A DNA stretch of 64,000 nt from Solirubrobacterales bacterium. Lineage in GTDB: Bacteria; Actinomycetota; Thermoleophilia; Solirubrobacterales; Solirubrobacteraceae. Shown here one piece after another: positions 1 through 64,000 of this stretch. Within the stretch, counting starts at the first letter, position 1. Every line of letters starts with the position of its first letter. The stretch lies in the NCBI GenBank assembly GCA_003133565.1, contig PKYB01000076.1, forward strand, positions 10,093 to 74,092, read 5' to 3'. A program made the position numbers and the translations under genes. Under the pieces are notes generated by a model that saw only the letters and a program-made list of their open reading frames with translations, was not told the origin of the DNA and searched no databases.

Positions 1-659
1 CGACATAGCCAGGCCAAGGCCTGTAGGGCAACGACCTCGTGCAGGTAGCGCTCGCGGTCGCGGAGGATCGTGAAGCCCTGGCGAACCCGCTCCCAGAAAG
101 CCAGCACCCGGCGCGAGAGCACCGCGAACGCGACCAATGTGGCAATCACCAGGGCGGTAAGCAGGAACAGCGTCAGGCGAACGTTCGAGGCGAGAAAGGA
201 GAGATCAAACGCGCTGAGCTTGGCAAAGGCCGGCGGCTTGGGAAAGACGCCTTGTGAGAAGGCGAAGATCAGCACGAAGATTCCGATCACGACGTCGAAT
301 GGCGCCTCGGTGTAGACGGCCGCGGCGACCGTCGCATAGGTGGAGTCGGGGATCGAGCTCTTTGTCAGGAAGATCTTGACCACGTCGCCGCCGCGGGCCG
401 GGACGACGTTGTCCAATCCGACCGCGGCAAAGTAGGCGCCCCATATGCGCCGCCACTGGAAGCGCACGGCGGGATAGGCGGCGCGGAGGCTGTTGAAGAT
501 CGCACGGGAGCGCAGCGTCAGGTTCGCGGCGAAGAACAGCAAGCCCACGAGCAGCGAGCTCCAGTGGACCGCCGCGAGGTTGGAAAAGAACGACCCGACC
601 GCATCGAAAAAGTCGGTGATGGTCCGACCGAGCGAAGCCGATGCGAGAATGTCGAGCAC
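1..659 (-). CDS. Integral membrane protein, lysylphosphatidylglycerol-synthase TM-region / UPF0104 (flippase-like) family; C-terminal part lies outside the window
   Basis: Own minus-strand translation from GTG 659 (in-frame TAG 12 nt upstream): VLDILASASLGRTITDFFDAVGSFFSNLAAVHWSSLLVGLLFFAANL...VGLDNVVPARGGDVVKIFLTKSS... It has several hydrophobic spans and the P-x-RGG-D/E loop typical of the family. It is not in the ORF track because no stop codon falls inside the window. Confidence 0.5.
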   Translation of the reverse strand, partial: MLDILASASLGRTITDFFDAVGSFFSNLAAVHWSSLLVGLLFFAANLTLRSRAIFNSLRAAYPAVRFQWRRIWGAYFAAVGLDNVVPARGGDVVKIFLTKSSIPDSTYATVAAAVYTEAPFDVVIGIFVLIFAFSQGVFPKPPAFAKLSAFDLSFLASNVRLTLFLLTALVIATLVAFAVLSRRVLAFWERVRQGFTILRDRERYLHEVVALQALAWLC

Positions 660-740
660 GTCCGCCGCCTAGCCTACGCGGCGGATGGTCGAATGGAGCG
701 ACACCCCGCGGCGCGGCGGTGCCGCGCTGGGGTCTTGAGC

Positions 741-992
741 TCAGACGGAGAGCTCGGACTCGAACTCTTCGTCGTCGAGGTCGTCGTCGTCGTCGTCTTC
801 TTCGACCGCGAGCTCTTCATCGTCATCGTCAAACTCGCTGACGTCGTCGTCGCCGAAGAGGTCGTCATCGTCTTCCTCGAGCTCGCTGCGCAGCATCGGC
901 CCCGGGATCGCCCGGGCGTCGGCCGGCAGCTCGTCGGTCGCGAGGAGGCGCTCGAGCTCGTCGGCGAGCGGAGCGGCAGTATTCATCGACAT
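741..992 (-). CDS. Small hyper-acidic protein (83 aa), function unknown
   Basis: ORF MSMNTAAPLADELERLL...EEDDDDLFGDDDVSEFDDDDEELAVEEDDDDDDLDDEEFESELSV. AAGGAG lies 7 nt upstream of ATG 992, and third codon positions are GC-rich. Confidence 0.6.
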   Translation of the reverse strand: MSMNTAAPLADELERLLATDELPADARAIPGPMLRSELEEDDDDLFGDDDVSEFDDDDEELAVEEDDDDDDLDDEEFESELSV

Positions 993-1205
993 CGGTGGCT
1001 CCTTTTCGTTGGTGGCTCGATCCTGACGCGGCCGCGCGGGACGGGTTCTCGCCGCTCCGTGGCGACGGCCCCGTCAGGGGTCCTATACACGCTAATGGGC
1101 GCGGCGGGTGCGTGGCGAGCCGATGGCCGATGACGGACGCTGAGGGGGCTCTGGCGTCCAGGACGCGCCGGCGAACTCGGCGATACGTCCAAGGCACGAG
1201 ACGCC

Positions 1206-2249
1206 GTGTCGGTGACTGCCGATGTCGCTGATATGGACCTCGCGCTGCCCCGCCTGCGAGCACACGCCACCGCGATGTTGCTTGTCGCGAGTGCCGCGCT
1301 GACGATCGCCGCGGCGGTCGGGCCGCACGCTAACCATACGGCGCTGGTAGTCCGTCTCGCGACGTGCGGACTCGTGGGGCTCTGCGCGGTCGTGACCTGG
1401 CGCGCCGGCGAGCGTTTCGGCGATGTCACGCTTGGCGGCCTGGTTCTGCTCGTGACGATTCTCGTCACGCTCTCGGCGACCGTGAGCCGGGCAAGCGCAT
1501 CGAATGACGTGATGCTGTTCTTTCTCCCGGCGGTGTTCGCGGCCTGCTTCCTGCGCGCGCAACTCGCGCTGTGCACGCTCATCGTCTGCTGTGCTGCTTA
1601 CGGCTGGCTCGTCAGTCGCCAGCTGAGCACGGGTGCGAGCCTCCTGTGGTGGACGAGCGCAACGATCGTGTTCGGCAGCGCTGCCGCAACGGTGTCGGTG
1701 CTGCGCCACCAGTTGACGGGCGCGCTCACTGAGCTCGACGGCCTCGCACGCTGCGACCCGTTGACGGGCCTGCTGAACCGCCGTGGCTTTGACCAGCGCC
1801 TCGAACAGGAGCTCGAGCGCTGCGCGCGAACGAACGAGACCTGCGCGGTCCTGATGTGCGACCTCGACTGCTTCAAGTCGATCAACGACTTGCACGGACA
1901 CGCCGTTGGCGACGCGGTGCTCAAGCGTGTCGCGAGTGACCTGCTATCCGGCGTCCGCGCGTTCGACACCGTGGCTCGCATCGGCGGTGAGGAAATCGCG
2001 CTGCTGCTGGTCGGCTGCGACTGCGACAGCGCGATGACGGTCGCTGAGCGGCTGCGCCAGGAGGTCGGTCGCCTGCAGGAGACCGGGCCCGGAGTCGCGA
2101 TCTCGATCGGCGTCGCCGACAGTTCGCTGGCGAGCAGACCGAGCGAGCTGATGGCCTACGCCGACCGCGCGCTCTACGACGCCAAGCGAGCCGGCCGCGA
2201 TCGCGTCTGTAAGGCGAGCGCGCCGCCAGCGCTCGTGCTCGTCGCGTAG
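1206..2249 (+). CDS. Membrane-anchored diguanylate cyclase (GGDEF domain, GGEEI variant)
   Basis: The N-terminal half is hydrophobic, followed by DPLTGLLNRRGF...CDLDCFKSINDLHGHAVGD...RAFDTVARIGGEEIALLL. An RxxD I-site sits 5 residues before GGEE. Confidence 0.85.
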   Translation: MSVTADVADMDLALPRLRAHATAMLLVASAALTIAAAVGPHANHTALVVRLATCGLVGLCAVVTWRAGERFGDVTLGGLVLLVTILVTLSATVSRASASNDVMLFFLPAVFAACFLRAQLALCTLIVCCAAYGWLVSRQLSTGASLLWWTSATIVFGSAAATVSVLRHQLTGALTELDGLARCDPLTGLLNRRGFDQRLEQELERCARTNETCAVLMCDLDCFKSINDLHGHAVGDAVLKRVASDLLSGVRAFDTVARIGGEEIALLLVGCDCDSAMTVAERLRQEVGRLQETGPGVAISIGVADSSLASRPSELMAYADRALYDAKRAGRDRVCKASAPPALVLVA

Positions 2250-2277
2250 CTGGGGCGCTCCAGCTGGGGCGCGCGGT

Positions 2278-2754
2278 TCAGCTGGTTGCCGCGCCGAGGC
2301 TCCCGAGCGTCTCCAGCACGAGATCGTCGTGGGTCTCAGGCTTGATGTTGGGGAGAACGCGAGCGACCGTGCCGGCGGCGTCGATGATGAAGGTCGTGCG
2401 CGCGATGCCCCAATAGGTCCGGCCGTAGCGCGTTTTTTCGACCCAGACGCCGTAGCGCTCCGCGACCGCATGGTCGGCGTCGGCAAGCAGCGTGAAGTCG
2501 AGCTCGTACTTGTCGGCGAACTTCTGGATCGCCTTGACCGGGTCGGCTGAGACGCCGAGCACGACGACGCCGGCGGCGGCATAGTCGGCACGCCGATCGC
2601 GAACGCCGCAGGCCTGCTTGGTACAGCCAGGCGTGTCCGCCTTGGGATAAAAGTAGAGGACGACGGTCTTGCCACGCAGATCCGAGAGCGTCACGTCCTC
2701 GCCATGCTGGTCGGCGAGCGTGAAGTCCGGTGCCGCGGCGCCCTGCTCGATCAT
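2278..2754 (-). CDS. bcp: Thiol peroxidase / peroxiredoxin Bcp
   Basis: APDFTLADQHGEDVTLSDLRGKTVVLYFYPKADTPGCTKQAC, an AhpC/TSA-type peroxidatic Cys motif. Confidence 0.9.
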   Translation of the reverse strand: MIEQGAAAPDFTLADQHGEDVTLSDLRGKTVVLYFYPKADTPGCTKQACGVRDRRADYAAAGVVVLGVSADPVKAIQKFADKYELDFTLLADADHAVAERYGVWVEKTRYGRTYWGIARTTFIIDAAGTVARVLPNIKPETHDDLVLETLGSLGAATS

Positions 2755-2781
2755 GGGATGACCTCCGGGTTGGTGCGGACA

Positions 2782-3630
2782 CTATTTCAGCAGGCGCGAG
2801 AGGCGACGATCCTTGAGCATGCGCCCGCCGGTCTGGCAGCTTGGACAGTAGGTCATCACCTGCTCCTCGAAGTGCACGGAGCGCAGCTGCGTGGCACAGC
2901 GCGGACACGGCTCGCCGTCGTGTCGATGCACCGCCAGTGGCATCGGCAGCTTGTCGGGGATCGGCAGCTTCAACGTGGTCTCGTAGTGCGCGAGCGCGCC
3001 CCCGAGCGTCACGCTGATCGCATCTGCGAGCGTCGCAACCTCTTCGGCGGAAAGATCGAGGCCGCGTTTGAATGGCGACAGCTTCGCCGTCCAGAGGATC
3101 TCATCGACCCATGAGCGGCCGATGCCGGCGATCACACGCTGGTCGCGTAGCAACGCGTGCAGCGGCCGAGCCTCGGCCAGGCGCTGGGCGAGGTCGGCGG
3201 GTGGCGCGGGCCATGCCTCGGGCCCCAATCGGGCGGTCGCTTCGTCGCGCTCGATTGCGTCGGCGGGCAGCAGCTTCGCCCACGCCGCCTGCTTGGTACC
3301 GAACTCGCGCAGGCGCAGCTCGCGGCCATCGGCAAAGCGAATGAGCAGCCGCGAGGTGCGATCGCGCGGAGCGGCGTGGCGGTCGTAGAGCTGGAGGCGA
3401 CCGGCCGACATCAAATGGATCAGCAGTGCCATCTCGCCGTCGAAGGAAACGATGAACTGCTTTCCCCGGCGACCGATACTCGTCACCTTCTGCCCAGATA
3501 GCTCACCGAGTGGCGGCGCGAAGGTCTTCAGCGTGTTGATACCCGGCGCGAGCGCCGACTCGACGGTGGCGCCGCGCAGCGCCCCGTCCAGCAGCCGCGC
3601 GGTGATTTCGACCTCCGGCAGTTCGGGCAT
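2782..3630 (-). CDS. Fpg/Nei-family DNA glycosylase/AP lyase
   Basis: N-terminal MPELPEVE (catalytic Pro2/Glu3) and a C-terminal CPRC...CPSC zinc finger. Confidence 0.9.
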   Translation of the reverse strand: MPELPEVEITARLLDGALRGATVESALAPGINTLKTFAPPLGELSGQKVTSIGRRGKQFIVSFDGEMALLIHLMSAGRLQLYDRHAAPRDRTSRLLIRFADGRELRLREFGTKQAAWAKLLPADAIERDEATARLGPEAWPAPPADLAQRLAEARPLHALLRDQRVIAGIGRSWVDEILWTAKLSPFKRGLDLSAEEVATLADAISVTLGGALAHYETTLKLPIPDKLPMPLAVHRHDGEPCPRCATQLRSVHFEEQVMTYCPSCQTGGRMLKDRRLSRLLK

Positions 3631-3676
3631 CGCTGCTCAAGCGTACGCCGCGCCGGTGTCCTGTCGCAGCGACTCG

Positions 3677-5194
3677 CTACTGCAGCTTGCCCGAGGTGCT
3701 GTAGGCCGCGATCGTCGCGCCGTCGTAGACGGTGCCGGTCGGTGCGGTCCACTGCGCGCGCCAGACGCGTCCGGCGACGTAGTTTCCACCGGCCGACCAG
3801 TAGCCCCGGGATCCGAGCTTGACGGTCAGCAAGGTCTTCCATTTACGCCCTCCGTCGGCGGAGTACTCGAGTACGACAGAGGACGAGGAAACGGTGGCGC
3901 TGGCGCCGGTGTTCCCCGACGCGGCGGTGCTCCCGCTCGTCCCGCTCGTCCCGGTGGTCGTGGTCGTGCCCGTGGTTGCGGCGCTGGTCGAGGAATCCCC
4001 GGCGGGCCGCACGAGCCCCCAGAAGGCAACCTTGGCGCCGTAGCGCGTCACGGTGAGCGGCAGACGCCAGCCGTTGAACTCAGGCTTCTTCTTGCCGTTC
4101 TTATATTCGAGCCCGGATTGGAAGCCGTAGGCGGAGTCGTCGCTCAGCAGGTATTGATCGAAGGAGACGACTCGAGGGTTCTCCCAGGCGAGGTGCTCGG
4201 CGATTGCGTCGTATTCGGCCTGCAGCGTGACCGAGACGCCGAGCAGCGGATTGGGCTTGCTTTGAATGCCGAACTCGGTGACGTAGATCGGCATGTTGGC
4301 CGCGATCGCACCGGCTGCGGCCGCACGGTTGAGCGCCGTACTGAGCCGCCCAAGGGTTGAGATCGTCACGTCATCGGGGTTCGGCGGGACCCAGTACACA
4401 CCCGTCTTGCCGGTGGGCACGGTGTAGGGGTGCTGGGCATAGCCGGCGGCCGGCAGCTTGCCGCAGCTCTTCGCCTTGACGTAGTGCGAGTTGAGGCAGA
4501 GCACCGCGCGCATAAACGCCAGCGGCGCCGGAATCCCCTCGACGCTGGAACCGACGGGCGAGGTCTCGCCCATCAGCACCTTCATCCCGTTGAAGTTGCC
4601 CGATGCCTTCAGGCCCGCATAGCCGTCGAGGAAGAGCTTGCGGTAGATCGCCGCCGAGGCTATCTGTCCTTTGCTGTACTGGGGCTCGAGGAACTGCGGC
4701 TGGTTGGGCTCGTTCCAAACCGAGTAGAGCTTTACGTAGGTACCGAACTCGCGGCCGACGGCCTCCAAGAACTGGCCATAGTCGGCTTCGTTGGGGTCGG
4801 TCACGCGCTTCTTGGCGCAGCTTGAAGCCCAGCAGGGCACCGGACCGGTCACGGTGAGCAGCACCTGCCAGTGCAGCGACTGCATCTCTGACATCAGCAC
4901 CGCGTACTGCCCCCAGTTGTAGTTGGCGGGGTTCGTCAGGTTGAGCTTCGGTTTGTGGCGCGAGTTCGGATCCGGCGCGACGTCGTTCCAGTCGAGCAGA
5001 ATCCGCACCGCGTGCACACCGAGCGACTGCATCTGGGAAATCGCAGCGGGACGTTCTGTCGCCGAGAGCAGCTGCGTCGGCGCTTCGAAAAACACGGTCT
5101 CGTTGTAGGAGGCGAGGGCCGCCGGCGCGAACGCCAGAATGGCGCTGATCGCGCCAAGACAACAGGCCAGGGCTGTGCGCTTGCGTAAGGGCAT
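3677..5194 (-). CDS. Secreted glycoside hydrolase, clan GH-A TIM-barrel type, with Thr/Ser/Gly linker and C-terminal beta-rich domain
   Basis: Signal peptide MPLRKRTALACCLGAISAILAFAPAALA; YSVWNEPN (acid/base) and IYVTEFG (nucleophile) motifs; linker TTGTTTTTGTSGTSGSTAASGNTGAS. Confidence 0.7.
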   Translation of the reverse strand: MPLRKRTALACCLGAISAILAFAPAALASYNETVFFEAPTQLLSATERPAAISQMQSLGVHAVRILLDWNDVAPDPNSRHKPKLNLTNPANYNWGQYAVLMSEMQSLHWQVLLTVTGPVPCWASSCAKKRVTDPNEADYGQFLEAVGREFGTYVKLYSVWNEPNQPQFLEPQYSKGQIASAAIYRKLFLDGYAGLKASGNFNGMKVLMGETSPVGSSVEGIPAPLAFMRAVLCLNSHYVKAKSCGKLPAAGYAQHPYTVPTGKTGVYWVPPNPDDVTISTLGRLSTALNRAAAAGAIAANMPIYVTEFGIQSKPNPLLGVSVTLQAEYDAIAEHLAWENPRVVSFDQYLLSDDSAYGFQSGLEYKNGKKKPEFNGWRLPLTVTRYGAKVAFWGLVRPAGDSSTSAATTGTTTTTGTSGTSGSTAASGNTGASATVSSSSVVLEYSADGGRKWKTLLTVKLGSRGYWSAGGNYVAGRVWRAQWTAPTGTVYDGATIAAYSTSGKLQ

Positions 5195-5354
5195 GGCTGA
5201 GCTTAGCGGCGCAGATTAGCTGCGCGCGCCACCCGACTAGAACGCCTGCGAGCAGCAAAGGTTGCGCCCCCACGCGATCTGATGCCCCAGGCGGCGCGCC
5301 CGTAAACCGCCTGGCGTCGCTGTCCCAGCCAGTCCGCACGCTAGGGTTTGGCGC

Positions 5355-6128
5355 GTGGCACAACGGGAGCAGCAGGTCATCGGCGGCTCCCTTGAGAGTG
5401 AGGTCGCGGCGCTACAGGAGGCGCTCGACCGCCACCGTGTTGAGGATGCCGCCAAGGAGCGCCAGCTCGATCGCTACGCCGCCGAGCTGCGCGCAACGTC
5501 CAGGCGTGAGCGTCACCGCGCGCGGGAGCTCGACGACTCCTACATGGCCACCGTGCGTGCTCTCTCAAACGCCGTCGAGGCGCGCGACGCCTACACCGCG
5601 CATCACGCCGAGCGCGTCGCCGCCTTTGGCGTAGAGATCGCCGCCGTGAGCGGGCTCCCGCTCTCGAGCCAACCCGAGATCGAGTTTGGCTTCCTCCTGC
5701 ACGACGTCGGCAAGGTCGCGGTCCCCGACGCCATCCTCTTCAAGCCCGGCAGGCTCGACGCCACAGAGCTCGAGATCATGCGACGCCACCCGGTCATCGG
5801 CGAGGAGATCATCGCCGGGATCGCCTTCCTCGGCCCGGCCACGGAGGTCGTCCGCCACCACCACGAGCGCTGGGATGGCAGCGGATACCCGGATGGACTC
5901 GCGGGCGAGGAGATCCCGCTCGCCGCGCGCGTGTTCGCGCTCGCCGATGCGCTCGATGCACTGACGAGTGACCGCCCCTACCGCGACGCGGTCACGATCG
6001 CGCAGGCGCGCCGGATCCTCCACCAAAGCCCCGGGCACTTCGATCCGGCTGTGCTTGATGCCTTCGAGCAGATCTCCGACGCGCGGCTCGAAGAGATCCG
6101 ACGCCAGAGCGCGGACGAGGCTATCTAG
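5355..6128 (+). CDS. HD-GYP domain protein (c-di-GMP phosphodiesterase family)
   Basis: HHAERVAAFG, LLHDVGKVAVPD, HHERWDGSGYPDGL. Confidence 0.85.
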   Translation: MAQREQQVIGGSLESEVAALQEALDRHRVEDAAKERQLDRYAAELRATSRRERHRARELDDSYMATVRALSNAVEARDAYTAHHAERVAAFGVEIAAVSGLPLSSQPEIEFGFLLHDVGKVAVPDAILFKPGRLDATELEIMRRHPVIGEEIIAGIAFLGPATEVVRHHHERWDGSGYPDGLAGEEIPLAARVFALADALDALTSDRPYRDAVTIAQARRILHQSPGHFDPAVLDAFEQISDARLEEIRRQSADEAI

Positions 6129-7744
6129 TCGCCGGACGCGCGTCGCCTGGCGGCCCGCAGCAACCGCTTCGCCGCAGGCTCGGGGTGCTCGGGTGTGGTT
6201 GAAGCCCTGCGGCCGTAGAGCAGCTTCAGCCAGCGCCCGATCAGCTTGGTCATCCACGCCGAGTAGGCATACATCTGCGGCTCGCGGCGGGGCATCCAAC
6301 GGGGCGTGATCAGAATCGTCTGCTGGCTCGCGAACTTGCGGATGCCGTCGGGCCCGTGCCGCACGCCGAGGCCTGACTGCTTGACGCCGCCCATCGGCGC
6401 TTCGAGTGCGAAGTAGTTGATCGCGGCGTCGTTGACGCAAACCGCGCCGACTGCCAGACGGCGCGCGACGCGCTCCCCCTCCGCGGCGTCGCGCGCAAAC
6501 ACCGCGGCGCCGAGGCCATAGCGCGAATCGTTGAGCAGCGCTACCGCGGCGTCCTCGTCGGCAACGCGCATGACCGCCAGCGTCGGGCCAAATGTCTCCT
6601 CGTTCATGCAGGCCATCGTGTGGTCGGTGTCGACGAGCAACGTCGGCTCGAAGAAGCGGCCTGACCGCTCGCCGCGGCGGTCACCGGCGAGCAGCCGCGC
6701 GCCCTTGGCAAGCGCATCGGCGACGTGGGCCTCGATCGTGTCGAGCTGACGCTCATCGGTGATCGCCCCCACATCAACCGATCCCGGGCCATGTGGCGCG
6801 CCGTAGCGCAGCGCCGCAACCTTCTCCGCGAGCTTGGCAGTGAACTCGCTATAGATCGTCGATTCGGCGTAGACGCGCTCGAGCGAGACGCAGGCCGCGC
6901 CGCTGTTCATCATCGCGTAGAACACCGCAACGTTGGCAGCCCGTTCGAGGTCCGCGCCGTCGAGCACGATCAGCGCATCCTTGCCGCCGAGCTCAAGCGA
7001 GACAGGGGTCAGGGTCTGCGCCGCGCGGAGCGCGACAGCGCGTCCGGTGGCGATCGAGCCGGTGAACATGACGAAGTCGACGAGGTCGACGAGCGCCGCG
7101 CCGGTCTCGCCACCGCCGGGCGCGACCTGGAAGACAGCGTCGGGAATGCCGCACTCGGCCCCCGCCTCGGCCATCAGCAAGGAGGTCAGCGGTGTGAGCT
7201 CGGACGGCTTGAGAATCACGCTATTGCCGGCCATCAGCGCCGGGATGCAGTCACCGAAGGAGTTGACTAGCGGGTAGTTCCACGGCCCGATTACGCCGAC
7301 CAGGCCGCGCGGCACGTAGCGCGTTACGAGGCGTCTGCCGGCGAGGAGCGGCGTGTGCGCAAAAAAGCGCTGTTCTTGGAGGTAGCGCGGCGCGTTACGC
7401 GTCCAGAACGACAAGGCGGCAAGGCCGTAGCCCAAGTCGTACAGCTGCGCGTCCTCGTAGGGCTTGCCGGTCTCGCTGATCACCGTCTCGATGACGCGCT
7501 CGGAATTCTCTGAGAGCCAGCGACGCAGCGCTCCGAGGATCACCGCACGTCCGCCCACGCCGAGCTCGGACCACGCCGGCTGCGCCGCGCGCCCGCGCTG
7601 CGCCAGCAGCTCGAGCCCAGCATCGTCAACGCATGCCACGCTCGCCACATACGCACCCGTCGCCGGGTTGCGCACTTCAATCGAGCTGCCGCCGACCGCC
7701 TTGCCGTTCGGAGCGATCAAGGCCTGCTTCTCGGCACCTTCCAC
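6125..7744 (-). CDS. NAD(P)-dependent aldehyde dehydrogenase (succinate-semialdehyde dehydrogenase-like)
   Basis: ALDH motifs FTGSIATGR, LELGGKDA, EETFGP; 539 aa. Confidence 0.9.
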   Translation of the reverse strand: MEGAEKQALIAPNGKAVGGSSIEVRNPATGAYVASVACVDDAGLELLAQRGRAAQPAWSELGVGGRAVILGALRRWLSENSERVIETVISETGKPYEDAQLYDLGYGLAALSFWTRNAPRYLQEQRFFAHTPLLAGRRLVTRYVPRGLVGVIGPWNYPLVNSFGDCIPALMAGNSVILKPSELTPLTSLLMAEAGAECGIPDAVFQVAPGGGETGAALVDLVDFVMFTGSIATGRAVALRAAQTLTPVSLELGGKDALIVLDGADLERAANVAVFYAMMNSGAACVSLERVYAESTIYSEFTAKLAEKVAALRYGAPHGPGSVDVGAITDERQLDTIEAHVADALAKGARLLAGDRRGERSGRFFEPTLLVDTDHTMACMNEETFGPTLAVMRVADEDAAVALLNDSRYGLGAAVFARDAAEGERVARRLAVGAVCVNDAAINYFALEAPMGGVKQSGLGVRHGPDGIRKFASQQTILITPRWMPRREPQMYAYSAWMTKLIGRWLKLLYGRRASTTPEHPEPAAKRLLRAARRRASGD

Positions 7745-7782
7745 CGCGCCTCCTGTGCTCGCGAGAACGGACCACGCGGAGT

Positions 7783-8241
7783 CTACGCCGCGATGCTCAC
7801 GCTCTCGATCAGCACCGGATTCGTCGGGCGGTCACCGCCGTCGGTCTCGACCGCCTCGATCGCGTCGACGACGTCCATACCGTCGCTCACGCGCCCGAAC
7901 ACGGTGTGCTTGCCATCGAGCCACGCGCATTCGTTGGCCGTGACGATGAAAAACTGTGAGCCGTTCGTGTTCGGTCCGGCGTTGGCCATCGCGAGCACGC
8001 CGCGGACGATCCGGTGCGAGTTGAACTCGTCATCGAAGGTGTAGCCGGGGCCGCCGGTTCCGGTTCCCTGCGGGCACCCCGCCTGGAGCATGAAGCCGCG
8101 GATCACGCGGTGGAAAATCAGGCCGTCGTAGAAACCCTTGCCGGCGAGCGTGGTGAAGTTCTCAACCGTTTTCGGCGCGTCGTCATCGAACAGCTCGAGC
8201 ACGATCGGCCCTTCGGAGGTGGTGATGGTGGCGAGAGACAT
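7783..8241 (-). CDS. Peptidyl-prolyl cis-trans isomerase, cyclophilin type
   Basis: FHRVIRGFMLQAGCPQGTGTGGPGYTFDDEF, GSQFFIVT. Start moved from track 8277 to ATG 8241, which has GGAG about 8 nt upstream. Confidence 0.9.
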   Translation of the reverse strand: MSLATITTSEGPIVLELFDDDAPKTVENFTTLAGKGFYDGLIFHRVIRGFMLQAGCPQGTGTGGPGYTFDDEFNSHRIVRGVLAMANAGPNTNGSQFFIVTANECAWLDGKHTVFGRVSDGMDVVDAIEAVETDGGDRPTNPVLIESVSIAA

Positions 8242-8288
8242 CGCGGCAGCTCCTCTACTCGGGGGCGAACCGGCCACGATAGCGAGGC

Positions 8289-9710
8289 TCAGTCGGCGGC
8301 GCGCTCAAGCGCGAGACGGTGGCCGCAGACCTCGACCCCATCAGCGCTCGCGATGACGCGGTCGGCCTCCGGGGCCGGCACGCTGAGCAACGCGAAACGC
8401 TCGAGTACCGTCACGTCGCTAACCGCCTCGCCGTCGAGCCCGGTGGCCCGGGTGACCGCGGCGACGAGATCGGCGACCGCGATGCCGGCCGCACGGCCAC
8501 CACTGGCGATCAACCGCGCGCGTGGTTCGTCGGCGGCGCGACTGACGTGCGGTTTGGCGTGGCGACGTGGCCGCGTCGTGACGGTCGCCGGCGTGGTGCT
8601 CGCGCCCGGCTTCCACGGCGCAATCGACGTTCCGATGTGGCGCTCGATCGCCTCCATCTCGCGCTTCTGGCGATCCTCGACAAAGGTGATCGCGCGTCCG
8701 GAGCGGCCGACCCGGCCGGTTCGGCCGATGCGATGGACGTAGGTGTCTGGAGCTGTCGGCACGTCGAAGTTGACGACGTGGGTCACGGTCGAGATATCAA
8801 GGCCGCGGGCCGCGACGTCAGTCGCGACGAGCACCGGTACACGTCCACCCTTGAAGGCCAGCATCACGCCGTCGCGCTGCCCTTGGCTGAGGTCGCCATG
8901 GAGGGCGCGAACGTTCATACCCTGATCGCGCAGGGTGCGAAACAGCTGATCGCAGCGGATCTTGGTGCGAACGAAAACGATCGCCTGGTCGGGCTTTTCT
9001 GCGCGGAGCACCTCGACCAGCTTCGCCGCCTTCTCGCGCGTCTCGACGGGGAGCTGGAACTGCTCGACGGTGTCGATCGTCAGCGTCGCAGCCTCGACCG
9101 CGATCACCAGTGGGTCATACAGATAGCGATCGGCGAGCGCCCGAATCGGCGGCGGCATGGTCGCCGAGAAAAGCGCGGTCTGGCGTCCCGAGGGCGTCGC
9201 CGCGAGGATCTTCTCGACGTCCTCGAGAAACCCGAGATCGAGCATCTCGTCCGCTTCGTCGAGGACGACAAAGCGGCAGTCGTGGAGCACCAGCGACCCC
9301 CGCGAGACGAGATCGAGGACGCGCCCGACCGTGCCGACGACGATGTGCCCGCCGCCGCGCAGCTGCGCCTCCTGGTTTCGAATCGGCGCGCCGCCGAACA
9401 CCGCGACCACGTCGACGCCGTGGGTTGCACCGTAGGCGCGGATCGCTTGCGTCACCTGGATGCACAGCTCGCGCGTCGGCGTGAGTACGAGCGCCTGCAC
9501 CTCCTCGAGCGCCGGATCGACGTACTCAACGATCGGCAGTCCAAACGCAGCCGTCTTGCCGGTGCCAGTCTGAGCCTGCCCGATCACGTCCCGACCGGCG
9601 AGCAGCGGCGGGATCGCCTGTGCCTGGATCGCTGTCGGTGACTCGTAGCCGACACGGCGAAGAGCAGCCAGTGCGGACTCCGACAGACCTAGCGCTTCGA
9701 ATCCAGTCAT
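8289..9710 (-). CDS. DEAD-box ATP-dependent RNA helicase with C-terminal DbpA-like extension
   Basis: AQTGTGKT, VLDEADEML, SAT, HRIGRTGRVGRSG. Confidence 0.9.
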   Translation of the reverse strand: MTGFEALGLSESALAALRRVGYESPTAIQAQAIPPLLAGRDVIGQAQTGTGKTAAFGLPIVEYVDPALEEVQALVLTPTRELCIQVTQAIRAYGATHGVDVVAVFGGAPIRNQEAQLRGGGHIVVGTVGRVLDLVSRGSLVLHDCRFVVLDEADEMLDLGFLEDVEKILAATPSGRQTALFSATMPPPIRALADRYLYDPLVIAVEAATLTIDTVEQFQLPVETREKAAKLVEVLRAEKPDQAIVFVRTKIRCDQLFRTLRDQGMNVRALHGDLSQGQRDGVMLAFKGGRVPVLVATDVAARGLDISTVTHVVNFDVPTAPDTYVHRIGRTGRVGRSGRAITFVEDRQKREMEAIERHIGTSIAPWKPGASTTPATVTTRPRRHAKPHVSRAADEPRARLIASGGRAAGIAVADLVAAVTRATGLDGEAVSDVTVLERFALLSVPAPEADRVIASADGVEVCGHRLALERAAD

Positions 9711-9835
9711 CCACCCAGCTTATTGGGCGCACCAACTCGGCCATCGCGACCGCCGCCGCCGGTCGGCCAACAACCGCTCGCGCGCGAGGTCGAGCGTGGA
9801 CCACACGGCCCCAGTCGTTAGCCTTCGCAGGCCCG

Positions 9836-10792
9836 ATGCCCATAACCGTCGTTGGATCGATCGCGTTTGACGCCGTCAAGACCCCGTTTGGCGAGCGCCA
9901 ACGGATGCTTGGAGGCGCCGCCGTCCACTTCGCGCTCGCCGCTTCGTTCTTCGACGTCGTGCGAATGGTCGGCCCGGTCGGCGACGATTTCGGCGAGGCC
10001 GAGCTCGATGTGCTGCGCAGCCGCGGCATCGACGTCAGCGACATCGAGCATGTTCAGGGCGGACGCACTTTTTTCTGGCGCGGGGAGTACGGCTGGGACC
10101 TCAACAGCCGCGAGACACTCGATACGCAACTGGGCGTATTCGAACACTTCGCCCCCAGTCTCTCTGGGGCCTCACGCGCGAGCGAGGTGCTGTTTCTCGC
10201 AAACATTCAGCCCGACCTCCAGCGCGCGGTGCGCGCGCAGTGCCAGGACACGCGGTTCGCTGCGCTCGATTCGATGAACCTTTGGATCGACATAGCCCGC
10301 GACTCGCTCGTCGACGCGATCAACGAGGTCGACTGCCTGATCCTCAACGACGCCGAACTGCGCCAACTCACCGACAAGCCAAACCTCCTCAGCGCAGCCC
10401 AGGAGGTGCTTTCGTGGAGGCCGGCGGGAGGCGGGTGCGTCGTCGCGAAGCTCGGTGCCTACGGTGCGGCTTTGATTACCCCCGACGGCTACTTCTCGAT
10501 TCCGGCCTTTCCGCTCGAGACGGTCGTCGATCCAACCGGTGCCGGCGACAGCTTTGCCGGCGGCTTCGTCGGCTACATCGCCTCGCAGCCGCCTGGCAGC
10601 AGGCTCACCGCGGCCCTGCTTCGACGGGCGATGGCCTACGGGACCGCGATCGCGTCGTTCAACGTCGAGGCGTTTGGCACAGAGCGCGTCGCGCGCCTGA
10701 CGTTGGCCGAGATCACGGCCCGAGTCGCCGAGTTGCGACGCATGACGAGCTTCTCCGTGGAGCGCTTCAGGGGCGTCCGCGGAGGCCGCTAG
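9836..10792 (+). CDS. PfkB-family sugar/nucleoside kinase
   Basis: MPITVVGSIAFD...GGAAVHFALA...DPTGAGDSFAGGF (PfkB signature). Start set to ATG 9836; the track start 9620 would overlap the helicase 5-prime end. Confidence 0.8.
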   Translation: MPITVVGSIAFDAVKTPFGERQRMLGGAAVHFALAASFFDVVRMVGPVGDDFGEAELDVLRSRGIDVSDIEHVQGGRTFFWRGEYGWDLNSRETLDTQLGVFEHFAPSLSGASRASEVLFLANIQPDLQRAVRAQCQDTRFAALDSMNLWIDIARDSLVDAINEVDCLILNDAELRQLTDKPNLLSAAQEVLSWRPAGGGCVVAKLGAYGAALITPDGYFSIPAFPLETVVDPTGAGDSFAGGFVGYIASQPPGSRLTAALLRRAMAYGTAIASFNVEAFGTERVARLTLAEITARVAELRRMTSFSVERFRGVRGGR

Positions 10793-10830
10793 CGGCGGGC
10801 CTCAGCGGGTAGTAGGATCGGTCGAGCCGT

Positions 10831-11106
10831 ATGACTGGGACCTCCATCTGGCCGATGCTGATCCTCAAGATCCCGATCCTCGTGATGATTGGGATCGTCT
10901 GGTGGGTGATCCACAAGTCCGCCGATGAACCGCTCCCGGCCGGCGACGAGGGCGACGGTGGATCCAAGCTCCGCGCCGACCCGCACCCCCGCCCGCTGCT
11001 TCCTCGCAAGCCGCGCCGTGGTCCCCACGGTGCGGCCCCGGCCCCGGCCCCGGCACCGAGCCGCGTGCGGACCGTGCACGCCCGCGCTTGCAAGATCGAG
11101 CGCTGA
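10831..11106 (+). CDS. Small membrane protein (one TM helix, Pro/Arg-rich tail), unknown function
   Basis: MTGTSIWPMLILKIPILVMIGIVWWVIHK... It fills the pfkB-dcd gap and has high GC3. No strong RBS was seen. Confidence 0.4.
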   Translation: MTGTSIWPMLILKIPILVMIGIVWWVIHKSADEPLPAGDEGDGGSKLRADPHPRPLLPRKPRRGPHGAAPAPAPAPSRVRTVHARACKIER

Positions 11107-11137
11107 TCGCGTGCAAGGAGTCACGGCGCCGGTGACC

Positions 11138-11749
11138 ATGTCATCGGTGCTTTCCGATGGCACGATCCGTCGCCTCGTCGAAGACGGGACGATCATCATC
11201 GACCCCTGGGATCCCTCGTTGGTCCAGCCGGCGAGTGTGGATCTGCGCCTCGGCAACACGTTTCGCGTGTTTCATAACCACCGCGCATCGGCGATCGATC
11301 TGCGCGAGCCGCCGCGAAACCTGACCGAGCCGCACGTCATCTCAAGCGACGAGCCGTTCGTAATCCATCCGGGAGAGTTCTGTCTCGGCGCCACGCTCGA
11401 GAACGTGACGCTGCCGAACAACATCGTCGCCCGCATCGAGGGAAAGTCCTCGCTCGGCCGGCTCGGTCTGATCGTCCATGCCACAGCGGGCTTCTGTGAC
11501 CCTGGCTGGCACGGGACGCTGACGCTCGAGCTCAACAACCTGACGCGCGTCCCGATCAAGCTCTGGGCCGGCCTACCGATCGCGCAGCTTTCGTTTATGA
11601 CCCTCGATGCTCCCGCGGAGCGTCCCTACGGCCACGCCGAGCTCGGCAGTCACTACCAAGGGCAGGTCGCGGCCACGGCGAGCCGCTATGGCGACGCCGG
11701 CGACGCTGGCGAGGCTGGCGACGCTGGCGACGGGTCCCGTAGCGCATAA
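11138..11749 (+). CDS. dcd: dCTP deaminase
   Basis: MSSVLSDGTIRRLVEDGTIIIDPWDPSLVQPASVDLRLGN...GFCDPGWHGTLTLELNN. AAGGAG lies at 11115-11120, and GTG 11132 is an alternative start. The C-terminal GDAGDAGEAGDAGDG tail comes from a 9-nt repeat. Confidence 0.9.
   Translation: MSSVLSDGTIRRLVEDGTIIIDPWDPSLVQPASVDLRLGNTFRVFHNHRASAIDLREPPRNLTEPHVISSDEPFVIHPGEFCLGATLENVTLPNNIVARIEGKSSLGRLGLIVHATAGFCDPGWHGTLTLELNNLTRVPIKLWAGLPIAQLSFMTLDAPAERPYGHAELGSHYQGQVAATASRYGDAGDAGEAGDAGDGSRSA
11690..11734 (+). repeat. Tandem 9-nt repeat (GGCGACGCY-like, 5 units) inside the dcd 3-prime end
   Basis: ggcgacgcc ggcgacgct ggcgaggct ggcgacgct ggcgacggg, read directly. Confidence 0.9.
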
Positions 11750-11782
11750 TCGAGTCGACCCTACGGACGATCGGGGAACGCG

Positions 11783-13123
11783 ATGACAACGAAGACAGAG
11801 GCCGCAGCGGCCCTCGCGGGCGACACAGACGGAAAAGCCGAGGACACGCTGCGGATCACAGACAGCCGGACCGGCGAGACCTACGAGATCCCGATCGTCG
11901 ACGGCGCGATCCGCTCCCTCGACCTACGCCAGATCAAGACCAGCGAAGACGACTTCGGCCTGCTCGCCTACGACCCGGCGTTTATGAACACCGCTTCGTG
12001 CCGCAGCGCGATCACCTATCTCGACGGCGACTTGGGCGTCCTCGAGTACCGCGGCTATCCAATCGAACAGCTTGCCGAGCACTCGACCTACCTCGAGGTT
12101 GCCTACCTGCTCGTCCACGGTGAGCTCCCGACAGCAGCCGAGCTCGCCACCTGGACGCATGAAATCAAGACCCACACGTTCGTTCACGAGAACGTCAAGA
12201 GCTTCATCCAGGGCTTCCGCCACGATGCGCACCCAATGGGAATGCTGCTCGGCTCGATTGGCGCGCTCTCGACCTTCTACCCCGACGCCAACCAGATCCA
12301 TGACCCGGCCAACCGGGCGATCCAAACAATCCGCTTGATCGCCAAGATGCCAACGCTCGCCGCGTTCTCCTACCGGCACAACATGGGCCAGCCCTACGTC
12401 TACCCGGACAACGATCTCGAGTACGCGGGCAACTTCCTCGGCATGCTCTACAAGATGACCGAGCTCAAGTACCAGCCCGATCCGCGACTGGCGAAGGCGC
12501 TCGACGTCCTCTTCATTCTGCACGCCGATCACGAGCAGAACTGCTCAACGAGCGCGGTGCGCGCGATCGGCTCGTCGGGAGTCGACCCGTACTCGGCGAT
12601 CGCCGGCGGCATCGCGGCGCTCTACGGTCCGTCGCACGGCGGCGCCAACGAGGAGGTCGTGCGGATGCTGTTGCGGATCGGCTCAAAGGAGAACATCCCC
12701 GACTTCATCGCCGGCGTAAAGGCCGGCCGTGAGCGGCTGATGGGCTTCGGCCATCGTGTCTACAAGAACTACGACCCGCGCGCGCGAATCATCAAGAAGG
12801 CATGCGACGACGTGTTCGAGGTGACCGGCGTCAACCCACTGCTCGACATCGCAACGGAGCTCGAGAAGATCGCGCTGGGCGAGGAATACTTCGTATCGCG
12901 CTCGCTCTATCCAAACGTTGACTTCTACTCAGGCCTGATTTACCAGGCGCTCGGCATGCCGATGGCGATGTTTCCAGTGATGTTCGCGATCGGCCGCACG
13001 AGCGGCTGGATCGCGCAATGGCTCGAGATGGTCCAAGACAGCGAGCAGAAGATCGCGCGGCCACGCCAGATCTACACAGGTGAGCGAAACCGGGACTACG
13101 TTCCGCTGGCCGAGCGCGGCTGA
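11783..13123 (+). CDS. gltA: Citrate synthase
   Basis: LFILHADHEQNCSTS, GFGHRVYKNYDPRA; 446 aa. Confidence 0.95.
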   Translation: MTTKTEAAAALAGDTDGKAEDTLRITDSRTGETYEIPIVDGAIRSLDLRQIKTSEDDFGLLAYDPAFMNTASCRSAITYLDGDLGVLEYRGYPIEQLAEHSTYLEVAYLLVHGELPTAAELATWTHEIKTHTFVHENVKSFIQGFRHDAHPMGMLLGSIGALSTFYPDANQIHDPANRAIQTIRLIAKMPTLAAFSYRHNMGQPYVYPDNDLEYAGNFLGMLYKMTELKYQPDPRLAKALDVLFILHADHEQNCSTSAVRAIGSSGVDPYSAIAGGIAALYGPSHGGANEEVVRMLLRIGSKENIPDFIAGVKAGRERLMGFGHRVYKNYDPRARIIKKACDDVFEVTGVNPLLDIATELEKIALGEEYFVSRSLYPNVDFYSGLIYQALGMPMAMFPVMFAIGRTSGWIAQWLEMVQDSEQKIARPRQIYTGERNRDYVPLAERG

Positions 13124-13127
13124 GCGA

Positions 13128-13155
13128 ATCGCGACGCGCGACATCGCGACGCGCG
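13128..13155. repeat. Direct repeat ATCGCGACGCGCG x2 (2-nt spacer) between convergent gltA and a secreted-protein gene
   Basis: Read directly: atcgcgacgcgcg ac atcgcgacgcgcg. Confidence 0.9.
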
Positions 13156-13179
13156 GCGCGGCGCGGCCGCCCGCCGGCA

Positions 13180-14025
13180 TCACTTGTTGACGCGCACCTC
13201 GACTGTTCCCGCGTAGGCCTCGTCGTAGCTGCACGCGGCCGTGGTCCCGCCAGGGCCCGCCGCGGCGTCCCCGCAGGTCTGCGGCTGGCACGTCATACCG
13301 TCGCAGGCGCCGCTCAGCGGAACGCCGGCGAACAGCCCGGAGCCCGCCATGGTGAAGGGCGCGCTGACATGGCCGCTTCGCTCGAGGGCGCTACGCGAGA
13401 CCGTCACGTTGGCCTGAAGCTGGTTGAACCCCACGACTGGGCTCGGCTGGTAGGCGCCTGCGCCACAGCCGGTCGCCGTAGGGCCGAGCACCAACTCACC
13501 GATCACAGCCACCGTTACATGGCTGCCGGTAACCGTCACGCTGGCGTCGGGATAGTCCAGATCATCGTTGTCGGCAGGCGTCGGAGCCGTGAGCTGCAGG
13601 CCGCAGCTAGCGGCTCCAGTCAAGGCGCTCGCGCAGTGCGCCGTGCTTGCGCTCAACGAGCCGCTGCCCTGCGAGGTAAGCGGCCCGTCCAGCACACCGC
13701 CACCGTGCGCGACCACGAACGCGAAGCGCCAGGAGTAACTGTCGCGCTCGCTGTAGGACACCGCTGGGCCAGTGCAGGAGGCGTCGCCGGGGCTGTTGCC
13801 CTGAGGCGAAACGCTGTAGCGGTAGCTGCCGGAACCGGAGCCGACAAACGTGACAACGATGCTCCCGGGCGACGCGGAGCCAGCCGCAGTGCGGTCGCGG
13901 TCTGAGCGCTGCGGCGCGCCCCGCGCGTCGCGCACCGGGAGCTTGGCGACGCTCGCAGCAGGGGTCCCCGCCGCCATTGCAAACACCGCGAGCGCCAGGG
14001 AAGCGAAGGAAGTCCTCGTCGACAT
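13180..14025 (-). CDS. Secreted Cys-containing protein, unknown function
   Basis: MSTRTSFASLALAVFAMAAGTPAASVA is signal-like, and the mature part is Gly/Ser/Ala-rich with multiple Cys. Start chosen at ATG 14025 (the track ORF starts at 14082). Confidence 0.55.
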   Translation of the reverse strand: MSTRTSFASLALAVFAMAAGTPAASVAKLPVRDARGAPQRSDRDRTAAGSASPGSIVVTFVGSGSGSYRYSVSPQGNSPGDASCTGPAVSYSERDSYSWRFAFVVAHGGGVLDGPLTSQGSGSLSASTAHCASALTGAASCGLQLTAPTPADNDDLDYPDASVTVTGSHVTVAVIGELVLGPTATGCGAGAYQPSPVVGFNQLQANVTVSRSALERSGHVSAPFTMAGSGLFAGVPLSGACDGMTCQPQTCGDAAAGPGGTTAACSYDEAYAGTVEVRVNK

Positions 14026-14088
14026 GCGCGATGAAGCTACTACCCGCCGACACCACCCGCAAGGGAGGTTGGGGCGTTGCAAGCGCCT

Positions 14089-14748
14089 TCAGAGAACCAG
14101 GGCCGAGCCGTTCTTGCGCAGCCATGCCGCTGGCTCTCGCCACCCAGGACAGCGCGATTCGAGCAGCGCCCAGAAGCGGGGCGAGTGGTTTGCCACCTCA
14201 ATGTGGCAAACCTCGTGCCAGACGACGTAGTCGAGGACCCGTTCGGGGCCAAGTAGAAGCCGCCAGTTGAAGCTCATAACGCCACTGCTGCCACAGCTGG
14301 CCCAGCGCGTGCTCTGGTTTCGGACCGCCAGGCGCGCATAGCTCGTGCCGGCCGCGGCCGTCGCCGCATCGAGGCGCTGTGTCAGCTCCGCGCGCGCCGC
14401 CCTGCGATACCAGCGTTCGATCGCCGGCCGTGCCGCGGCTCCAGCAGGAACCAGCAGCGCTTCGCCGTTACGGTGGACCTGGCGTCGCTCCGCTTGCACC
14501 ACCAGCACCAGACGGCGATCGAGATATGGGACCCAGCCACGCTCCCGTGCAACCAGCTTGCGGGCGCCGGCGAGCTCGGCCAGTCGTCGCTCGATCCAGG
14601 GCGCTAGCTCGACGACTGCCGCGGCGGCTGCACGCTCCGGGGCGCGCATCGGGAGCACCACCTCGACGCCATGCTCGGGATCAACGCGCACCCGTACGCG
14701 CTTGGCTCGGGGCGCCCGGCGCACGCGGTAAGGGATCTCAGCTTCCAT
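14089..14748 (-). CDS. YgjP/DUF45-like (SprT-like) zinc metallohydrolase
   Basis: WASCGSSGVMSFNWRLLLGP...VVWHEVCHIEVANHSPRFWALL (HExxH). Start at ATG 14748. Confidence 0.8.
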   Translation of the reverse strand: MEAEIPYRVRRAPRAKRVRVRVDPEHGVEVVLPMRAPERAAAAAVVELAPWIERRLAELAGARKLVARERGWVPYLDRRLVLVVQAERRQVHRNGEALLVPAGAAARPAIERWYRRAARAELTQRLDAATAAAGTSYARLAVRNQSTRWASCGSSGVMSFNWRLLLGPERVLDYVVWHEVCHIEVANHSPRFWALLESRCPGWREPAAWLRKNGSALVL

Positions 14749-14802
14749 AGTTGTGGACGCTACCTGGGGGCGGCGACAGCGCGCCGCGCGCAATCGCCGA
14801 GC

Positions 14803-15702
14803 TCACCTCGGGGCGGCTTGCCACGGGCGCGACAGCCGCAGTGCCGAGACGATCGCGCGCGTGGCCGGTGAGCGATTCAGCGTGTAGAAGTGAATACCCG
14901 GGGCGCCGGCGGCGAGGAGTTCCGCGCATTGCAGCGTCGCATAGGCCACGCCGAGGTCGGCAACAGCCTCAGCGTCGCCAGCGCGGACGTCCAGTGCATC
15001 CAAGAGACCCGGTGGAATGGTTGCGCCGCAGACCGACGTGAATCGCTTTATCTGATCCGCGTTGGTAATCGGCATGATCCCGGGGACGATTGGGACTTCG
15101 ATGCCGGCGTCACGGGCTCGGCGCACGAAAGCGAAGTAAGCGTCATTCGCGAAGAACAGGTTCGTGATCAACACGTGGACGCCAGCATCGACCTTCGTCC
15201 GCAGATGGGCCATGTCGGCGTCGGCGTCCGGCGCCTCTGGGTGCGATTCCGGATAGCAGGCGGCGACGGTGCAGAACGGATATTCGCTCGTTACGAGCGC
15301 GACGAGCTCGCTTGCATGGGTCAAACCCCCCGCGGTCGCGGCGAACGACGTCTCGCCGTTTGGCGGATCGCCACGTAGCGCCAACACGTTTTCGAGCCCG
15401 GTCGCACGAAGCTCGTCGAGCGATGCACGCAACTGATCACGCGTGGCACCGGCACAGGTGAAGTGCGCTGCCGCTTCAATCCCGTGGTCGGCGCGAATAC
15501 GGCGAACGAGCTCGATCGTCTGCGCCTGGGCGCTGGCGCCGGTCTTCGTGACCGACACAAACCCGGGTTCGAGCTCGCGCAGCGCCGTCACTGCGGCAAG
15601 CAGGTTGCGCTCACCCTGCGGCGTCTTCGGCGGAAAGAACTCGAAGGAGAACACGGGGTCGGTGCTTGTGGCAAGCATCTCGTCGATTCGCATCAGCGCC
15701 AT
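14803..15702 (-). CDS. metF: 5,10-methylenetetrahydrofolate reductase
   Basis: MALMRIDEML...VFSFEFFPPKTPQGERNL...AAHFTCAG. The track ORF is trimmed to ATG 15702. Confidence 0.9.
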   Translation of the reverse strand: MALMRIDEMLATSTDPVFSFEFFPPKTPQGERNLLAAVTALRELEPGFVSVTKTGASAQAQTIELVRRIRADHGIEAAAHFTCAGATRDQLRASLDELRATGLENVLALRGDPPNGETSFAATAGGLTHASELVALVTSEYPFCTVAACYPESHPEAPDADADMAHLRTKVDAGVHVLITNLFFANDAYFAFVRRARDAGIEVPIVPGIMPITNADQIKRFTSVCGATIPPGLLDALDVRAGDAEAVADLGVAYATLQCAELLAAGAPGIHFYTLNRSPATRAIVSALRLSRPWQAAPR

Positions 15703-15778
15703 TATCGCCCCCGAGCCAGTGCTGCCAGCCGAACTACACTCCTCGCATGGGGTATGCGACCCGCGCCAGTGAGCGCTG

Positions 15779-16156
15779 ATGGGGCGTCGCCAGCGCCAGC
15801 GAGGCCGCGGGGGTGCTCTGGCACCCCCACCCTCGCAGGAGTACGACGACGGCCAAGGACACGTGATCGTCCTGCGCTGCGTCCTCAGCGCGCCAACGCG
15901 CACTAGCTACGCGCGGATCGCCAGCGGCGAGGATCTGCCGCCGGGAGCCAACCGCGAGGACGCCTGGCAGCGCGCCGTCGAGTTCCTGTTCGAACGGCTT
16001 GCCGTCAGTTGGTCGATCGCCGGCGCGCCCGCGATCACGGCCCAGCACGAGTTGCTCGTCAGGCTGCGGGCCGCCAGTCAAGAGGAGCGCAGCTGGTTGC
16101 GCGCGCGGCTTCGCGAGCACTGCGCCGAACACTTTCCCGAGCTCGCTGCGCCGTAG
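15779..16156 (+). CDS. Hypothetical protein (weak call)
   Basis: It is the only plausible-looking ORF in the 540-bp metF-pyk gap. It has moderately high GC3, no recognisable motif, and an uncertain start. Confidence 0.3.
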   Translation: MGRRQRQRGRGGALAPPPSQEYDDGQGHVIVLRCVLSAPTRTSYARIASGEDLPPGANREDAWQRAVEFLFERLAVSWSIAGAPAITAQHELLVRLRAASQEERSWLRARLREHCAEHFPELAAP

Positions 16157-16243
16157 AGCGAGCGACGCGCGACCTCGGCACCGCGCCCGCGCTGGCGGGT
16201 CCGCCGCGCCAGCCGAGTGGAAGGCTCGATACTGTCCGCGGGA

Positions 16244-17650
16244 ATGCGCCGCACAAAGATTGTCGCGACCATCGGTCCCGCCTCGCGGGAGCCAGAGGCT
16301 CTTCTCCAACTCGTTGAGGCCGGAATGGACGTCGCACGCCTCAACTACTCCCATGGCACGCTGGACGAGCACGCGGAAACCGCTCAGCGCGTGCGCGACG
16401 CCGCGAACCGCGCCGGGCGGCCGGTGGCAATCCTCCAGGACCTGCCGGGGCCGAAGCTGCGAATCGGCGCGCTAAAAGACGACGTTGCTGAGCTCAAGCC
16501 GGGCGAGGTCGTGACCTTTGAGTGCGGCACAGACGCGACCGGCGACGCACGGCGGATGTCGGTGACCTGGAAGGACCTGGCCAACTCGCTCGAAGCCGGC
16601 GAAGTGATCTATCTCGCTGACGGCTCAGTGCGCCTGCGTGTCACCGCAACGCGACCGCAACTGAACGAGCTCGACGCCGAAGTTCAGATCGGTGGCTCAG
16701 TCGCCTCCCGACAGGGGCTCAACATCCCGGGTCCCACGGTCGGCTTGCCGGCGGTGCCGGAGGGTGATCTGAAGCTGCTGGCCCACGGCGAGTCGATCGG
16801 TGTCGACATCGTGGCGCTGTCGTTCGTGCGAACGGCCAGCGAGATCGAGTTTGTGCGCGAGCACACGCGCCTGCCGTTGGTCGCGAAGATCGAAAAACCA
16901 CAGGCCGTCGAAAATGCCGAGGCGGTGCTGCGCGCGGCGGACGCGATTATGGTGGCGCGCGGCGACCTCGGGATCGAAATGCCGATAGAGCAGGTGCCGC
17001 TCGTCCAAAAGCGCCTGCTGAAGCTCGCGGGTCAGCTCGCACGGCCATCGATCACTGCAACGCAGATGCTGGAGTCGATGGTGTACTCGAGTCGCCCGAC
17101 GCGCGCCGAGGTTGCTGATGTCGCAAACGCGATCCTCGACGGGACCGACGCCGTGATGCTCTCCCAGGAGACGGCCGTCGGCGCTTACCCGGCCGGCGCC
17201 GTCGCGATGATGGCCGCGATCGCCAAGGTGACTGAGGCGAGCGTCGACTACTCCGAGTGGAACGAACGACGCGTGCTGCGCACGGGACAGGACCCGGCCT
17301 ACACCGTCGCCCACGCCGCCTGCTCTGCCGCGCGCGAGCTCGCGCTTGACGCGCTCGTCGTTCCGACGTTGTCGGGCCGATCGGCGCGACTGGTCTCCGC
17401 CCACCGTCCACAAGTACCGATCTATGCGCTCTCGCCGGACCGCGAGACGGTCCGGCGGTGCGGGCTGATGTGGGGCGTCCAGGCGAACTGGATGCGCCGC
17501 CATGAGATCACCGAGGAATTGATCGCCGACGCTGCGTCGACCGTCGTGGAACTAGGCTGGTGTCAGCCTGGCCAGCGCATCGGCATCACCGCGGGGCTTC
17601 CGAGCGGCACCCCCGGCACCACAAGCCTGCTGCAGATTCAGCGCGTCTAG
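16244..17650 (+). CDS. pyk: Pyruvate kinase
   Basis: MRRTKIVATIGPAS...LNYSHGT...MVARGDLGIEMP. Confidence 0.95.
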   Translation: MRRTKIVATIGPASREPEALLQLVEAGMDVARLNYSHGTLDEHAETAQRVRDAANRAGRPVAILQDLPGPKLRIGALKDDVAELKPGEVVTFECGTDATGDARRMSVTWKDLANSLEAGEVIYLADGSVRLRVTATRPQLNELDAEVQIGGSVASRQGLNIPGPTVGLPAVPEGDLKLLAHGESIGVDIVALSFVRTASEIEFVREHTRLPLVAKIEKPQAVENAEAVLRAADAIMVARGDLGIEMPIEQVPLVQKRLLKLAGQLARPSITATQMLESMVYSSRPTRAEVADVANAILDGTDAVMLSQETAVGAYPAGAVAMMAAIAKVTEASVDYSEWNERRVLRTGQDPAYTVAHAACSAARELALDALVVPTLSGRSARLVSAHRPQVPIYALSPDRETVRRCGLMWGVQANWMRRHEITEELIADAASTVVELGWCQPGQRIGITAGLPSGTPGTTSLLQIQRV

Positions 17651-17682
17651 CGACTCGGCAAACTGGACGGCCTTCGTCGTTC

Positions 17683-17702
17683 AGTCCTCTGCGCTGAGGA
17701 CT
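17683..17702. terminator. Short hairpin between convergent pyk and ABC1-kinase genes
   Basis: AGTCCTC tgcgct GAGGACT: 7-bp stem, no obvious U tract. Confidence 0.3.
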
Positions 17703-17734
17703 CGACAAAGCTGATGGTGCTTGCGCCGCCCGCG

Positions 17735-19111
17735 CTAGTGGACGGCGGCGGCGTAGAAAGCCGCCTCCTGGCGTCCGAGCTCGGTCGCCGGGGGATCGCC
17801 AAAGATCCATTCGCGCGCGATCCTGTGCCAGTTGCCGCGTGCGTGAAGCTGTCCCATCACCGCCAGCGTGAGCGTCTCGGTCCGCCGTCCGAACAGATGG
17901 TCGGGCGGCAGGTTTTCGTGGCGCATCTGCTTGTAGTGGCGCGAGCGCGGATCCGACATATCGATCACGATCTGGGTCGCGATCTCCGGCGTCAGCTCGA
18001 TCTCCTCGTCGCGCGTGTACCACCAGGTGACGTCCTGAAACTGACGGACGATGTCCTGCGGGGTGTAGCGCGTCGGGTCGGGCAGGAACCCGCCGGCGTG
18101 CAGGTGCTCGATTAGCGCCTCGCCGTCGCCGAGAATCCCGCGGCGCGCAATCTCGAGCTCGTAATCGGCGACCGATGCGGGGATCCGCTTGAACAGGCCG
18201 AAGTCCAGGAACGCGACGCGCCCGTCATCCAGTGCCAGGAAATTCCCCGGGTGCGGGTCGCCCGAGAACTGGTGGTGGCGGTACATGCAACCGAAGTAGA
18301 AGCGAAAGATGATCTCGGCGAGGCGGTCGCGCTCGGCCGCCGGTCGTCGTTTGAGGACCTCGAACCCGGTGCCCTCGACGTATTCGCCAACGAGCACGCG
18401 CTCGCGTGAGAGGACGACGTCGGGGACGAAGATGAAGGGGTGGCCACGGAAGATCCGGGCCATCGCGCGCTGGTTGGCTGCCTCGAGCTCGTAATCGAGC
18501 TCTTCGGAGATCCGCTCGCGGACCTCCTGCCCGATGGCCTGCGCGTCGAGCTCCGGAGCCAGCCGCCCCATCAGGCGGATGATCATGCCGAAGTTCTGGA
18601 GGTCCGCGCGCACGGCGGCAGCCGCGCCCGGGTACTGCACCTTCACTGCCACGTCGCGACCGTCGGGGAGGCGCGCGCGATAGACCTGCCCGATCGAGGC
18701 CGACGCGATCGGCTCGGAGTCGAATTCGGCGAAGCTGCTCTGCAGCGGCGCCTCGAGCTCCGTCTCGACCACCGCGCGCATGTCCTCGAAGGGGACTGGC
18801 GGCGCGCCGTCGCGGAGCTCCCCGAGCTTGCGCTGAAACTCCTCGCGGTACTGCTCGCCGACGAGGCCGACGTCAAGGAAGGACATCACCTGACCGAGCT
18901 TCATCGCCGCGCCCTTCATCGTCCCGAGAACGGCCACGATCTGCTCGGCCGTTTCGATGTGCCGACGCGCAAGCGCCTCCTCGCTACCCTCCTCGCCGCG
19001 CGTCAGGTTGGCCGCCCGGGTGCCAAGCTGCTTGGCCGCGGTGCCGGCGGCAAGCCGACCAATCGTCGCGGTGCGGCGGATGCGCGAAGTCGGAATTTGC
19101 TCGCGAGTCAT
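17735..19111 (-). CDS. ABC1/UbiB-family atypical kinase
   Basis: EPIASASIGQVYRARLPDGRDVAVKVQYPG. Start at ATG 19111, 13 nt after the upstream gene stop. Confidence 0.85.
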   Translation of the reverse strand: MTREQIPTSRIRRTATIGRLAAGTAAKQLGTRAANLTRGEEGSEEALARRHIETAEQIVAVLGTMKGAAMKLGQVMSFLDVGLVGEQYREEFQRKLGELRDGAPPVPFEDMRAVVETELEAPLQSSFAEFDSEPIASASIGQVYRARLPDGRDVAVKVQYPGAAAAVRADLQNFGMIIRLMGRLAPELDAQAIGQEVRERISEELDYELEAANQRAMARIFRGHPFIFVPDVVLSRERVLVGEYVEGTGFEVLKRRPAAERDRLAEIIFRFYFGCMYRHHQFSGDPHPGNFLALDDGRVAFLDFGLFKRIPASVADYELEIARRGILGDGEALIEHLHAGGFLPDPTRYTPQDIVRQFQDVTWWYTRDEEIELTPEIATQIVIDMSDPRSRHYKQMRHENLPPDHLFGRRTETLTLAVMGQLHARGNWHRIAREWIFGDPPATELGRQEAAFYAAAVH

Positions 19112-19124
19112 CCGCGCAGCCGCC

Positions 19125-19889
19125 TTAGTCGCCCGCGCCCACGCGCTCCACGCGCGAGCCGGGCACGATGTCATCTGCACCATTCGGCCAACGCACCCAG
19201 GCCTTGTGGCCGCCGTCGTAATCGACGGCGAGGAGGATCAACGTGGCCGGGTCACCAAGCGCGATGCACGGCTCGGAGCCTTCGCGATCGAGACCGCGCC
19301 AGATGCGAATGAACGGGTTGTGCGCCCACTCCCTTCCGACCGTGCTTGGGTCGCTGTGCCCGGGGTTGACCTCCGTCTCGTGGTCGAGCTCCATCAGCGT
19401 GCCCATGATCGAGTCCTTCAACGCCTGGTAGGTGTCGTGACCGGGCGCCCGCACCCCGCCAACCGAGTCGCGGAAGAGCGTGTCACCGGTAAACACGCCA
19501 GTCGTCCCGTCGTGCTCGACAAAGAACGAGAGCATCCCAGTCGTGTGGCCAGGGGTGTGCAGCGGACGGACCCGCAGCTCCCCTACCTCGAGCCGCTGCG
19601 TCGCGTCGACCGGCCCGGTCGCACTCTGGACGAGGTCCAGCTCGAGCGGGTGGATCAGCACCTCGAGCTGGGGCCAGCGGGACAACAGCACCGGAACCTC
19701 GGCGACGTGGTCGTGGTGGTGATGGGTGAGCAAGACATATCGGGGAACCACCTCGAGGCGCTCGGCGGCTGCGATCAGCGGCTCAACGGGGCCCCCCGCA
19801 TCGATCACGACGGCAGACCCCTCGGGCTTGTCGGTCACCAGGTAACTGTTGGACAGGTACCCCGCATGCATCGAGCGCTCGACGAGCAT
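19125..19889 (-). CDS. MBL-fold metallohydrolase (glyoxalase II-like)
   Basis: LLTHHHHDHVAEV, HTPGHT. Start at ATG 19889 (GAGGA about 9 nt upstream), which avoids overlapping the divergent gloA. Confidence 0.85.
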   Translation of the reverse strand: MLVERSMHAGYLSNSYLVTDKPEGSAVVIDAGGPVEPLIAAAERLEVVPRYVLLTHHHHDHVAEVPVLLSRWPQLEVLIHPLELDLVQSATGPVDATQRLEVGELRVRPLHTPGHTTGMLSFFVEHDGTTGVFTGDTLFRDSVGGVRAPGHDTYQALKDSIMGTLMELDHETEVNPGHSDPSTVGREWAHNPFIRIWRGLDREGSEPCIALGDPATLILLAVDYDGGHKAWVRWPNGADDIVPGSRVERVGAGD

Positions 19890-19956
19890 CGACCCATCCT
19901 CGCACGCTGCGAGAAGCGGCGTATCGAGCTTTTGCGTCGACCTTAGACTGTCGATC

Positions 19957-20340
19957 GTGGCGTTTCTGCACACCTGCTACCGCATCACCGATATCGAGCG
20001 CTCGCTCGCTTTTTACCGCGCGCTCGGCTTCGAGGAGACGCGTCGGGCGCCGATCCGCGACGAGGCGATCAACGTATTCCTCAACCAACCCGGCGACGGC
20101 GACGAGTCGCGGCTCGAGCTGACCTACAACTTCGGCGTCGAAAGCTACGAGCTCGGCAATGCCTACGGCCACATTGCGATCTCCTCCGTAGACCTCGATC
20201 AAACACTCGCAGAACTGGCAGCACTTGGCATCGAACCCGAGCGCCCCCCCTACACCGTGCGCGCAGGGGGCGCACGGCTGTGCTTCGTTCGAGACCCTGA
20301 CGGGTACCGAATAGAAGTAGTAGAACGGAAGCCGGAGTAG
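19957..20340 (+). CDS. gloA: Lactoylglutathione lyase / VOC-family glyoxalase I
   Basis: VAFLHTCYRITDIERSLAFYRALGFEE...GNAYGHIAI...CFVRDPDGYRIEVVERKPE. GTG start at 19957. Confidence 0.85.
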   Translation: MAFLHTCYRITDIERSLAFYRALGFEETRRAPIRDEAINVFLNQPGDGDESRLELTYNFGVESYELGNAYGHIAISSVDLDQTLAELAALGIEPERPPYTVRAGGARLCFVRDPDGYRIEVVERKPE

Positions 20341-20342
20341 CT

Positions 20343-20723
20343 ATGGGGGCCGCAGAGACTCAGGACGAGATCAAGCGGAACGCGCAGCCGCTCCTCCAGC
20401 CGGGCGAAGAAATCCAAGCCGCAATCCTCGCCCAGACGTTCAACTCGCTCGTGACGCTTCTCCTCGGGCCGGTAATCGTCTTCGGCAAGCCGTTTCGACC
20501 GATCGTGGTCACCAACCGGAGGATCCTCGTGTTCCGATCAGGCGGCTTCCGCATGACGAAGCTGTCCGCGGCGTCCGACGAGCTTCCTCGCAACACCCCC
20601 CTCGGACCAGCGTCCGGCCGCCGCTGGTATCGGACGACCGCACTTGGTCGACCGATTTACATCTTCCCGAGCTTCTACGGCGAGGTCGCAGCCGCCGATG
20701 CTGCGATCCAGGCGCCACCCTGA
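20343..20723 (+). CDS. Hypothetical 126-aa protein (cassette 1)
   Basis: The ATG lies 2 nt after the gloA stop. Sequence ...PIVVTNRRILVFRSGGF... Its TGA stop lies inside the second copy of the gloA 3-prime repeat. Confidence 0.5.
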   Translation: MGAAETQDEIKRNAQPLLQPGEEIQAAILAQTFNSLVTLLLGPVIVFGKPFRPIVVTNRRILVFRSGGFRMTKLSAASDELPRNTPLGPASGRRWYRTTALGRPIYIFPSFYGEVAAADAAIQAPP

Positions 20724-20760
20724 CGGGTACCGTGTGGAAATAGTAGAACGGTCCGCGTAG
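20716..20760 (+). repeat. gloA 3-prime-end repeat, copy B
   Basis: caccctgacgggtaccgtgtggaaatagtagaacgg matches gloA 20293-20328 at 31/36 positions. In its own frame it reads PDGYRVEIVERSA-stop. Confidence 0.85.
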
Positions 20761-20858
20761 GGGCTCGCGACCTCCGGCCCCCGGGGCGCCTCGGCGAGCG
20801 TGGGGCCCCGCGAATCGCTAGTTTGCGCACTAGGCAGGCTAACCAGAGGGGGAGTGTC

Positions 20859-21272
20859 ATGGGTGAGCAGAGTGTCGAGTTCCTGAAGGGCCTCTATGCG
20901 GCCTTTGGTCGAGGCGACGTGCCAGCCGTACTCGGCGGATGGGCGGACGACATCGAATGGAATGAGGCCGAGGGAATGCCCTATGGCGGCGTATACCGCG
21001 GCGGCGACGCGGTGGTGCAGAGCGTCTTTGGCCCGATCGCCACAGACGTGGAGGGTTTCGCGGTCACGCCCGAGGAGTTCGTCGGGTCCGGTGAGACCGT
21101 CGCCGTGGTCGTCCGCTACACCGGTACCGGCAAGGTGACCGGGAAGAGCCTGGACGTTCCCGTCGTGCACGTGTGGGATATCCGCGACGGCAAGATCACA
21201 CGCTTCCGACAGTTCATCGACACGGTGAGATTCGCGGAGGTTGTGCCAGCGGACGTCTCTGTCGCGGCGTAA
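20859..21272 (+). CDS. SnoaL-like / NTF2-fold protein (cassette 2)
   Basis: MGEQSVEFLKGLYAAFGRGDVPAVLGGWADDIEWNEAEG...VVHVWDIRDGKITRFRQFIDT. GGGGGAG lies upstream of ATG 20859. Confidence 0.8.
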   Translation: MGEQSVEFLKGLYAAFGRGDVPAVLGGWADDIEWNEAEGMPYGGVYRGGDAVVQSVFGPIATDVEGFAVTPEEFVGSGETVAVVVRYTGTGKVTGKSLDVPVVHVWDIRDGKITRFRQFIDTVRFAEVVPADVSVAA

Positions 21273-21285
21273 GAGCGACGGATCA

Positions 21286-21348
21286 ATGCCGGACCCTGAC
21301 GGCTATCGAATTGAGATCGTTGAGCGATCCGACGATGCGGGCCGCTAA
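21286..21348 (+). repeat. gloA 3-prime-end repeat, copy C (intact 20-codon mini-ORF MPDPDGYRIEIVERSDDAGR)
   Basis: The core 21292-21327 matches the gloA end at 27/36 positions. Eight of the 9 differences are at third codon positions. Confidence 0.8.
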
Positions 21349-21439
21349 GCCCGCGGTCGTTGCGAAAAATCACATGCGGGCGCGCAAGTCGGGTTATGCT
21401 CGCCTCCGCCGCCGTCCACTCCGTTCAGAGGGAGCACGT

Positions 21440-21842
21440 ATGTCGGTAGAGGAAAACGTCCAGACAGCGCAAGCAGGCTATGCAGCGTTCGGCCGCGGCG
21501 ATGTACCCGCGATTCTCGAGCTGCTCACAGACGACATCGAATGGATCGAGCCCGGCCCGCCGGACGTCATTCCGACCGCCGGAACGCATCGCGGCAAGGA
21601 AGAGGTGGGCAGGTTTCTTCGCCACTCTCGGCGAGGACGTGGAGTTTCACAAGTTCGAACCGCAGGAGTTCATTGCGCAGGGCGACCACCTGGTCGTGCT
21701 GATCTCTTCCGATGCCACACTGACGCGCACCGGCCGCAAGCTCACCGATCACGTGGCACACGTCTGGACCTTCAAGGGCGGCAAGGTCGCGCGTTTCGAG
21801 ATCTTCCAGGACACGGCCGCGATCGTCGCCGCCTACAGCTGA
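21440..21842 (+). pseudogene. SnoaL-like / NTF2-fold gene with +1 frameshift (cassette 3)
   Basis: The N-terminus MSVEENVQTAQAGYAAFGRGDVPAILELLTDDIEWIEPG...KEEVGRF is in one frame. The C-terminus FFATLGEDVEFHKFEPQEFIAQGDHLVVL...VWTFKGGKVARFEIFQDTAAIVAAYS is in the next frame. The switch is at the T run 21614-21616, and removing one T gives a 133-aa paralogue of cassette 2. Confidence 0.7.
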
Positions 21843-21866
21843 CGTGACATGACAGCTCGGACTGAC

Positions 21867-21927
21867 CCGCAGGGCGGTCCGCTGCTGTGCGTCAGGTCCA
21901 CGGCTACCGCGTGGAATGGTAGAAGCG
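21867..21927 (+). repeat. gloA 3-prime-end repeat, copy D (degenerate, about 60 nt)
   Basis: cgcagggcggtccgctgctgtgcgtcaggtccacggctaccgcgtggaatggtagaagcg aligns to gloA 20262-20328 (GGARLCFVRDPDGYRIEVVER) with small indels. Confidence 0.65.
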
Positions 21928-21986
21928 TCGAGCTACCGGCAGATTGGTCCGTGTACACGGACCCGGCCGGCGAGTAAAGCTCCCGT

Positions 21987-22280
21987 CTAGGCCGACGCCG
22001 TGTCGGGGTCCGGACGCACGATGACCGTGTCGGCAACGGCAATGATCTCGTCTACGGGCAGGTCTGCCCGCGAAGCGTGATCGCGGATCGCGGCCGGACT
22101 GCTCGCCTGGTAGATGCATACCGTCCCTACTGACCCGCCGTCCTCTTCCAGCACGTAGCTGCGAATCCAACGAATGTCGTCTGGCATCTCGTCGCCCACC
22201 TTCGTAGAGCGCTCAGCTGCCGCCTGCAGATCTTCGGGCGACCGCCAGCCGTTGCGTCGGAGAATCACGTAGGTGTTCAT
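21987..22280 (-). CDS. DUF4242-like small protein
   Basis: MNTYVILRRNGWRSPEDLQAAAERSTKVGDEMPDDIRWIRSYVLEEDGGSVGTVCIYQASSPAAIRDHASRADLPVDEI. GGGGAGAAGG lies directly upstream of the ATG. Confidence 0.7.
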   Translation of the reverse strand: MNTYVILRRNGWRSPEDLQAAAERSTKVGDEMPDDIRWIRSYVLEEDGGSVGTVCIYQASSPAAIRDHASRADLPVDEIIAVADTVIVRPDPDTASA

Positions 22281-22590
22281 CCTTCTCCCCTCGTTTGGCG
22301 CGGTTCGAAAGACTTTTATTCCAACAGGAGCCGGCGGTCAAGAGCACCAGCCATACGCGCCTCCGCCAGGTTTGATCCTGTCCGCGGCGGGTATCTAAAG
22401 GGCGGTGCCCCGCCGCCCGTGGCCGCGGCACACCACATCTTCGAGGGTGTACGCGAAAGGGAACGCGGATGGTTGACCGGGGTGCGGGTGTGTTTGAACC
22501 GTCACCTGGCCGGCTCGATGCTTGGCAGCCATAACTCAAGCGACCCGGGTCACTGAGACGTTCGTGATGAATCGGCTGCCGGCAGGGCGG

Positions 22591-23364
22591 CTAGGCCGCC
22601 TGCGGGCCTTGTGCATACATCAGCGAGCCGGGCGTGGTGAGCGTTTCCCCGGTTTCCAACAGCGTCTTTAGACCGGAGAGAATCATCGGCCAGCCGCCGT
22701 AGATCTGGGCGTTTGCTTGCTCGCTTAGCTCGTCGTGCGTGACGGTCAGCCGGCACGAGTCGCCGACCGGCTCGATCTCCCAGGTGACTCTCGAGGTCTT
22801 CTCGTGCTTGACGTCCTCGCCCCACAGCGCGTTGAAGCTCTGGACGAGGCGGTGCGGAGGATCGACCTCGAGGTTCACGCCCTCCATCATCGGCGAGCCG
22901 GCGGCGGGGTGAATGCCCTGGTAGGGCGAGCCCGGCGTCCATTCCGAGCTGACACCGACGCCAAACGTGTACTTCTGGCGCATCTCGCTGTCGGTAATCG
23001 CGTTCCAGAGGCGTTTGGGTGTCGTCTTGATGTAGATCTCAAATACCTTCTCCATGGGTTGCTCCTCAATTGTCAGCTTGAGCGCGCTGAGCGTCGCGGC
23101 CCAGGGCTCGGCGTACTTGCTCACCCACCTGTCGTAGACGAGCCGGATCGGGACGGGGTTCAGGAAGTGGAGCTTCTCGCGGCCGCGCTTCTTGGTGACC
23201 ACGAGACCTGCGTCCTCGAGCACACGTAGATGCTTCATAACGCCGAAGCGGGTCATCGGTAGGCGCTGTTCGAGCATGGTGAGCGTCTGTCCGTCCTGCT
23301 TGAACAACTCGTCGAGCAGGCCGCGGCGTGTGGGATCGGCAAGCGCCTTGAACACGTCGTCCAT
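22591..23364 (-). CDS. ArsR-family HTH regulator fused to an SRPBCC (AHSA1/START-like) domain
   Basis: MDDVFKALADPTRRGLLDELFKQDGQTLTMLEQRLPMTRFGVMKHLRVLEDAGLV, followed by an SRPBCC-like half. Start at ATG 23364. Confidence 0.85.
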   Translation of the reverse strand: MDDVFKALADPTRRGLLDELFKQDGQTLTMLEQRLPMTRFGVMKHLRVLEDAGLVVTKKRGREKLHFLNPVPIRLVYDRWVSKYAEPWAATLSALKLTIEEQPMEKVFEIYIKTTPKRLWNAITDSEMRQKYTFGVGVSSEWTPGSPYQGIHPAAGSPMMEGVNLEVDPPHRLVQSFNALWGEDVKHEKTSRVTWEIEPVGDSCRLTVTHDELSEQANAQIYGGWPMILSGLKTLLETGETLTTPGSLMYAQGPQAA

Positions 23365-23372
23365 ACCCCGAC

Positions 23373-23400
23373 GATATATGACGATATGGTCACGTGTCAA
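23373..23400 (-). promoter_or_regulatory. Candidate sigma-70-type promoter (TTGACA, 16 nt, TATATC) giving a leaderless or near-leaderless ArsR-SRPBCC mRNA
   Basis: The minus strand reads TTGACAcgtgaccatatcgtcaTATATCgtcggggtATG. It is overlapped by direct repeats GTGACCATAT x2 and ATATCGTC x2, in an AT-rich patch of a GC-rich genome. Confidence 0.45.
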
Positions 23401-23470
23401 TATGGTCACATGCGAAGCGGGCCCCGAACCTCCCCTTACCGCCACGGCGCCTTCGAGTAGACGCCGTCTC

Positions 23471-24043
23471 TCAGCCGTCTGAGGGGATGCCTTTTTGCAC
23501 CGACTCGACGTGCAGGTAGACGGGGCCACGACGCGAGCAGCCGCGGAACGGGAAGGGCACAACGCTCGACACGGTCTGATTCGGCGGATAGACGCGCAAT
23601 CCGGCCGCGGTCACCGGGCCGCACTGACGCGGCGAGAAGGCGCCTACATCGGTGATCCCGAGCACGGCGGTCGCGGTTGCGCCCGCCATGCTCGCCGAAG
23701 TGCCGCTGGCGAGCGTGACGACACGCACCGCATTTGCGGGGTTGCGCCCGGCCGCGCTGCCGAGCTGGGATCCGCTGAGGCTGACGCCTGAGACTCCGGG
23801 GTAGCCGGTGAGCGTGCAAGCGTGCGCGGAAAGATTCGTGAATTCAAGGTCGAAGTAGTCCGTGCCGGCCGTGCCTCCGCCTGGCGGGTTGGCCAGCCAG
23901 ATCACGAGCCCGGACTTCGCGCAGGCCGGCGTGCGAGCCGCGGCGACGGCGGTGAGCATTAGCGCCGCCAGGAGGACGCCAGCGCAGATAATCGCCGCCG
24001 CGCTGCCGATCAGTTGCCTCAACGAGAATGCCGGCCGGTACAT
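23471..24043 (-). CDS. Secreted/membrane-anchored DUF4232-like protein
   Basis: MYRPAFSLRQLIGSAAAIICAGVLLAALML...CAKSGLVIWLANPPGGGTAGTDYFDLEFTNLSAHACTLTGYPGVS. GGGGGAG lies upstream of ATG 24043. Confidence 0.7.
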   Translation of the reverse strand: MYRPAFSLRQLIGSAAAIICAGVLLAALMLTAVAAARTPACAKSGLVIWLANPPGGGTAGTDYFDLEFTNLSAHACTLTGYPGVSGVSLSGSQLGSAAGRNPANAVRVVTLASGTSASMAGATATAVLGITDVGAFSPRQCGPVTAAGLRVYPPNQTVSSVVPFPFRGCSRRGPVYLHVESVQKGIPSDG

Positions 24044-24119
24044 TCGCTCCCCCTCGCTCGCCTTGCGGTGATGACCCTCGGCGTAATATTGACTCCCCGA
24101 GAAGGTGCCCCGCGGCACC

Positions 24120-24449
24120 CTACCCCGCGAGACTGAACCCCGCCGCCGTCGGCTCACCGATGCCCGGCCCGCCGGGGTAGGCCGGAACGACGAGCGGCTC
24201 GCCAGTCGACACCGCGTCGGCGATCTCCGCCTCGATCCCAAAAGCCGAGCCGTCGCAGTCGATGCGAAAGCGCTTCGGCGCGACGCGATCGTCGGGCAGC
24301 ACCGGCACCCCCCACAGCTCATCCCAACCGAACAACTCGAAATTCCCGGGGTTCAGCAGGATCGCTCGCGGTGCGAGCGGGCAACTCTTCGCGTGATGAT
24401 CGAGTCCGCGCCGGATAAACGCGAGCATCTCGGCTTCGAGCGTGGCCAC
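24120..24449 (-). CDS. Hypothetical 109-aa protein, tightly coupled to the upstream ABC exporter
   Basis: The GTG start lies 4 nt after the exporter stop. Codon bias is good and no motif was recognised. Confidence 0.5.
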   Translation of the reverse strand: MATLEAEMLAFIRRGLDHHAKSCPLAPRAILLNPGNFELFGWDELWGVPVLPDDRVAPKRFRIDCDGSAFGIEAEIADAVSTGEPLVVPAYPGGPGIGEPTAAGFSLAG

Positions 24450-24453
24450 GCGC

Positions 24454-26328
24454 TCAATTTAGTGGTTCCGCAGCGCGGTCGTGGGCGACCAGCGCAGCGT
24501 AATACCCGGCGCGCTCAATCAGCTCGTCGTGGACTCCGCGTTCGACGATCTTTCCGTGATCGAGCACGACGATCTGGTCGGCATCCCGGACCGTGGAGAG
24601 CCGGTGGGCGATCGTGATCGTCGTGCGGCCCTCGGAGAGCTCGTCGAGCGCTTCCTGGACGGCGTGCTCGGTCTGGGTATCCAGCGAGCTCGTCGCCTCG
24701 TCGAGCAACAACACCGGCGGGTTGCGCAGGATCGTCCGGGCGATCGCCATGCGCTGCTTTTCGCCACCGGAGAAGCGGTAGCCGCGCTCACCCACGATCG
24801 TGTCATAGCCGGCCGCAAGCGAGACGATCAAGTCGTGGATGCGAGCCGTGCGCGCCGCTGCTTCGATCTCCTCATCGCTCGCATCCGGACGCGCGAAGCG
24901 GAGGTTCTCGCGAACCGAGGCGTGAAACAGGTAGGTCTCCTGAGAGACGACGCCCACGGTGGCCGCGAGCGAAGCAAAGCTCGCGTCGCGCACATCAACG
25001 CCATCGATCGTGACGCGGCCGACCTGTGGCTCGTAAAGGCGCGCGATCAAGTAGCCGAGCGTTGTCTTGCCGGCACCTGTCTCGCCGACAATCGCGGTGC
25101 GCGTGCCGGCGGGCACCACGAGGTCGATGTCATCGAGCGTCCACGGCGAGTCCTCGCCGTAGCGAAAGCCGACGTCCTCGAGGCGAACTTCACCGAGCAG
25201 CTCGTCGGGGCGGAGCTCGATCGGGTTCGCCTTCTCGACGATGTCCACCGGCAGGTCGAGGTACTCGAAGATCCGGTCAAACAGCGCGAGCGAGGCTTCG
25301 ACGTCCGTGCCCACCGACAGCAGTTGCGCCATCGGAAACAGCATCCGCGTCTGCAGCGTGGTGAAAGCGACGACCGTGCCGAGCGTGATCGCGTGCCCGG
25401 CAAAGTTCTCTCCCGCGAGCCAGTAGACGATCGCCGGCTGGATCGAGAACACCATGTTGATCGTCGCCATCAGCCAGCGGCCGGCCATCCGCGAATGGAC
25501 CTCGAGCCCGGCGACCTCGTCAGACTCGCCCGTGAAGCGGACCGCCAGATCATCGGCACGCCCCATCGTCTTGCCGAGCATCATGCCCGACACCGACAGT
25601 GATTCCGCGACGAGGGCCGAGATGTCGGCGAGCCCACGCTGGAGGCGCATCGTGATCGCGCGGCGCTCGCGCCCGACCCGCCTGGTCAGCCAGACGAAGA
25701 AAGGCAGCAGCGCGAGCGAAAAGATTGCAAGCTGCCAGCTGAGCAGCGCCATCGCCACGGTCGTCGCGATAACGGTCGTCGCGTTCTGCGCGATCGTCGT
25801 GGCCGTGCTCGTCGCGACGTTGTCGATCCCGCCAATGTCGTTGGCGATCCGGGACTGGACCTCACCGGCGCGGGTTCGCGTGAAGAACGCCAGCGACAGG
25901 CGCTGGAGGTGCCGATACACGGCGACGCGTAGGTCATGCATCACGCGCTGGCCGACCTCGGTCGAGATGTAGGTCTGCACGACGCTGAGCGCCGCGGTCG
26001 TGATCGCGATTGCGATCATCGCTCCGACGAGCTCGGTGAGCAGCGTGACGTTGTGCTTCAGGATCCCGTCGTCGAGGACGTCGCGCAGCAGGAACGGCGA
26101 GATCGCGGAAAGCCCCGAGGACAGCACGATCAGCGCGAGGACGACGCCGAGCCGCCAGCGGTAGGGCGCAAACAGCCGGAGAATGCGGTGCGAGTCGCGC
26201 TGGCGGTTGGGGTCGAGCAGCGGTGGCGGTGGCTCACTCGAACCGAGCACGCGCCGGCCGCCGCCGCCGTGGCCGCGGCCGCCGCCCATGCCACCCGTAC
26301 CGCCGCCCATAGCCGGGAACATGCTCAT
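24454..26328 (-). CDS. ABC exporter, fused permease/ATPase (MsbA/multidrug type)
   Basis: Six-TM region, then GETGAGKTTL (Walker A), FSGGEKQRMAIAR (signature) and VLLLDEATSSLD (Walker B). The N-terminus is Gly-rich. Confidence 0.9.
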   Translation of the reverse strand: MSMFPAMGGGTGGMGGGRGHGGGGRRVLGSSEPPPPLLDPNRQRDSHRILRLFAPYRWRLGVVLALIVLSSGLSAISPFLLRDVLDDGILKHNVTLLTELVGAMIAIAITTAALSVVQTYISTEVGQRVMHDLRVAVYRHLQRLSLAFFTRTRAGEVQSRIANDIGGIDNVATSTATTIAQNATTVIATTVAMALLSWQLAIFSLALLPFFVWLTRRVGRERRAITMRLQRGLADISALVAESLSVSGMMLGKTMGRADDLAVRFTGESDEVAGLEVHSRMAGRWLMATINMVFSIQPAIVYWLAGENFAGHAITLGTVVAFTTLQTRMLFPMAQLLSVGTDVEASLALFDRIFEYLDLPVDIVEKANPIELRPDELLGEVRLEDVGFRYGEDSPWTLDDIDLVVPAGTRTAIVGETGAGKTTLGYLIARLYEPQVGRVTIDGVDVRDASFASLAATVGVVSQETYLFHASVRENLRFARPDASDEEIEAAARTARIHDLIVSLAAGYDTIVGERGYRFSGGEKQRMAIARTILRNPPVLLLDEATSSLDTQTEHAVQEALDELSEGRTTITIAHRLSTVRDADQIVVLDHGKIVERGVHDELIERAGYYAALVAHDRAAEPLN

Positions 26329-26768
26329 CGGCCCGCCTCCAGGAGGCGCTCGAGGACGCCGAGCGCTTGATCGAGCGTACGGAGGTCAGACGCTTCGAGC
26401 GTGCTCAGCGCGCGTGCGAGGTAGGCACCCTGGCGGGTGCGGCTCTCGGCCAGCAGCACCCGTCCGCGGGCGGTCGCCGCAACGCGGTAGGAGCGCCCGT
26501 CCAGCGGGTCTGGGTCACGGTCGACCAGCCCGCGGTTTTCGAGGATCGCGACGAAGCGCGTCGCGGTCGGGCGCCTGACGTCCTCGATGTCGGCAAGCTC
26601 GCTCGGGGTCAGCGGCCCGCGCCGAGCGACGACCGCGAGCGCCGAGATCAGCGAAGGCGACAGTCCGCTCGCGGCGTGGCGACGCAGCCTGCGCGAGAGA
26701 CGCACAACGTTCGATCGCAGGCGGGCGGCGAGCTCGGTGGAGGTAACTGTTTCAGTCGTTGCGGGCAT
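26325..26768 (-). CDS. MarR-family transcriptional regulator
   Basis: Winged-helix region LTPSELADIEDVRRPTATRFVAILENRGLVDRDPDPLDGRSYRV. The stop overlaps the exporter start by 4 nt. Confidence 0.9.
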   Translation of the reverse strand: MPATTETVTSTELAARLRSNVVRLSRRLRRHAASGLSPSLISALAVVARRGPLTPSELADIEDVRRPTATRFVAILENRGLVDRDPDPLDGRSYRVAATARGRVLLAESRTRQGAYLARALSTLEASDLRTLDQALGVLERLLEAGR

Positions 26769-26783
26769 CGATCCTTGCCGATC

Positions 26784-26802
26784 TAGTTAGCTTTACTAAC
26801 TA
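26784..26802. promoter_or_regulatory. Palindromic operator candidate upstream of the MarR/ABC operon
   Basis: TAGTTAG cttta CTAACTA is a perfect 7-bp inverted repeat in an AT-rich spacer, 16 nt upstream of the MarR start. Confidence 0.45.
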
Positions 26803-26850
26803 TACCGGACGCGGACTCTTGCCTCTCGCGCGAACTCGACCATCTACCCT

Positions 26851-27510
26851 GTGCGCTCGATGCGGATCAGCCCGGGAATCATCGCGCGCGGCCCGTGGCA
26901 GCCGAGTCAGGTCGAGGCCCACTGGAGCGAGGCGGCGTATGACCCACCGGCGGCAGCGGCGCGTGCTGCCGACGCCGCAATCGCAGCCCTCGCCGCCCGC
27001 GGCTCACCCTCGCACGACGGCACCAGCGCGCGCCTCTTTGACTACGCGGCGAGTGCGACAACGCTCTCGCTTGAGCTGCAGCCGATCCGCTGGGCGCTCC
27101 GCCTTGACCCAGCCGACGCCCAGCAGAGCGTGGCGGCGATGTGCGTGGTGCGTTCGGCAGATGGGCGCTGGCTCGCCGGTCGGCGCGCCGCCTGGCTCGC
27201 CAGCTGGTCGGGGCGCTGGGCCCTGGGCGCCGGCGGTTCGGTCGAGGCGGGCGAGAACCCCGTCGACACGTTGGCCCGTGAACTAGCCGAGGAGTGGTCG
27301 GTGCAGGCCGAGCGGATGACGGTGGAAGCGCTCGTCTGCCTTCCGCATCGACTGATCCTGGTGGTCGGCATGGCGTGGCTGCGTGACGGCGCCACGGTGG
27401 TGCGCGATGCGGAGCACGACGACTACGCCTGGTGGCCGCCCGAGCCGCTCCGCTGGCCCGCGGAAGCCGACGGACCGGTGCGCCAGATGGGCACGATGCT
27501 CGCCCAGTGA
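26851..27510 (+). CDS. NUDIX hydrolase
   Basis: Nudix box GAGGSVEAGENPVDTLARELAEEWSV. Confidence 0.8.
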   Translation: MRSMRISPGIIARGPWQPSQVEAHWSEAAYDPPAAAARAADAAIAALAARGSPSHDGTSARLFDYAASATTLSLELQPIRWALRLDPADAQQSVAAMCVVRSADGRWLAGRRAAWLASWSGRWALGAGGSVEAGENPVDTLARELAEEWSVQAERMTVEALVCLPHRLILVVGMAWLRDGATVVRDAEHDDYAWWPPEPLRWPAEADGPVRQMGTMLAQ

Positions 27511-27833
27511 TTACGTTCACGCACCTCGAGCGCGTCTCATTCGCACACTCGGTCATCTACACGGCGCTGCTGATCGTCGCGTTTGGCCTCAACAACCCCC
27601 AGCCCGAGACCTTCATCCTCGGGCTCAGCCACGGCCTGCTCTGGATCGGCATGTCGCTCGTCTGCCTGCACGCCGCGCGGCGGCGGATCATCCCGCTCCG
27701 CGTAGCCGTAGCGGTCGCTGTGCTCGGCGGCATCGGCCCGTTCTTCGGCTCGGCGGAATTCATCCGCGAAGGTCGTCGTCGTGCTCGCGCGCGCGCGCAG
27801 GAAGCAGAAAGATCCGCCGAGTCACCGCGCTAG
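27507..27833 (+). CDS. Small integral membrane protein (DUF3817-like)
   Basis: The GTG start overlaps the Nudix stop (GTGA). VITFTHLERVSFAHSVIYTALLIVAFGL...LGGIGPFFGSAEF. Confidence 0.6.
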   Translation: MITFTHLERVSFAHSVIYTALLIVAFGLNNPQPETFILGLSHGLLWIGMSLVCLHAARRRIIPLRVAVAVAVLGGIGPFFGSAEFIREGRRRARARAQEAERSAESPR

Positions 27834-27843
27834 AGTGCATGTA

Positions 27844-30800
27844 ATGGCCGTCGAAACGACGATCCAGGTCGTCATGCCTCAGATGGGTGACTCGGTCACC
27901 GAAGGAACGGTCCTCGAGTGGCGCAAGGCCGAGGGCGACCGCGTAACCGCCGACGAAACGATCGTCGAAATCTCCACCGACAAGGTGGACGCGGAGGTCG
28001 CTGCTCCAGCCGCGGGCACGATCCTCAAGATCCATGCGGCCGAGGGAGACACCGTGACGGTCGGCGCCGTGCTGGCCGAGATCGCCCAGGCAAACGGCTC
28101 GTCACCGACCGAGGCGACAGACGCGCCGAGTGAGCCGGTTGACGCGCCCTCGCCGCCAACCGACGCGCCAAGTGAGCCGGCGGACGGCGCCGCCGCCCCG
28201 CCTGCCGTGACCACGATCGTCGACGTCGTCACGCCGAGCGCCGGAGAGTCGGTCACCGAAGGCACGATCCTCAGCTGGAACGTCAAGGTCGGCGACGCCG
28301 TCAAGGCGGGCGACACGGTTGTCGAGATCTCCACCGACAAGGTCGACGTCGAGCTCGCGGCTCCCGCGAGGGGAACGATCAGCGAGCTGCTCGTCGCCGA
28401 AGGCGACACGGTCACGGTCGGCCAGGTGATCGGGCGCATTGCCGCCGGCGCCGCGCCCGCGATGCCGCCGTCCACGCCGCCGGCATCGGCACCCGCGCAG
28501 GCGGACACCGCCCGAAAGCCAAGTGCTTCGAGCGCGCCGACGGCGGAGCCCAACGGCGCCAAGGCATCGCCGGTAGCGCGCCGGGCGGCCGGTGCGCTGG
28601 CGGTCGACCTCGGCGTCGTTTCAGGGAGCGGTCCAGGCGGTCGGATCCTCAAGGCGGACGTGCTCGATGCCGCCGCCGGCGGGGACGAAACGCCAGAGCC
28701 GAGCGCCACACCGATCAAGGGCGGCGCCGCGATGCTCGCGCGCTACATGGACGAGAGCCGCTCGATCCCGACCGCAACGTCGTTCCGCACGGTCACGGTT
28801 GGCACGCTCGACACGCGCCGAAGCCAACTCAAAGCGGCCGCCGTCAAGGTCTCCTTCACGCACCTGATCGCCTACGCGATCGCGCGTGCCGCAAGCGAAC
28901 TGCCGGTGATGGCAAACCACTTTGAGGAGATCGACGGCAAGCCCAATCGCCTCGACGACGGCGCCATCCACCTCGGCCTCGCCGTCGACGTGGAAAAGAA
29001 GGACGGCTCGCACACGCTGATGGTCCCGGTCCTTCGTGACGCCGGCCGCCTGCCGTTTGCCGAGTTCCTGAGCGCCTACGACGAGCTCGTCGCGAAGGCC
29101 CGCGCCAACACGCTGAGCGCCGACAACCTGGTCGGCGCGAACATCACGCTGACCAACCCGGGTGGCCTCGGCACCGTCGCCTCGGTGCCGCGCCTGATGG
29201 TCGGCCAGGGCACGATCGTCGCCACCGGCACGATCGCCTACCCGGTCGGTCTCGGCCAGATCGCGAGCGAGATCGGCGCCGAAAAGGTGCTGACGCTCAC
29301 CTCGACCTACGACCACCGCATCATCCAGGGCGCCGAGTCGGGTCGCTTCCTCGCCCGCATCGAGTCGCTGCTGGCCGGCGAGGACGACTTTTATGGGGAC
29401 GTCTTTGCGGCGCTCGGCGTGGCTCTTCCCGAACTTCCGCCGCGAGAACTGCCGGCACCGAGCGCGTCTGGTGCGCCAGCTCCGACGCCAGCGCCCAGCG
29501 AGGAGCTGCTGGGCGCCGTCCAGGCCGCCGATTCGCTCGTACGCGCCCACCGCACCCACGGGCATCTCGCGGCGCACCTCGACCCGCTGGGCTCCGAACC
29601 GGAGGGCGACCCTGCGCTCGACCCGGCGCCGCTCGGACTGACACGGGCGCTGATGGAACAGATTCCCGCGCGCATCTTGCGGGTCCACGTTCCCGGCGCG
29701 ACGATCGCCGACGCGCTGCCCTACCTGCGCGAGACCTACTGCGGCACGATTGCCTACCAGATCGAGCACATCGCCTCGCACCGCCAGCGCGTCTGGCTGC
29801 GCGAGAAGATCGAGAGCGGCGCGTTCCGTGCGCCGCTGCCCGCCGAGGAGCAGCGCGCGCTGCTGCGACGGCTGATCGAGGTCGACGCGCTCGAACGCTT
29901 CATGCACAAGGCCTACCTCGGCCAGCACCAGTTCTCGATCGAGGGCGTCGACATGACCGTTCCGATGCTCGACGAGATGATCGGCCTCGCCGGTGGCGAT
30001 GGCGCCGAGGAGGTCGTCATCGGCATGGCTCACCGTGGCCGCCTCAACGTCCTCGCGCACAACCTCGAGCGACCCTACGAGACGATCTTCGCCGAGTTCG
30101 AGGGCGCTTCGACGCTGGAAGCCGTGACGACGATCCCGCAGGGCGGCACCGGCGACGTCAAGTACCACCACGGCGCGCAGGGCTCGCACAGGCTCCCCTC
30201 CGGCGAGGTGATCCGCGTCAACTTGGAGTCCAACCCCTCGCATCTCGAGTTCGTCTCGCCGGTCGTGATGGGCGCGACGCGCGCCGCGCAGACACGCCAC
30301 GACGGTCCCCATATCAGCCAGCATGTGACCCGCGCGGTGCCGATCGTGATTCACGGCGACGCCGCGTTCCCGAGCCAGGGCGTCGTCGCCGAGACACTCA
30401 ACCTCCAGGCGCTCGACGGCTATCAGGTCGGCGGCACGCTGCACCTGATGACCAACAACCAGGTCGGCTTCACGACCGAGCCCGACGATGCCCGCTCGAC
30501 GCGCTGGGCCTCCGATCTCGCCAAGGGCTTCGACGTGCCGATCATCCACGTCAACGCCGACGACGTCGAGGCGTGCGTCGCGGCGGTCCGCCTGGCCTTC
30601 GCCTTCCGCAAGGAGTTCGGCCACGACGTGCTGATCGACCTGATCGGCTACCGCCGCTTCGGCCACAACGAATCCGACGAGCCGGCCTATACGCAACCGG
30701 AGATGTACGCGAAGATCAAGACCCACAAGCGCGTCAGCGAGCTATGGGCCGACGAGCTCGTCGGCCGCGCCGTCGTAACTCGAGCCGAGGTCGATCAGCA

Positions 30801-32145
30801 GCTCCAGGAGGTGTGGGACGATTTGACCGCGCGCCATCAGGCGCTCAAGGCAAAGATCGCCCTGGCGCGCGACGAGGGCGTCCACGAGCACCCGAGCAGC
30901 GAGTATCGACTCGACCGTACGGCCTCGCCCGACGTCGAGACGACGGTTGCACGCGACGTGCTTGCGCAGCTCAACGAGGACCTACTGCGCATCGACCCGG
31001 GCTTCACCGTCCACCCCAAGCTGGTGCGCCAGCTCGAGCGCCGTCGCGAAGCTTTTGCCGAGGGGAAGGGAATCGACTGGGCGCACGCCGAGGCGCTGGC
31101 ATTCGCCTCGCTGCTGAGCGAAGGCAATCCGATCCGGCTCACCGGTCAGGACACCGAGCGTGGCACGTTCAGTCAGCGCCACCTCGTGCTGCACGACGCC
31201 AAGAACGGTCAAACAATCTGCCCGATTCAGCATCTGCCGACTGCCACGGCGCCGTTCGAGCTGCACAACAGCCCGCTGTCCGAGGTTGGCTGTCTCGGTT
31301 TTGAGTACGGCTACAGTCAAGAGTCGCCGGAGACGCTCGTGGTCTGGGAAGCACAGTTCGGCGACTTCATCAACGCGGCGCAGGTGATCGTCGACCAGTT
31401 CATCGTCTCGGGCCTCGCGAAGTGGGGACAGACCTCACGGCTTTCGCTGCTGCTGCCCCACGGCTACGAGGGATCGGGGCCGGAGCATTCCTCAGCGCGA
31501 CTCGAGCGTTTCCTCCAGCTGGCGGCCGAAGGCAACCTCCGGGTCGCCAACCCGACGACCCCGGCACAGTACTTCCACCTGCTGCGACGTCAGGCGCTGA
31601 TCGTCAAGCAGCGGCCGCTGATCGTGATGACGCCAAAATCGCTGCTGCGCCTGCCCCAGGCGACGAGCACCGTCACTGATCTCAGCGAAGGCCAGTTCCA
31701 CAGCGTGCTTGCCGACACCGCCATCGATGACGCCGACGTCACGCGTCTGATCCTTTGCACCGGCAAGATCTACTACGACCTCGTCGGGCACCCCGAGCGC
31801 GCGGCCGCCACGCACGTCGCGGTTGGTCGCGTCGAGCTGCTCTACCCTTTCCCCGAGCGCCAGCTGCTCGAGCTGGTGGCGCACTACCCCAACCTGGCCG
31901 AGGTCGTCTGGACGCAGGAGGAGCCGCGCAACATGGGCGCTCGCGCCCACATGTCCCAGCGCCTGCGCCAGATCCTCTCGCCGGCAAACCTCCAGTTCGG
32001 CTACATCGGCCGTCCCGAACGCGCAAGCCCGGGCGAGGGCTACCCCGCCGCCCACGCGCAGGAGCAGGCCCGCATCGTCACGACCGCTCTGGATACCGCG
32101 ATCGCGGTATCCCAATACCCGGCCAAGACGCCCGGCGAGCGCTGA
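27844..32145 (+). CDS. odhA: 2-oxoglutarate dehydrogenase, complete E2o (2 lipoyl domains + PSBD + acyltransferase core) fused to E1o (OdhA/Kgd-type)
   Basis: Lipoyl 1 is MPQMGDSVTEGTVLEWRKAEGD...EISTDKVDAEV and lipoyl 2 is PSAGESVTEGTILSWNVKVGD...EISTDKVDVEL. PSBD is SPVARRAAGALAVDLGVVSGSGPGGRILKADV, and the core contains TYDHRIIQGAESGRFL. It continues uninterrupted into E1o (YCGTIAYQIEHI...GMAHRGRLNVL...). Start at ATG 27844. Confidence 0.9.
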   Translation: MAVETTIQVVMPQMGDSVTEGTVLEWRKAEGDRVTADETIVEISTDKVDAEVAAPAAGTILKIHAAEGDTVTVGAVLAEIAQANGSSPTEATDAPSEPVDAPSPPTDAPSEPADGAAAPPAVTTIVDVVTPSAGESVTEGTILSWNVKVGDAVKAGDTVVEISTDKVDVELAAPARGTISELLVAEGDTVTVGQVIGRIAAGAAPAMPPSTPPASAPAQADTARKPSASSAPTAEPNGAKASPVARRAAGALAVDLGVVSGSGPGGRILKADVLDAAAGGDETPEPSATPIKGGAAMLARYMDESRSIPTATSFRTVTVGTLDTRRSQLKAAAVKVSFTHLIAYAIARAASELPVMANHFEEIDGKPNRLDDGAIHLGLAVDVEKKDGSHTLMVPVLRDAGRLPFAEFLSAYDELVAKARANTLSADNLVGANITLTNPGGLGTVASVPRLMVGQGTIVATGTIAYPVGLGQIASEIGAEKVLTLTSTYDHRIIQGAESGRFLARIESLLAGEDDFYGDVFAALGVALPELPPRELPAPSASGAPAPTPAPSEELLGAVQAADSLVRAHRTHGHLAAHLDPLGSEPEGDPALDPAPLGLTRALMEQIPARILRVHVPGATIADALPYLRETYCGTIAYQIEHIASHRQRVWLREKIESGAFRAPLPAEEQRALLRRLIEVDALERFMHKAYLGQHQFSIEGVDMTVPMLDEMIGLAGGDGAEEVVIGMAHRGRLNVLAHNLERPYETIFAEFEGASTLEAVTTIPQGGTGDVKYHHGAQGSHRLPSGEVIRVNLESNPSHLEFVSPVVMGATRAAQTRHDGPHISQHVTRAVPIVIHGDAAFPSQGVVAETLNLQALDGYQVGGTLHLMTNNQVGFTTEPDDARSTRWASDLAKGFDVPIIHVNADDVEACVAAVRLAFAFRKEFGHDVLIDLIGYRRFGHNESDEPAYTQPEMYAKIKTHKRVSELWADELVGRAVVTRAEVDQQLQEVWDDLTARHQALKAKIALARDEGVHEHPSSEYRLDRTASPDVETTVARDVLAQLNEDLLRIDPGFTVHPKLVRQLERRREAFAEGKGIDWAHAEALAFASLLSEGNPIRLTGQDTERGTFSQRHLVLHDAKNGQTICPIQHLPTATAPFELHNSPLSEVGCLGFEYGYSQESPETLVVWEAQFGDFINAAQVIVDQFIVSGLAKWGQTSRLSLLLPHGYEGSGPEHSSARLERFLQLAAEGNLRVANPTTPAQYFHLLRRQALIVKQRPLIVMTPKSLLRLPQATSTVTDLSEGQFHSVLADTAIDDADVTRLILCTGKIYYDLVGHPERAAATHVAVGRVELLYPFPERQLLELVAHYPNLAEVVWTQEEPRNMGARAHMSQRLRQILSPANLQFGYIGRPERASPGEGYPAAHAQEQARIVTTALDTAIAVSQYPAKTPGER

Positions 32146-32165
32146 GCGAGCCGACCGCTTCGAGC

Positions 32166-32918
32166 GTGCCGCCGTCGGTTGACTACGAGCAGTCCGGCTC
32201 GGCCTACACGCGCCATCGCCGGGCCGATCCACGGATCGCGGCGCGGATTCAGGCGGCGCTCGGGGACGCGCGCTCGGTGGTCAACGTCGGCGCGGGCAGC
32301 GGCAACTACGAACCAAACGACCGCCGCGTGCTCGCCGTCGAGCCGAGCTCGACGATGCGGGCCCAGCGCCCGGCGGGTGCGGCACCGGTCATCGCCGGCC
32401 ACGCCGAAGCGCTGCCGCTCGACGACAACGCCGTCGATGGCGCGATGGCGGCGATGACGATCCATCACTGGCGCTCGCCGGAGGTTGGGCTCGCCGAGTT
32501 GCGCCGGGTTGCACGAGGGCCAGTCGTGGTGTTCACGTTGGAGCTCGAGGCATGGCCCGCGTGGCAGAAGGAGTATCTACGCGAAGGCGCCGAACTCGAC
32601 CAGCGACGCTTCCCGACGATCGACCACATTGCCGCCGCGCTCGGCGGGCGCACGCGCGTCGAGGAGATCCCGACCCCGGCCGATTGCAGCGACGGCTTCA
32701 TCGAGGCGTTCTGGAACCGGCCCGAGGCCCTGCTCGACCCCGACGTGCGGGCCTCGCAGTCCTTGTGGGCAATGCTCCGCCCCGGCGTCGAGCAGGCGAT
32801 CGTCGAGCGCCTGCGCGACGCGCTGGCCTCCGGCGCCTGGGACGAAGCCCATGGCGAGCTTCGCCAAGCGGCCGAGTTCAACGGCTCGCTGCGCCTGGTC
32901 ATCTCCGAACCGGCCTGA
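32166..32918 (+). CDS. Class I SAM-dependent methyltransferase
   Basis: VVNVGAGSGNYEP (motif I), ...AMTIHHW. GTG 32166 is the first start after the odhA stop. Confidence 0.8.
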   Translation: MPPSVDYEQSGSAYTRHRRADPRIAARIQAALGDARSVVNVGAGSGNYEPNDRRVLAVEPSSTMRAQRPAGAAPVIAGHAEALPLDDNAVDGAMAAMTIHHWRSPEVGLAELRRVARGPVVVFTLELEAWPAWQKEYLREGAELDQRRFPTIDHIAAALGGRTRVEEIPTPADCSDGFIEAFWNRPEALLDPDVRASQSLWAMLRPGVEQAIVERLRDALASGAWDEAHGELRQAAEFNGSLRLVISEPA

Positions 32919-32930
32919 GCGAACCGCGCG

Positions 32931-34841
32931 CTACGTCGGCCCGTATCGGCGCTCCATCGTGCGCACACCGGCGCCGGCGAAGGGTGGCCCATAGCCCCGC
33001 GAAACGACGATCCGCTTGGCAGCTTCAACAATTGCCTGCGCATCGATGCCGGAGGCTGCGAGCAGCTCTTCTGGCGTGCCGGATCCCGGCAGATCACGCA
33101 CGGCCAGCTTGACCACACGCGGGCGCAGATCGCTGTCGGCGAAAGCGTCCAGCACAGCCGAACCGAGGCCGCCCTCGGGCCGGTGATCCTCGACGGTGAC
33201 GAACCTGCCATCCGTCTCCTGCGCCGCAGTCTTCAGCGCCTCGAAGTCGAGCGGCTTGACCGAGTAGAGATCGATCACCCGCGCAGAGATGCCCTCGCGT
33301 GCCAGCCGACCAGCGGCACGCAGAGCTTCGTGCAGCGTGTAGCCCGCGGCGACGAGCGTGACCTGGTCCGCGTCGGACTGGCGCAGGACCTTGGCACCGC
33401 CGATCGGAAACTCCTCGTCGGGTTCGTAAAGCGTCGGCAATGCGGCGCGCGTGGCACGCAGGTAGGAGATGCCGGGGAGGTCGATCATCTGCTCGAGCAG
33501 CGCCGCCGCTTGGTTGGGGTCACTCGGGTAAAGCACGGTCGAACCCGTGATTGCGCGGAGCGCCGCGATGTCCTCGATCGCCATCTGCGACGGCCCGTCC
33601 TCACCGATCGAGACGCCGGCATGCGTGCCGCACATGCAAAGGTTGGCCTCCGAGATCGCGGCCATGCGGATGAAGTCGTAGGCGCGCGTGAAGAACGCTG
33701 CAAACGTCGCGAGGATCGGTCGCCAGCCGCGCACCTGGAACCCGACAGCCGACGCGACCAACTGCTGCTCGGCGATGAACATCTGGAAGTGACGCTCCGG
33801 AGCCGCCGCGCGAGCAAGCTCGAGATAGGTGGAGTTCCCCACCTCGCCATCGAGCACGACGACGTCGCCGTGCCGGCGAACGAGAGCCGCCGCAGTCTCG
33901 CCAAACGCCCGCCGCGTCGCCACCGCATCGCCGTCGAGCGGGTAGCGGGGCCGGCTCACCGAGCCATCGGCGGTGAAGCGGTGTGGGATCGCGTGCCCCC
34001 TCGGCTTGGGGGGAACGACTTTGATTGGTCCGACATCGCCGATCTCGGCGATCGCGCGCTCGGGATCCTCGAGCGGCCGCCCGTGCTTACCTTCGACATC
34101 CTCGGTTTCGCTGGCTCCTCGTCCCTTGCGTGTACGCGCCACGATGATCGTCGGCCGGCCGTCCGCCTCTTCGGCGGCGACGTAGGCGTTCTCGATCGAG
34201 CTCAGGTCGTGGCCGTCGATCGCGAGGGCCTGCCAGCCAAATGCTCGCGCGCGGCGCGTGAAGGCCGCCAGATCCCAGCCGTGCATCGTCGGTCCGCGCT
34301 GGCCGAGCCGGTTCGTATCGAGGATGCAAACGAGGTTGTCGAGCCGCGCGTGACCCGCCTGCTCCATCGCTTCCCAGATCGATCCCTCGGTCATCTCCGA
34401 ATCGCCGCAGAGGACCCAGACGCGATAGGGAAGCTGGTCAAGTCGCTTGCCGGCGAGCGCGATACCCACGCCGATCGGCAATCCCTGTCCAAGTGAGCCG
34501 GTGGCCACATCGACCCACGGCAGCGCCGGCGTCGGGTGACCCTGCAAGCGCGAGCCGTGCTTGCGCAAGCTCAGCAACTCCGCGTCGGTGATCGCGCCGG
34601 CCGCGCGGAACATCGCGTAGAGCAACGGCGCCGCATGCCCCTTGGAGAAGATGAGGTGATCGTTGTTCGGATCGTCGGGGGAGTCGAAGTCGTAGTGCAG
34701 GTGGCCGCACTGCAGCACGGCCATCAGGTCGGCGGCCGACATCGCCGAGGTCGAATGTCCCGAGCCGGCGGCGGACGTCGCCCTGATCGAGTCGATCCGC
34801 AGCCGCTTTGCAAGGTCGCGGGCGGTCGCCCTATCGACCAT
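32931..34841 (-). CDS. Transketolase-family TPP enzyme (fused N- and C-terminal halves)
   Basis: SGHSTSAMSAADLMAVL, LIFSKGHAAPLLYA, GSLGQGLPIGVG; 636 aa. Confidence 0.85.
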   Translation of the reverse strand: MVDRATARDLAKRLRIDSIRATSAAGSGHSTSAMSAADLMAVLQCGHLHYDFDSPDDPNNDHLIFSKGHAAPLLYAMFRAAGAITDAELLSLRKHGSRLQGHPTPALPWVDVATGSLGQGLPIGVGIALAGKRLDQLPYRVWVLCGDSEMTEGSIWEAMEQAGHARLDNLVCILDTNRLGQRGPTMHGWDLAAFTRRARAFGWQALAIDGHDLSSIENAYVAAEEADGRPTIIVARTRKGRGASETEDVEGKHGRPLEDPERAIAEIGDVGPIKVVPPKPRGHAIPHRFTADGSVSRPRYPLDGDAVATRRAFGETAAALVRRHGDVVVLDGEVGNSTYLELARAAAPERHFQMFIAEQQLVASAVGFQVRGWRPILATFAAFFTRAYDFIRMAAISEANLCMCGTHAGVSIGEDGPSQMAIEDIAALRAITGSTVLYPSDPNQAAALLEQMIDLPGISYLRATRAALPTLYEPDEEFPIGGAKVLRQSDADQVTLVAAGYTLHEALRAAGRLAREGISARVIDLYSVKPLDFEALKTAAQETDGRFVTVEDHRPEGGLGSAVLDAFADSDLRPRVVKLAVRDLPGSGTPEELLAASGIDAQAIVEAAKRIVVSRGYGPPFAGAGVRTMERRYGPT

Positions 34842-34942
34842 CGCTACTGCTCCTCCGCGGATATCCCAAGCACGCTCCCATCACGCTCAGCTGCTACCCA
34901 GCAGCCGCCGCGTCCAATCTGCCGATCTTAGCGCGCCGCGGT

Positions 34943-35629
34943 CTAACTGACCGGCAGTGCAAACAACGTCAGATCGGGCGCGCGGTCACCGCGGAGCAGC
35001 TCGAGATCGACCTCGACGCAGGCGATGCCACGCGAGCCCGCAAGGACGCGCGCTTGTGGCTTGATCTGCTGGGCGGCGAGTACGCCGCGACATTCGCCGA
35101 GCGCCGGGTCGAGCCGAATTCGCTCGAGGTAGCGGCTGAGCTGCTCGACCGCTTCAATCGTGCCGACGCGTTTGATCTCGACGGCGACCCAGCCGTCTGC
35201 GCCCTCGCGACACATCAGATCGACCGGCCCGATGTCGGTTGGCCACTCGCGGCGCGCGAGGCGGAAGCCTTCGCCGCAGTAGCCGGGCTGCGCGGCGAGC
35301 AGCTCCTGAAGGTCGCGCTCGACGCCGTCCTTCTCGAGCGCCACGGCGACGTCGGCCTCGTGCGTCACGTCCGCGAGCACCTCCTCGATCGCGATCTCGA
35401 GCCGCTCGCTGCCGGCGCGCTTGCGCACCTCGATCCGCTCCGGCGGGTCTCCTTCGACAACGATCGTCGTCGGCGCCGTCATCCAGTTCTGCGGCTTGTA
35501 GCCGCCGCTGTCGGCGTGGACCATCACCGAGCCGTCGGCCTTCAGCACGAGCAGCCGCACGGCGCTCGGTAGCACCGTGCCGAGGCGGCCGGTGTAGGAG
35601 ACGGCGCAGCGGGCAACGATCAGACGCAA
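34943..35629 (-). CDS. nucS: Endonuclease NucS (EndoMS)
   Basis: (M)RLIVARCAVSYTGRLGTVLP...YKPQNWM...DLMCREGADGWVAVEIKR. TTG 35629 gives the canonical N-terminus, and GTG 35638 is an alternative. The track ORF extends to 35986. Confidence 0.85.
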   Translation of the reverse strand: MRLIVARCAVSYTGRLGTVLPSAVRLLVLKADGSVMVHADSGGYKPQNWMTAPTTIVVEGDPPERIEVRKRAGSERLEIAIEEVLADVTHEADVAVALEKDGVERDLQELLAAQPGYCGEGFRLARREWPTDIGPVDLMCREGADGWVAVEIKRVGTIEAVEQLSRYLERIRLDPALGECRGVLAAQQIKPQARVLAGSRGIACVEVDLELLRGDRAPDLTLFALPVS

Positions 35630-35799
35630 GGTTGGCACGCTAGGCGCGGGCGCGGACGGATCGCGGGGACGCAGAGGGGCTTTTGCGAGCTTTGTCCGCA
35701 GCGTGCGGGGTTGGGCAGCCTGAGCGACGCTAGCGCTTGCCGCAACGTGCGGAGCGCAGTCGGGAAGCTGACCGACGCGAGACATAGCTTGCCTGTCGC

Positions 35800-36438
35800 A
35801 TGGCCACTTACGCTCCCTCGCTTGGTTCGCGACGCGGGTGGCTAGCGGAGCGTCGGCGATGGCCTGACGAGACCATCTTCTGTGCCCTCGTTGCGCGCGA
35901 GTGGCGCTGGCGCGGGTGCTCGGTTGCCACGGTCGCGCTGGGGCGCTCCTACGATCCGCAATTCTGGCGCCAGCACGAGTCCGCACCGGGTGTATGGATC
36001 ACCGACACACACGCCGACCGCGTGCTCCACGCGCTGGAGGAGCGAATTCGCCGCGCGGAGCAGACAGTGGAAGCCCTCGCCGCGGCGGAGAACGCGGAAA
36101 CGCCGCACGGCGCCGGGGACTCAGCGGCGCCGCGCGGAACGCCGGCAGCCCGCCGCACGCTCGACTTCGCACGAGATGCCTACGCGTCTGCGCTCGCACG
36201 GCGCAGCAGCGTCGATCACCCAGAGTGTCTGCGCGCCGAGGCGAGGCTTTTGGAGGCAGCGATCGCGGTTTGGGCGGGCGAGTCGAGCGCGCGCTCGGCG
36301 GCGAGCATTCGCCACGATCTGCGTGTCGCGGCGCTGCGGCGCCGCTGGGAGGCGGCCGAGCGCTCCGAACGCGCGACGGCGGCGCAGCGCGCGATGGCGT
36401 TTCGCCGTCTGGTCGAGGCTGTCAGCGCAGCCAGCTGA
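35800..36438 (+). CDS. Hypothetical protein (212 aa, Ala/Arg-rich, helical-looking)
   Basis: An ATG ORF that fills the nucS/J-protein gap. No motif was recognised, and the high-GC composition makes the call uncertain. Confidence 0.4.
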   Translation: MATYAPSLGSRRGWLAERRRWPDETIFCALVAREWRWRGCSVATVALGRSYDPQFWRQHESAPGVWITDTHADRVLHALEERIRRAEQTVEALAAAENAETPHGAGDSAAPRGTPAARRTLDFARDAYASALARRSSVDHPECLRAEARLLEAAIAVWAGESSARSAASIRHDLRVAALRRRWEAAERSERATAAQRAMAFRRLVEAVSAAS

Positions 36439-36489
36439 GCGCAACCAGCCGGGCGCCGCCACCAGGTCAGGGCTCGGCGGGGGCTCCGC

Positions 36490-37734
36490 TCAGGCGGCGG
36501 GGAGGACGCGCTGCTCGACGCCGCGCATGTGCTCGCGCAGGTCGAGGACCTCGGCACCGGCGCCCAGTTCGAGCGCGGTCGCGCAGGCTGCGAGACAGGC
36601 ACCGATGCGATCGGTGCGGGCCAGGGCATGAGCGAGGCGGACCCAGGCGTCCACCGACTCCGGTTCGAGCCGTGTGGCCGCCTCGCAGGCCGATAGCTCG
36701 CCGCCGAGGTCGCCGGAGAGCGAGGAGGCAAGCGCGAGGTCGAGCAAGCCTTCGACGCTCGGCTGGAGCGACTGCGCGCGGCGCAGGGCCTCGATCGCAG
36801 CGGGAAGCTGGTGCAATCGCAGGCGCAGGCGGCCCAGTCGCTCCCATTCGCCGGCGTCACCGGGGGCGTAACTGGCCGCACGCTCGGCGGCCTCCGCGGC
36901 GAGGTCGATCGCGCCGATGTCCTCGTAGATGCGCGCGGCGAAGCGGTGCGCCGCCGGACGGTGGGGGTCGACGCGAGCCCAGTCACGCACGGCCCGCGCC
37001 GCAGCCTCGAGGTTCCCGGCCTGCCAGAACGCGAGCGTCATCAGCCGCAGGACGGGTACGTTGGTGGGGTCGGCGTCGCGAGCGTAGATCAGGCGCTGTG
37101 CGGCCAGCGCGAACTCGCCGCTTGACATCGCGTGCGTCGCCGCGGTCATGAACCGCTGCACGCGATCGGCACCGACGTCGGGGCTCGAGAAGTTGACGAA
37201 GCTCAGGCTGCCCGCGGGAACGGTGCGGATCCCGTGGCTGAACTGGACGCGCGCCCACTGCTGGATGTCATCGCCACCACCGCTGAAGTAGATGCCGGTG
37301 ACGCTGCCGACGCCCCATTCGGGGTAGGCGAGGCAGCGCGCGTAGCGGTGAACGACAGAGTGATCGGGGAGGCGGGATCCGAACGGGTCGTGTGTTGCGC
37401 GCTCGGCCGCCGCCTTGCGGGCCCGCTGCTCAGCCTCGTAGGCGCGCTGACCTTCCGCGGCGCGGGCCTGGCGCGTCGCGTCCGCCGAGACGCGCACAGC
37501 GTTGGCCGAGATTCGCCCCCCGCGCGACCCCTCGGCGAGACTCTCGAGCTCATCCGCGGCGTCGTTGATCGCCTGCAGATGGCGCTGGTGCTCGCCCTGG
37601 CGCCCCGGGGGGGCGATGTCAGGGTGCCAGCGTTTTGCCATGCGCCGCCGCGCGAGCTGGACATCCCGCACGCCAAACGGCGGCTCCAGCTCGAGCAACA
37701 GCATCGCCTGCTCGAGGTCGAACACGTTTGCCAT
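36490..37734 (-). CDS. J-domain protein with central SH3/Tudor-like segment and C-terminal TPR repeats
   Basis: LARRRMAKRWHPDIAP (HPD motif); YPEWGVGSVTGIYFSGGGDDIQQWARVQFSHGIRTV; a repeated A/L-rich TPR-like C-terminus. Confidence 0.75.
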   Translation of the reverse strand: MANVFDLEQAMLLLELEPPFGVRDVQLARRRMAKRWHPDIAPPGRQGEHQRHLQAINDAADELESLAEGSRGGRISANAVRVSADATRQARAAEGQRAYEAEQRARKAAAERATHDPFGSRLPDHSVVHRYARCLAYPEWGVGSVTGIYFSGGGDDIQQWARVQFSHGIRTVPAGSLSFVNFSSPDVGADRVQRFMTAATHAMSSGEFALAAQRLIYARDADPTNVPVLRLMTLAFWQAGNLEAAARAVRDWARVDPHRPAAHRFAARIYEDIGAIDLAAEAAERAASYAPGDAGEWERLGRLRLRLHQLPAAIEALRRAQSLQPSVEGLLDLALASSLSGDLGGELSACEAATRLEPESVDAWVRLAHALARTDRIGACLAACATALELGAGAEVLDLREHMRGVEQRVLPAA

Positions 37735-37774
37735 TGACCATTCACGTTAGCTGAACTCCTATGCTGCTCAGCCG

Positions 37775-39427
37775 ATGCCCGGCGAATACATCTTTCAGAC
37801 GCACAAGCTCGCGAAGGTCTACCCACCCGAGCGCAAGGTATTGGAGGACATCTCGCTGTCCTTCTACTACGGCGCAAAGATCGGCGTGCTCGGCTACAAC
37901 GGCGCCGGCAAGTCCTCGCTGCTAGCGATCATGGCCGGGCGCGACCGCGAGTTTCGCGGCGACGCGCAGCTCGCGCCGGACGCCACCGTCGGGTTGCTCG
38001 AGCAGGAACCGGCGCTCGACGCGTCCAAGGACGTGCGCGAGAACGTGCTCGCCGGTGTTGGGCACCTGGTGGCACTCGTCGATCGCTTCAACGAGATCGC
38101 GGCCAACTACTCCGAAGAGACCGCTGACGAGTTCGCCAAGCTCCAGGAGCAGATCGACGCCGCCGACGCCTGGAACCTCGACGTGATCGTCGAGCACGCG
38201 ATGGACGCGCTGCGCTGCCCGCCGGGTGACGCCAGCGTGGCGCCGCTCTCGGGCGGCGAGCGCCGCCGCGTCGCGCTGTGCCGGCTGCTGCTCAGCCAGC
38301 CCGACCTGCTGCTGCTCGACGAGCCAACGAACCACCTCGACGCGGAATCGGTGGAGTGGCTCGAGCGCCACCTCGCCGAGTACAAGGGCACGGTTGTCGC
38401 GGTCACGCACGATCGCTACTTCCTCGACAACGTCGCCGGCTGGATCCTCGAGCTGGACCGCGGCCGCGGCATCCCCTACCAGGGCAACTACAGCGGCTGG
38501 CTCGAGCAGAAGCAGGCCCGCCTGGCGCAGGATGCGAAGCAGGAGCGGGCGCGGCAGCGGACGATCGCCGCGGAGCTCGAGTGGGTGCGGACGAACCCCA
38601 AGGGCCGCCGCACGCGCTCCAAGGCGCGCCTTGCGAGCTATGAGGCGCTGATCGCGGCAGACGCCCAGGTCAAGCTCGACCAGGTCCAGATCCGCATCCC
38701 GGCCGGACCGCGGCTCGGCGATTTGGTGATCGAGGCGACAGACCTGCGCAAGGGCTACGGCGAACGGCTCTTGATCGATGACCTCTCGTTCTCGCTGCCG
38801 CGCGGCGGCATCGTCGGCGTGATCGGCCCTAACGGCGCCGGCAAGACGACGCTGCTGCGGATGATCACCGGCCAGGAGAAGCCAGACGGCGGCGAGCTGC
38901 GGATCGGCGAGAGCGTGCAGCTCGCCTACGTCGACCAGTCGCGCGACTCGCTCGACGACACAAGGAGCGTCTGGGAGGAGATCTCGGGCGGCGCCGACCA
39001 GATCAAGGTCGGCGAGGAGTGGGTCAACTCGCGCCAGTACACGGCGTCGTTCAACTTCAAAGGCACCGACCAGCAGACCAAGGTCGCGAAGCTCTCCGGC
39101 GGTGAGCGCAACCGCCTGCACCTCGCCAAACTCCTGCGCAGCGGCGGCAACGTGCTGCTACTCGACGAGCCGACCAACGACCTCGATGTCGACACGCTGC
39201 GCGCGCTCGAGGAAGCGCTGCTCTCGTTCGCCGGCTGCGCTGTCGTGATCTCCCACGACCGCTGGTTTCTCGACCGGGTGGCGACGCACGTGCTGGCGTT
39301 CGAGGGCGAGAGCCGCGTCAGCTGGTTTGAGGGCAACTTCGAAGCCTACGAGGAGCATCGCCATGAGCTGCTCGGGCCGGAGGCTGACCGGCCGAAGCGG
39401 ATCACCTACAAACGGTTGGTTCGTTGA
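37775..39427 (+). CDS. ettA: ABC-F translational throttle protein EttA
   Basis: [50 protein letters not shown]; two ABC cassettes; 550 aa. Confidence 0.95.
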
Positions 39428-39461
39428 ATTTAGTCGGCACTTCGTGCCCACCAAATCAACC

Positions 39462-40151
39462 TCACCAAGACTTAAGGAGCGCGCGTAGTTCGTACGCGTC
39501 CGCCACCACCTGGTCGGCGCTGACCAGCTCATCGGCTGGATGCGGGCCGGTCGCGATGGCGATCACGCGCAGGCCATCGGCGCGGGCGCAGGCGATGTCG
39601 AGCGGTGTGTCGCCTATAACCGTCGTGCGCTCGCGCGGGTAGGGGATGCCGTCGCGTCCGGCGCGGGCGCGGGCGATTGGGCCGAGGTCGTCGCGAAGCT
39701 CGGCGTCGGAGCCGAAGGCGCCCTGGCCGGCGGCGAAGTACTCGGCTATTTCCGCGCGGGCCAGCTTGAGCCGCGCGACCGGCTCGTAGTTACCGGTGAG
39801 CAGCGAGAGGTGCGTGTTGGCCTGGTTCGCCACGGCGTCGAGCAGCTCGCGGATTCCCGGCGCGACGTAGGCCGCGAGGCTCGGCGGACAGCTGCGCGCG
39901 AAGGCCTCGGCGCAAGCGGCCCGGAAGTCCGACAGCAGCGCGTCGAAGCTCTCGCGGTCAAGACCGCAGGCGAGCGCGATCGCGCGAGCGATCTGGGTGT
40001 CGGTACGTCCGGCAGCGGCCACGCGGTGGATAGGAGCGTCGGCGAGCCCGTAGACGCTCGCCAACGCGTCGAGCAGCGCGCTCCGATGCGGCTCGCTTGC
40101 CCGCAGCAGCAGTGTGCCGTCGATGTCGAACAACAGCAGCATCAACCCCAT
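39462..40151 (-). CDS. HAD-superfamily hydrolase (phosphoglycolate phosphatase-like)
   Basis: MGLMLLLFDIDGTLLL (DxDGT motif I). Start at ATG 40151. Confidence 0.8.
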   Translation of the reverse strand: MGLMLLLFDIDGTLLLRASEPHRSALLDALASVYGLADAPIHRVAAAGRTDTQIARAIALACGLDRESFDALLSDFRAACAEAFARSCPPSLAAYVAPGIRELLDAVANQANTHLSLLTGNYEPVARLKLARAEIAEYFAAGQGAFGSDAELRDDLGPIARARAGRDGIPYPRERTTVIGDTPLDIACARADGLRVIAIATGPHPADELVSADQVVADAYELRALLKSW

Positions 40152-40295
40152 TCTCGCCCTCGCCGCACACCGGCGTACGCTCGACAACGCCAGCGGGTGG
40201 ACTGACCGGTGGCTCGGAGCGATCAATCACCGGAGACGCCAATGCACGTTTGTCCCGGGGGGCGCACGGCTAGCGCCGCGGGGGAAGCTCACTCC

Positions 40296-41141
40296 ATGGC
40301 CGGCTTTAGTCGATGGTCATGTATCGATGTTCATAATCAGCAGTGCCAATCAAAGTCGCCGGATGCGCGCAATCCGCGAAACACCTACCTGCGAACGCGC
40401 CGCCATGCATGGCCTGCCGCCGGGCCCTCAACGCGTCAGCGGCGATCTGGCGGTTACCTCGCAGGCGAGGGTGGCTACACGCTGACCGAGATGCTTCTCG
40501 CCAGCCTGATGGCGATTCTCGTACTCGGGACGGCCGTCACGCTGTTCGTCACCACGCAAAAGGATGCTACGAGCGCCATCGCGAAGGCCGACTCGATCCA
40601 GACCGCCCAAGCGGGCTTGCACCAGATGGACCAGGTGCTGCGCCAGGCCTACGCGGTCGAGTTCCCAACCAGCACCGACGATGCCGGGTGCCTCGAGACT
40701 GCGGGCGCCCAACCCTGTAATCAGGTCGACGTGCTCGCACGGCTCGCGGGTTCCGATTACGCCGTTGGGGTCAACTGCTCCGTCGCCAGCGCGTCGATCA
40801 CCGGCGACCAAGCCTGCTGGCAATACGAGTGCTCGGCGTCCGCCACGACGGCGGCTGGAACGACATGTAACGCGAGTGGCCCGAACCTGATCTCGAGCAA
40901 GCTCGTCATCGACGACGTCACCAATGGGACGACGTCCAGTCCAGTCTTCTCCTTCTGCTACGCGAGCACGTCAACCGTCAACACCAGTCGGTGTGCCACC
41001 GGCGCCTCACGTCCGACCTCGGCGACGGTGACGATCGACACGCCCGCCGCGGGCACGCTGTCGCGTACGAGCGGCGGCGATCCGTCGACCGTAGTGCTGA
41101 CTGACAACGTGTACATGCCTAACCTCGACTTCAACGCGTGA
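40296..41141 (+). CDS. Prepilin-type minor pilin P1, PilW/GspJ-like; start codon unresolved
   Basis: A class III signal lies at 40464-40540: GEGG then YTLTEMLLASLMAILVLGTAVTLF (Gly-1, Glu+5). The mature part has eight Cys. The only canonical in-frame start is ATG 40296, which would give a 60-aa leader. Confidence 0.7.
   Translation: MAGFSRWSCIDVHNQQCQSKSPDARNPRNTYLRTRRHAWPAAGPSTRQRRSGGYLAGEGGYTLTEMLLASLMAILVLGTAVTLFVTTQKDATSAIAKADSIQTAQAGLHQMDQVLRQAYAVEFPTSTDDAGCLETAGAQPCNQVDVLARLAGSDYAVGVNCSVASASITGDQACWQYECSASATTAAGTTCNASGPNLISSKLVIDDVTNGTTSSPVFSFCYASTSTVNTSRCATGASRPTSATVTIDTPAAGTLSRTSGGDPSTVVLTDNVYMPNLDFNA
40310..40334 (+). repeat. Direct repeat TCGATGnTCAT x2 in the AT-rich spacer upstream of the first pilin operon
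   Basis: tcgatggtcat gta tcgatgttcat, followed by cataat at 40332-40337. Function unknown. Confidence 0.6.
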
Positions 41142-41896
41142 GCCCTCGGTCACGATCGGTCGCGCGAGGGGGTGCGGTCGCGCGCGCGCCAAGCCTGCGC
41201 GAGGAGCGCGGAGTCACGATGATCGAAGTCCTCCTCGCCATGGTGGTGCTCGTCGTCGGTCTGCTCGGCGTTTTCGGGACACTGACCGGCGCAAGCAACT
41301 CGATCGGGGCGGCCGAACGAGCGGCCGTCATGGCGCAAGCTGGGCAGCAGGCGCTTCAGGCGGCCGAGGCGGTCCCGTATGCCGACCTCGCAGACAGCAG
41401 TGCTCCAGTCCAGACGAGCGCCACTAGCACGACGAACCCCACCTACTACCTGTCGGGTTGCACCGCGGGCGCGTGCACTGCCTACCAGTGGAACCCGTCC
41501 AGCACGAGCAGCGCGGAGTCCCTCGCGATCGACACGACAGCAGGCAAGGTCGCGCCCCTCAGCACAGCGGTGGTGCCCGTGCCCTCGACGAGCGGATGCA
41601 CCGCGACGGCGACCGCCAACTGTCAGATCACCGTCTCGGTCTATGTATTCGTCACCAACTCCACCGACTCGATCTGCTCACAGTCGGGCGTTACCTGCGC
41701 TTCTACGACCAGTTACAAGCGGGTGACCGTGGCCGTGAAAAACACGGGATCAGGCGGGCCACTGAATCCCACCTACCTCTCGACGTTTGTCAGCAACAAC
41801 GTGGGCGGCTTGACGGACCCCCTCGACGGAGCGACATCGAGCACCTCGCTGACCAACTGCCTCGATGGGACGACCACGGTCGCATGCACAAACTAA
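41138..41896 (+). CDS. Prepilin-type minor pilin P2, PilV/GspI-like
   Basis: The leader ends in REERG and is followed by VTMIEVLLAMVVLVVGLLGVFG. The GTG start overlaps the P1 stop (GTGA). Confidence 0.8.
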   Translation: MSPRSRSVARGGAVARAPSLREERGVTMIEVLLAMVVLVVGLLGVFGTLTGASNSIGAAERAAVMAQAGQQALQAAEAVPYADLADSSAPVQTSATSTTNPTYYLSGCTAGACTAYQWNPSSTSSAESLAIDTTAGKVAPLSTAVVPVPSTSGCTATATANCQITVSVYVFVTNSTDSICSQSGVTCASTTSYKRVTVAVKNTGSGGPLNPTYLSTFVSNNVGGLTDPLDGATSSTSLTNCLDGTTTVACTN

Positions 41897-43227
41897 CGCG
41901 CCCACGACAGCTCGGCGCCGGCGTCCGCGCGCTCCGCCTGGGCGCAGGCGTCCGACGCGCCGCAGACGACGAGACGGGATTCATCATGATCGTCGCCATC
42001 TCGATCTTGACGGCGCTCCTGGTCCTCATCGTCGCTGTCGCCTCCTCGGCCCAACATGTGAACGCGACGACGACGCGGGCGGAGGCGTCCGGCGCGGCGC
42101 TCGCTAGCGCAAACGCTGGTGCCCAGGTCGCGCTGTTCAGGCTCGACACCACCGGTACGCTCACCGGCGCCACCGGCTCGATGGGCAACGGCGCCACGTA
42201 CGACTACGCGGTCACGACACTTTCCTCCTCGAGCTCCCCGTGCACGGGACTCTGGGTCCAGAACTCGACGCAGTCGGTGCAGCAGGATTGCATCACCTCC
42301 GTCGGCAGCGTCAACGGCGTCAATGCGCAGGTGCAGGCCCGTGTCGCCGGATACACGCCGACGACCTCGCTCTATCCCATCAACGGGGTCTTCGCGGTTG
42401 ACGGCTTCTACGCCGCCGGCAGTCCCACCGGCGCGTTTAGTCTCGGCTCCAACGGCGCGATGAACCTCACCAACGCGACGCTCCCCGATATCAACGGCGA
42501 TCTCTTCTACCAAGCCGGGCAGCTCACGCAGTCGCAGAACAGCAACCAGCAGTGCTCGAGCCCTTGCACTCTCGTTCAAGACTCCGCCGCGATCACCGTG
42601 CCATCCGTGTCGCCCAGCGCTTACGCGAGCGCCGCGACGACAAACAATGACGGCGCGATTAGCTGGCCGTCCAACCTGAGCTACAGCTCGAGCACTAACT
42701 CCGTCACGAGCAACGGGTCTAACAACGCGACGGTCTACCTGCCGGCCGGCACGTACTACTTCTGCAGCCTCGCGCTTGGAAACGCCACGACAATACAAGC
42801 GACTGGAAGCCCGGTGAAGATCTACATCGACTCGTCCTCAGACTCGTCGACCAGCTGCCCGTCGGGCTCGGGAAACCTCACGGGCGACGACGTCACGGTG
42901 ACAGCCTTCGGCGGGACGGCAAGCAACCTCCAGCTCTTCCTCTACGGGCAGCCCGGTTGCACGGGGACGAACTGTCCGGCAGATCTGCCGCAGAACACCG
43001 CGACCTTCACCGCGGATGTGTTCGCTCCCTACTCATACGAAAACGACAACCCCCTCACGGTGACTGGAGCCATGGTCATCGGGTACGTGTATGAGAACAC
43101 GCTGAACGTCACCTACCAGGGACCGGCTGCCAGCGGGAGCTCGACGGGCGGCACCAACGCGGATTTCTTCCCCGCGCGCGAGGCGATCTGCACGCCGGCT
43201 TCGACGCCGACGACAGGTAGCTGCTGA
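41884..43227 (+). CDS. Prepilin-type protein P3, PilX/GspK-like (no Glu+5), 447 aa
   Basis: Leader MHKLTRPRQLGAGVRALRLGAGVRRAADDETG, then FIMIVAISILTALLVLIVAVASS. The body is Ser/Thr/Asn/Gly-rich, with GTYYFCSLALGNATTIQATGSPVKIYIDS...NLQLFLYG...VTGAMVIG. It overlaps P2 by 13 nt. Confidence 0.75.
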   Translation: MHKLTRPRQLGAGVRALRLGAGVRRAADDETGFIMIVAISILTALLVLIVAVASSAQHVNATTTRAEASGAALASANAGAQVALFRLDTTGTLTGATGSMGNGATYDYAVTTLSSSSSPCTGLWVQNSTQSVQQDCITSVGSVNGVNAQVQARVAGYTPTTSLYPINGVFAVDGFYAAGSPTGAFSLGSNGAMNLTNATLPDINGDLFYQAGQLTQSQNSNQQCSSPCTLVQDSAAITVPSVSPSAYASAATTNNDGAISWPSNLSYSSSTNSVTSNGSNNATVYLPAGTYYFCSLALGNATTIQATGSPVKIYIDSSSDSSTSCPSGSGNLTGDDVTVTAFGGTASNLQLFLYGQPGCTGTNCPADLPQNTATFTADVFAPYSYENDNPLTVTGAMVIGYVYENTLNVTYQGPAASGSSTGGTNADFFPAREAICTPASTPTTGSC

Positions 43228-43279
43228 GACGTTTTCGCGCGGCCGATAAGCCCCACCGCGCTTCGCGATCAAGTCCCGC

Positions 43280-43303
43280 GAACGCCGCGTGCACGCGGCG
43301 TTC
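43280..43303. other. Perfect 24-bp palindrome in the P3-P4 spacer (hairpin or protein-binding site)
   Basis: GAACGCCGCG TGCA CGCGGCGTTC, 53 nt after the P3 stop. No T tract follows. Confidence 0.5.
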
Positions 43304-43466
43304 GACCGTCGAGACTTCGGAGCTGAGCTGATCGCCGGCCGCCACGCCGTCGCCGCCGGTGGCTGTTGTGAGTGCCGGGGCACGCGAACATCCGTCCAGG
43401 CGCGGGTGGCGCAACGGCCGGTACAAACTCAACGGACCGCGACTTTGCGCCGATGAGTTGTTGTCG

Positions 43467-45416
43467 ATGGCCGATTTTCTAGAGCTTGTTCGCGCGCGCC
43501 TTCTATGGCTCCGCCGCGTAGCGGCGTGGGCTGGCCGCGAAACCGGTGACACGATGATCGAGGTGGTCGTCGCGGCGATGATCGTCGCGCTGATCGCGGC
43601 GGCGACGTTTGTTGGGTTTGGCGCGGTCGCACACGTCGCTGGCGCCCAGCGCCATCAGGTCCAAGCGAACGAGCTCGCACAACAGGACGAGGAGCGGCTG
43701 CGCGGCTTGAGCGTCACCGAACTCGCCGCGGTCGAGCCGGCGGGCAGCACGACCCTCGCGAGCGCGCAGTTGTACGGCAACTCGAGCTACCAGGAGACGG
43801 TCGACAGCGAGGTCTACACGATCACTTCCGTGGCCAAGTTTGTCTCGGCCTCGAGCGGTGGCCTGTCGTGCACGACAGGCGGCTCGAGCACGGCCGATTA
43901 CGTCGAGACGTCGTCGACGGTGACCTGGGGCACGAACAATGACGGACGACAGCCGGTGGTCGAGAACAGCCTGCTCAGCCCGCCGAGCGGTGGTGGGTTG
44001 ATTACCAGCGCTACGAACGCCAACGGCGCCGCCCTGGCCGGGGCGACGATCTCCATCGAGGGGCCCGGATCGATCACCAACACACAGACGCTCACAACCG
44101 ACGCCAACGGCTGCGCCGTGTTCGCCGGCCTCGTCGGCGGCACCTACACGGTGACTGCCTCCGACACCGGGTACGAGACGGATACCGGAGTCACAAACCC
44201 AAGCCAGTCGGTGATTCTCGTCGCCGGCGCGACGCAGACGCTTCAGGCGTTCCAGTTGGGCCAGTCCTGGATCCAGGCAACGTTCCTGACCGCGATCAAT
44301 GGCGCAGCGCTGAGCCCGATCAACTGGGACAGCTTCAGCATCGACAACACCAACTACACGCAGAGCTACGGCACCGTCGGCACCTTCACCTCGCCGGTGT
44401 CCTCAAACTCGCTCTATCCCGCCACCTACAGTGCCTACGCGGGCACGTGCAGCGCCGATGACCCCGGCGGCTCGACCGGGACCACGGGGCTAACGGGGCA
44501 AACCGGAGCCACCTACACCGATCCGACAGTCGGAACAACCGCCGGCGCGACGGGGAGTGTCGCGGTGATTGTGCCGACGATGCTGCTGAAGCCGACCACC
44601 TCCTATACCCCGGCGCTCAGCACTACCTACAACGACGACTACAACTCGAGCAACCCCGCTAGCGACACCAACGACTCCCAGCTCAGCTACAGCTCGGGCG
44701 GGGCCACGATCACCTACGCCGGGGGGTGGAAGTACTCAGGGGTGAACTCCACGGTCCCGGGCTACTCCACGACCGGCGACTACGACAACGACGAGACCGA
44801 CAGCACCGCCAGTGGCGCCAGCGTGACGGTCACCTTCATTGGCACGAGCATCAGCGTGCTCACTACGGAAGCGAGCGCCAACGGGATCGCCGCCGTCTCG
44901 CTCAACAGCGGCACGAGCACCAACTACCCCGACACCGCCGGCTCGACGAATCGCCAGCAGACGCTCTACACCTCTCCGGCGCTGACCTACGGGACGAACA
45001 CGCTCAAGATCACCGCCAACTCGGGGAGCGCGATCTCGATTGACGCGTTCATCGTCGGCAACAGCGGCGGCGGATCGACGACGACAGCGGTGACTGGCTC
45101 GCCGCTGCCCTACACCGTCTCGACCTACGACTCCTGCCCGACCCCGGCGTTCCGCACGCTACCCACAGCGCCCACGCCGGTCACCGTCAGCTCGTCGACC
45201 GTCTACCCGGTCCAGGCTCCCTACGGCAACTCGGTCCAGGTTTGCTTCGCAAACACCGCCACCAACACGAACACGGGCGCCGTGCCCTCGGGGGCGACAC
45301 AGATCTCGAACACGAACCTCGATGGCACCACGGTCACGTCCCTCACGCTCCCGGTGACGAGCGGCGCCACGGGTGCCAGTGCCGTATTCAGCAATACCGG
45401 GACGTGTCCGACATGA
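43467..45416 (+). CDS. Prepilin-type protein P4, PilV/GspI-like N-terminus with large modular extension (649 aa)
   Basis: Leader MADFLELVRARLLWLRRVAAWAGRETG, then DTMIEVVVAAMIVALIAAATFVGFG. There is a carboxypeptidase-regulatory-like segment (ANGAALAGATISIEG...DANGCAVFAGLVGGTYTVTASDTGYE). There is also a C-terminal CBM/lectin-like pattern (ITYAGGWKYSG...ASVTVTFIGTSISVLT...IAAVSLNSG...QQTLYTSPALTYGTNTLKIT...ISIDAFIVGN). Confidence 0.75.
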   Translation: MADFLELVRARLLWLRRVAAWAGRETGDTMIEVVVAAMIVALIAAATFVGFGAVAHVAGAQRHQVQANELAQQDEERLRGLSVTELAAVEPAGSTTLASAQLYGNSSYQETVDSEVYTITSVAKFVSASSGGLSCTTGGSSTADYVETSSTVTWGTNNDGRQPVVENSLLSPPSGGGLITSATNANGAALAGATISIEGPGSITNTQTLTTDANGCAVFAGLVGGTYTVTASDTGYETDTGVTNPSQSVILVAGATQTLQAFQLGQSWIQATFLTAINGAALSPINWDSFSIDNTNYTQSYGTVGTFTSPVSSNSLYPATYSAYAGTCSADDPGGSTGTTGLTGQTGATYTDPTVGTTAGATGSVAVIVPTMLLKPTTSYTPALSTTYNDDYNSSNPASDTNDSQLSYSSGGATITYAGGWKYSGVNSTVPGYSTTGDYDNDETDSTASGASVTVTFIGTSISVLTTEASANGIAAVSLNSGTSTNYPDTAGSTNRQQTLYTSPALTYGTNTLKITANSGSAISIDAFIVGNSGGGSTTTAVTGSPLPYTVSTYDSCPTPAFRTLPTAPTPVTVSSSTVYPVQAPYGNSVQVCFANTATNTNTGAVPSGATQISNTNLDGTTVTSLTLPVTSGATGASAVFSNTGTCPT

Positions 45417-46219
45417 GCTGGCGCGAGCGACTGTCCGACGAGCGGGGCTACACGCTGATCGAGTTGGTGATGGCTACCGCGGCCGGGCTGGTCGTCTGCG
45501 CGGCGGCGCTTGCGATCGTCGTCTCCTCGCTCAGCTTCGCCAACGGCGACAGCGAGCGTATCGACTCGAACCAGCAGGGCAGCGTGGCGATGGAGAAGAT
45601 CGTCCAAGCGCTCAACTCGAGCTGCGTGGTGGGTTACGGCATTTCGCCGATCGTCGGCGCAACCGGGGCGTCCTCGGCGACGGGGAGCACCGCGGTAGCA
45701 CCCAGCTCGGGGGACACACTCACGTTCTTCAGTTCCCTCAGCGACTCGCCGAATATCAACCCGAGCGAGATCAGCGTCTACCTGAGCTCGCCCGGAGGAC
45801 CACTCGTCATGGCGACCTATCCCGCACAGGCTTCAACCGGCGCAAGTGGCGCCACCACCTACTCCTACGCCGCCACGCCGGCCACCTCCTTCACGCTGAT
45901 CGGGCACGCCGCTGCGCCGGGAACGACTCCGACGCAGGCCTCGACGACGCCGATCTTCACCTATTACGGCTACAACGTCGCCGCTGGCACGCTCACGCAG
46001 CAGATCTCGCCCAGCCCGTACTCGACGAGCCCGCTCGGTGCGAGTGGGGCGTCGGGCACGGTCGAGGTCGGCATCAATTTCCAGTCCCAGCCGGGCGACG
46101 GAAACAACCAGCTCGGAGGGTCCGCTGACCTGTCGGACAGCGTCGTACTGCGGCTCACGGCTGCCGCCAATGGGACCACCGGAACCACTGGAGCTACGAC
46201 CCCGAAACCATGTTCGTGA
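45413..46219 (+). CDS. Prepilin-type minor pilin P5, PilW/GspJ-like
   Basis: MSWRERLSDERG, then YTLIELVMATAAGLVVCAAALAIVV. The ATG overlaps the P4 stop (ATGA). Confidence 0.8.
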   Translation: MSWRERLSDERGYTLIELVMATAAGLVVCAAALAIVVSSLSFANGDSERIDSNQQGSVAMEKIVQALNSSCVVGYGISPIVGATGASSATGSTAVAPSSGDTLTFFSSLSDSPNINPSEISVYLSSPGGPLVMATYPAQASTGASGATTYSYAATPATSFTLIGHAAAPGTTPTQASTTPIFTYYGYNVAAGTLTQQISPSPYSTSPLGASGASGTVEVGINFQSQPGDGNNQLGGSADLSDSVVLRLTAAANGTTGTTGATTPKPCS

Positions 46220-47946
46220 ACACGCTCAAGCGAGGACTCTCGTCGCGCGACGAACGGGGCTTTTCCCTGATCGTTGCGATCGTCGTGCTGTCGGTCGCCA
46301 CGCTGCTGCTGTTCGGCGCGGTCGACGCCGTCTTCTACAACACCGGTCCGACCCGAGCCGACCTCGATCAGAAGCGCGCGCTGCTCGCTGCGGATGCGGG
46401 GCTGTCGGTCTACGACTCGGCGCTCAACAGCAACCCGAACTTCTGGGAGAGCTGTCCCGTGTCGGGCGCGGCGGGCGCGACCGGGACGACCGGGACCGCG
46501 GTGACCGTGCCGGGCTCGACGAACGACGGCTCGATCGAGACATACACCTACGAGAACCTCCCGGCGACCGGTCAAACCGGCTGCAGCGGGGCCAACCCGA
46601 TCAGCACGATGATCGAGAAGAGCAACACCCCCGCGAATGGCACCTTCCGTGTGAAGTTCACCGGAACCTCGCAGCCCACAACCGGAACGGCGCGGGCCCC
46701 GATCACGCGGACGCTTGTCGCGCAGTTCAATGCGGCGAACTTCCTGCAATACGTGTACTTCACCAACTTCGAGATCCTCGATCCGGCGGCCACGGGCGAC
46801 AGCGTGACGGGATGCTCCGTCTACTACTGGACCTCTCCGGCTCCAGCGACCGGCCAGAACCGCAACGGCAACTGCGGTGGCGCGATCAACTTCATCACCG
46901 GTGATGTGATCAACGGCCCCATGCACAGCAACGATGACGTCTCGATCAGCGGCTCACCGCAGTTCGGAAGCACCACCTCTGACGCTGTCGAGACACCCGG
47001 GTTCTATTCGAACAACGGTACGCCGACGACGACGTGCACGGGCTGCGACATCGCTGGGACGCTCAACACCGCCGCGCCGACACTCCAGCTACCGCCGAAC
47101 GACCTGCAGTTGCTCCAGGTCGCCGATGGCAACGTCGCCACACAGACCAATGGCTGTTACACAAAAGCCGGCTGCGTGTTCACCGGCCCGACGACGATCG
47201 TGCTCACCGGGAGCACGTTCACGGTCACGAACGCCAGCTACAACGGCGGCGCGGCGACGACAGGGCTCTCGCCATCAAACGGCGTCATCTACGTCACCAA
47301 CGCGAGTGGCGGTTGCACCCCCACCAACACGTACACGCCCTACATCGTGAACTCAAGCGCTTCCTATAGCAACGCAGATAACACCGGCTGCGGCAATGCG
47401 ACCGTCTCGGGGACGTACTCCAACTCGCTGACGATCGGCACCGACAACGACATCATCATCAACGGCAACATCACGCCAACCGGAGTTACCGTCAACAGCA
47501 GCAGCGGCGGCACGCCGCCGACCCCTAGCGGAACAGCGCTGCTCGGCTTGATCGCCAATGACTTTGTGCGGGTCTACCACCCACTGTCCGGGACGCGCCC
47601 GTCAGCCTCGTTCGCTTCATGCCCGAACCCCAACACCAACGCCACGGGCTCGCTCACCAACCTCTACGTCTACGCCGCGATCCTCGCGGTGAACCACTCG
47701 TTTATCGTCGACAACTTCGACTGCGGCACGACGCTCGGCGACCTCTACGTCTACGGCGTCATCGCGCAGAACTTCCGCGGCCCTGTGGGAACCGAGAGCG
47801 GGGGCACGGTGGTTTCGGGCTACACCAAGGGCTACTACTACGACACGCGCTTCCAAGCACTGTCGCCGCCCTACTTCCTCGACCCTGTGAGCGCGGGTTG
47901 GGAAGTGAACCGGGTGACCGAGTGCGACAGCAGTACGGGCTGTTGA
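46210..47946 (+). CDS. Prepilin-type protein P6, PilX/GspK-like (no Glu+5), 578 aa
   Basis: MFVNTLKRGLSSRDERG, then FSLIVAIVVLSVATLLLFGAV. It has a long Thr/Gly/Asn-rich body with NGPMHSNDDVSISG and C-terminal GVIAQNFRGPVGT...GYTKGYYYDTRF...PPYF. It overlaps P5 by 10 nt. Confidence 0.8.
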   Translation: MFVNTLKRGLSSRDERGFSLIVAIVVLSVATLLLFGAVDAVFYNTGPTRADLDQKRALLAADAGLSVYDSALNSNPNFWESCPVSGAAGATGTTGTAVTVPGSTNDGSIETYTYENLPATGQTGCSGANPISTMIEKSNTPANGTFRVKFTGTSQPTTGTARAPITRTLVAQFNAANFLQYVYFTNFEILDPAATGDSVTGCSVYYWTSPAPATGQNRNGNCGGAINFITGDVINGPMHSNDDVSISGSPQFGSTTSDAVETPGFYSNNGTPTTTCTGCDIAGTLNTAAPTLQLPPNDLQLLQVADGNVATQTNGCYTKAGCVFTGPTTIVLTGSTFTVTNASYNGGAATTGLSPSNGVIYVTNASGGCTPTNTYTPYIVNSSASYSNADNTGCGNATVSGTYSNSLTIGTDNDIIINGNITPTGVTVNSSSGGTPPTPSGTALLGLIANDFVRVYHPLSGTRPSASFASCPNPNTNATGSLTNLYVYAAILAVNHSFIVDNFDCGTTLGDLYVYGVIAQNFRGPVGTESGGTVVSGYTKGYYYDTRFQALSPPYFLDPVSAGWEVNRVTECDSSTGC

Positions 47947-47972
47947 CGGCCGCCCTCGGGGCGGCTGTCAAC
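47942..47972. terminator. Strong hairpin shared by convergent P6 and histidine-kinase genes
   Basis: GTTGACGGCCGCCC tcg GGGCGGCTGTCAAC: 14-bp stem with one mismatch. It spans both stop codons. Confidence 0.55.
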
Positions 47973-50889
47973 TAGCTGCTTCGAGGCGCTCGATCACGCC
48001 CTCGAACCCCGCGCGCACTCGTTCGCTGGCCTTTGTGAACCTCGCTGCGAGCTGATCGCAGGCCCCTGCGTCGGCGTCGCCAGCGGCGGCCTCGAGCTGG
48101 GCAAGCACGTCGGCGAGCGTCCCTGCGCCGAGCGTCGCGCAGCTTGACTTCATCCGGTGGGCGATTCTTGCGAGGGCTTGGTGATCGCGAGCCGCTGCAG
48201 CCTGCCTGACCTCCTCGACCTCCGGGTCGAGTTGCTCGAGGAACAGGCGGACGATGCGACCGAGCGCGGCCGCCCCGCCGACGTCCTCCTGCAGCGCCGC
48301 GAGGGCACCGCGATCGATACCCGAGTCGTCGAGCGCGGCGCCGAACGTCGGCGCCGTCGCCTGCTCGGAGCGCGTGCCGTCCGCCGGGCCTTGCGACGGC
48401 GCGCGGGTGGCGACGAGCGCACGCCGGATCGCGTTCGCGAGCGCCGCCAGCGTCACCGGTTTGGCGACAAACTCGTCCATACCGGATTCCTGGCAGCGTT
48501 CGTAGTCCTCACGCAGCGCGTTTGCGGTGACGGCGACGATCGGGATCCTCGAGCCGCCGCCTTGCTCCCGCTCGCGGATCGCGCGGGTTGCCTCAAAGCC
48601 GTCCATGACCGGCATCTGACAGTCCATCAGCACGGCGTCGTATTCGTCGTGCGCGAGCGCGTCGACCGCCTCCTCCCCGTTCTCGACGGCGGTGGCGCGA
48701 AGGCCGAGCCGCGACGCCTGGCGCATCAGCACCTGCTGATTGACGGGGTTGTCCTCGGCGATCAGCACCCGCAAGCCGCCGAGATCCCCGGGGGGGGCCT
48801 CGGACGCCTGCGCCGCGGGTAGCGGCCCAGCGGTGGGAGCGCCCACGCTAGCGAGCGCCTCATAGAGCGCCGCCTGCTTGACCGGCTTGGCGACGACAGC
48901 ATCGAAGACCTGCTCCGCCGCGTAGCTCGCCGCAGCGGCCACCTCGCCCGTCGCCTCGCCGGCGTCGATCAGCGCAATGACAAACAGGCCGTCCTCGCCG
49001 GCGAGCTCGCGGAGTTCGCCGGCCAACCCGGGAACGCTCGCCTCGCCGGCGTCGATCGCGATGATCGCGACATCGAAGCGCTCGTCCTCGGGCGCGGCGG
49101 CGAGGGATTCGATCGCTGCAGCGGCTGTCGTGGCCCGTGTGCTCACCATCCCCCACGCGCGGACGTAGCGCTCGATCGTTTCAGCGGCGCTCGCCGAGCT
49201 CTCCGCCACCAGCACGCGCAAAGTCCGGCCTTCGACGTTGGGCACGCGTGCCGCCTCAGCCGGTTGATCCCCGAGTGCGAACGGCAGGCTGAAGGAGAAA
49301 GTCGAGCCGCGGCCTACGCCCGAATCGACCACCAGTTCGCCACCCATCAGTTGCACGAGTCGAAAGGAGATGGCGAGTCCGAGTCCGGTCCCACCGTGCA
49401 CTCGCGAGAAGGTGCCGTCGAGCTGGGTGAACGGCTCGAACAGCTTCTCGACCGACTCGGCCGGAATTCCGACGCCGGTGTCGCTGACGGCGAACTGCAC
49501 GGCGAGATGATCCTCGCCCGTCGTCGGCTGCAGCTCGGCGCGAATCGCCACCTCGCCTGAGTTGGTGAATTTGACCGCGTTGCCAACGAGGTTGACGAGC
49601 ACCTGGCGCAGCAGCCGCGCATCGCCGACGACAGACTCCGGCACGCGAGGATCAACAAAGCACGACAGCGAAAGGCCCTTCTGTTGCGCCGGCAGCGCAA
49701 CGAGGTCGGTTATCCCCTCGACGATCGCGGCCAGATTGAACTCGCTGGCCTGGCTCTGGACCTTGTTGGCCTCGAGTTTCGAGAGGTCGAGGATATCGTC
49801 GATGATTCCCAGCAGCTGGCCTGCAGAAGTGCGCGCGATTGTTGCCAATTCGCGTGACCCGTCCGACAGATCCGAATCAAGGATGAGATCCAGACTGCCG
49901 ATGACTCCATTCATAGGAGTACGTATCTCGTGGCTCATCGTGGCAAGAAACTCGGACTTGACAACCGACGCTCGCAGTGCCGCATCTCGCGCGTCAGCGA
50001 GCCGGTGCTCGGCCGCTCGGCGCTCGGTGACGTCGCGCACGAACGTGACGAACAGCTGATGCCCGCTGGCGTCGAGCGAGTCGATCGTCGCCTCGAGCGG
50101 GAACTCGCTGCCGTCGCTCCGCTGACCGACGCCTGCCAGACGACGTCCACGGAAACGCTTCGGATTGGCCTGCAGCCGTTCGAGAATCTGCGCCCAGACC
50201 TCACGATCGCGCCAGGGGACGAAGGTCTCGAGCTTCTCGCCGATCGCGGCCCGGGTAGTCCGGTAAAGGCGCTCGGCCGAGCGGTTAAGATCGACGATCG
50301 TACCGTCGGCGTCGACAGTCAGGATGGCGTCCACACTCGCCGCCATCACGGCGCTCTTCATCTCTTCACTCGCCTTGAGCGCACCCTCTGCGGCCTTGCG
50401 CCTGGTTGCGTCGCGCATCACGACACAGCAGCCGAACAGCTCATCGGCACCGGCGCTGAAAATCGGCTCGGCATTGACATCGAGCCAGCCCACCGTGCCA
50501 TCCGCGAAAACCCTGCCGCAAGTCATCGCGTGCCCCTTGCCTGTGCGCAAAACGACGCGCGAGGGCAGTCCGGCGACGTCCTGGGGCGAGCCGTCCTCAG
50601 CGATCAGGCTGTTGACGATCTCCTCGAACGGCATCGAGGTGTGCTGCTCCAAGGTGAAGCCCGTAATCTCGACCGCCTGCTGATTGCAGTAGACGGGATG
50701 ACCATCCTTGTCGTAGACGAGCACGCCCTCGTGCATGGCCCCGAGCAGCATTTCGGCAAACTCGGCCGAGAGGACCGCCGGGGAGCTAGCTGCAGGCGCC
50801 TTCGCGGCCGGCTTCTTGCTGGCAGGGGAGCTGGAGTCAGGCCTTGCGCGAGGCATCACAACCAGGATAGAACGGGCGGCGGGCGTCAC
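47968..50889 (-). CDS. Cytoplasmic hybrid sensor histidine kinase (2 PAS, HisKA, HATPase, pseudo-receiver, receiver, HPt)
   Basis: FLATMSHEIRTPMNGVIG (H box); GGTGLGLAISFRLVQLMGG; receiver AVLMDCQMPVMDGFEATRAIR; HPt IAHRMKSSCATLGAG. There is no N-terminal TM segment. Confidence 0.9.
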   Translation of the reverse strand: MTPAARSILVVMPRARPDSSSPASKKPAAKAPAASSPAVLSAEFAEMLLGAMHEGVLVYDKDGHPVYCNQQAVEITGFTLEQHTSMPFEEIVNSLIAEDGSPQDVAGLPSRVVLRTGKGHAMTCGRVFADGTVGWLDVNAEPIFSAGADELFGCCVVMRDATRRKAAEGALKASEEMKSAVMAASVDAILTVDADGTIVDLNRSAERLYRTTRAAIGEKLETFVPWRDREVWAQILERLQANPKRFRGRRLAGVGQRSDGSEFPLEATIDSLDASGHQLFVTFVRDVTERRAAEHRLADARDAALRASVVKSEFLATMSHEIRTPMNGVIGSLDLILDSDLSDGSRELATIARTSAGQLLGIIDDILDLSKLEANKVQSQASEFNLAAIVEGITDLVALPAQQKGLSLSCFVDPRVPESVVGDARLLRQVLVNLVGNAVKFTNSGEVAIRAELQPTTGEDHLAVQFAVSDTGVGIPAESVEKLFEPFTQLDGTFSRVHGGTGLGLAISFRLVQLMGGELVVDSGVGRGSTFSFSLPFALGDQPAEAARVPNVEGRTLRVLVAESSASAAETIERYVRAWGMVSTRATTAAAAIESLAAAPEDERFDVAIIAIDAGEASVPGLAGELRELAGEDGLFVIALIDAGEATGEVAAAASYAAEQVFDAVVAKPVKQAALYEALASVGAPTAGPLPAAQASEAPPGDLGGLRVLIAEDNPVNQQVLMRQASRLGLRATAVENGEEAVDALAHDEYDAVLMDCQMPVMDGFEATRAIREREQGGGSRIPIVAVTANALREDYERCQESGMDEFVAKPVTLAALANAIRRALVATRAPSQGPADGTRSEQATAPTFGAALDDSGIDRGALAALQEDVGGAAALGRIVRLFLEQLDPEVEEVRQAAAARDHQALARIAHRMKSSCATLGAGTLADVLAQLEAAAGDADAGACDQLAARFTKASERVRAGFEGVIERLEAAS

Positions 50890-50930
50890 CGAAAGGCCTG
50901 GCCGGAAATTCGCCGGGGCGGGGCAGGCAC

Positions 50931-52007
50931 GTGACCACGCCTCAACGTCTACGCATCCTGCTCGTCGAGGACGACGCCATCTTTGCCGCGGTGACGGCCG
51001 AGGTCATGCGTGAGCGCGCCCTCGTACGCTGGACGCCGACAGCAGAGTCGGCGCTTGCGGCAGCCGGCGAGAAGGACTGGGACCTGATCATCACCGACAT
51101 CGAGCTGCCGGGGATGAGCGGACTCGAGCTGGTGATGAAGATCAAGGCCGCGCAGCCGCACGTGGCGACGCTGATCCTCACCGGTCACCGCAGCTTCGAC
51201 AACGCGGTCGAGGCGATCCGTGTCGGCGCCGACGATTTCCTCACCAAACCGGTCGATCGAGCGACGCTGATTGCCAAGATCGACGAGCTCGCCGCGCTGA
51301 GCGCGCGCCGCAAGGCGTCGAGCAGCGCCTCGGTGCTGGCGATTGGTGCGCACCCCGACGACATCGAAGTGGGCTGCGGCGGCATCCTGCTAAATCACGT
51401 GGCACAAGGCCACGAGGTCGCGGTGCTCGTGCTCACCGGCGGCGATGTCAGTGGCATGCCCGCCGAGCGCGCCCGCGAGGCGAGCCGCGCCGCCGAGCTG
51501 ATGTCGGTGCGCCTGTTCCACGCCAATGTCGCCGAAGCCAGCGTGGCCATGGGCAGCGCGACGATCAACGAGATCACACGCGTGATCGACGAGGTCAACC
51601 CCGACACCGTCTACACCCACAGCGAGCACGACTTCAACCAGGACCACCGCAACACCCACCAGGCGACACTGGCGGCTGCGCGCAGCGTTCCCCGGCTCTT
51701 CTGCTACCAGAGCTCCTCGAGCACCGTCGACTTCCACCCCAACCGTTTCGTACCGGTCGACGAGTTCATGGACCGCAAGCTCGCAGTCCTTCGTTCCTAC
51801 ACCTCGCAGGTCCGCCAGCGCCGCTATCTCGACGCCGAGCTGCTACTCGCCACGAGCCGCTACTGGAGCCGCTACGGCCAATCCCGCTTCGTCGAACCGC
51901 TCGAGGTGGTGCGCGAGGCCGTGTCCGAGGGTGCCGAGGACCGCACCGACGAAGCCCGCGTCAATTTCGAGGCGGCGCTCGACATCGAAGCGCTCGACGC
52001 CGTCTAG
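50931..52007 (+). CDS. Response-regulator receiver domain fused to a PIG-L/LmbE-family deacetylase
   Basis: REC: LRILLVEDDA...DLIITDIELPGMSG...LILTGH...DFLTKP. PIG-L: VLAIGAHPDDIEVGCGG...HSEHDFNQDHRNTH. GTG start, 41 nt from the divergent kinase start. Confidence 0.85.
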   Translation: MTTPQRLRILLVEDDAIFAAVTAEVMRERALVRWTPTAESALAAAGEKDWDLIITDIELPGMSGLELVMKIKAAQPHVATLILTGHRSFDNAVEAIRVGADDFLTKPVDRATLIAKIDELAALSARRKASSSASVLAIGAHPDDIEVGCGGILLNHVAQGHEVAVLVLTGGDVSGMPAERAREASRAAELMSVRLFHANVAEASVAMGSATINEITRVIDEVNPDTVYTHSEHDFNQDHRNTHQATLAAARSVPRLFCYQSSSSTVDFHPNRFVPVDEFMDRKLAVLRSYTSQVRQRRYLDAELLLATSRYWSRYGQSRFVEPLEVVREAVSEGAEDRTDEARVNFEAALDIEALDAV

Positions 52008-52022
52008 CCTCGCCTCAGGCCG

Positions 52023-54707
<2,685 letters not shown>

Positions 54708-54837
54708 GGAGGCCTCCTGCGGCGGGGCGATCAAACGGTTTGCCCTTCGATTATCGCGAACTTGAAGGCCCACCCCCCTCGCCTGCCGCGCCAATAGGCT
54801 GCCGAGGGGTGCAACGACGTCGCGAAGATCGGCGCGC

Positions 54838-55602
54838 GTGAGCGTCTTCGAGGTTCTAGCGATCATCGTCGCCGGATTGGCCGCGGGCACGGTCAACACC
54901 GTCGTCGGGTCGGGAACGCTGATCACCTTCCCGGTGCTGCTGTCGTTCGGCTTCGCCCCGGTGACCGCGAACGTCTCGAACACGCTGGGGCTCGCGCCGG
55001 GTTCGTTCACCGGCGCGTACGGCTATCGCCACGAGCTCGAAGGCCAGGGCCGGCGCGTCGCCGGCCTCGCCTGCGCGTCGCTGATCGGTGCCGTGATCGG
55101 CGCGGTGGCGCTGCTGGAGCTGCCGGCCTCCGCCTTCAGGACGATCGTTCCCGGCTTCATCGTGCTCGCGCTGATCCTGATCCTCGCGCAGCCACGCCTC
55201 GGGCGGATCCTCGCGGCACGCGCCGCGCTGGCCGATAACGCGCGTAGCGAAGGCGGCCCGCTGCTTGTTGTGGCCACCTTCCTCACCGGTGTTTACGGGG
55301 GGTACTTCGGCGCCGCCCAGGGCATCATGCTGCTGGCGATTCTCGGCCTCGGCCTCGACGAACCGCTGCAGCGGATCAACGCCGCGAAGAACGTCCTTGC
55401 CGGCGTCGCGAACCTCACCGCCGGCGTCGTCTTCGCCTTCGCCGCCCCCCACGTCTCGTGGACCGCGGCGGCACTGCTCGCGAGCGGATCGATCACCGGA
55501 GGCGTACTGGGCGCGCGCTACGGGCGGCGACTGCCGGCTCCCGCCTTGCGTGCCCTGATCGTCGTCGTCGGGATCGTCGCGATCGTGCGACTGGTGGGCT
55601 GA
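54838..55602 (+). CDS. TauE/SafE-family (DUF81) anion exporter membrane protein
   Basis: [35 protein letters not shown]...; eight hydrophobic spans. Confidence 0.85.
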
Positions 55603-55622
55603 GCGAGGCGCGACAGCGCTCT

Positions 55623-55671
55623 GGCGGTCGGCGTTCGGCGTTCGGCGTTCGGCGTTCGGCGTTCGGCGTTC
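55623..55671. repeat. Heptanucleotide microsatellite (GGCGTTC)6 preceded by one degenerate unit
   Basis: ggcggtc followed by ggcgttc six times (55630-55671), in the spacer between TauE and the VOC gene. Confidence 0.95.
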
Positions 55672-55733
55672 GGGGTGTGATCGGCGATCGCCGCCGCATC
55701 GGGACTCCGGGCAGGAGACGCTATGTTTCCCTG

Positions 55734-56510
55734 ATGGGAGAGCGCAGCGAGTACACGCCCGGAACGTTTTCCTGGGCTGACCTGGCAACCACCGACCAGC
55801 CGGCCGCGAAGGCGTTCTATGGCGCCCTGTTCGGCTGGCAGGCAGACGATATGCCGATCGGCCACGGCCTCGTGTATTCGATGATGAAGGTCGGCTCCAA
55901 GCAGGTCGCCGGGATCGGCCCTCAGCCAGAGGCTCAGCGTGACGCCGGTGCGCCGCCGGCCTGGAACTCATACGTTTCGGTCGTTGATGCGGACGCCACG
56001 GTCGAGCGCGTCAAGGAGCTCGGCGGGAGCGCGCATGCGCCGGCGTTCGACGTCTTTGAGGCGGGGCGCATGGCGGTGCTGCAGGACCCCCAGGGCGCCT
56101 TCTTCGAGATCTGGCAGCCGCGCGAGCATAACGGGGCGCAGCTGGTAAACGCCCCCGGCGCGCTGGCCTGGAACGACCTCAACACGTCCGATGTTGACGG
56201 CGCGGCCGCGTTCTACGGCGAGCTCTTCGGCTGGACCTTCACCCCCTACGAAAACAGCCCGGAGCCCTACCTGGTGATCATGAACGGCGGGCGCGGCAAC
56301 GGCGGGATCAGTGCGCTGCAGTCTCCCGCGCCCCCGCACTGGCTGCCCTATTTCGCGGTCGAGGATATCGACGCCGCGCTGGCGTCGGTGGTCGAGCTGG
56401 GCGGCAGGACGCTCGCCGGGCCGATCGAGATCGCAATCGCGAAGATCGGGATTGTCAGTGACCCGCAGGGTGCCGTATTCGCGCTCTACGCGGGTGAGCT
56501 GGAGGAGTAG
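55734..56510 (+). CDS. Two-domain VOC (glyoxalase/bleomycin-resistance fold) protein
   Basis: MGERSEYTPGTFSWADLATTD...AFYGALFGWQ... and a second repeat AFYGELFGWTF...IVSDPQGAVFALY. Start at ATG 55734. Confidence 0.8.
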   Translation: MGERSEYTPGTFSWADLATTDQPAAKAFYGALFGWQADDMPIGHGLVYSMMKVGSKQVAGIGPQPEAQRDAGAPPAWNSYVSVVDADATVERVKELGGSAHAPAFDVFEAGRMAVLQDPQGAFFEIWQPREHNGAQLVNAPGALAWNDLNTSDVDGAAAFYGELFGWTFTPYENSPEPYLVIMNGGRGNGGISALQSPAPPHWLPYFAVEDIDAALASVVELGGRTLAGPIEIAIAKIGIVSDPQGAVFALYAGELEE

Positions 56511-56546
56511 CGGCGCTCGCGGCGCCGCGCGAGACTCCGCGCAGGC

Positions 56547-56969
56547 ATGGAACAGCGGGTGAGCCTGATCACGCTCGGCGTCGGCGATCTCGGTCGCGCG
56601 CGGGCCTTCTATGAGCAGCTCGGCTGGAGCGCGTCGGCCGAGCCTGACGGCGACATCGTCTTCTTCCAAGCCGGGGGTCTCGTCTTCGCGCTCTGGGATC
56701 GCGGCAAGCTCGCAGAGGACAGTGGCGTCGCCGACAACGGCGGTTGGGGCGGCGTCGCGCTGGGCTACTGCGCGGACTCGCCAGCCACAGTGGACACGCT
56801 GCTGGCGCAAGCGCAAGCCGCTGGAGCGGTCATCACGCGCCCGGCTGCGCAGGCCTTCTGGGGCGGCTATTCGGGAATGTTCGTCGACCCCGACGGCCAC
56901 CCCTGGGAGGTGGCCCACAACCCGTTCTGGACCCTCCATGCGGACGGGTCGGTGACGCTCGCTTCCTGA
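56547..56969 (+). CDS. VOC-family (glyoxalase-like) protein
   Basis: MEQRVSLITLGVGDLGRARAFYEQLGW...FVDPDGHPWEVAHNP. Confidence 0.8.
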   Translation: MEQRVSLITLGVGDLGRARAFYEQLGWSASAEPDGDIVFFQAGGLVFALWDRGKLAEDSGVADNGGWGGVALGYCADSPATVDTLLAQAQAAGAVITRPAAQAFWGGYSGMFVDPDGHPWEVAHNPFWTLHADGSVTLAS

Positions 56970-56996
56970 CCGCGATGGCGGTTGGCGAGCCGGTGG

Positions 56997-58112
56997 CTAG
57001 GACCAGTTCTCGAGGCGTCCGCGAAGGGCGCCGAGGAACTGCGCCGCCAAGACGCCATCGAGCGCTCGGTGATCCCAGGAGAGGCCGAGGATGCAGATTG
57101 GGCGGATCGCGATCTGCTCCTCGCCGGAAGCCTCGCGGATCACAACCGCGCGCTTGACGATCGCCTCGGTGTCGAGGATCGCGACCTGCGGCTGATTGAT
57201 CACGGGCGTCGCCATGATCGTGCCGTACTGCCCGGGGTTGGTGATCGTGAACGTGCCGTCGCGGAGCTCCTCCGGCTTGAGCTCGCCGGAGCGGGCGCGC
57301 GCCGCGAGATCGCGTATCCGCTCGGAGAGCTCGCTGATGTCCAGGCGCTCGGCGTGGCGGATCACGGGGACGAGCAGACCCTCGGGCCCGAGCGCGACCG
57401 CGATGCCGAGGTTGACGGTCTCGTGACGCACGATGTCGCCGCCGTCGAGCCAGGCGTTGAGGTCGCGAAACTCGCTTAGCGTCGCGATCGTCGCGCTCGC
57501 GACGATCGGCAGCGCCGTCGTACCGAACTGCGCGCGGGCCGCCTCGATCGCGGTGAAATCGACCTCGATCCACGACGTGACGGTCGCGGCGGTTTCGAGC
57601 GAGCGCTTCATGTGGTCGCCGATCGAGCGTCGCATGCGCGTGAGTGGGACCGGCGGCGGCGGCGCGTAGGGCTGGAGGCCGCCGCTCGCGCGGTCGGCGA
57701 TCACTGCGAGCACGTCCTGTTTGCGCACGCGGCCGCCGGTTCCGCTGCCCTTGACCGTCGCGAGGTCGATGCCGTGTTCGGCGGCGAGGCGCTGGACGAC
57801 GGGCGAGTGGAGGTGATCGCGGCGCTCGGCCACGGCGTCCGTCGCCTCGGGCTCGACCGTGTCGAGCGCCGTGGGCGCAACCTCATGTGATCCGTCGGAT
57901 GCGATCACGGCGATCGCGCTGCCCGTCGCGACCGTCTCGCCGGCCTCCGCGAGGATCTCGATCAGGGTGCCGGCGACCGGTGAGGGGAGTTCCGACTCGA
58001 TCTTGTCGGTGTCGATGTCGCAGATCGGCTCCTCGTAGGCGACGGCTTCGCCCGGGCTCTTGCGCCACTGCACGATCGTGCCCTCGGTGACCGAGATGCC
58101 CAGCTGGGGCAT
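56997..58112 (-). CDS. Dihydrolipoamide acyltransferase E2 (single lipoyl domain)
   Basis: MPQLGISVTEGTIVQWRK...DIDTDKIESE; PSBD SPVVQRLAAEHGIDLATVKGSGTGGRVRK; core WDHRALDG. ATG 58112 has GAGG 5 nt upstream. The upstream ATGs at 58151 and 58178 overlap the E1beta gene. Confidence 0.85.
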   Translation of the reverse strand: MPQLGISVTEGTIVQWRKSPGEAVAYEEPICDIDTDKIESELPSPVAGTLIEILAEAGETVATGSAIAVIASDGSHEVAPTALDTVEPEATDAVAERRDHLHSPVVQRLAAEHGIDLATVKGSGTGGRVRKQDVLAVIADRASGGLQPYAPPPPVPLTRMRRSIGDHMKRSLETAATVTSWIEVDFTAIEAARAQFGTTALPIVASATIATLSEFRDLNAWLDGGDIVRHETVNLGIAVALGPEGLLVPVIRHAERLDISELSERIRDLAARARSGELKPEELRDGTFTITNPGQYGTIMATPVINQPQVAILDTEAIVKRAVVIREASGEEQIAIRPICILGLSWDHRALDGVLAAQFLGALRGRLENWS

Positions 58113-58131
58113 CACGACCTCGACGCGGGTT

Positions 58132-59097
58132 TCAGTAGGCGAGGAGCTCATCGCAGGCACCGCGGATCCGCTCGACACTGGGCAGGACCGCGCGTTCGAG
58201 GACCGGAGCGAAGGGGATCGGTACGTCGGGGGTCGCGACGCGGACGATCGGCGCCTCGAGGTATTCGAAGGCGCGCTCGGCGATCAGCGAGGAGACCTGG
58301 GCGCCGAGCGCGCAGGTGTAGTTGGCCTCATCGACGATCACGACCTTTGAGCAATCGCGCACGGCGGCGAGAATCGCATCCTCGTCGAGCGGGGCGAGCG
58401 AACGCAGGTCGAGGAGGCGGATGCTCGCGTCGGGGAGCTGCTCGATCGCCTCGAGCGCCGTGTGGACCATGGCGCCGTAGGCGATCACGACGAGCTCGTC
58501 GCCTTCGCGCACGGTCCGCGCCGCGAACGGCGTGGCATAGCTCCCGTCGGGCACCTCGCCGCGCACGCGGCGGTAGAGGTTCTTGTGCTCGAGGAAGAGG
58601 ACCGGGTTGGGGTCGGCGATCGCCGCGAGCAGCAACCCCTTGGCGTCTTCCGCGCTCGACGGCGCGAGGACCTTGAGGCCCGGTGAGTGCAGGAACCAGG
58701 CCTCGGGATTCTGCGAGTGGTAGGGCCCGCCGGAGAAACCGCCGCCGCTCGGGAGGCGCACGACGATCGGTGCGGCGAGTCCGAGGCGGTAGTGGAGCTT
58801 GCCGGCGACGTTGGCGATCTGGTCAAAGGCGCAGGCGACGAAATCGGCGAACTGCATCTCGCAGACGGGGCGCATGCCGACGATGGCGGCGCCGACCGCG
58901 CTGCCGACGATCGCCTCCTCGCAGATCGGCGTGTCGATCACGCGCTCGGCACCGAACTCCGCGAGCAGCCCGTCGGTGACCTTGAATGCGCCGCCGTGCT
59001 CGCCGATGTCCTCGCCGAGCAGGATCACGCGCTCGTCCTCGCGCATCGCGACGCGCAGGGCGTCCGAGATCGCTTCGAGATAGGTCAGCTGGGGCAT
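58132..59097 (-). CDS. 2-oxoacid dehydrogenase E1 beta subunit
   Basis: MPQLTYLEAISDALRVAMREDERVILLGEDIG. The ATG overlaps the E1alpha stop (ATGA). Confidence 0.9.
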   Translation of the reverse strand: MPQLTYLEAISDALRVAMREDERVILLGEDIGEHGGAFKVTDGLLAEFGAERVIDTPICEEAIVGSAVGAAIVGMRPVCEMQFADFVACAFDQIANVAGKLHYRLGLAAPIVVRLPSGGGFSGGPYHSQNPEAWFLHSPGLKVLAPSSAEDAKGLLLAAIADPNPVLFLEHKNLYRRVRGEVPDGSYATPFAARTVREGDELVVIAYGAMVHTALEAIEQLPDASIRLLDLRSLAPLDEDAILAAVRDCSKVVIVDEANYTCALGAQVSSLIAERAFEYLEAPIVRVATPDVPIPFAPVLERAVLPSVERIRGACDELLAY

Positions 59098-60137
59098 CAG
59101 CGAAAGCCGCTCCATGGAGCGTCGCCGGATCCGACCGGGATCGGCTCGCCGAGGCAGAAGACGCCCGTCGTAGCGCTGGCGGGGTCGGGAAGTGCCATCG
59201 CCAGCGCCTCCTCGGTGGCCTTGTCGACCTCGGCCTTGACGTCCGCCGCGAGCGCGTCGACGTCGACGCCGAGCGCGGCGAGGCGCTTGCTCTGGAGCTC
59301 GATCGGATCGCGGAGCGTCCACTCCGCCAGCTGCTCGGGGGGGACGTAGCGCGCGTCGTCGTGGAGGCCGTGCCCGTGCATGCGCATCGTCTGCGCCGAG
59401 ACGAGCGTCGGGCCGGCGCCGGAGAGCGCTCGCTCGCGCGCCTCGCGGACGACCTCGAAGACCGCCTCGACGTCGTTGCCGTCGACGCTCACGCCGGGGA
59501 TCCCGTAGGCCGCGGCGCGCTCGACGGGATCGACGAGGAACTGGCGCGCGCTCGGCGTCGAGTAGGCGTAGTTGTTGTGCTCGAGGATGAAGATCGCCGG
59601 GACCTGCATGACGGCGGCGAAGTTCATCGCCTCGTGCCAGTCGCCGACCGATGTTGCGCCGTCGCCGAAGAACGAGGTGGCGCAGCGCTGCTCGCCGCGG
59701 AGCTTGAAGGCGAGCGCCATGCCGACGGCGACCACCATCATGTCGGGGAGCATCGAGACCATCCCGACGACGCCGTGCGCGGCGTCGCCGAAATGCACGT
59801 TGCCCTCGCGGCCGTGGCTGACGCCGTCGGCGCGCCCGAGGTAGTGCGCGAGGACGTCGCGCGGCGGGGTGCCCTTGACGAGGTGGGCACCGAGGTCGCG
59901 GATCAGCGGGCAGACCGGGTCGGCGGCGGCGAGCGCGAAGGTGGCGCCGACGCAGGTCGCCTCCTGGCCGCGGCCGTCGTAGAACGAGCCGGGCACCTTG
60001 CCCTGCTTGTAGAGGCTCGCGCCGCGGTCCTCGACCGCCCGGTGCAGCAGCATGAAGCGCAGCAGCGCGACGCGGTCGCTCTGCTCGAGGTGGAGCGGAG
60101 CCGCCGCTGCTGCCGCTCCGCCAGCCGGCGATGGCAC
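59097..60137 (-). CDS. 2-oxoacid dehydrogenase E1 alpha subunit (TPP-binding)
   Basis: FFGDGATSVGDWHEAMNFAAV (TPP motif region); YRMHGH-type segment TMRMHGHGLHDD. Confidence 0.9.
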   Translation of the reverse strand: MPSPAGGAAAAAAPLHLEQSDRVALLRFMLLHRAVEDRGASLYKQGKVPGSFYDGRGQEATCVGATFALAAADPVCPLIRDLGAHLVKGTPPRDVLAHYLGRADGVSHGREGNVHFGDAAHGVVGMVSMLPDMMVVAVGMALAFKLRGEQRCATSFFGDGATSVGDWHEAMNFAAVMQVPAIFILEHNNYAYSTPSARQFLVDPVERAAAYGIPGVSVDGNDVEAVFEVVREARERALSGAGPTLVSAQTMRMHGHGLHDDARYVPPEQLAEWTLRDPIELQSKRLAALGVDVDALAADVKAEVDKATEEALAMALPDPASATTGVFCLGEPIPVGSGDAPWSGFR

Positions 60138-60210
60138 GACGGCGCGCTTGGCGCTGCGGTGTTGAACCGTGCTCAGAGCCGTCCGATCCTAGCGCGGCAG
60201 GGAGCGCCGA

Positions 60211-62433
60211 TCATGTCGCGACCGCCTCGCGCTCATAGCGGCGGCGGATCTCATAGAGCGTGGTGCGCTCCGCCGCCGGCCGGCCGGCGCGGTGGGCGGC
60301 GCCGACCAGATCCTCGGGATTGAGGCTGACACCGTGGTAGGAGCCCGCCATGCGGCTGATCGACTCCTCCATCAGCGTCCCGCCGAGATCGTTGACGCCC
60401 CAGCGCAGCGACTCGCTCGCCGCGTCGAGGCCCATCTTGACCCACGAGCTCTGAAGGTTGGGGATGCTCGCACCGAGCGCGAGGCGGAAGACCGCGGTGT
60501 GCTTGAGCTTCTCCTCGGTCGCGAGCTCCTCGATCCCGTGCGTGCGTCCGAGCAGCGTCTGAAAAGGGATGAAGGAGAGCGGCACGAACTCGGTGATGCC
60601 GCCGGTGCGCTGCTGCAGCTCGCGCACGACACGCATGTGCTCGGCGAGCTCCCAGGGCTCTTCGATGTGGCCGAACATCACGGTCGCGGTCGAGCGCAGA
60701 CCGGCGCGGTGGGAGGCCTCGATGATCTCGACCCAGCGCGCGACCGGCAGCTTGTTTGGCGAGATGCGCTCGCGGACGCCGTCGTGGAGGACCTCGGCGG
60801 CGGTCCCGGGGGTCGAGTCGAGACCCGCTGCGCGAAGGCGCGCGAAGACCTCGTCGGGCGGGAGCCCGGAGATGTCACACATGTGCGCGATCTCCATCGG
60901 CGAGTAGGCGTGGAGGTGGAGCTGCGGTGCGGCCTCCTTGACCACGCGCAGCCAGTGCTCGTAGTCCTCGAGCGTCCAGTCGGGATGGATGCCGGACTGC
61001 ATGCAGATCTCGGTGGCGCCGAACTCGACGGCCTCGCGGACCTTCTCCTCCAGCGTCGCGCGGTCGTGCTCGTAGGCGTCGGGCGAGCGTTTGCCCTGGC
61101 CGAAGCCGCAGAAGGCGCAGCCGACGATGCAGATGTTCGAGACGTTGATGTTGCGGCAGACGACAAAGGTCACGGTCGGGCCGACCAGCTCCTCGCGGAG
61201 CTCATCGGCGGCCTCGCGGATGTCTTCGATCGCCTCCGGGCGCGTCTCGGCAAAGAGCGCTGTGAGCTCATCCTCACTTAGCACGACGCCGTCGCGACCC
61301 TTGCTGACCGCACCAGAAACCAGATCCCGGCGGATCAGCCGCTCCGAGCGCCGGCCCGAGCCGCGGCGGGGGATGAAGGACCAGTAGCGGGACTTGATCA
61401 CGTCGAGCACGCCGGGAGCGATCCAGTCGGCGTCGATGTAGGGGCTGTAGACGCAGAGGCGCTCTGCCAGCGCGATGCCCTCGGCCTGGAGCGTGCGGCG
61501 GACCTGATGGGGCGAGGGGAAGGGGTGCTCGGGGGAGATGTGGTCGCCGTTGGCCGAGAGGCCGCCGAGGTCGCTGGCGCCGGCGCGGACGAGCTCCGGC
61601 CACCAGTCCGAGAGGTTCGGGGGGATCTGGACGCCGACGCCCGGGAGCAGCTCGCGGGTCGCCTCGACGAGGGTCGCGACCTCGGCGATGCTCACCTCGC
61701 AGGCCCAGGCGGGGAGCGGGAGCTCGGGGTGATGGCCGACGCCGGTGCGCCAGTAGTCCGCGGCGGCGGCGGTCGCGACGTCGGCCGGCTCCTCGCCGTA
61801 GTAGCGGCGGTGGGGGACGAAGTTCTGCAGGATCACCTCCTGCAGATGGCCGTAGCGGTCGTGCAGCTCGGCGAGCGCTTGCAGCGCCGCGATGCGGTCC
61901 TCGGGGTCCTCGCCGATGCCGATCAGGATGCCGCTGGTGAAGGGGATCTTGAGCTCGCCGGCGTCGCGGATCGTCTGCAGGCGCAGCTGCGGATCCTTGG
62001 TTGGCGAGGCGGCGTGGGCGAGGAGGTCGGGGCGCAGCGACTCGAGCATCAACCCCTGGGAGGCCGTCACCTCGCGCAGGCGGGCAAGGTCTCGGCGCGG
62101 GAGGGCGCCGAGGTTTGTGTGCGGCAGGAGGCCTCTCGCGAGGGCCTGCTCGCAGGCCCAGATGACGTAGGCGACGAAGTCCTCGAAGCCGAGCGCTGTG
62201 AGCTTTGCCTTGACGCCGGGGTGGTAGGCCGGGTCATCGCCGGTCAGGACGAGGAGCTCCTTGACGCGGCGGTGGGCCGCTTCGTCGAGCAGCGCCAGAA
62301 CCTCTTCGGGCTCGTGCAGGTGGCGCTGATGAGTCGCAAAGGCGCAGTACTTGCAGTGCGAGACGCAGGTGCGCGAGAGCGACAGCGTGACATTGCGCGA
62401 GAAGGTCACTCTGCGCCTAGTCACGGCGTCCAT
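60211..62433 (-). CDS. fbiC: Bifunctional FO synthase (CofG+CofH), F420 biosynthesis
   Basis: Two radical-SAM CxxxCxxC motifs, CVSHCKYCAF and CIVGCAFCGF; 740 aa. Confidence 0.95.
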   Translation of the reverse strand: MDAVTRRRVTFSRNVTLSLSRTCVSHCKYCAFATHQRHLHEPEEVLALLDEAAHRRVKELLVLTGDDPAYHPGVKAKLTALGFEDFVAYVIWACEQALARGLLPHTNLGALPRRDLARLREVTASQGLMLESLRPDLLAHAASPTKDPQLRLQTIRDAGELKIPFTSGILIGIGEDPEDRIAALQALAELHDRYGHLQEVILQNFVPHRRYYGEEPADVATAAAADYWRTGVGHHPELPLPAWACEVSIAEVATLVEATRELLPGVGVQIPPNLSDWWPELVRAGASDLGGLSANGDHISPEHPFPSPHQVRRTLQAEGIALAERLCVYSPYIDADWIAPGVLDVIKSRYWSFIPRRGSGRRSERLIRRDLVSGAVSKGRDGVVLSEDELTALFAETRPEAIEDIREAADELREELVGPTVTFVVCRNINVSNICIVGCAFCGFGQGKRSPDAYEHDRATLEEKVREAVEFGATEICMQSGIHPDWTLEDYEHWLRVVKEAAPQLHLHAYSPMEIAHMCDISGLPPDEVFARLRAAGLDSTPGTAAEVLHDGVRERISPNKLPVARWVEIIEASHRAGLRSTATVMFGHIEEPWELAEHMRVVRELQQRTGGITEFVPLSFIPFQTLLGRTHGIEELATEEKLKHTAVFRLALGASIPNLQSSWVKMGLDAASESLRWGVNDLGGTLMEESISRMAGSYHGVSLNPEDLVGAAHRAGRPAAERTTLYEIRRRYEREAVAT

Positions 62434-62517
62434 CGCTGAAGCATAGGCGCTCGCGTGAGGCTGCCCGGCGGGAGTGGTGTCCGTGAGGGCGTGCGACGCG
62501 GGGGGCGGGTGGCTGCG

Positions 62518-63018
62518 CTAGGCCTCGCCGGCGAACGAGCCGTAGCCGCCGCGGAAGAAGACCAGCGGCTTGGTCTCGCCCTCGCGAACCTCCAGTGCCC
62601 GCACCGCGCCGACGACGATCAGGTGATCACCGGCGTCGTGCTCGGCGTCGATCGTGCATTCGATCCAGGCGAGCGCGTCGTCGAGCGCCGGCCCCGCCGG
62701 GCGCGCGTGCCAGGAGACGCCTTCGAAGCGATCGATGCCGCGCTGTGAGAAGCGCCGCGCGGCCTGCTCGTGGTGCGCGGCGAAGACGTTGACTGCGAAG
62801 CTGCCGCTGGCGTGGATCCTGGGCCAGGTCAGCGAGCCCTTCGCCGGGCAGAAGAGGACCAGCGGTGGGTGCAGCGAGACCGATGTGAACGAGTTGCTTG
62901 ACATGCCGACCGGTTCGCCGTCATCCAAGGCGGTGATCACCGTGACACCGGTAGGTAGATGGCCGAGTACGCGGCGGTAGAGCTCGCCGTCGCCCTGCGG
63001 ATCGAGGTCAGGGCTCAT
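62518..63018 (-). CDS. Flavin reductase-like (FMN-binding split-barrel) protein
   Basis: LPTGVTVITALDDGEPVGMSSNSFTSVSLHPPLVLFC. The ATG overlaps the upstream gene stop (ATGA). Confidence 0.85.
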   Translation of the reverse strand: MSPDLDPQGDGELYRRVLGHLPTGVTVITALDDGEPVGMSSNSFTSVSLHPPLVLFCPAKGSLTWPRIHASGSFAVNVFAAHHEQAARRFSQRGIDRFEGVSWHARPAGPALDDALAWIECTIDAEHDAGDHLIVVGAVRALEVREGETKPLVFFRGGYGSFAGEA

Positions 63019-64000
63019 CGCGACGGAGACGTTAGCGTGGGGTGAAGGAATTCGTAGTAGGTGACCGGCACCGCGTAGGCGGCGTAGCCCGTGATGTCCG
63101 CCCGTGTGACGTTCTGGACCGGGGTGGCGAGCAGATTGACGACCGGCATGTCCTGGTCGACGATCTTTGCCGCGCGTGCCACGAGACTCTGAGCGGCGGG
63201 GCCGGCCGGCGTGCTGCGGAGCTGCGTCAGCAGCGCTGCCAGCGCCGGGTCGTGGTAGCCGTCGACGGCCGCCGGGCTCGCGGCATCGAGCGTCGCCGCG
63301 TCGTCTTCGAGCAGCAGGAAAGCGGCTCCGCTCACCAGTGGCTGGATGTCCTCGATCGTTGAGGGAACCTGGTGGGTCTGCTCGAGCGCGAGCATCTGGT
63401 CGGGGTTGCTGAGTCTCGCGGTGAGCAGCCGGACGTTGACCTGGGCGAGCTGGGCGGTGAGCAGCTCGACCTCGTAGGACCCATTGCCGTCCCCGATGTC
63501 CGTGCCCACGTCGAGGTGCAGCGTGAGGCCGTTCGGGTAGCCCGCCTTTGCGAACAGGCGCCGGGCCAATGCCGGGTCGTAGTCAACGGGCTGCGATCGG
63601 CCGTAGATCGCCGGGATCGTCAGCGCGTCGTGCGCGGCGTAACCGGCGTAGATCGCCTGGTTCAACTCCGCTCGGTTGACCGCCAGGTTGAGGGCGCGGC
63701 GGACCAGCGGTTTGGCGAGTGGCCCACCCGCGACGTTCAGCAGCCACGACTCGACCAGCGGCCCGCTCTCGAGGATCGTCGCGCTGAGGTGGTCTCCGTG
63801 TGCGTCCTGGACCGCGGTCGCGAAATCGTTCCACTGCAGGTCGGTTGTGTGATCGGCGGTGCCGTCGAGCAGGTCGGCGAGACGCGTACCGGAATCCGGC
63901 ACCTGATCGATGTCGACGGTCGTGTAGTAGGGATGGACCCAGGAGCCCGGGTTTGCGCTCAGCACGAGGCGCTTGCCGGGGAGGAACTTGCTCACGAAGT
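63015..64000 (-). CDS. ABC-transporter substrate-binding protein, family 5 (peptide/nickel type); N-terminus outside the window
   Basis: ...LNVAGGPLAKPLVRRALNLAVNRAELNQAIYAGY...YDPALARRLFAKAGYPNG... The reading frame stays open to the window edge. Confidence 0.7.
   Translation of the reverse strand, partial: FVSKFLPGKRLVLSANPGSWVHPYYTTVDIDQVPDSGTRLADLLDGTADHTTDLQWNDFATAVQDAHGDHLSATILESGPLVESWLLNVAGGPLAKPLVRRALNLAVNRAELNQAIYAGYAAHDALTIPAIYGRSQPVDYDPALARRLFAKAGYPNGLTLHLDVGTDIGDGNGSYEVELLTAQLAQVNVRLLTARLSNPDQMLALEQTHQVPSTIEDIQPLVSGAAFLLLEDDAATLDAASPAAVDGYHDPALAALLTQLRSTPAGPAAQSLVARAAKIVDQDMPVVNLLATPVQNVTRADITGYAAYAVPVTYYEFLHPTLTSPSR

Follow-up and report, generated by a model that had tools for sequence, protein, structure and literature searches.

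The 3′ end of gloA as a possible entry site for gene cassettes in Solirubrobacterales

Members of the Solirubrobacterales carry arrays of small gene cassettes downstream of gloA, a glyoxalase I-like gene, on the same strand and separated by repeats that resemble the gene's own 3′ end. Such arrays are found in about 11 of 80 Solirubrobacterales genomes and on about 42 metagenome contigs (the metagenome scan returned 44 stretches, of which about 42 are true arrays). The array described here in detail lies in a 64,000-nt stretch of a Solirubrobacterales genome, hereafter called the window, where three cassettes follow gloA. We propose that these chromosomal cassette arrays have their primary site at the 3′ end of gloA, where circular cassettes are recombined by a trans-encoded recombinase. 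This reading is evenly poised in our judgment, and the alternatives are weighed below alongside the evidence that bears on each of them.

The anchor gene of the array, gloA (19957–20340, plus strand), encodes a VOC protein of 127 aa (Pfam Glyoxalase PF00903, E 4e-17), and its last codons form the insertion site. The gene call is present in public assemblies of the same organism, in which the start corresponds to position 19957 and to none further upstream. Eighty orthologous loci were collected. The conserved left flank is a metallo-beta-lactamase (MBL)-fold gene (gloB-like; 19125–19889, minus strand; Pfam Lactamase_B), which is divergent from gloA and syntenic in most of the 80 loci. On the right, the array is bounded by a SCO4226-like gene (21987–22280, minus strand; Pfam PF14026) convergent with gloA, a flank also present in loci L088, L086 and L091 and on a zero-cassette contig of run X12. 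Across the loci, the neighbours of gloA are the MBL-fold gene or purD, together with cassette genes.

The original prediction, that the last 36 nt of gloA recur downstream on the same strand, holds for copies A (20293–20328), B (20716–20751) and C (21292–21327). These can be read directly from the sequence and are returned by a repeat finder as family D1, with start-to-start spacings of 423 and 576 nt. The codon-degenerate pattern PDGYR[IV]E[IV]VER matches exactly these three copies in the 64-kb window and has 0 matches in 100 dinucleotide-preserving shuffles. Copy A (DPDGYRIEVVER, then KPE-stop at 20338–20340) is the tail now used by gloA and is built of AT-rich rare codons. Alignment confirms the predicted identities to copy A of 31/36 for B and 27/36 for C; B and C share 25/36. 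A codon-by-codon comparison likewise reproduces the pattern described for C against A, with eight changes at third positions and a ninth, V to I by GTA to ATC, at a first position. Copy B reads PDGYRVEIVERSA-stop, with the stop at 20758–20760, and the translations proposed earlier for the two downstream copies are correct: B ends ..HPDGYRVEIVERSA and C, within the mini-ORF 21286–21348, reads MPDPDGYRIEIVERSDDAGR, each followed by a stop, the latter after 20 codons.

Three genes lie between the copies, all on the plus strand and co-oriented with gloA. The first, orf126 (20343–20723), starts 2 nt after the gloA stop and ends at the TGA within CCCTGACGG of copy B, as the original prediction had it. 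It encodes a hypothetical protein of 126 aa that belongs to no Pfam family and has only 7 homologues among 5.8 billion proteins. The second, SnoaL-1 (20859–21272, 137 aa), carries a SnoaL_2 domain (Pfam E 2.5e-18). The third, SnoaL-2 (21440–21842), is a SnoaL_2 paralogue, also recognised by Pfam, in an older unit common to relatives; it bears the predicted frameshift, a +1 shift at a T run near 21612–21614. SnoaL-2 is intact (133 aa) in L088, and the extra base is missing in a related strain of run X12. No promoter-like or terminator-like sites were found inside the window array, every array junction is covered by metatranscriptome contigs that match the window at 100% identity, and the three cassette genes appear to be transcribed together with gloA.

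Comparison with related strains, which the original prediction had called for, shows that in close relatives whose flanks are identical the site is either empty or only partly filled. Exactly 999 bp bounded by copies A and C are missing from L088/L089 (flanks 93.7% identical at the nucleotide level) and from L086 (90.7%), where only tail C and SnoaL-2 lie between the same flanks. By blastn, window positions 19000–20327 correspond to L088 4044–5371 and positions 21292–22360 to L088 5337–6403, the 35 nt at L088 5337–5371 aligning to both copy A and copy C. The 36-nt repeat makes the placement of this plus-strand insertion ambiguous: the orf126 and SnoaL-1 units occupy 20293–21291 or, equally, 20329–21327. 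The full array is present in L091, L081 and L082 (99.7% identical), and a more distant relative in run X12 has zero cassettes, with about 230 nt from the gloA stop to the SCO4226 flank. The result is a series of 0, 1 and 3 cassettes between identical flanking genes. Elsewhere, gloA is fused to SnoaL-1 in L001 (85% nucleotide identity there, against 77% for the flanks) and to tail C with SnoaL-2 in L002, and a D-type tail is in use in L003.

Because relatives have only tail C and SnoaL-2 between the same flanks, copy C is the native gloA end of the window lineage (21292–21327, now displaced), with A and B imported. Copy C is 33/36 identical to the tail of L088 and 32/36 to that of L086, to which copy A matches at only 30 and 29 positions, and the spacer 3′ of copy C is orthologous to those of L088, L086 and L002. 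The earlier idea that copy C derives from another VOC gene is overturned by this orthology. The imported tails have affinities of their own. The distal part of copy A (..CCGGAGTAG-NN-ATG) accompanies orf126 in L083 and L136, where orf126 homologues are likewise flanked by gloA-tail sequence; the gene is absent from L088 and L086. The proximal 33 nt of copy B are identical at 30/33 positions to the tail right of the orf126 homologue in L136, and its distal part and spacer are collinear with L001. SnoaL-1 lies directly 3′ of gloA in L001 (91% aa), L012, L020 and L035, and is displaced by other cassettes in L009 and L011.

Copy D (21867–21976, plus strand) is of a long VPEG..GAT tail type. The fourth repeat claimed in the original prediction (about 21867–21927) is faint by itself: nhmmer misses it, its local alignment to gloA scores 22 against 16.3 ± 2.5 in shuffles, and its leftward extension, which apparently carries about 35 nt of gloA body, is equalled in 30 of 1000 shuffles. 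It becomes credible through relatives, because it is nearly identical in L088 and because the remnant at the same position in L002 (RYRVEMVGRAPEGLIDQPG) matches the intact gloA tail of L003 (YRIELVERVPEGVIDQPG). We therefore regard copy D as a probable decayed remnant of an older gloA end. The unit of tail C and SnoaL-2 is older than the other two units, and copy D is older still. Its left edge is different from, and longer than, that of the other copies, and the four copies thus did not all originate in the same mode.

The extra gene body that copy D may retain, and VOC proteins encoded by some cassettes in L098 and L104, could be taken as traces of a decayed tandem array of VOC paralogues and their cargo, each VOC body having been deleted to the same point. 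This second reading of the original prediction is refuted by the criterion that the prediction itself had set, and we give it practically no weight. Where the window has B, C or D, no relative carries a full-length VOC gene; relatives show clean states of 0, 1 and 3 units instead. The sequences left of B and C have no similarity to the gloA body. Left edges coincide, too: those of about 17 additional copies in 10 genome loci lie within 10 nt of one another, at positions 141–150 of a 186-nt profile of the gloA 3′ end. In the arrays generally, the repeats begin within a few bases of GACGG.

Beyond the window, arrays are found in L014, L036, L106, L108, L113, L115, L120 and L131, among others, with up to 4 or 5 sites per array. 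Cassettes range from 0.15 to 3 kb, and about 50 of them cluster at 0.55–0.8 kb. Each is compact and holds a single gene or toxin-antitoxin pair, with the site beginning at the stop codon or a few bases past it. Many cassette genes outside the window are on the opposite strand. The products include VapBC and HicAB toxin-antitoxin pairs, SnoaL, VOC and SRPBCC proteins, a methyltransferase and small proteins of no assigned function, and these contents match those typical of chromosomal cassette arrays. The C-termini of gloA itself fall into distinct types of tail, which have been exchanged between backbones of the gene: the KPE tail is found on backbones 98% and 80% identical to the gloA of the window, and backbones of 93% and 89% identity bear other tails.

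Integrative elements classically show the same architecture: the target gene is left intact, its 3′ end is repeated directly, and elements accrete in tandem. The units could accordingly be eroded remnants of larger elements (ICE, AICE, prophage or island) whose own integrase was lost by internal deletion, so that only cargo between att repeats was left, much like the CIMEs at fda and the pseudo-SCC elements at rlmH; a few larger inserts, of 3.2 kb in L003 and 2.4 kb in L036, would suit such an origin. We consider it improbable. Neither the 80 genome loci (6 kb downstream) nor the roughly 44 metagenome stretches contained an integrase-bearing element at gloA. In search of a phage or prophage attP, 2.9 million IMG/VR viral contigs were scanned for the tail pattern; the one match, in an unrelated VOC gene, was irrelevant, and this candidate was rejected. 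Moreover, the cassettes are compact and cluster in size as described, and they hold no gene fragments of the kind that random deletions would leave.

In the largest family of repeats, the gloA tail is only one part of a sharply bounded site of about 60 nt, the other being a 25-nt part that does not belong to gloA (TGAGTTGCAAACCGTCCACTAGCTC). The original view of the repeat as a gene end falls short for this family; the window's own cassettes do not have the 25-nt part, which speaks against the mechanism that we favour. The consensus in the metagenome set is TGAGTTGCAAACCGtCCaCtA.CTCGAcGGgTAccG.gTcGAGaT..T.GAG, and information content drops to zero on either side of it. The site is always on the gloA strand and lies downstream of gloA wherever the contig extends far enough upstream. 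Although dispensable for homology to gloA, the left part reaches a conservation of 2 bits per position, which is what a putative protein-binding site would look like. In L056 it is joined, within about 5 nt of the usual junction, to a 5′-truncated monooxygenase gene, which looks like a secondary-site event. Its resemblance to the gloA codons for LCFVRDP amounts to about 48% across 21 nt, and in the last 13 nt, oddly, every other base matches; this is suggestive of a distant derivation and is not significant.

The tails are mosaic. The proximal part of copy B goes with orf126 (as in L136) and the distal part with SnoaL-1 (as in L001), and the left tail of L136 is L088-like proximally and A-like distally. 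When the crossover was mapped from the polymorphisms that distinguish copies A to C and the tails of five loci (L088, L086, L001, L136 and L083), a patchwork with no single breakpoint emerged. Breakpoints thus fall at more than one nucleotide, a pattern that homologous recombination or gene conversion also fits. The general homologous recombination of the host might then build and reshuffle the array, with circles formed between repeats, their re-entry by single crossovers within 36–60 nt, gene conversion that keeps the repeats alike and a common left edge inherited from one founding duplication. Homogenised repeats within arrays (41 nt identical in L056; identical in L036, L106 and L120) agree with this, as do the different left edge of copy D, the lack of structure in the site and the lack of a recombinase nearby, the last two of which are detailed below.

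We nevertheless find this explanation rather unlikely. At least eight unrelated sequences abut the tail on its left within a span of 3–10 nt, which a founder effect leaves unexplained. The conserved 25-nt left part shares little with gloA and would have been of no help to a first insertion. Efficient RecA recombination usually requires a minimum length at or above that offered by 36 nt with 5–9 mismatches, the extent of the repeats here. Finally, the deletion breakpoint in L056 coincides with the site junction. For the original prediction of serial insertion at an att-like gene end, the empty and partly filled sites and the recurrence of the arrays bear out the insertions themselves, and their site-specific character is likely, short of certain given the mosaic tails.

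The sites have no conserved fold. Folded as single-stranded DNA, 8 sites had z-scores between −1.2 and +0.7 relative to shuffles and formed no attC-like hairpin, and a consensus fold of 37 sites has three invariant pairs and no covariation. The sole structure at the junction is a dyad of 4–5 bp, ACCC-NGAC-GGGT. Neither the window region nor any of 6 loci matched an Rfam model at E ≤ 1. A structured, attC-like site or RNA was dropped as a candidate on these grounds. A tRNA-like origin of the TTGCAAACCG motif was rejected by eye, as the flanking stem is absent.

A crude regular-expression scan for tyrosine and serine recombinase motifs in the window and about 135 loci detected only one Xer-like gene, 3 kb upstream of gloA in L029. 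The statement that no recombinase is nearby thus stands for the window itself and, apart from this gene, for the loci scanned. Reading the ORFs in the variable regions of the 80 loci disclosed no recombinase inside or beside the arrays, and upstream of gloA there is purD, again with no integrase gene. Public metagenome and metatranscriptome contigs, which hide rare variants, yielded neither circular nor excised forms. The one informative joint in these runs belongs to the more distant zero-cassette relative and is not a deletion form. A joint between the two SnoaL genes in run X19 was disregarded, as one of its sides is only 25 nt long. Nothing relevant was found in the literature on glyoxalase or gloA as an integration site, or on integrons in Solirubrobacterales.

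In the mechanism that we favour, cassettes would enter as circles whose own site recombines with the last ~36 nt of gloA. The gloA-like tail borne by each cassette would keep gloA intact after every insertion, and the previous end would be pushed downstream as a direct repeat. The recombinase would act in trans and recognise a double-stranded sequence around ..ACCC-NGAC-GGNTAY.., where junctions cluster. Circular intermediates, a dedicated trans-acting recombinase and the position of the crossover are the parts that we infer. In the window lineage, an old VPEG-type end (D) would first have been displaced by the unit of tail C and SnoaL-2. The 999 bp with the orf126 and SnoaL-1 units would have entered later, with A then serving as the gloA end and B and C left over as spares. 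Circles excised from the window array would be expected to bring the right end of a cassette up against its tail, as in ..GGCGCCAC joined to CCTGACGG..AAGCCGGAGTAG and ..GCCGGAC joined to CCTGACGG..TCCGCGTAG.

We further suggest, more tentatively, that the array represents an independently evolved gene-capture platform parallel to the integron, in which the last codons of a housekeeping gene would be the point of entry, the bipartite ~60-nt double-stranded site, with its 25 nt for recognition and its spare gene end, would take the place of attC and a candidate recombinase encoded elsewhere would move single-gene cassettes. The array does an integron-like job, by means of another type of site, in an abundant, poorly studied lineage of soil and peat. 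Should there be a dedicated recombinase, cassette capture would have been invented independently, and the enzyme might offer a new tool for site-specific recombination. If general recombination suffices, a gene-end repeat of 36–60 nt would be a self-perpetuating trap for foreign genes. Either way, the site offers a sequence signature by which cassettes can be found in metagenomes. The natural series of cassette numbers is also a test bed for how cassettes arise, a question relevant to integrons as well.

Several known systems share parts of this organization. Insertion into the 3′ end of a conserved housekeeping gene is typical of ICESt1/ICESt3 and the CIMEs at fda of Streptococcus thermophilus and of SCC and pseudo-SCC elements at rlmH/orfX of staphylococci. 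There, as at gloA, a replacement gene end is supplied, displaced ends are kept as direct repeats and elements stack in tandem; copies A and C bound the 999-bp insert in just this manner, the gloA frame remaining intact with tail A. Recombinase-less members of these families are moved in trans. They span kilobases to tens of kilobases, however, and a parent with an integrase or Ccr recombinase is known, whereas the gloA units are mostly single genes of about 0.6 kb, and about 50 cassettes come with no parent element in the searched loci and contigs. The gloA-array site also differs in its dedicated, conserved 25-nt part that does not belong to the gene.

The cargo arrays of tycheposons in Prochlorococcus islands are similar in that small cargo is separated by partial 3′ ends of the target and many segments have no recombinase. 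Their target is a tRNA gene, tycheposons with a tyrosine recombinase occur in the same islands and the host phylum is another; at gloA the target is a protein-coding end that must stay in frame. The XerC/XerD-dependent pdif modules, or IMEX, also resemble the gloA array, being small, often toxin-antitoxin-bearing modules with short sites and a recombinase encoded elsewhere. In contrast to pdif sites, which are 28-bp mimics of dif with two 11-bp arms around a 6-bp spacer and alternate in orientation, the gloA-array sites are direct repeats of about 60 nt with only the small ACCC-NGAC-GGGT dyad.

To our knowledge, among systems that store single-gene cassettes at one place in the chromosome, only integrons are well understood. 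As in integrons and CALINs, the gloA array has one chromosomal entry site followed by short cassettes on the same strand, each with a repeated site at its end. Within a lineage the sites are alike, close relatives differ in cassette content, and the array is rich in toxin-antitoxin pairs, small proteins of no assigned function and enzymes of the VOC/SnoaL/SRPBCC type. An array of mobile cassettes at the same site that differs between relatives, by which integrons are recognised, is seen here in the states with 0, 1 and 3 cassettes. As in CALINs, no integrase accompanies the array; integrons differ in this, no intI gene being adjacent to gloA by a crude motif scan. The site is not an attC, as it has neither R″-L″/L′-R′ inverted repeats nor a conserved hairpin; on the same evidence the array has none of the structurally recognisable attC sites, at least two of which define a CALIN. 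Half of it is coding sequence that completes the host gene, and entry occurs inside the last codons of a gene rather than beside an integrase promoter region. Integron cassettes are for the most part single ORFs without promoters that run with the array; the three window genes agree with this, while across the gloA arrays cassette genes are found in both orientations. The host belongs to the Actinomycetota (Thermoleophilia), a phylum from which we know of no integrons. The gloA array therefore resembles both integrons and tandem accretion at gene 3′ ends and is a member of neither.

The VOC/glyoxalase gene gloA (19957-20340, + strand; Pfam PF00903) heads an array in which its own 3′ end recurs on the same strand. 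Copy A (20293-20328), the final 36 nt of gloA ahead of a short KPE tail, is followed by copy B (20716-20751) and copy C (21292-21327), both read directly at these positions, and by copy D (about 21867-21927), a remnant of the gloA end. A repeat finder places copies A, B and C in one group, with spacings of 423 and 576 nt. The codon-degenerate pattern of the encoded peptide has three matches in 64 kb, exclusively copies A, B and C, and matches in 0 of 100 shuffles. Identities are 31/36 for A and B and 27/36 for A and C, as in the original prediction, and 25/36 for B and C; copy C differs from copy A at eight third codon positions and by a single V-to-I change. Rare AT-rich codons (ATA, GTA, AGA, TTG; for example CGAATAGAAGTAGTAGAACGG) occur in these tails (20305-20328 and 20728-20751) and at many other loci, in host genomes of ~70% G+C, while the gloA tails of cassette-free genomes mostly use the usual G+C-rich codons. 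These AT-rich codons could result from a constraint acting on the site's nucleotide sequence, or from a foreign origin.

A hypothetical 126-aa ORF, orf126 (20343-20723, + strand), begins 2 nt past the stop codon of gloA and terminates at the TGA within copy B. The two SnoaL-like genes that follow, SnoaL-1 between B and C and SnoaL-2 between C and D, both encode SnoaL_2 proteins, and the second carries the expected frameshift (+1 near 21612-21614), an extra T in a T run within 21600-21620. This frameshift is present in all assemblies of the window organism (L081, L082, L091) and absent from its relative L088 (intact, 133 aa) and from a related strain in sequencing run X12 (1 base fewer at 21614), so it is a genuine lineage-specific inactivation, not a sequencing error.

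A one-genome-per-species scan yielded 80 loci orthologous to gloA, almost all of them in metagenome-assembled genomes of Solirubrobacterales, and among the closest are three single-unit states. In L001, a B-like tail and then SnoaL-1 follow gloA directly (85% nt match to window 20712-21250; flanks 77%). In L002, gloA runs directly into tail C and SnoaL-2 (21292-21842 matched at 84%), followed by a D-like remnant still translating as RYRVEMVGRAPEGLIDQPG; the working gloA end of L003 is the same long tail (..ELVERVPEGVIDQPGTGQGVT*). Copy D is weak alone, being missed by nhmmer and reaching a local alignment score of 22 against 16.3 ± 2.5 in shuffles, but this match between the L002 remnant and the L003 tail lends it substance.

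Look-up of near-identical gloA proteins found much closer relatives. L091, L081 and L082, at 99.7% identity to the window, have the same array, frameshift included. The flanks of L088/L089 (93.7% nt identity) and L086 (90.7%) are arranged as in the window: PK, ABC1 kinase, an MBL-fold gene and gloA lie to one side, and a SCO4226-like gene, DUF4232, a 109-aa ORF and an ABC transporter to the other. All three loci have gloA directly joined to tail C and SnoaL-2. By blastn, window 19000-20327 corresponds to L088 4044-5371 and window 21292-22360 to L088 5337-6403, so the window is longer by 999 bp, which the 36-nt repeat delimits. Copy C matches the L088 and L086 tails at 33/36 and 32/36, copy A at 30/36 and 29/36, and the spacer downstream of copy C is orthologous to those of L088 and L086. 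Copy C, once thought to derive from another VOC gene, is thus the native gloA end, and copies A and B arrived with the insert. The zero-cassette state appears in run X12, where a 456-nt contig from a more remote relative passes from a gloA tail (..GATCGAGATCATCGAGCGCGGCTAG) through ~230 nt into the SCO4226 flank. Cassette presence hence varies from strain to strain, as the comparison of L088/L089, L086, the X12 contig and L091/L081/L082 makes plain, and no relative has a full-length VOC gene at B, C or D. This refutes the idea of a decayed tandem array of VOC genes and cargo; paralogue decay is now scarcely credible.

The gene-end repeats extend to other genomes. In peptide and nucleotide profile searches, L003, L011, L012, L014, L020, L036, L048, L056 and L059 showed additional gloA ends, on the same strand as gloA and downstream of it, and L078 a weak one. 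All begin at positions 141-150 of the 186-nt gloA 3′ profile, position 151 being the CCN of a Pro codon, and the sequences to their left have no relation to gloA or to one another. The motif TGAGTTGCAAACCG.CC..TA. is common to the left-hand sequence in L009, L011, L012, L014, L020 and L056. A metagenome scan for this motif with the tail returned 44 stretches, about 42 of them genuine, which align to a ~60-nt consensus, TGAGTTGCAAACCGtCCaCtA.CTCGAcGGgTAccG.gTcGAGaT..T.GAG. Information content falls to zero within 1-2 bases on either side, and the tail half varies at codon third positions, including in the portion that the search pattern left free. gloA lies upstream on the same strand in every stretch with upstream DNA present, and the largest arrays comprise gloA and 3 or 4 sites (L106, L108). 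Within the 25-nt non-gloA part, the right half (site HMM positions 13-25) matches the gloA body at alternate bases (CGTcCaCtAgCtC vs CGTgCgCgAcCcC). Two complete sites stand 58 bp apart in L036 (8720-8815), an 'empty' cassette, and a similar pair stands 148 bp apart in L108 (3723-3927).

Whatever the mechanism, there is good support for cassettes having inserted time and again at the gloA end, every one bringing a substitute end. Serial insertion at an att-like gene end, the first reading proposed, is largely right. The chances are about even that a dedicated site-specific recombinase acts in trans. Many independent junctions lie within a few bases of GACGG, where a small ACCC-NGAC-GGGT dyad is located, the site edges are sharp, the cassettes are compact, and the 25-nt part is strongly conserved though it is not gloA sequence. 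In L056 this part is joined at the usual junction to a truncated gene: at 7700-7800 the conserved left part (..GAGTTGCAAACCGACCATTA) is fused to a luciferase-like monooxygenase gene lacking its first ~100 codons and intact in L014, L010 and L027, a deletion ending at the site junction. However, a crude tyrosine/serine motif scan found no such recombinase gene in the window or about 135 loci, save a Xer-like gene 3 kb upstream of gloA in L029, and the site has neither a hairpin nor an Rfam match. That the cassettes are remnants of larger, integrase-bearing elements is quite improbable. General homologous recombination through RecA alone is a less likely mechanism than a dedicated enzyme, and it draws on the homogenisation of repeats within arrays and on mosaic tails. 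The first 33 nt of copy B match the tail right of the L136 orf126 homologue at 30/33 and L001 at 22/33, while its distal part and spacer are associated with SnoaL-1, as in L001; the left tail in L136 is proximally L088-like and distally A-like. Copy D also seems to hold ~35 nt extra of the gloA body, which implies a different edge in at least one old event.

The 52 inter-site segments catalogued are mostly 0.55-0.8 kb long (range 58 bp to 3.2 kb), with genes in both orientations. By Pfam they encode RHH+PIN and Phd+PIN (VapBC-type) pairs, HicA/HicB, frequent SnoaL-like proteins, VOC proteins, Polyketide_cyc2/AHSA1 (SRPBCC) proteins, one Methyltransf_24 enzyme, a nucleotidyltransferase-like protein, an aldo/keto reductase, a hydrolase-cyclase fusion, and small membrane or unknown proteins. 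The VOC/glyoxalase-family genes include a 145-aa ORF in L098 (PF00903) and a 125-aa ORF in L104 (VOC-like by eye only), and may hint at how a mobile site originally acquired a gloA-like tail. orf126 is rare (7 homologues among 5.8 billion proteins), and in two other contexts (L083, L136) its homologues still have gloA-tail sequence alongside. In L083, the context is without gloA and the tail sequence, to the left, is decayed; a group II intron reverse transcriptase (RVT_1 + GIIM; 5631-6974) lies 1.2 kb from the orf126 homologue. Four metatranscriptome runs from peat or permafrost yielded contigs that match the window at 100% identity and cover gloA into orf126, orf126 and copy B into SnoaL-1, SnoaL-1 across copy C, and SnoaL-2 across copy D. 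The window array showed no internal promoter-like or terminator-like sites. The simplest interpretation is that transcription reads through from gloA, with DNA contamination of the libraries possible.

A conserved 107-aa gene follows gloA after 10-50 nt at ~20 loci and after 0.8-5.6 kb at others, which marks this junction as a hotspot for variable DNA. It apparently collects insertion sequences too, as three IS-transposase-like ORFs (recognized by eye from their N-termini) lie downstream of gloA in L008 (6588-10707). gloA has a variable left side as well: its spacing from the MBL-fold gene ranges from 0.1 to 4 kb, with purD or other genes between them in many genomes (including L007, L009-L012, L015, L020, L021 and L035). 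Just past the array, the interval from the SCO4226-like gene to DUF4232 is a second variable spot. It holds an ArsR(HTH_20)-AHSA1 gene in the window (22300-23600), a sigma-70/DUF6596 gene, two YCII genes and a 96-aa ORF in L088 (6502-8799), and additional 170-aa and 217-aa ORFs in L086 (3108-3620, 5685-6338).

Neither gloA as an integration site nor cassette arrays in Solirubrobacterales were found described in the literature. Sedentary chromosomal integrons and CALINs combine one entry site, a same-strand array, repeated sites and toxin-antitoxin-rich cargo that differs between relatives. The gloA array shares all of these features but has neither intI nor attC structure, and so fails the defining tests of an integron. 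There is a real, though less than even, chance that it is a gene-capture system of integron type that arose independently and uses an undescribed recombinase. Tandem accretion at protein-gene 3′ ends is known from ICESt/CIME at fda and from SCC and pseudo-SCC at rlmH. Both these systems and the gloA array have a replacement gene end and direct repeats; the gloA units, in contrast, are single genes with no recombinase-bearing parent element. The gloA feature is best classed among site-anchored cassette arrays, as a variant of them.

Follow-up and report, generated by a model that had tools for sequence, protein, structure and literature searches.

Organization of the locus

Six consecutive open reading frames (ORFs), designated P1 to P6, lie on the plus strand between positions 40296 and 47946 of the window, that is, of the whole 64-kb stretch of DNA analysed, which comes from an uncultured actinobacterium of soil in the order Solirubrobacterales. 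They form two three-gene sets separated by a spacer of 239 bp (43228–43466); a slash marks the predicted prepilin cleavage site.

40296..41141, + strand: P1, putative PilW/GspJ-like (W-type) minor pilin of set 1, mature G/YTLTEM
41138..41896, + strand: P2, putative PilV/GspI-like (V-type) minor pilin of set 1, GTG start, motif G/VTMIEV
41884..43227, + strand: P3, putative X-type cap pilin of set 1, without Glu5 (G/FIMIV)
43279..43304, no strand: perfect 26-bp palindrome, candidate terminator hairpin or operator
43467..45416, + strand: P4, putative V-type minor pilin of set 2, modular, G/DTMIEV
45413..46219, + strand: P5, putative W-type minor pilin of set 2, G/YTLIEL
46210..47946, + strand: P6, putative X-type cap pilin of set 2, without Glu5 (G/FSLIV)

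All six ORFs are intact, with a G+C content at third codon positions (GC3) of 0.77–0.86. In set 1, the GTG start of P2 overlaps the stop codon of P1 (GTGA), and P2 and P3 overlap by 13 nt; in set 2, P4 and P5 share an ATGA overlap, and P5 and P6 overlap by 10 nt. The ORFs, their junctions, the spacer and its palindrome had been described in an earlier reading of the same DNA (the original prediction), and all were confirmed from the sequence. The P4–P6 set lies between genes for a HAD hydrolase and for a hybrid histidine kinase.

The start codon of P1 is uncertain, as no ATG, GTG or TTG occurs from 40296 up to the predicted cleavage site, which follows the Gly codon at 40473–40475. The P1 leader would be 60 aa long, with a GC3 of 0.58 versus 0.83 in the body of the gene, and the leaders of its homologues measure 10–27 aa. 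For P2, the GTG start at 41138 is backed by three homologous loci with the identical 4-nt overlap and leader. Public gene callers place the P2 start at ATG 41219, past the cleavage site.

The palindrome is located 51 nt past the P3 stop codon. It is single-copy in the window, and none of 100 shuffles gave one. Folding as an RNA hairpin yielded -27.5 kcal/mol (z -2.5), and among the related loci the element was present solely in L001 and L002, which are identical to this one. This genome-specific palindrome may serve as a terminator hairpin or an operator.

Prepilin signals and similarity to known pilins

All six frames of the window were scanned, within ORFs of high GC3, for a Gly with five residues and then an uncharged hydrophobic stretch behind it; exactly P1 to P6 were returned, plus one unrelated membrane segment at 24007. 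The N-terminal motifs are G/YTLTE, G/VTMIE, G/FIMIV, G/DTMIE, G/YTLIE and G/FSLIV, with Glu at +5 in four of the six proteins and Val at +5 in P3 and P6, the third gene of each set. These signals are as the original prediction quoted them, and the Glu5 rule holds across the families: Glu is found at +5 in 81 of 82 V, 47 of 47 W and 0 of 58 X proteins. PilX and GspK are likewise without Glu5 (PMC7541494).

The original prediction had proposed profile searches as a check on the minor-pilin reading. These gave weak but consistent matches to pilin, PilV, GspJ and GspK N-termini, with the curated cutoffs mostly unmet. P1 has weak HpsC and GspJ N-terminal matches. P2 matches TIGR02532 (17.5, cutoff 16.3), N_methyl (21.1, cutoff 21.2) and the PilV profile TIGR02523 (E 1.3e-6, under the curated cutoff), the last of which is also matched at E<=0.01 by 25 of the 36 members of the P4 family. 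P5 reached 18.0 bits against N_methyl and P6 an E of 0.061 against GspK, and PilX_N was matched by none of the six proteins in the Pfam and NCBIfam searches. The P6 family comprises 1998 representative clusters and is already labelled PilX by JGI, with 377 matches named 'Tfp pilus assembly protein PilX'. Taken alone these profile matches are marginal; the minor-pilin identity is settled by orthology with operon-embedded genes (see below).

Profile-profile comparison pairs the P1 and P5 families (E 2e-13) and links the P2 family with the N-terminus of the P4 family (E 2.3e-12 over 155 columns); the cross pairs give about 1e-8. This supports the gene order proposed originally, W-V-X followed by V-W-X. 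The N-terminal 69 aa of P3 are homologous to the P6 family (probability 98%), and the two sets are related at the family level only.

Residues 183–259 of P4 form a CarboxypepD_reg/prealbumin-like domain (PF13620, E 4.9e-10), with further beta-rich sequence beyond, so that P4 is a modular pilin in which a pilin module is joined to this domain. P3 consists of a pilin module and a ComZ-like beta-solenoid, and its homologues carry DUF7305. The AF2 models of P3 (pLDDT 75) and P6 (pLDDT 78, pTM 0.73) both combine a long N-terminal helix with a small sheet and with a beta-rich domain, which is large in P6. In a Foldseek search the P3 model matched Thermus ComZ (6QVI; E 1.9e-6, probability 1.00) and then ice-binding beta-helices, and shows a predicted fold that is ComZ-like, of the beta-solenoid tip-pilin type. 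The P6 model had no significant fold match in the PDB; at the sequence level, ComZ (E 0.071) is the sole PDB entry matched by the profile of the P6 family.

Pilus genes near the locus and in related genomes

The original prediction that the 64 kb hold no pilus machinery was confirmed. Pfam scans found no PilB/T, PilC, PilD or PilMNO gene among the 30 flanking genes across the window, and tblastn with Solirubrobacterales Pil proteins gave no match in it. A pil operon immediately outside the window, which had been named as evidence against the prediction, was found on neither side: the gene calls for about 8–10 kb past each window end contain no such machinery. A major pilin gene is likewise absent from the window, including its six-frame signal scan, and from these 8–10 kb.

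Comparison of gene neighbourhoods, also proposed originally, located equivalents of P4–P6 within full pil operons. Homologues of P4-P5-P6 are colinear (V-W-X) in all 79 Solirubrobacterales genome loci, and in 35 of them they are embedded in a type IV pilus cluster, with the major pilin gene on one side and pilD on the other, the typical order being pilB-pilT-pilC-major pilin-V-W-X-pilD-pilM-pilN-pilO. Pfam identified T2SSE+MshEN, T2SSE, T2SSF, Peptidase_A24, PilM_2, PilN and PilO in locus L054 and an N_methyl major pilin in L077. The minor-pilin reading is thus supported mainly by comparative genomics. The X proteins of remote and operon-embedded sets fall in separate clades, no sampled genome has both kinds of locus, and the Glu5 pattern is also kept in the clade with the set remote from the pil operon.

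Against a relative of 84% identity (dS 0.22–0.31), the dN/dS values of P4, P5 and P6 were 0.38, 0.17 and 0.32, respectively; neighbouring genes gave 0.05 (ABC-F), 0.19 (histidine kinase) and 0.36 (HAD). These ratios show purifying selection on set 2. For set 1, dN/dS was 0.21–0.34 versus L095, a pair in which dS is saturated. Set 1 is missing from the 84%-identity relative and present in L003 and L012 as a 3' relic only, and other genomes retain triads of its type with all three genes intact. Set 2 is the core set of the lineage; set 1 differs from it and has a patchy distribution, being missing or a relic in close relatives. Since P1 lacks a canonical start close to its signal and relatives have lost the set, set 1 may be dispensable or partly impaired.

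Two probable alternative minor-pilin sets

We interpret the six genes, with a probability of about 0.75, as two alternative minor-pilin (tip/priming) sets for a type IV pilus of the monoderm type. Each set would comprise one PilV/GspI-like and one PilW/GspJ-like subunit together with a cap without Glu5 of the PilX/GspK/ComZ kind, in which a pilin module is joined to a large predicted beta-solenoid, ComZ-like for P3 according to its model. We infer that all three prepilins enter the membrane and would be cleaved after the conserved Gly by a PilD-type prepilin peptidase, and that their N-terminal helices would hold them together as a small complex topped by the Glu5-less X. This complex would seed polymerisation of the major pilin on a PilB/PilC/PilMNO machine, presumably encoded elsewhere in the genome, and would remain at the filament tip, where the X beta-solenoid and the extra V domains (CarboxypepD_reg-like in P4) may provide a binding surface for adhesion or DNA. 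Set 2 is the ortholog of the pil-operon set of other Solirubrobacterales, probably relocated here to its place between the HAD and histidine kinase genes, and set 1 may be an accessory that gives the same machine an alternative tip. Because related genomes hold the same set in a complete pilus operon, the locus is best read as a pilus-tip module of ordinary type that has been relocated, rather than as a new type of system. Known priming complexes usually contain four minor pilins and PilY1, and the three genes per set found here count against this reading.

It is unlikely that the pilus machine has been lost and that the triads act without a filament, as surface proteins on an uncleaved N-terminal helix or as proteins assembled by another apparatus. 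The lack of machinery inside about 80 kb would fit such a loss, as would the separate clades of remote and operon-embedded X proteins, the unusual Asp at +1 in V subunits of the remote clade, and a PilT profile search with at least 8000 matches, in which 0 of the 120 matches listed fell on any of the contigs on which a remote set is known. However, the V and W proteins of the remote clade strictly conserve Gly-1 and Glu+5, to about 44% identity, with no obvious reason unless peptidase processing and filament assembly continue; Solirubrobacterales very commonly carry PilT and full pil clusters, and remote minor-pilin sets are normal elsewhere (PMC7541494).

The similarity of P3 and of the P6 family to ComZ raises, by analogy, another idea, namely that the sets serve a DNA-uptake (competence) pilus instead of adhesion or motility, with the ComZ-like X proteins as tip DNA receptors, a role that has been put forward in Thermus. 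In ComZ, two lysines are implicated in DNA binding. The protein binds DNA and is needed for transformation, not for piliation (PMC6561018). We give this idea the same low probability as machine loss, as the beta-solenoid fold carries no DNA-binding signature and has ice-binding proteins as its other structural neighbours, the operon-type loci with pilT and pilMNO resemble general-purpose type IVa pili, and the Ig/prealbumin-type domain of P4 is adhesin-like. It is very improbable that one of the sets, or both, is decaying and no longer functional, given six intact ORFs with intact signals and a GC3 of 0.77–0.86, the dN/dS values of both sets (0.17–0.38 in set 2) and the intact set 1-type triads elsewhere, even though set 1 is lost or a relic in relatives and P1 combines the absent start with a leader of low GC3.

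Comparison with known systems

The original prediction implied that orphan, doubled and oversized triads were strange, and here it did not hold, as precedents exist in Myxococcus, Streptococcus sanguinis and Thermus. Like GspI-GspJ-GspK and FimU-PilV-PilW-PilX (with PilY1), the sets have class III signals, translationally coupled genes, Glu5 in the smaller subunits but not in the last and largest one, and weak NCBIfam matches to PilV, GspI/XpsI, GspJ and GspK below curated cutoffs. They differ in having neither a fourth (FimU/GspH-like) gene nor a PilY1 gene, in subunits two to four times larger, and in the extra domain of X, a beta-solenoid here and an alpha-helical insert in GspK.

Myxococcus xanthus has three minor-pilin/PilY1 clusters, alternative sets away from the main pil cluster, each of them dispensable on its own and all thought to share a single machine and a single major pilin (PMC7541494). 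That host is a diderm with four pilins and PilY1 per set (PMC7541494), while here the two sets adjoin each other and a machine in the same genome is presumed. Oversized modular pilins are widespread (PMC8179133). In Streptococcus sanguinis, also a monoderm, PilB and PilC (with PilA) join a pilin module to a bulky module for binding, which the tip is thought to display (PMC8179133, PMC9934059); P4 likewise carries its CarboxypepD_reg/prealbumin-like module. The grafted domains are vWA and lectin in that species versus Ig-like/prealbumin-like and beta-solenoid here, and its genes lie inside the pil locus, unlike P1–P6.

The likeness to the competence-associated pilins of Thermus thermophilus, ComZ with PilA1-PilA3 (6QVI), lies in the cap fold and the gene context. 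ComZ is a protein of about 550 aa with a GspK-like pilin module and an ice-binding-protein-like beta-solenoid, its gene is directly 3' of small minor-pilin genes, and a location at the pilus tip has been argued (PMC6561018). In contrast, P3 and P6 have no detectable sequence identity with ComZ past the N-terminal helix, the P3 model matches it while the P6 model has no significant fold match, each set has three genes instead of four plus ComZ, and the host, a monoderm actinobacterium, has no secretin.

The six prepilin-like genes and their signals

All six consecutive open reading frames of the original prediction (P1 to P6) were recovered on the plus strand with exactly the predicted overlaps, and each of the six carries the proposed class III signal, a basic leader ending in Gly and then an uncharged hydrophobic stretch of about 20 residues. 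They form set 1 (P1 to P3) and set 2 (P4 to P6), each with one V-type (PilV/GspI-like), one W-type (PilW/GspJ-like) and one X-type gene (PilX/GspK-like cap minor pilin without Glu at position +5).

Prepilin-like genes of the two sets and the element between them
40296-41141, plus strand: P1, W-type; Glu at +5
41138-41896, plus strand: P2, V-type; GTG start, GTGA overlap with P1; Glu at +5
41884-43227, plus strand: P3, X-type; 13-nt overlap with P2; Val at +5
43279-43304: 26-bp perfect palindrome, CGAACGCCGCGTG/CACGCGGCGTTCG, between the sets
43467-45416, plus strand: P4, V-type; Glu at +5
45413-46219, plus strand: P5, W-type; ATGA overlap with P4; Glu at +5
46210-47946, plus strand: P6, X-type; 10-nt overlap with P5; Val at +5

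A pattern scan of the high-GC3 ORFs (GC3, the G+C content of third codon positions) in six frames of the whole window returned P1 to P6 and one unrelated membrane segment. The GC3 of 0.77–0.86 across the six genes indicates that they are coding, and the mature proteins, with much Ser, Thr, Gly, Ala and Asn, few charged residues and 3–14 cysteines, have a composition typical of exported proteins. The leaders of P2 to P6 are 10–31 aa long, and that of P1 reaches 60 aa from its sole canonical start. No ATG, GTG or TTG lies between 40296 and the P1 cleavage site (40296-40475, 60 codons), GC3 is 0.58 in this leader versus 0.83 in the body of the gene, and the leaders of the homologues comprise 10–27 residues; P1 may start at a non-canonical codon (CTG at 40389, for example), have an exceptionally long leader or be impaired. 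For P2, the GTG start at 41138 is supported by three homologous loci that share its 4-nt overlap and leader, and public gene calls begin this gene downstream of the cleavage site.

The 239-bp spacer between the sets does contain the predicted perfect palindrome, which is unique in the window, begins 51 nt past the P3 stop and folds as RNA into a hairpin of 11–13 bp (-27.5 kcal/mol, z -2.5). It is absent from all of the related loci, so that a conserved regulatory site was rejected; it could act as an operator or as a terminator that separates the sets. Scans for promoter and terminator consensus sequences revealed nothing above shuffle expectation.

Profile searches with the individual proteins

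Direct profile searches gave a mixed answer to the original prediction, since P2 passes the prepilin signal profile TIGR02532 (17.5, cutoff 16.3) and the curated cutoffs for PilV, PilX_N and GspK were not reached. P2 also fell 0.1 bit short of the N_methyl profile PF07963 (21.1, cutoff 21.2), to which P5 scored 18.0 bits, under the same cutoff; P1, P3, P4 and P6 were below the cutoffs of PF07963 and TIGR02532 or had no match. P1 showed weak matches to the N-terminal regions of HpsC and GspJ, and P3 had no match in these direct searches. Against the PilV profile TIGR02523, P2 scored 28.9 bits (E 1.3e-6; curated cutoff 52.2 bits) and P4 had an E of 0.15, and 25 of 36 N-termini from the P4 family matched it at E<=0.01 (best 2.8e-9); P2 and the P4 family are PilV-like proteins, not PilV equivalogs. 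Neither cap protein, P3 or P6, matched PilX_N (PF14341) at E<=1, and P6 matched GspK (NF037980) with an E of 0.061 and 12.8 bits (cutoff 130). P4 additionally carries a clear CarboxypepD_reg/prealbumin-like domain (E 4.9e-10). From direct profile evidence alone, the minor-pilin reading is only plausible.

Orthologous sets in type IV pilus clusters of relatives

P6 had 377 word-index matches, all of them in Solirubrobacterales metagenome bins and many already named "Tfp pilus assembly protein PilX" by JGI, a COG-based label. An exhaustive search enlarged its family to 1998 representative clusters (at 50% identity), with only faint DUF4900 matches. When the species representatives of Solirubrobacterales were scanned with the P6-family alignment, we obtained 79 loci among the best 80 of 239 matches (locus handles such as L054 refer to the related genome loci compared), and tblastn detected P4, P5 and P6 homologues, in that order, in essentially all 79. 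In 35 of them the V-W-X set is embedded in a type IV pilus cluster with the usual order pilB, pilT, pilC, major pilin, V, W, X, pilD, pilM, pilN, pilO. The L054 cluster, for instance, encodes T2SSE with MshEN, a second T2SSE, T2SSF, an A24 peptidase, PilM_2, PilN and PilO according to Pfam, and in L077 the major pilin matches N_methyl and shows the classic N-terminal sequence EKGFTLIELLVV. Because of this colinearity and the operon-embedded loci, we consider P4 to P6 the orthologues of the minor-pilin block in a complete type IV pilus system of the monoderm type that is capable of retraction. It is the comparative evidence that decides the predicted minor-pilin identity, and with the ORFs and signals the orthologous operon sets indicate that the features first noticed are real and that their identities were correctly assigned.

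Tad/Flp-type pseudopilins were rejected, given that just faint Flp matches were found on the hydrophobic segment of P2 and that the orthologous sets lie in PilB/PilT/PilC/PilMNO clusters.

The loss of Glu5, proposed as the hallmark of the cap subunit, was verified: Val occupies +5 in P3 and P6, their partners keep Glu, and the pattern is family-wide, with Glu in 81 of 82 V, 47 of 47 W and none of 58 X proteins. It is equally strict in the clade of the remote sets, those located away from the pil operon in a HAD/histidine-kinase context. The Glu5-less PilX/GspK signature has been described before (PMC7541494). Compared with a relative at 84–93% protein identity (dS 0.22–0.31, unsaturated), dN/dS was 0.38 for P4, 0.17 for P5 and 0.32 for P6, showing that set 2 evolves slower than neutral and faster than neighbouring core genes, as expected for surface-exposed subunits.

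Two further observations were made in these loci. The V genes of L003-L024, L039, L040, L060, L066 and L083, as well as that of the window (43545-43550), encode Asp at +1 (G/DTMIEV), which is unusual for the N-methylated first position; the operon-embedded V pilins have Phe, Met or Leu there. In L047, L054, L077 and L079, the pil cluster apparently lies between alaS/mltG/aroE-like and aroC/aroK/aroB/aroQ-like genes, as judged by N-terminal sequences only.

Origin of the two sets and variation of the locus

A recent tandem duplication of the sets was discarded, as BLASTP of the counterpart proteins was insignificant beyond the N-termini and hhalign joined the X families over 69 N-terminal residues only. 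Profile comparison paired P1 with P5 (E 2e-13) and P2 with the pilin module of P4 (E 2.3e-12 over 155 columns), and the cross pairs were worse, at about 1e-8. Since these pairings beat the cross pairs, the proposed order of W-V-X followed by V-W-X is real.

In relatives with the same HAD and kinase genes on its flanks, the locus is variable.

Arrangements at the locus in related genomes
One P4-6-type set: L003, L006, L096 (84% P6 identity)
Two tandem P4-6-type sets: L007/L013, L014, L016, L023
P1-3-type set on the other side, across the HAD gene: L095
Remnant 3' end of a P3-like gene (…YADYFPAFQTTCAPASTPQSGGG, then stop), just upstream of V on the HAD side: L012 7390-7521, L003 about 7500-7560

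The P3-like remnant shows that set 1 was deleted in L003 and L012, both one-set relatives. The P1-3-type family is small (30 matches), and sets of this type are also found by themselves in unrelated surroundings. In view of the variation among relatives, we regard set 2 as the core set and set 1 as an accessory one that is gained, moved and lost.

Structural models of the cap proteins

AlphaFold (AF2) models were built from family alignments for P3 (pLDDT 75, pTM 0.58) and P6 (pLDDT 78, pTM 0.73). With moderate confidence, both display a pilin fold in which a long N-terminal helix is followed by a small sheet and then a large beta-rich domain, past which both finish with a single strand. The helix spans residues 27–90 in P3, before a four-strand sheet, and 16–74 in P6, before strands. 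Foldseek matched the P3 model to ComZ of Thermus thermophilus (6QVI, E 1.9e-6, probability 1.00), with ice-binding beta-helices next; the whole P6 model gave nothing significant, its top match being PilA of S. sanguinis (probability 0.21), ahead of ice-binding proteins. At the sequence level, P3, P6 and the V-family profile had no significant match among solved structures, the only hits being pilin N-termini and ComZ, which was the sole and weak match (E 0.071) of the P6-family profile to PDB sequences. The P3 relatives carry DUF7305.

Genomic surroundings and the search for the pilus machinery

Pfam analysis of thirty other genes of the window indicated ordinary actinobacterial housekeeping.

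Other products in the window identified by Pfam
Metabolism and DNA maintenance: NucS, fused E2-E1 2-oxoglutarate dehydrogenase, FbiC, citrate synthase, aconitase, pyruvate kinase
Others: ABC-F protein, HAD hydrolase, hybrid histidine kinase, PIG-L-fused response regulator

No PilB/T, PilC, PilD or PilMNO was detected by Pfam in the window, and the gene calls of public contigs that include the identical sequence and reach about 8–10 kb past each of its ends contain no pilus genes. The description of the sets as orphaned, with no complete pil operon just outside the window, therefore holds for roughly 80 kb.

A PilT profile search had at least 8000 matches, and among the 120 matches listed none was on a contig with a known remote set. 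In a neighbour-joining tree of the X proteins the operon-embedded and the remote sets formed separate clades, and among the genomes sampled (best 80 of 239 matches) none had both kinds. The pattern in the tree fits the relocation of a single set.

Next to P6 lies a gene for a hybrid PAS-HisKA-HATPase-REC-Hpt kinase (47968-50751, minus strand), divergent from a fusion of a receiver to a PIG-L/LmbE-type de-N-acetylase (50931-52007, plus strand). No functional link can be claimed for this pair, because it is conserved only in the clade, where the other neighbours are equally conserved. Elsewhere, a 505-aa ORF with coding-like GC3 at 3677-5194 (minus strand) has no Pfam match and is a gene in public annotations, and just past the right end of the window, in L093 (2570-6659), there are two adjacent genes with Peptidase_A4 fused to Ig-like repeats.

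Proposed role and alternative explanations

We propose that a prepilin peptidase cuts P1 to P6, and that each set would then form a small helix-bundled complex with the Glu5-less X subunit as its cap. Such a complex would prime the polymerisation of the major pilin and may stay at the tip as a binding surface, with tip location and ligand both predicted. The two sets could be alternative tips for one machine, by analogy with Myxococcus, in which any one of several remote minor-pilin sets suffices (PMC7541494).

It is also conceivable that the pilus machine was lost and that the P1 to P6 proteins act alone. The strict conservation of the cleavage-site and Glu5 features speaks against such a loss, which nevertheless keeps some probability because the searches described above located no machine for this genome and the tree derives from the best 80 of 239 matches. 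A more elaborate version, which we regard as very unlikely, is that the HAD/kinase clade lost its pil operon and that selection maintains the V-W-X triads as a surface complex independent of any machine, or that an assembly system not yet described serves them. The unlike sets would then be exchangeable cassettes at a hot spot, and the neighbouring hybrid kinase and PIG-L response regulator might switch between them. We favour tip sets that serve a type IV pilus machine, and a system of a known kind, not a new one, accounts for the features of P1 to P6.

Comparison with known pilus systems

Our results indicate that a complete retractile type IV pilus is common in genomes of the Solirubrobacterales, which are abundant in soil and peat and barely cultured, and that its tip set can move out of the operon, be duplicated or gain a second, unlike set. 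This should be of use for reading the genomes of the order and for picking candidates for adhesion or DNA-uptake studies. The P6 family, with its about 2000 clusters, and the DUF7305-bearing P3 family are both large and mostly unnamed, and both can be interpreted as monoderm type IV pilus cap pilins, with a structural link to Thermus ComZ that is supported by the fold match for P3 and tentative for P6. ComZ combines a GspK-like pilin with a beta-solenoid resembling that of ice-binding proteins, is encoded beside the minor pilins pilA1-3 and has been argued to cap the pilus (PMC6561018); by its model, P3 would likewise consist of a pilin module and a ComZ-like beta-solenoid. P4 follows the "modular pilin" design, known to be widespread among bacteria (PMC8179133). 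The largest family, that of P6, already carries the label PilX in existing pipelines; what is new here is limited to the lineage, the variable remote locus and the occurrence in a monoderm of three-gene sets whose caps are predicted to be ComZ-like.
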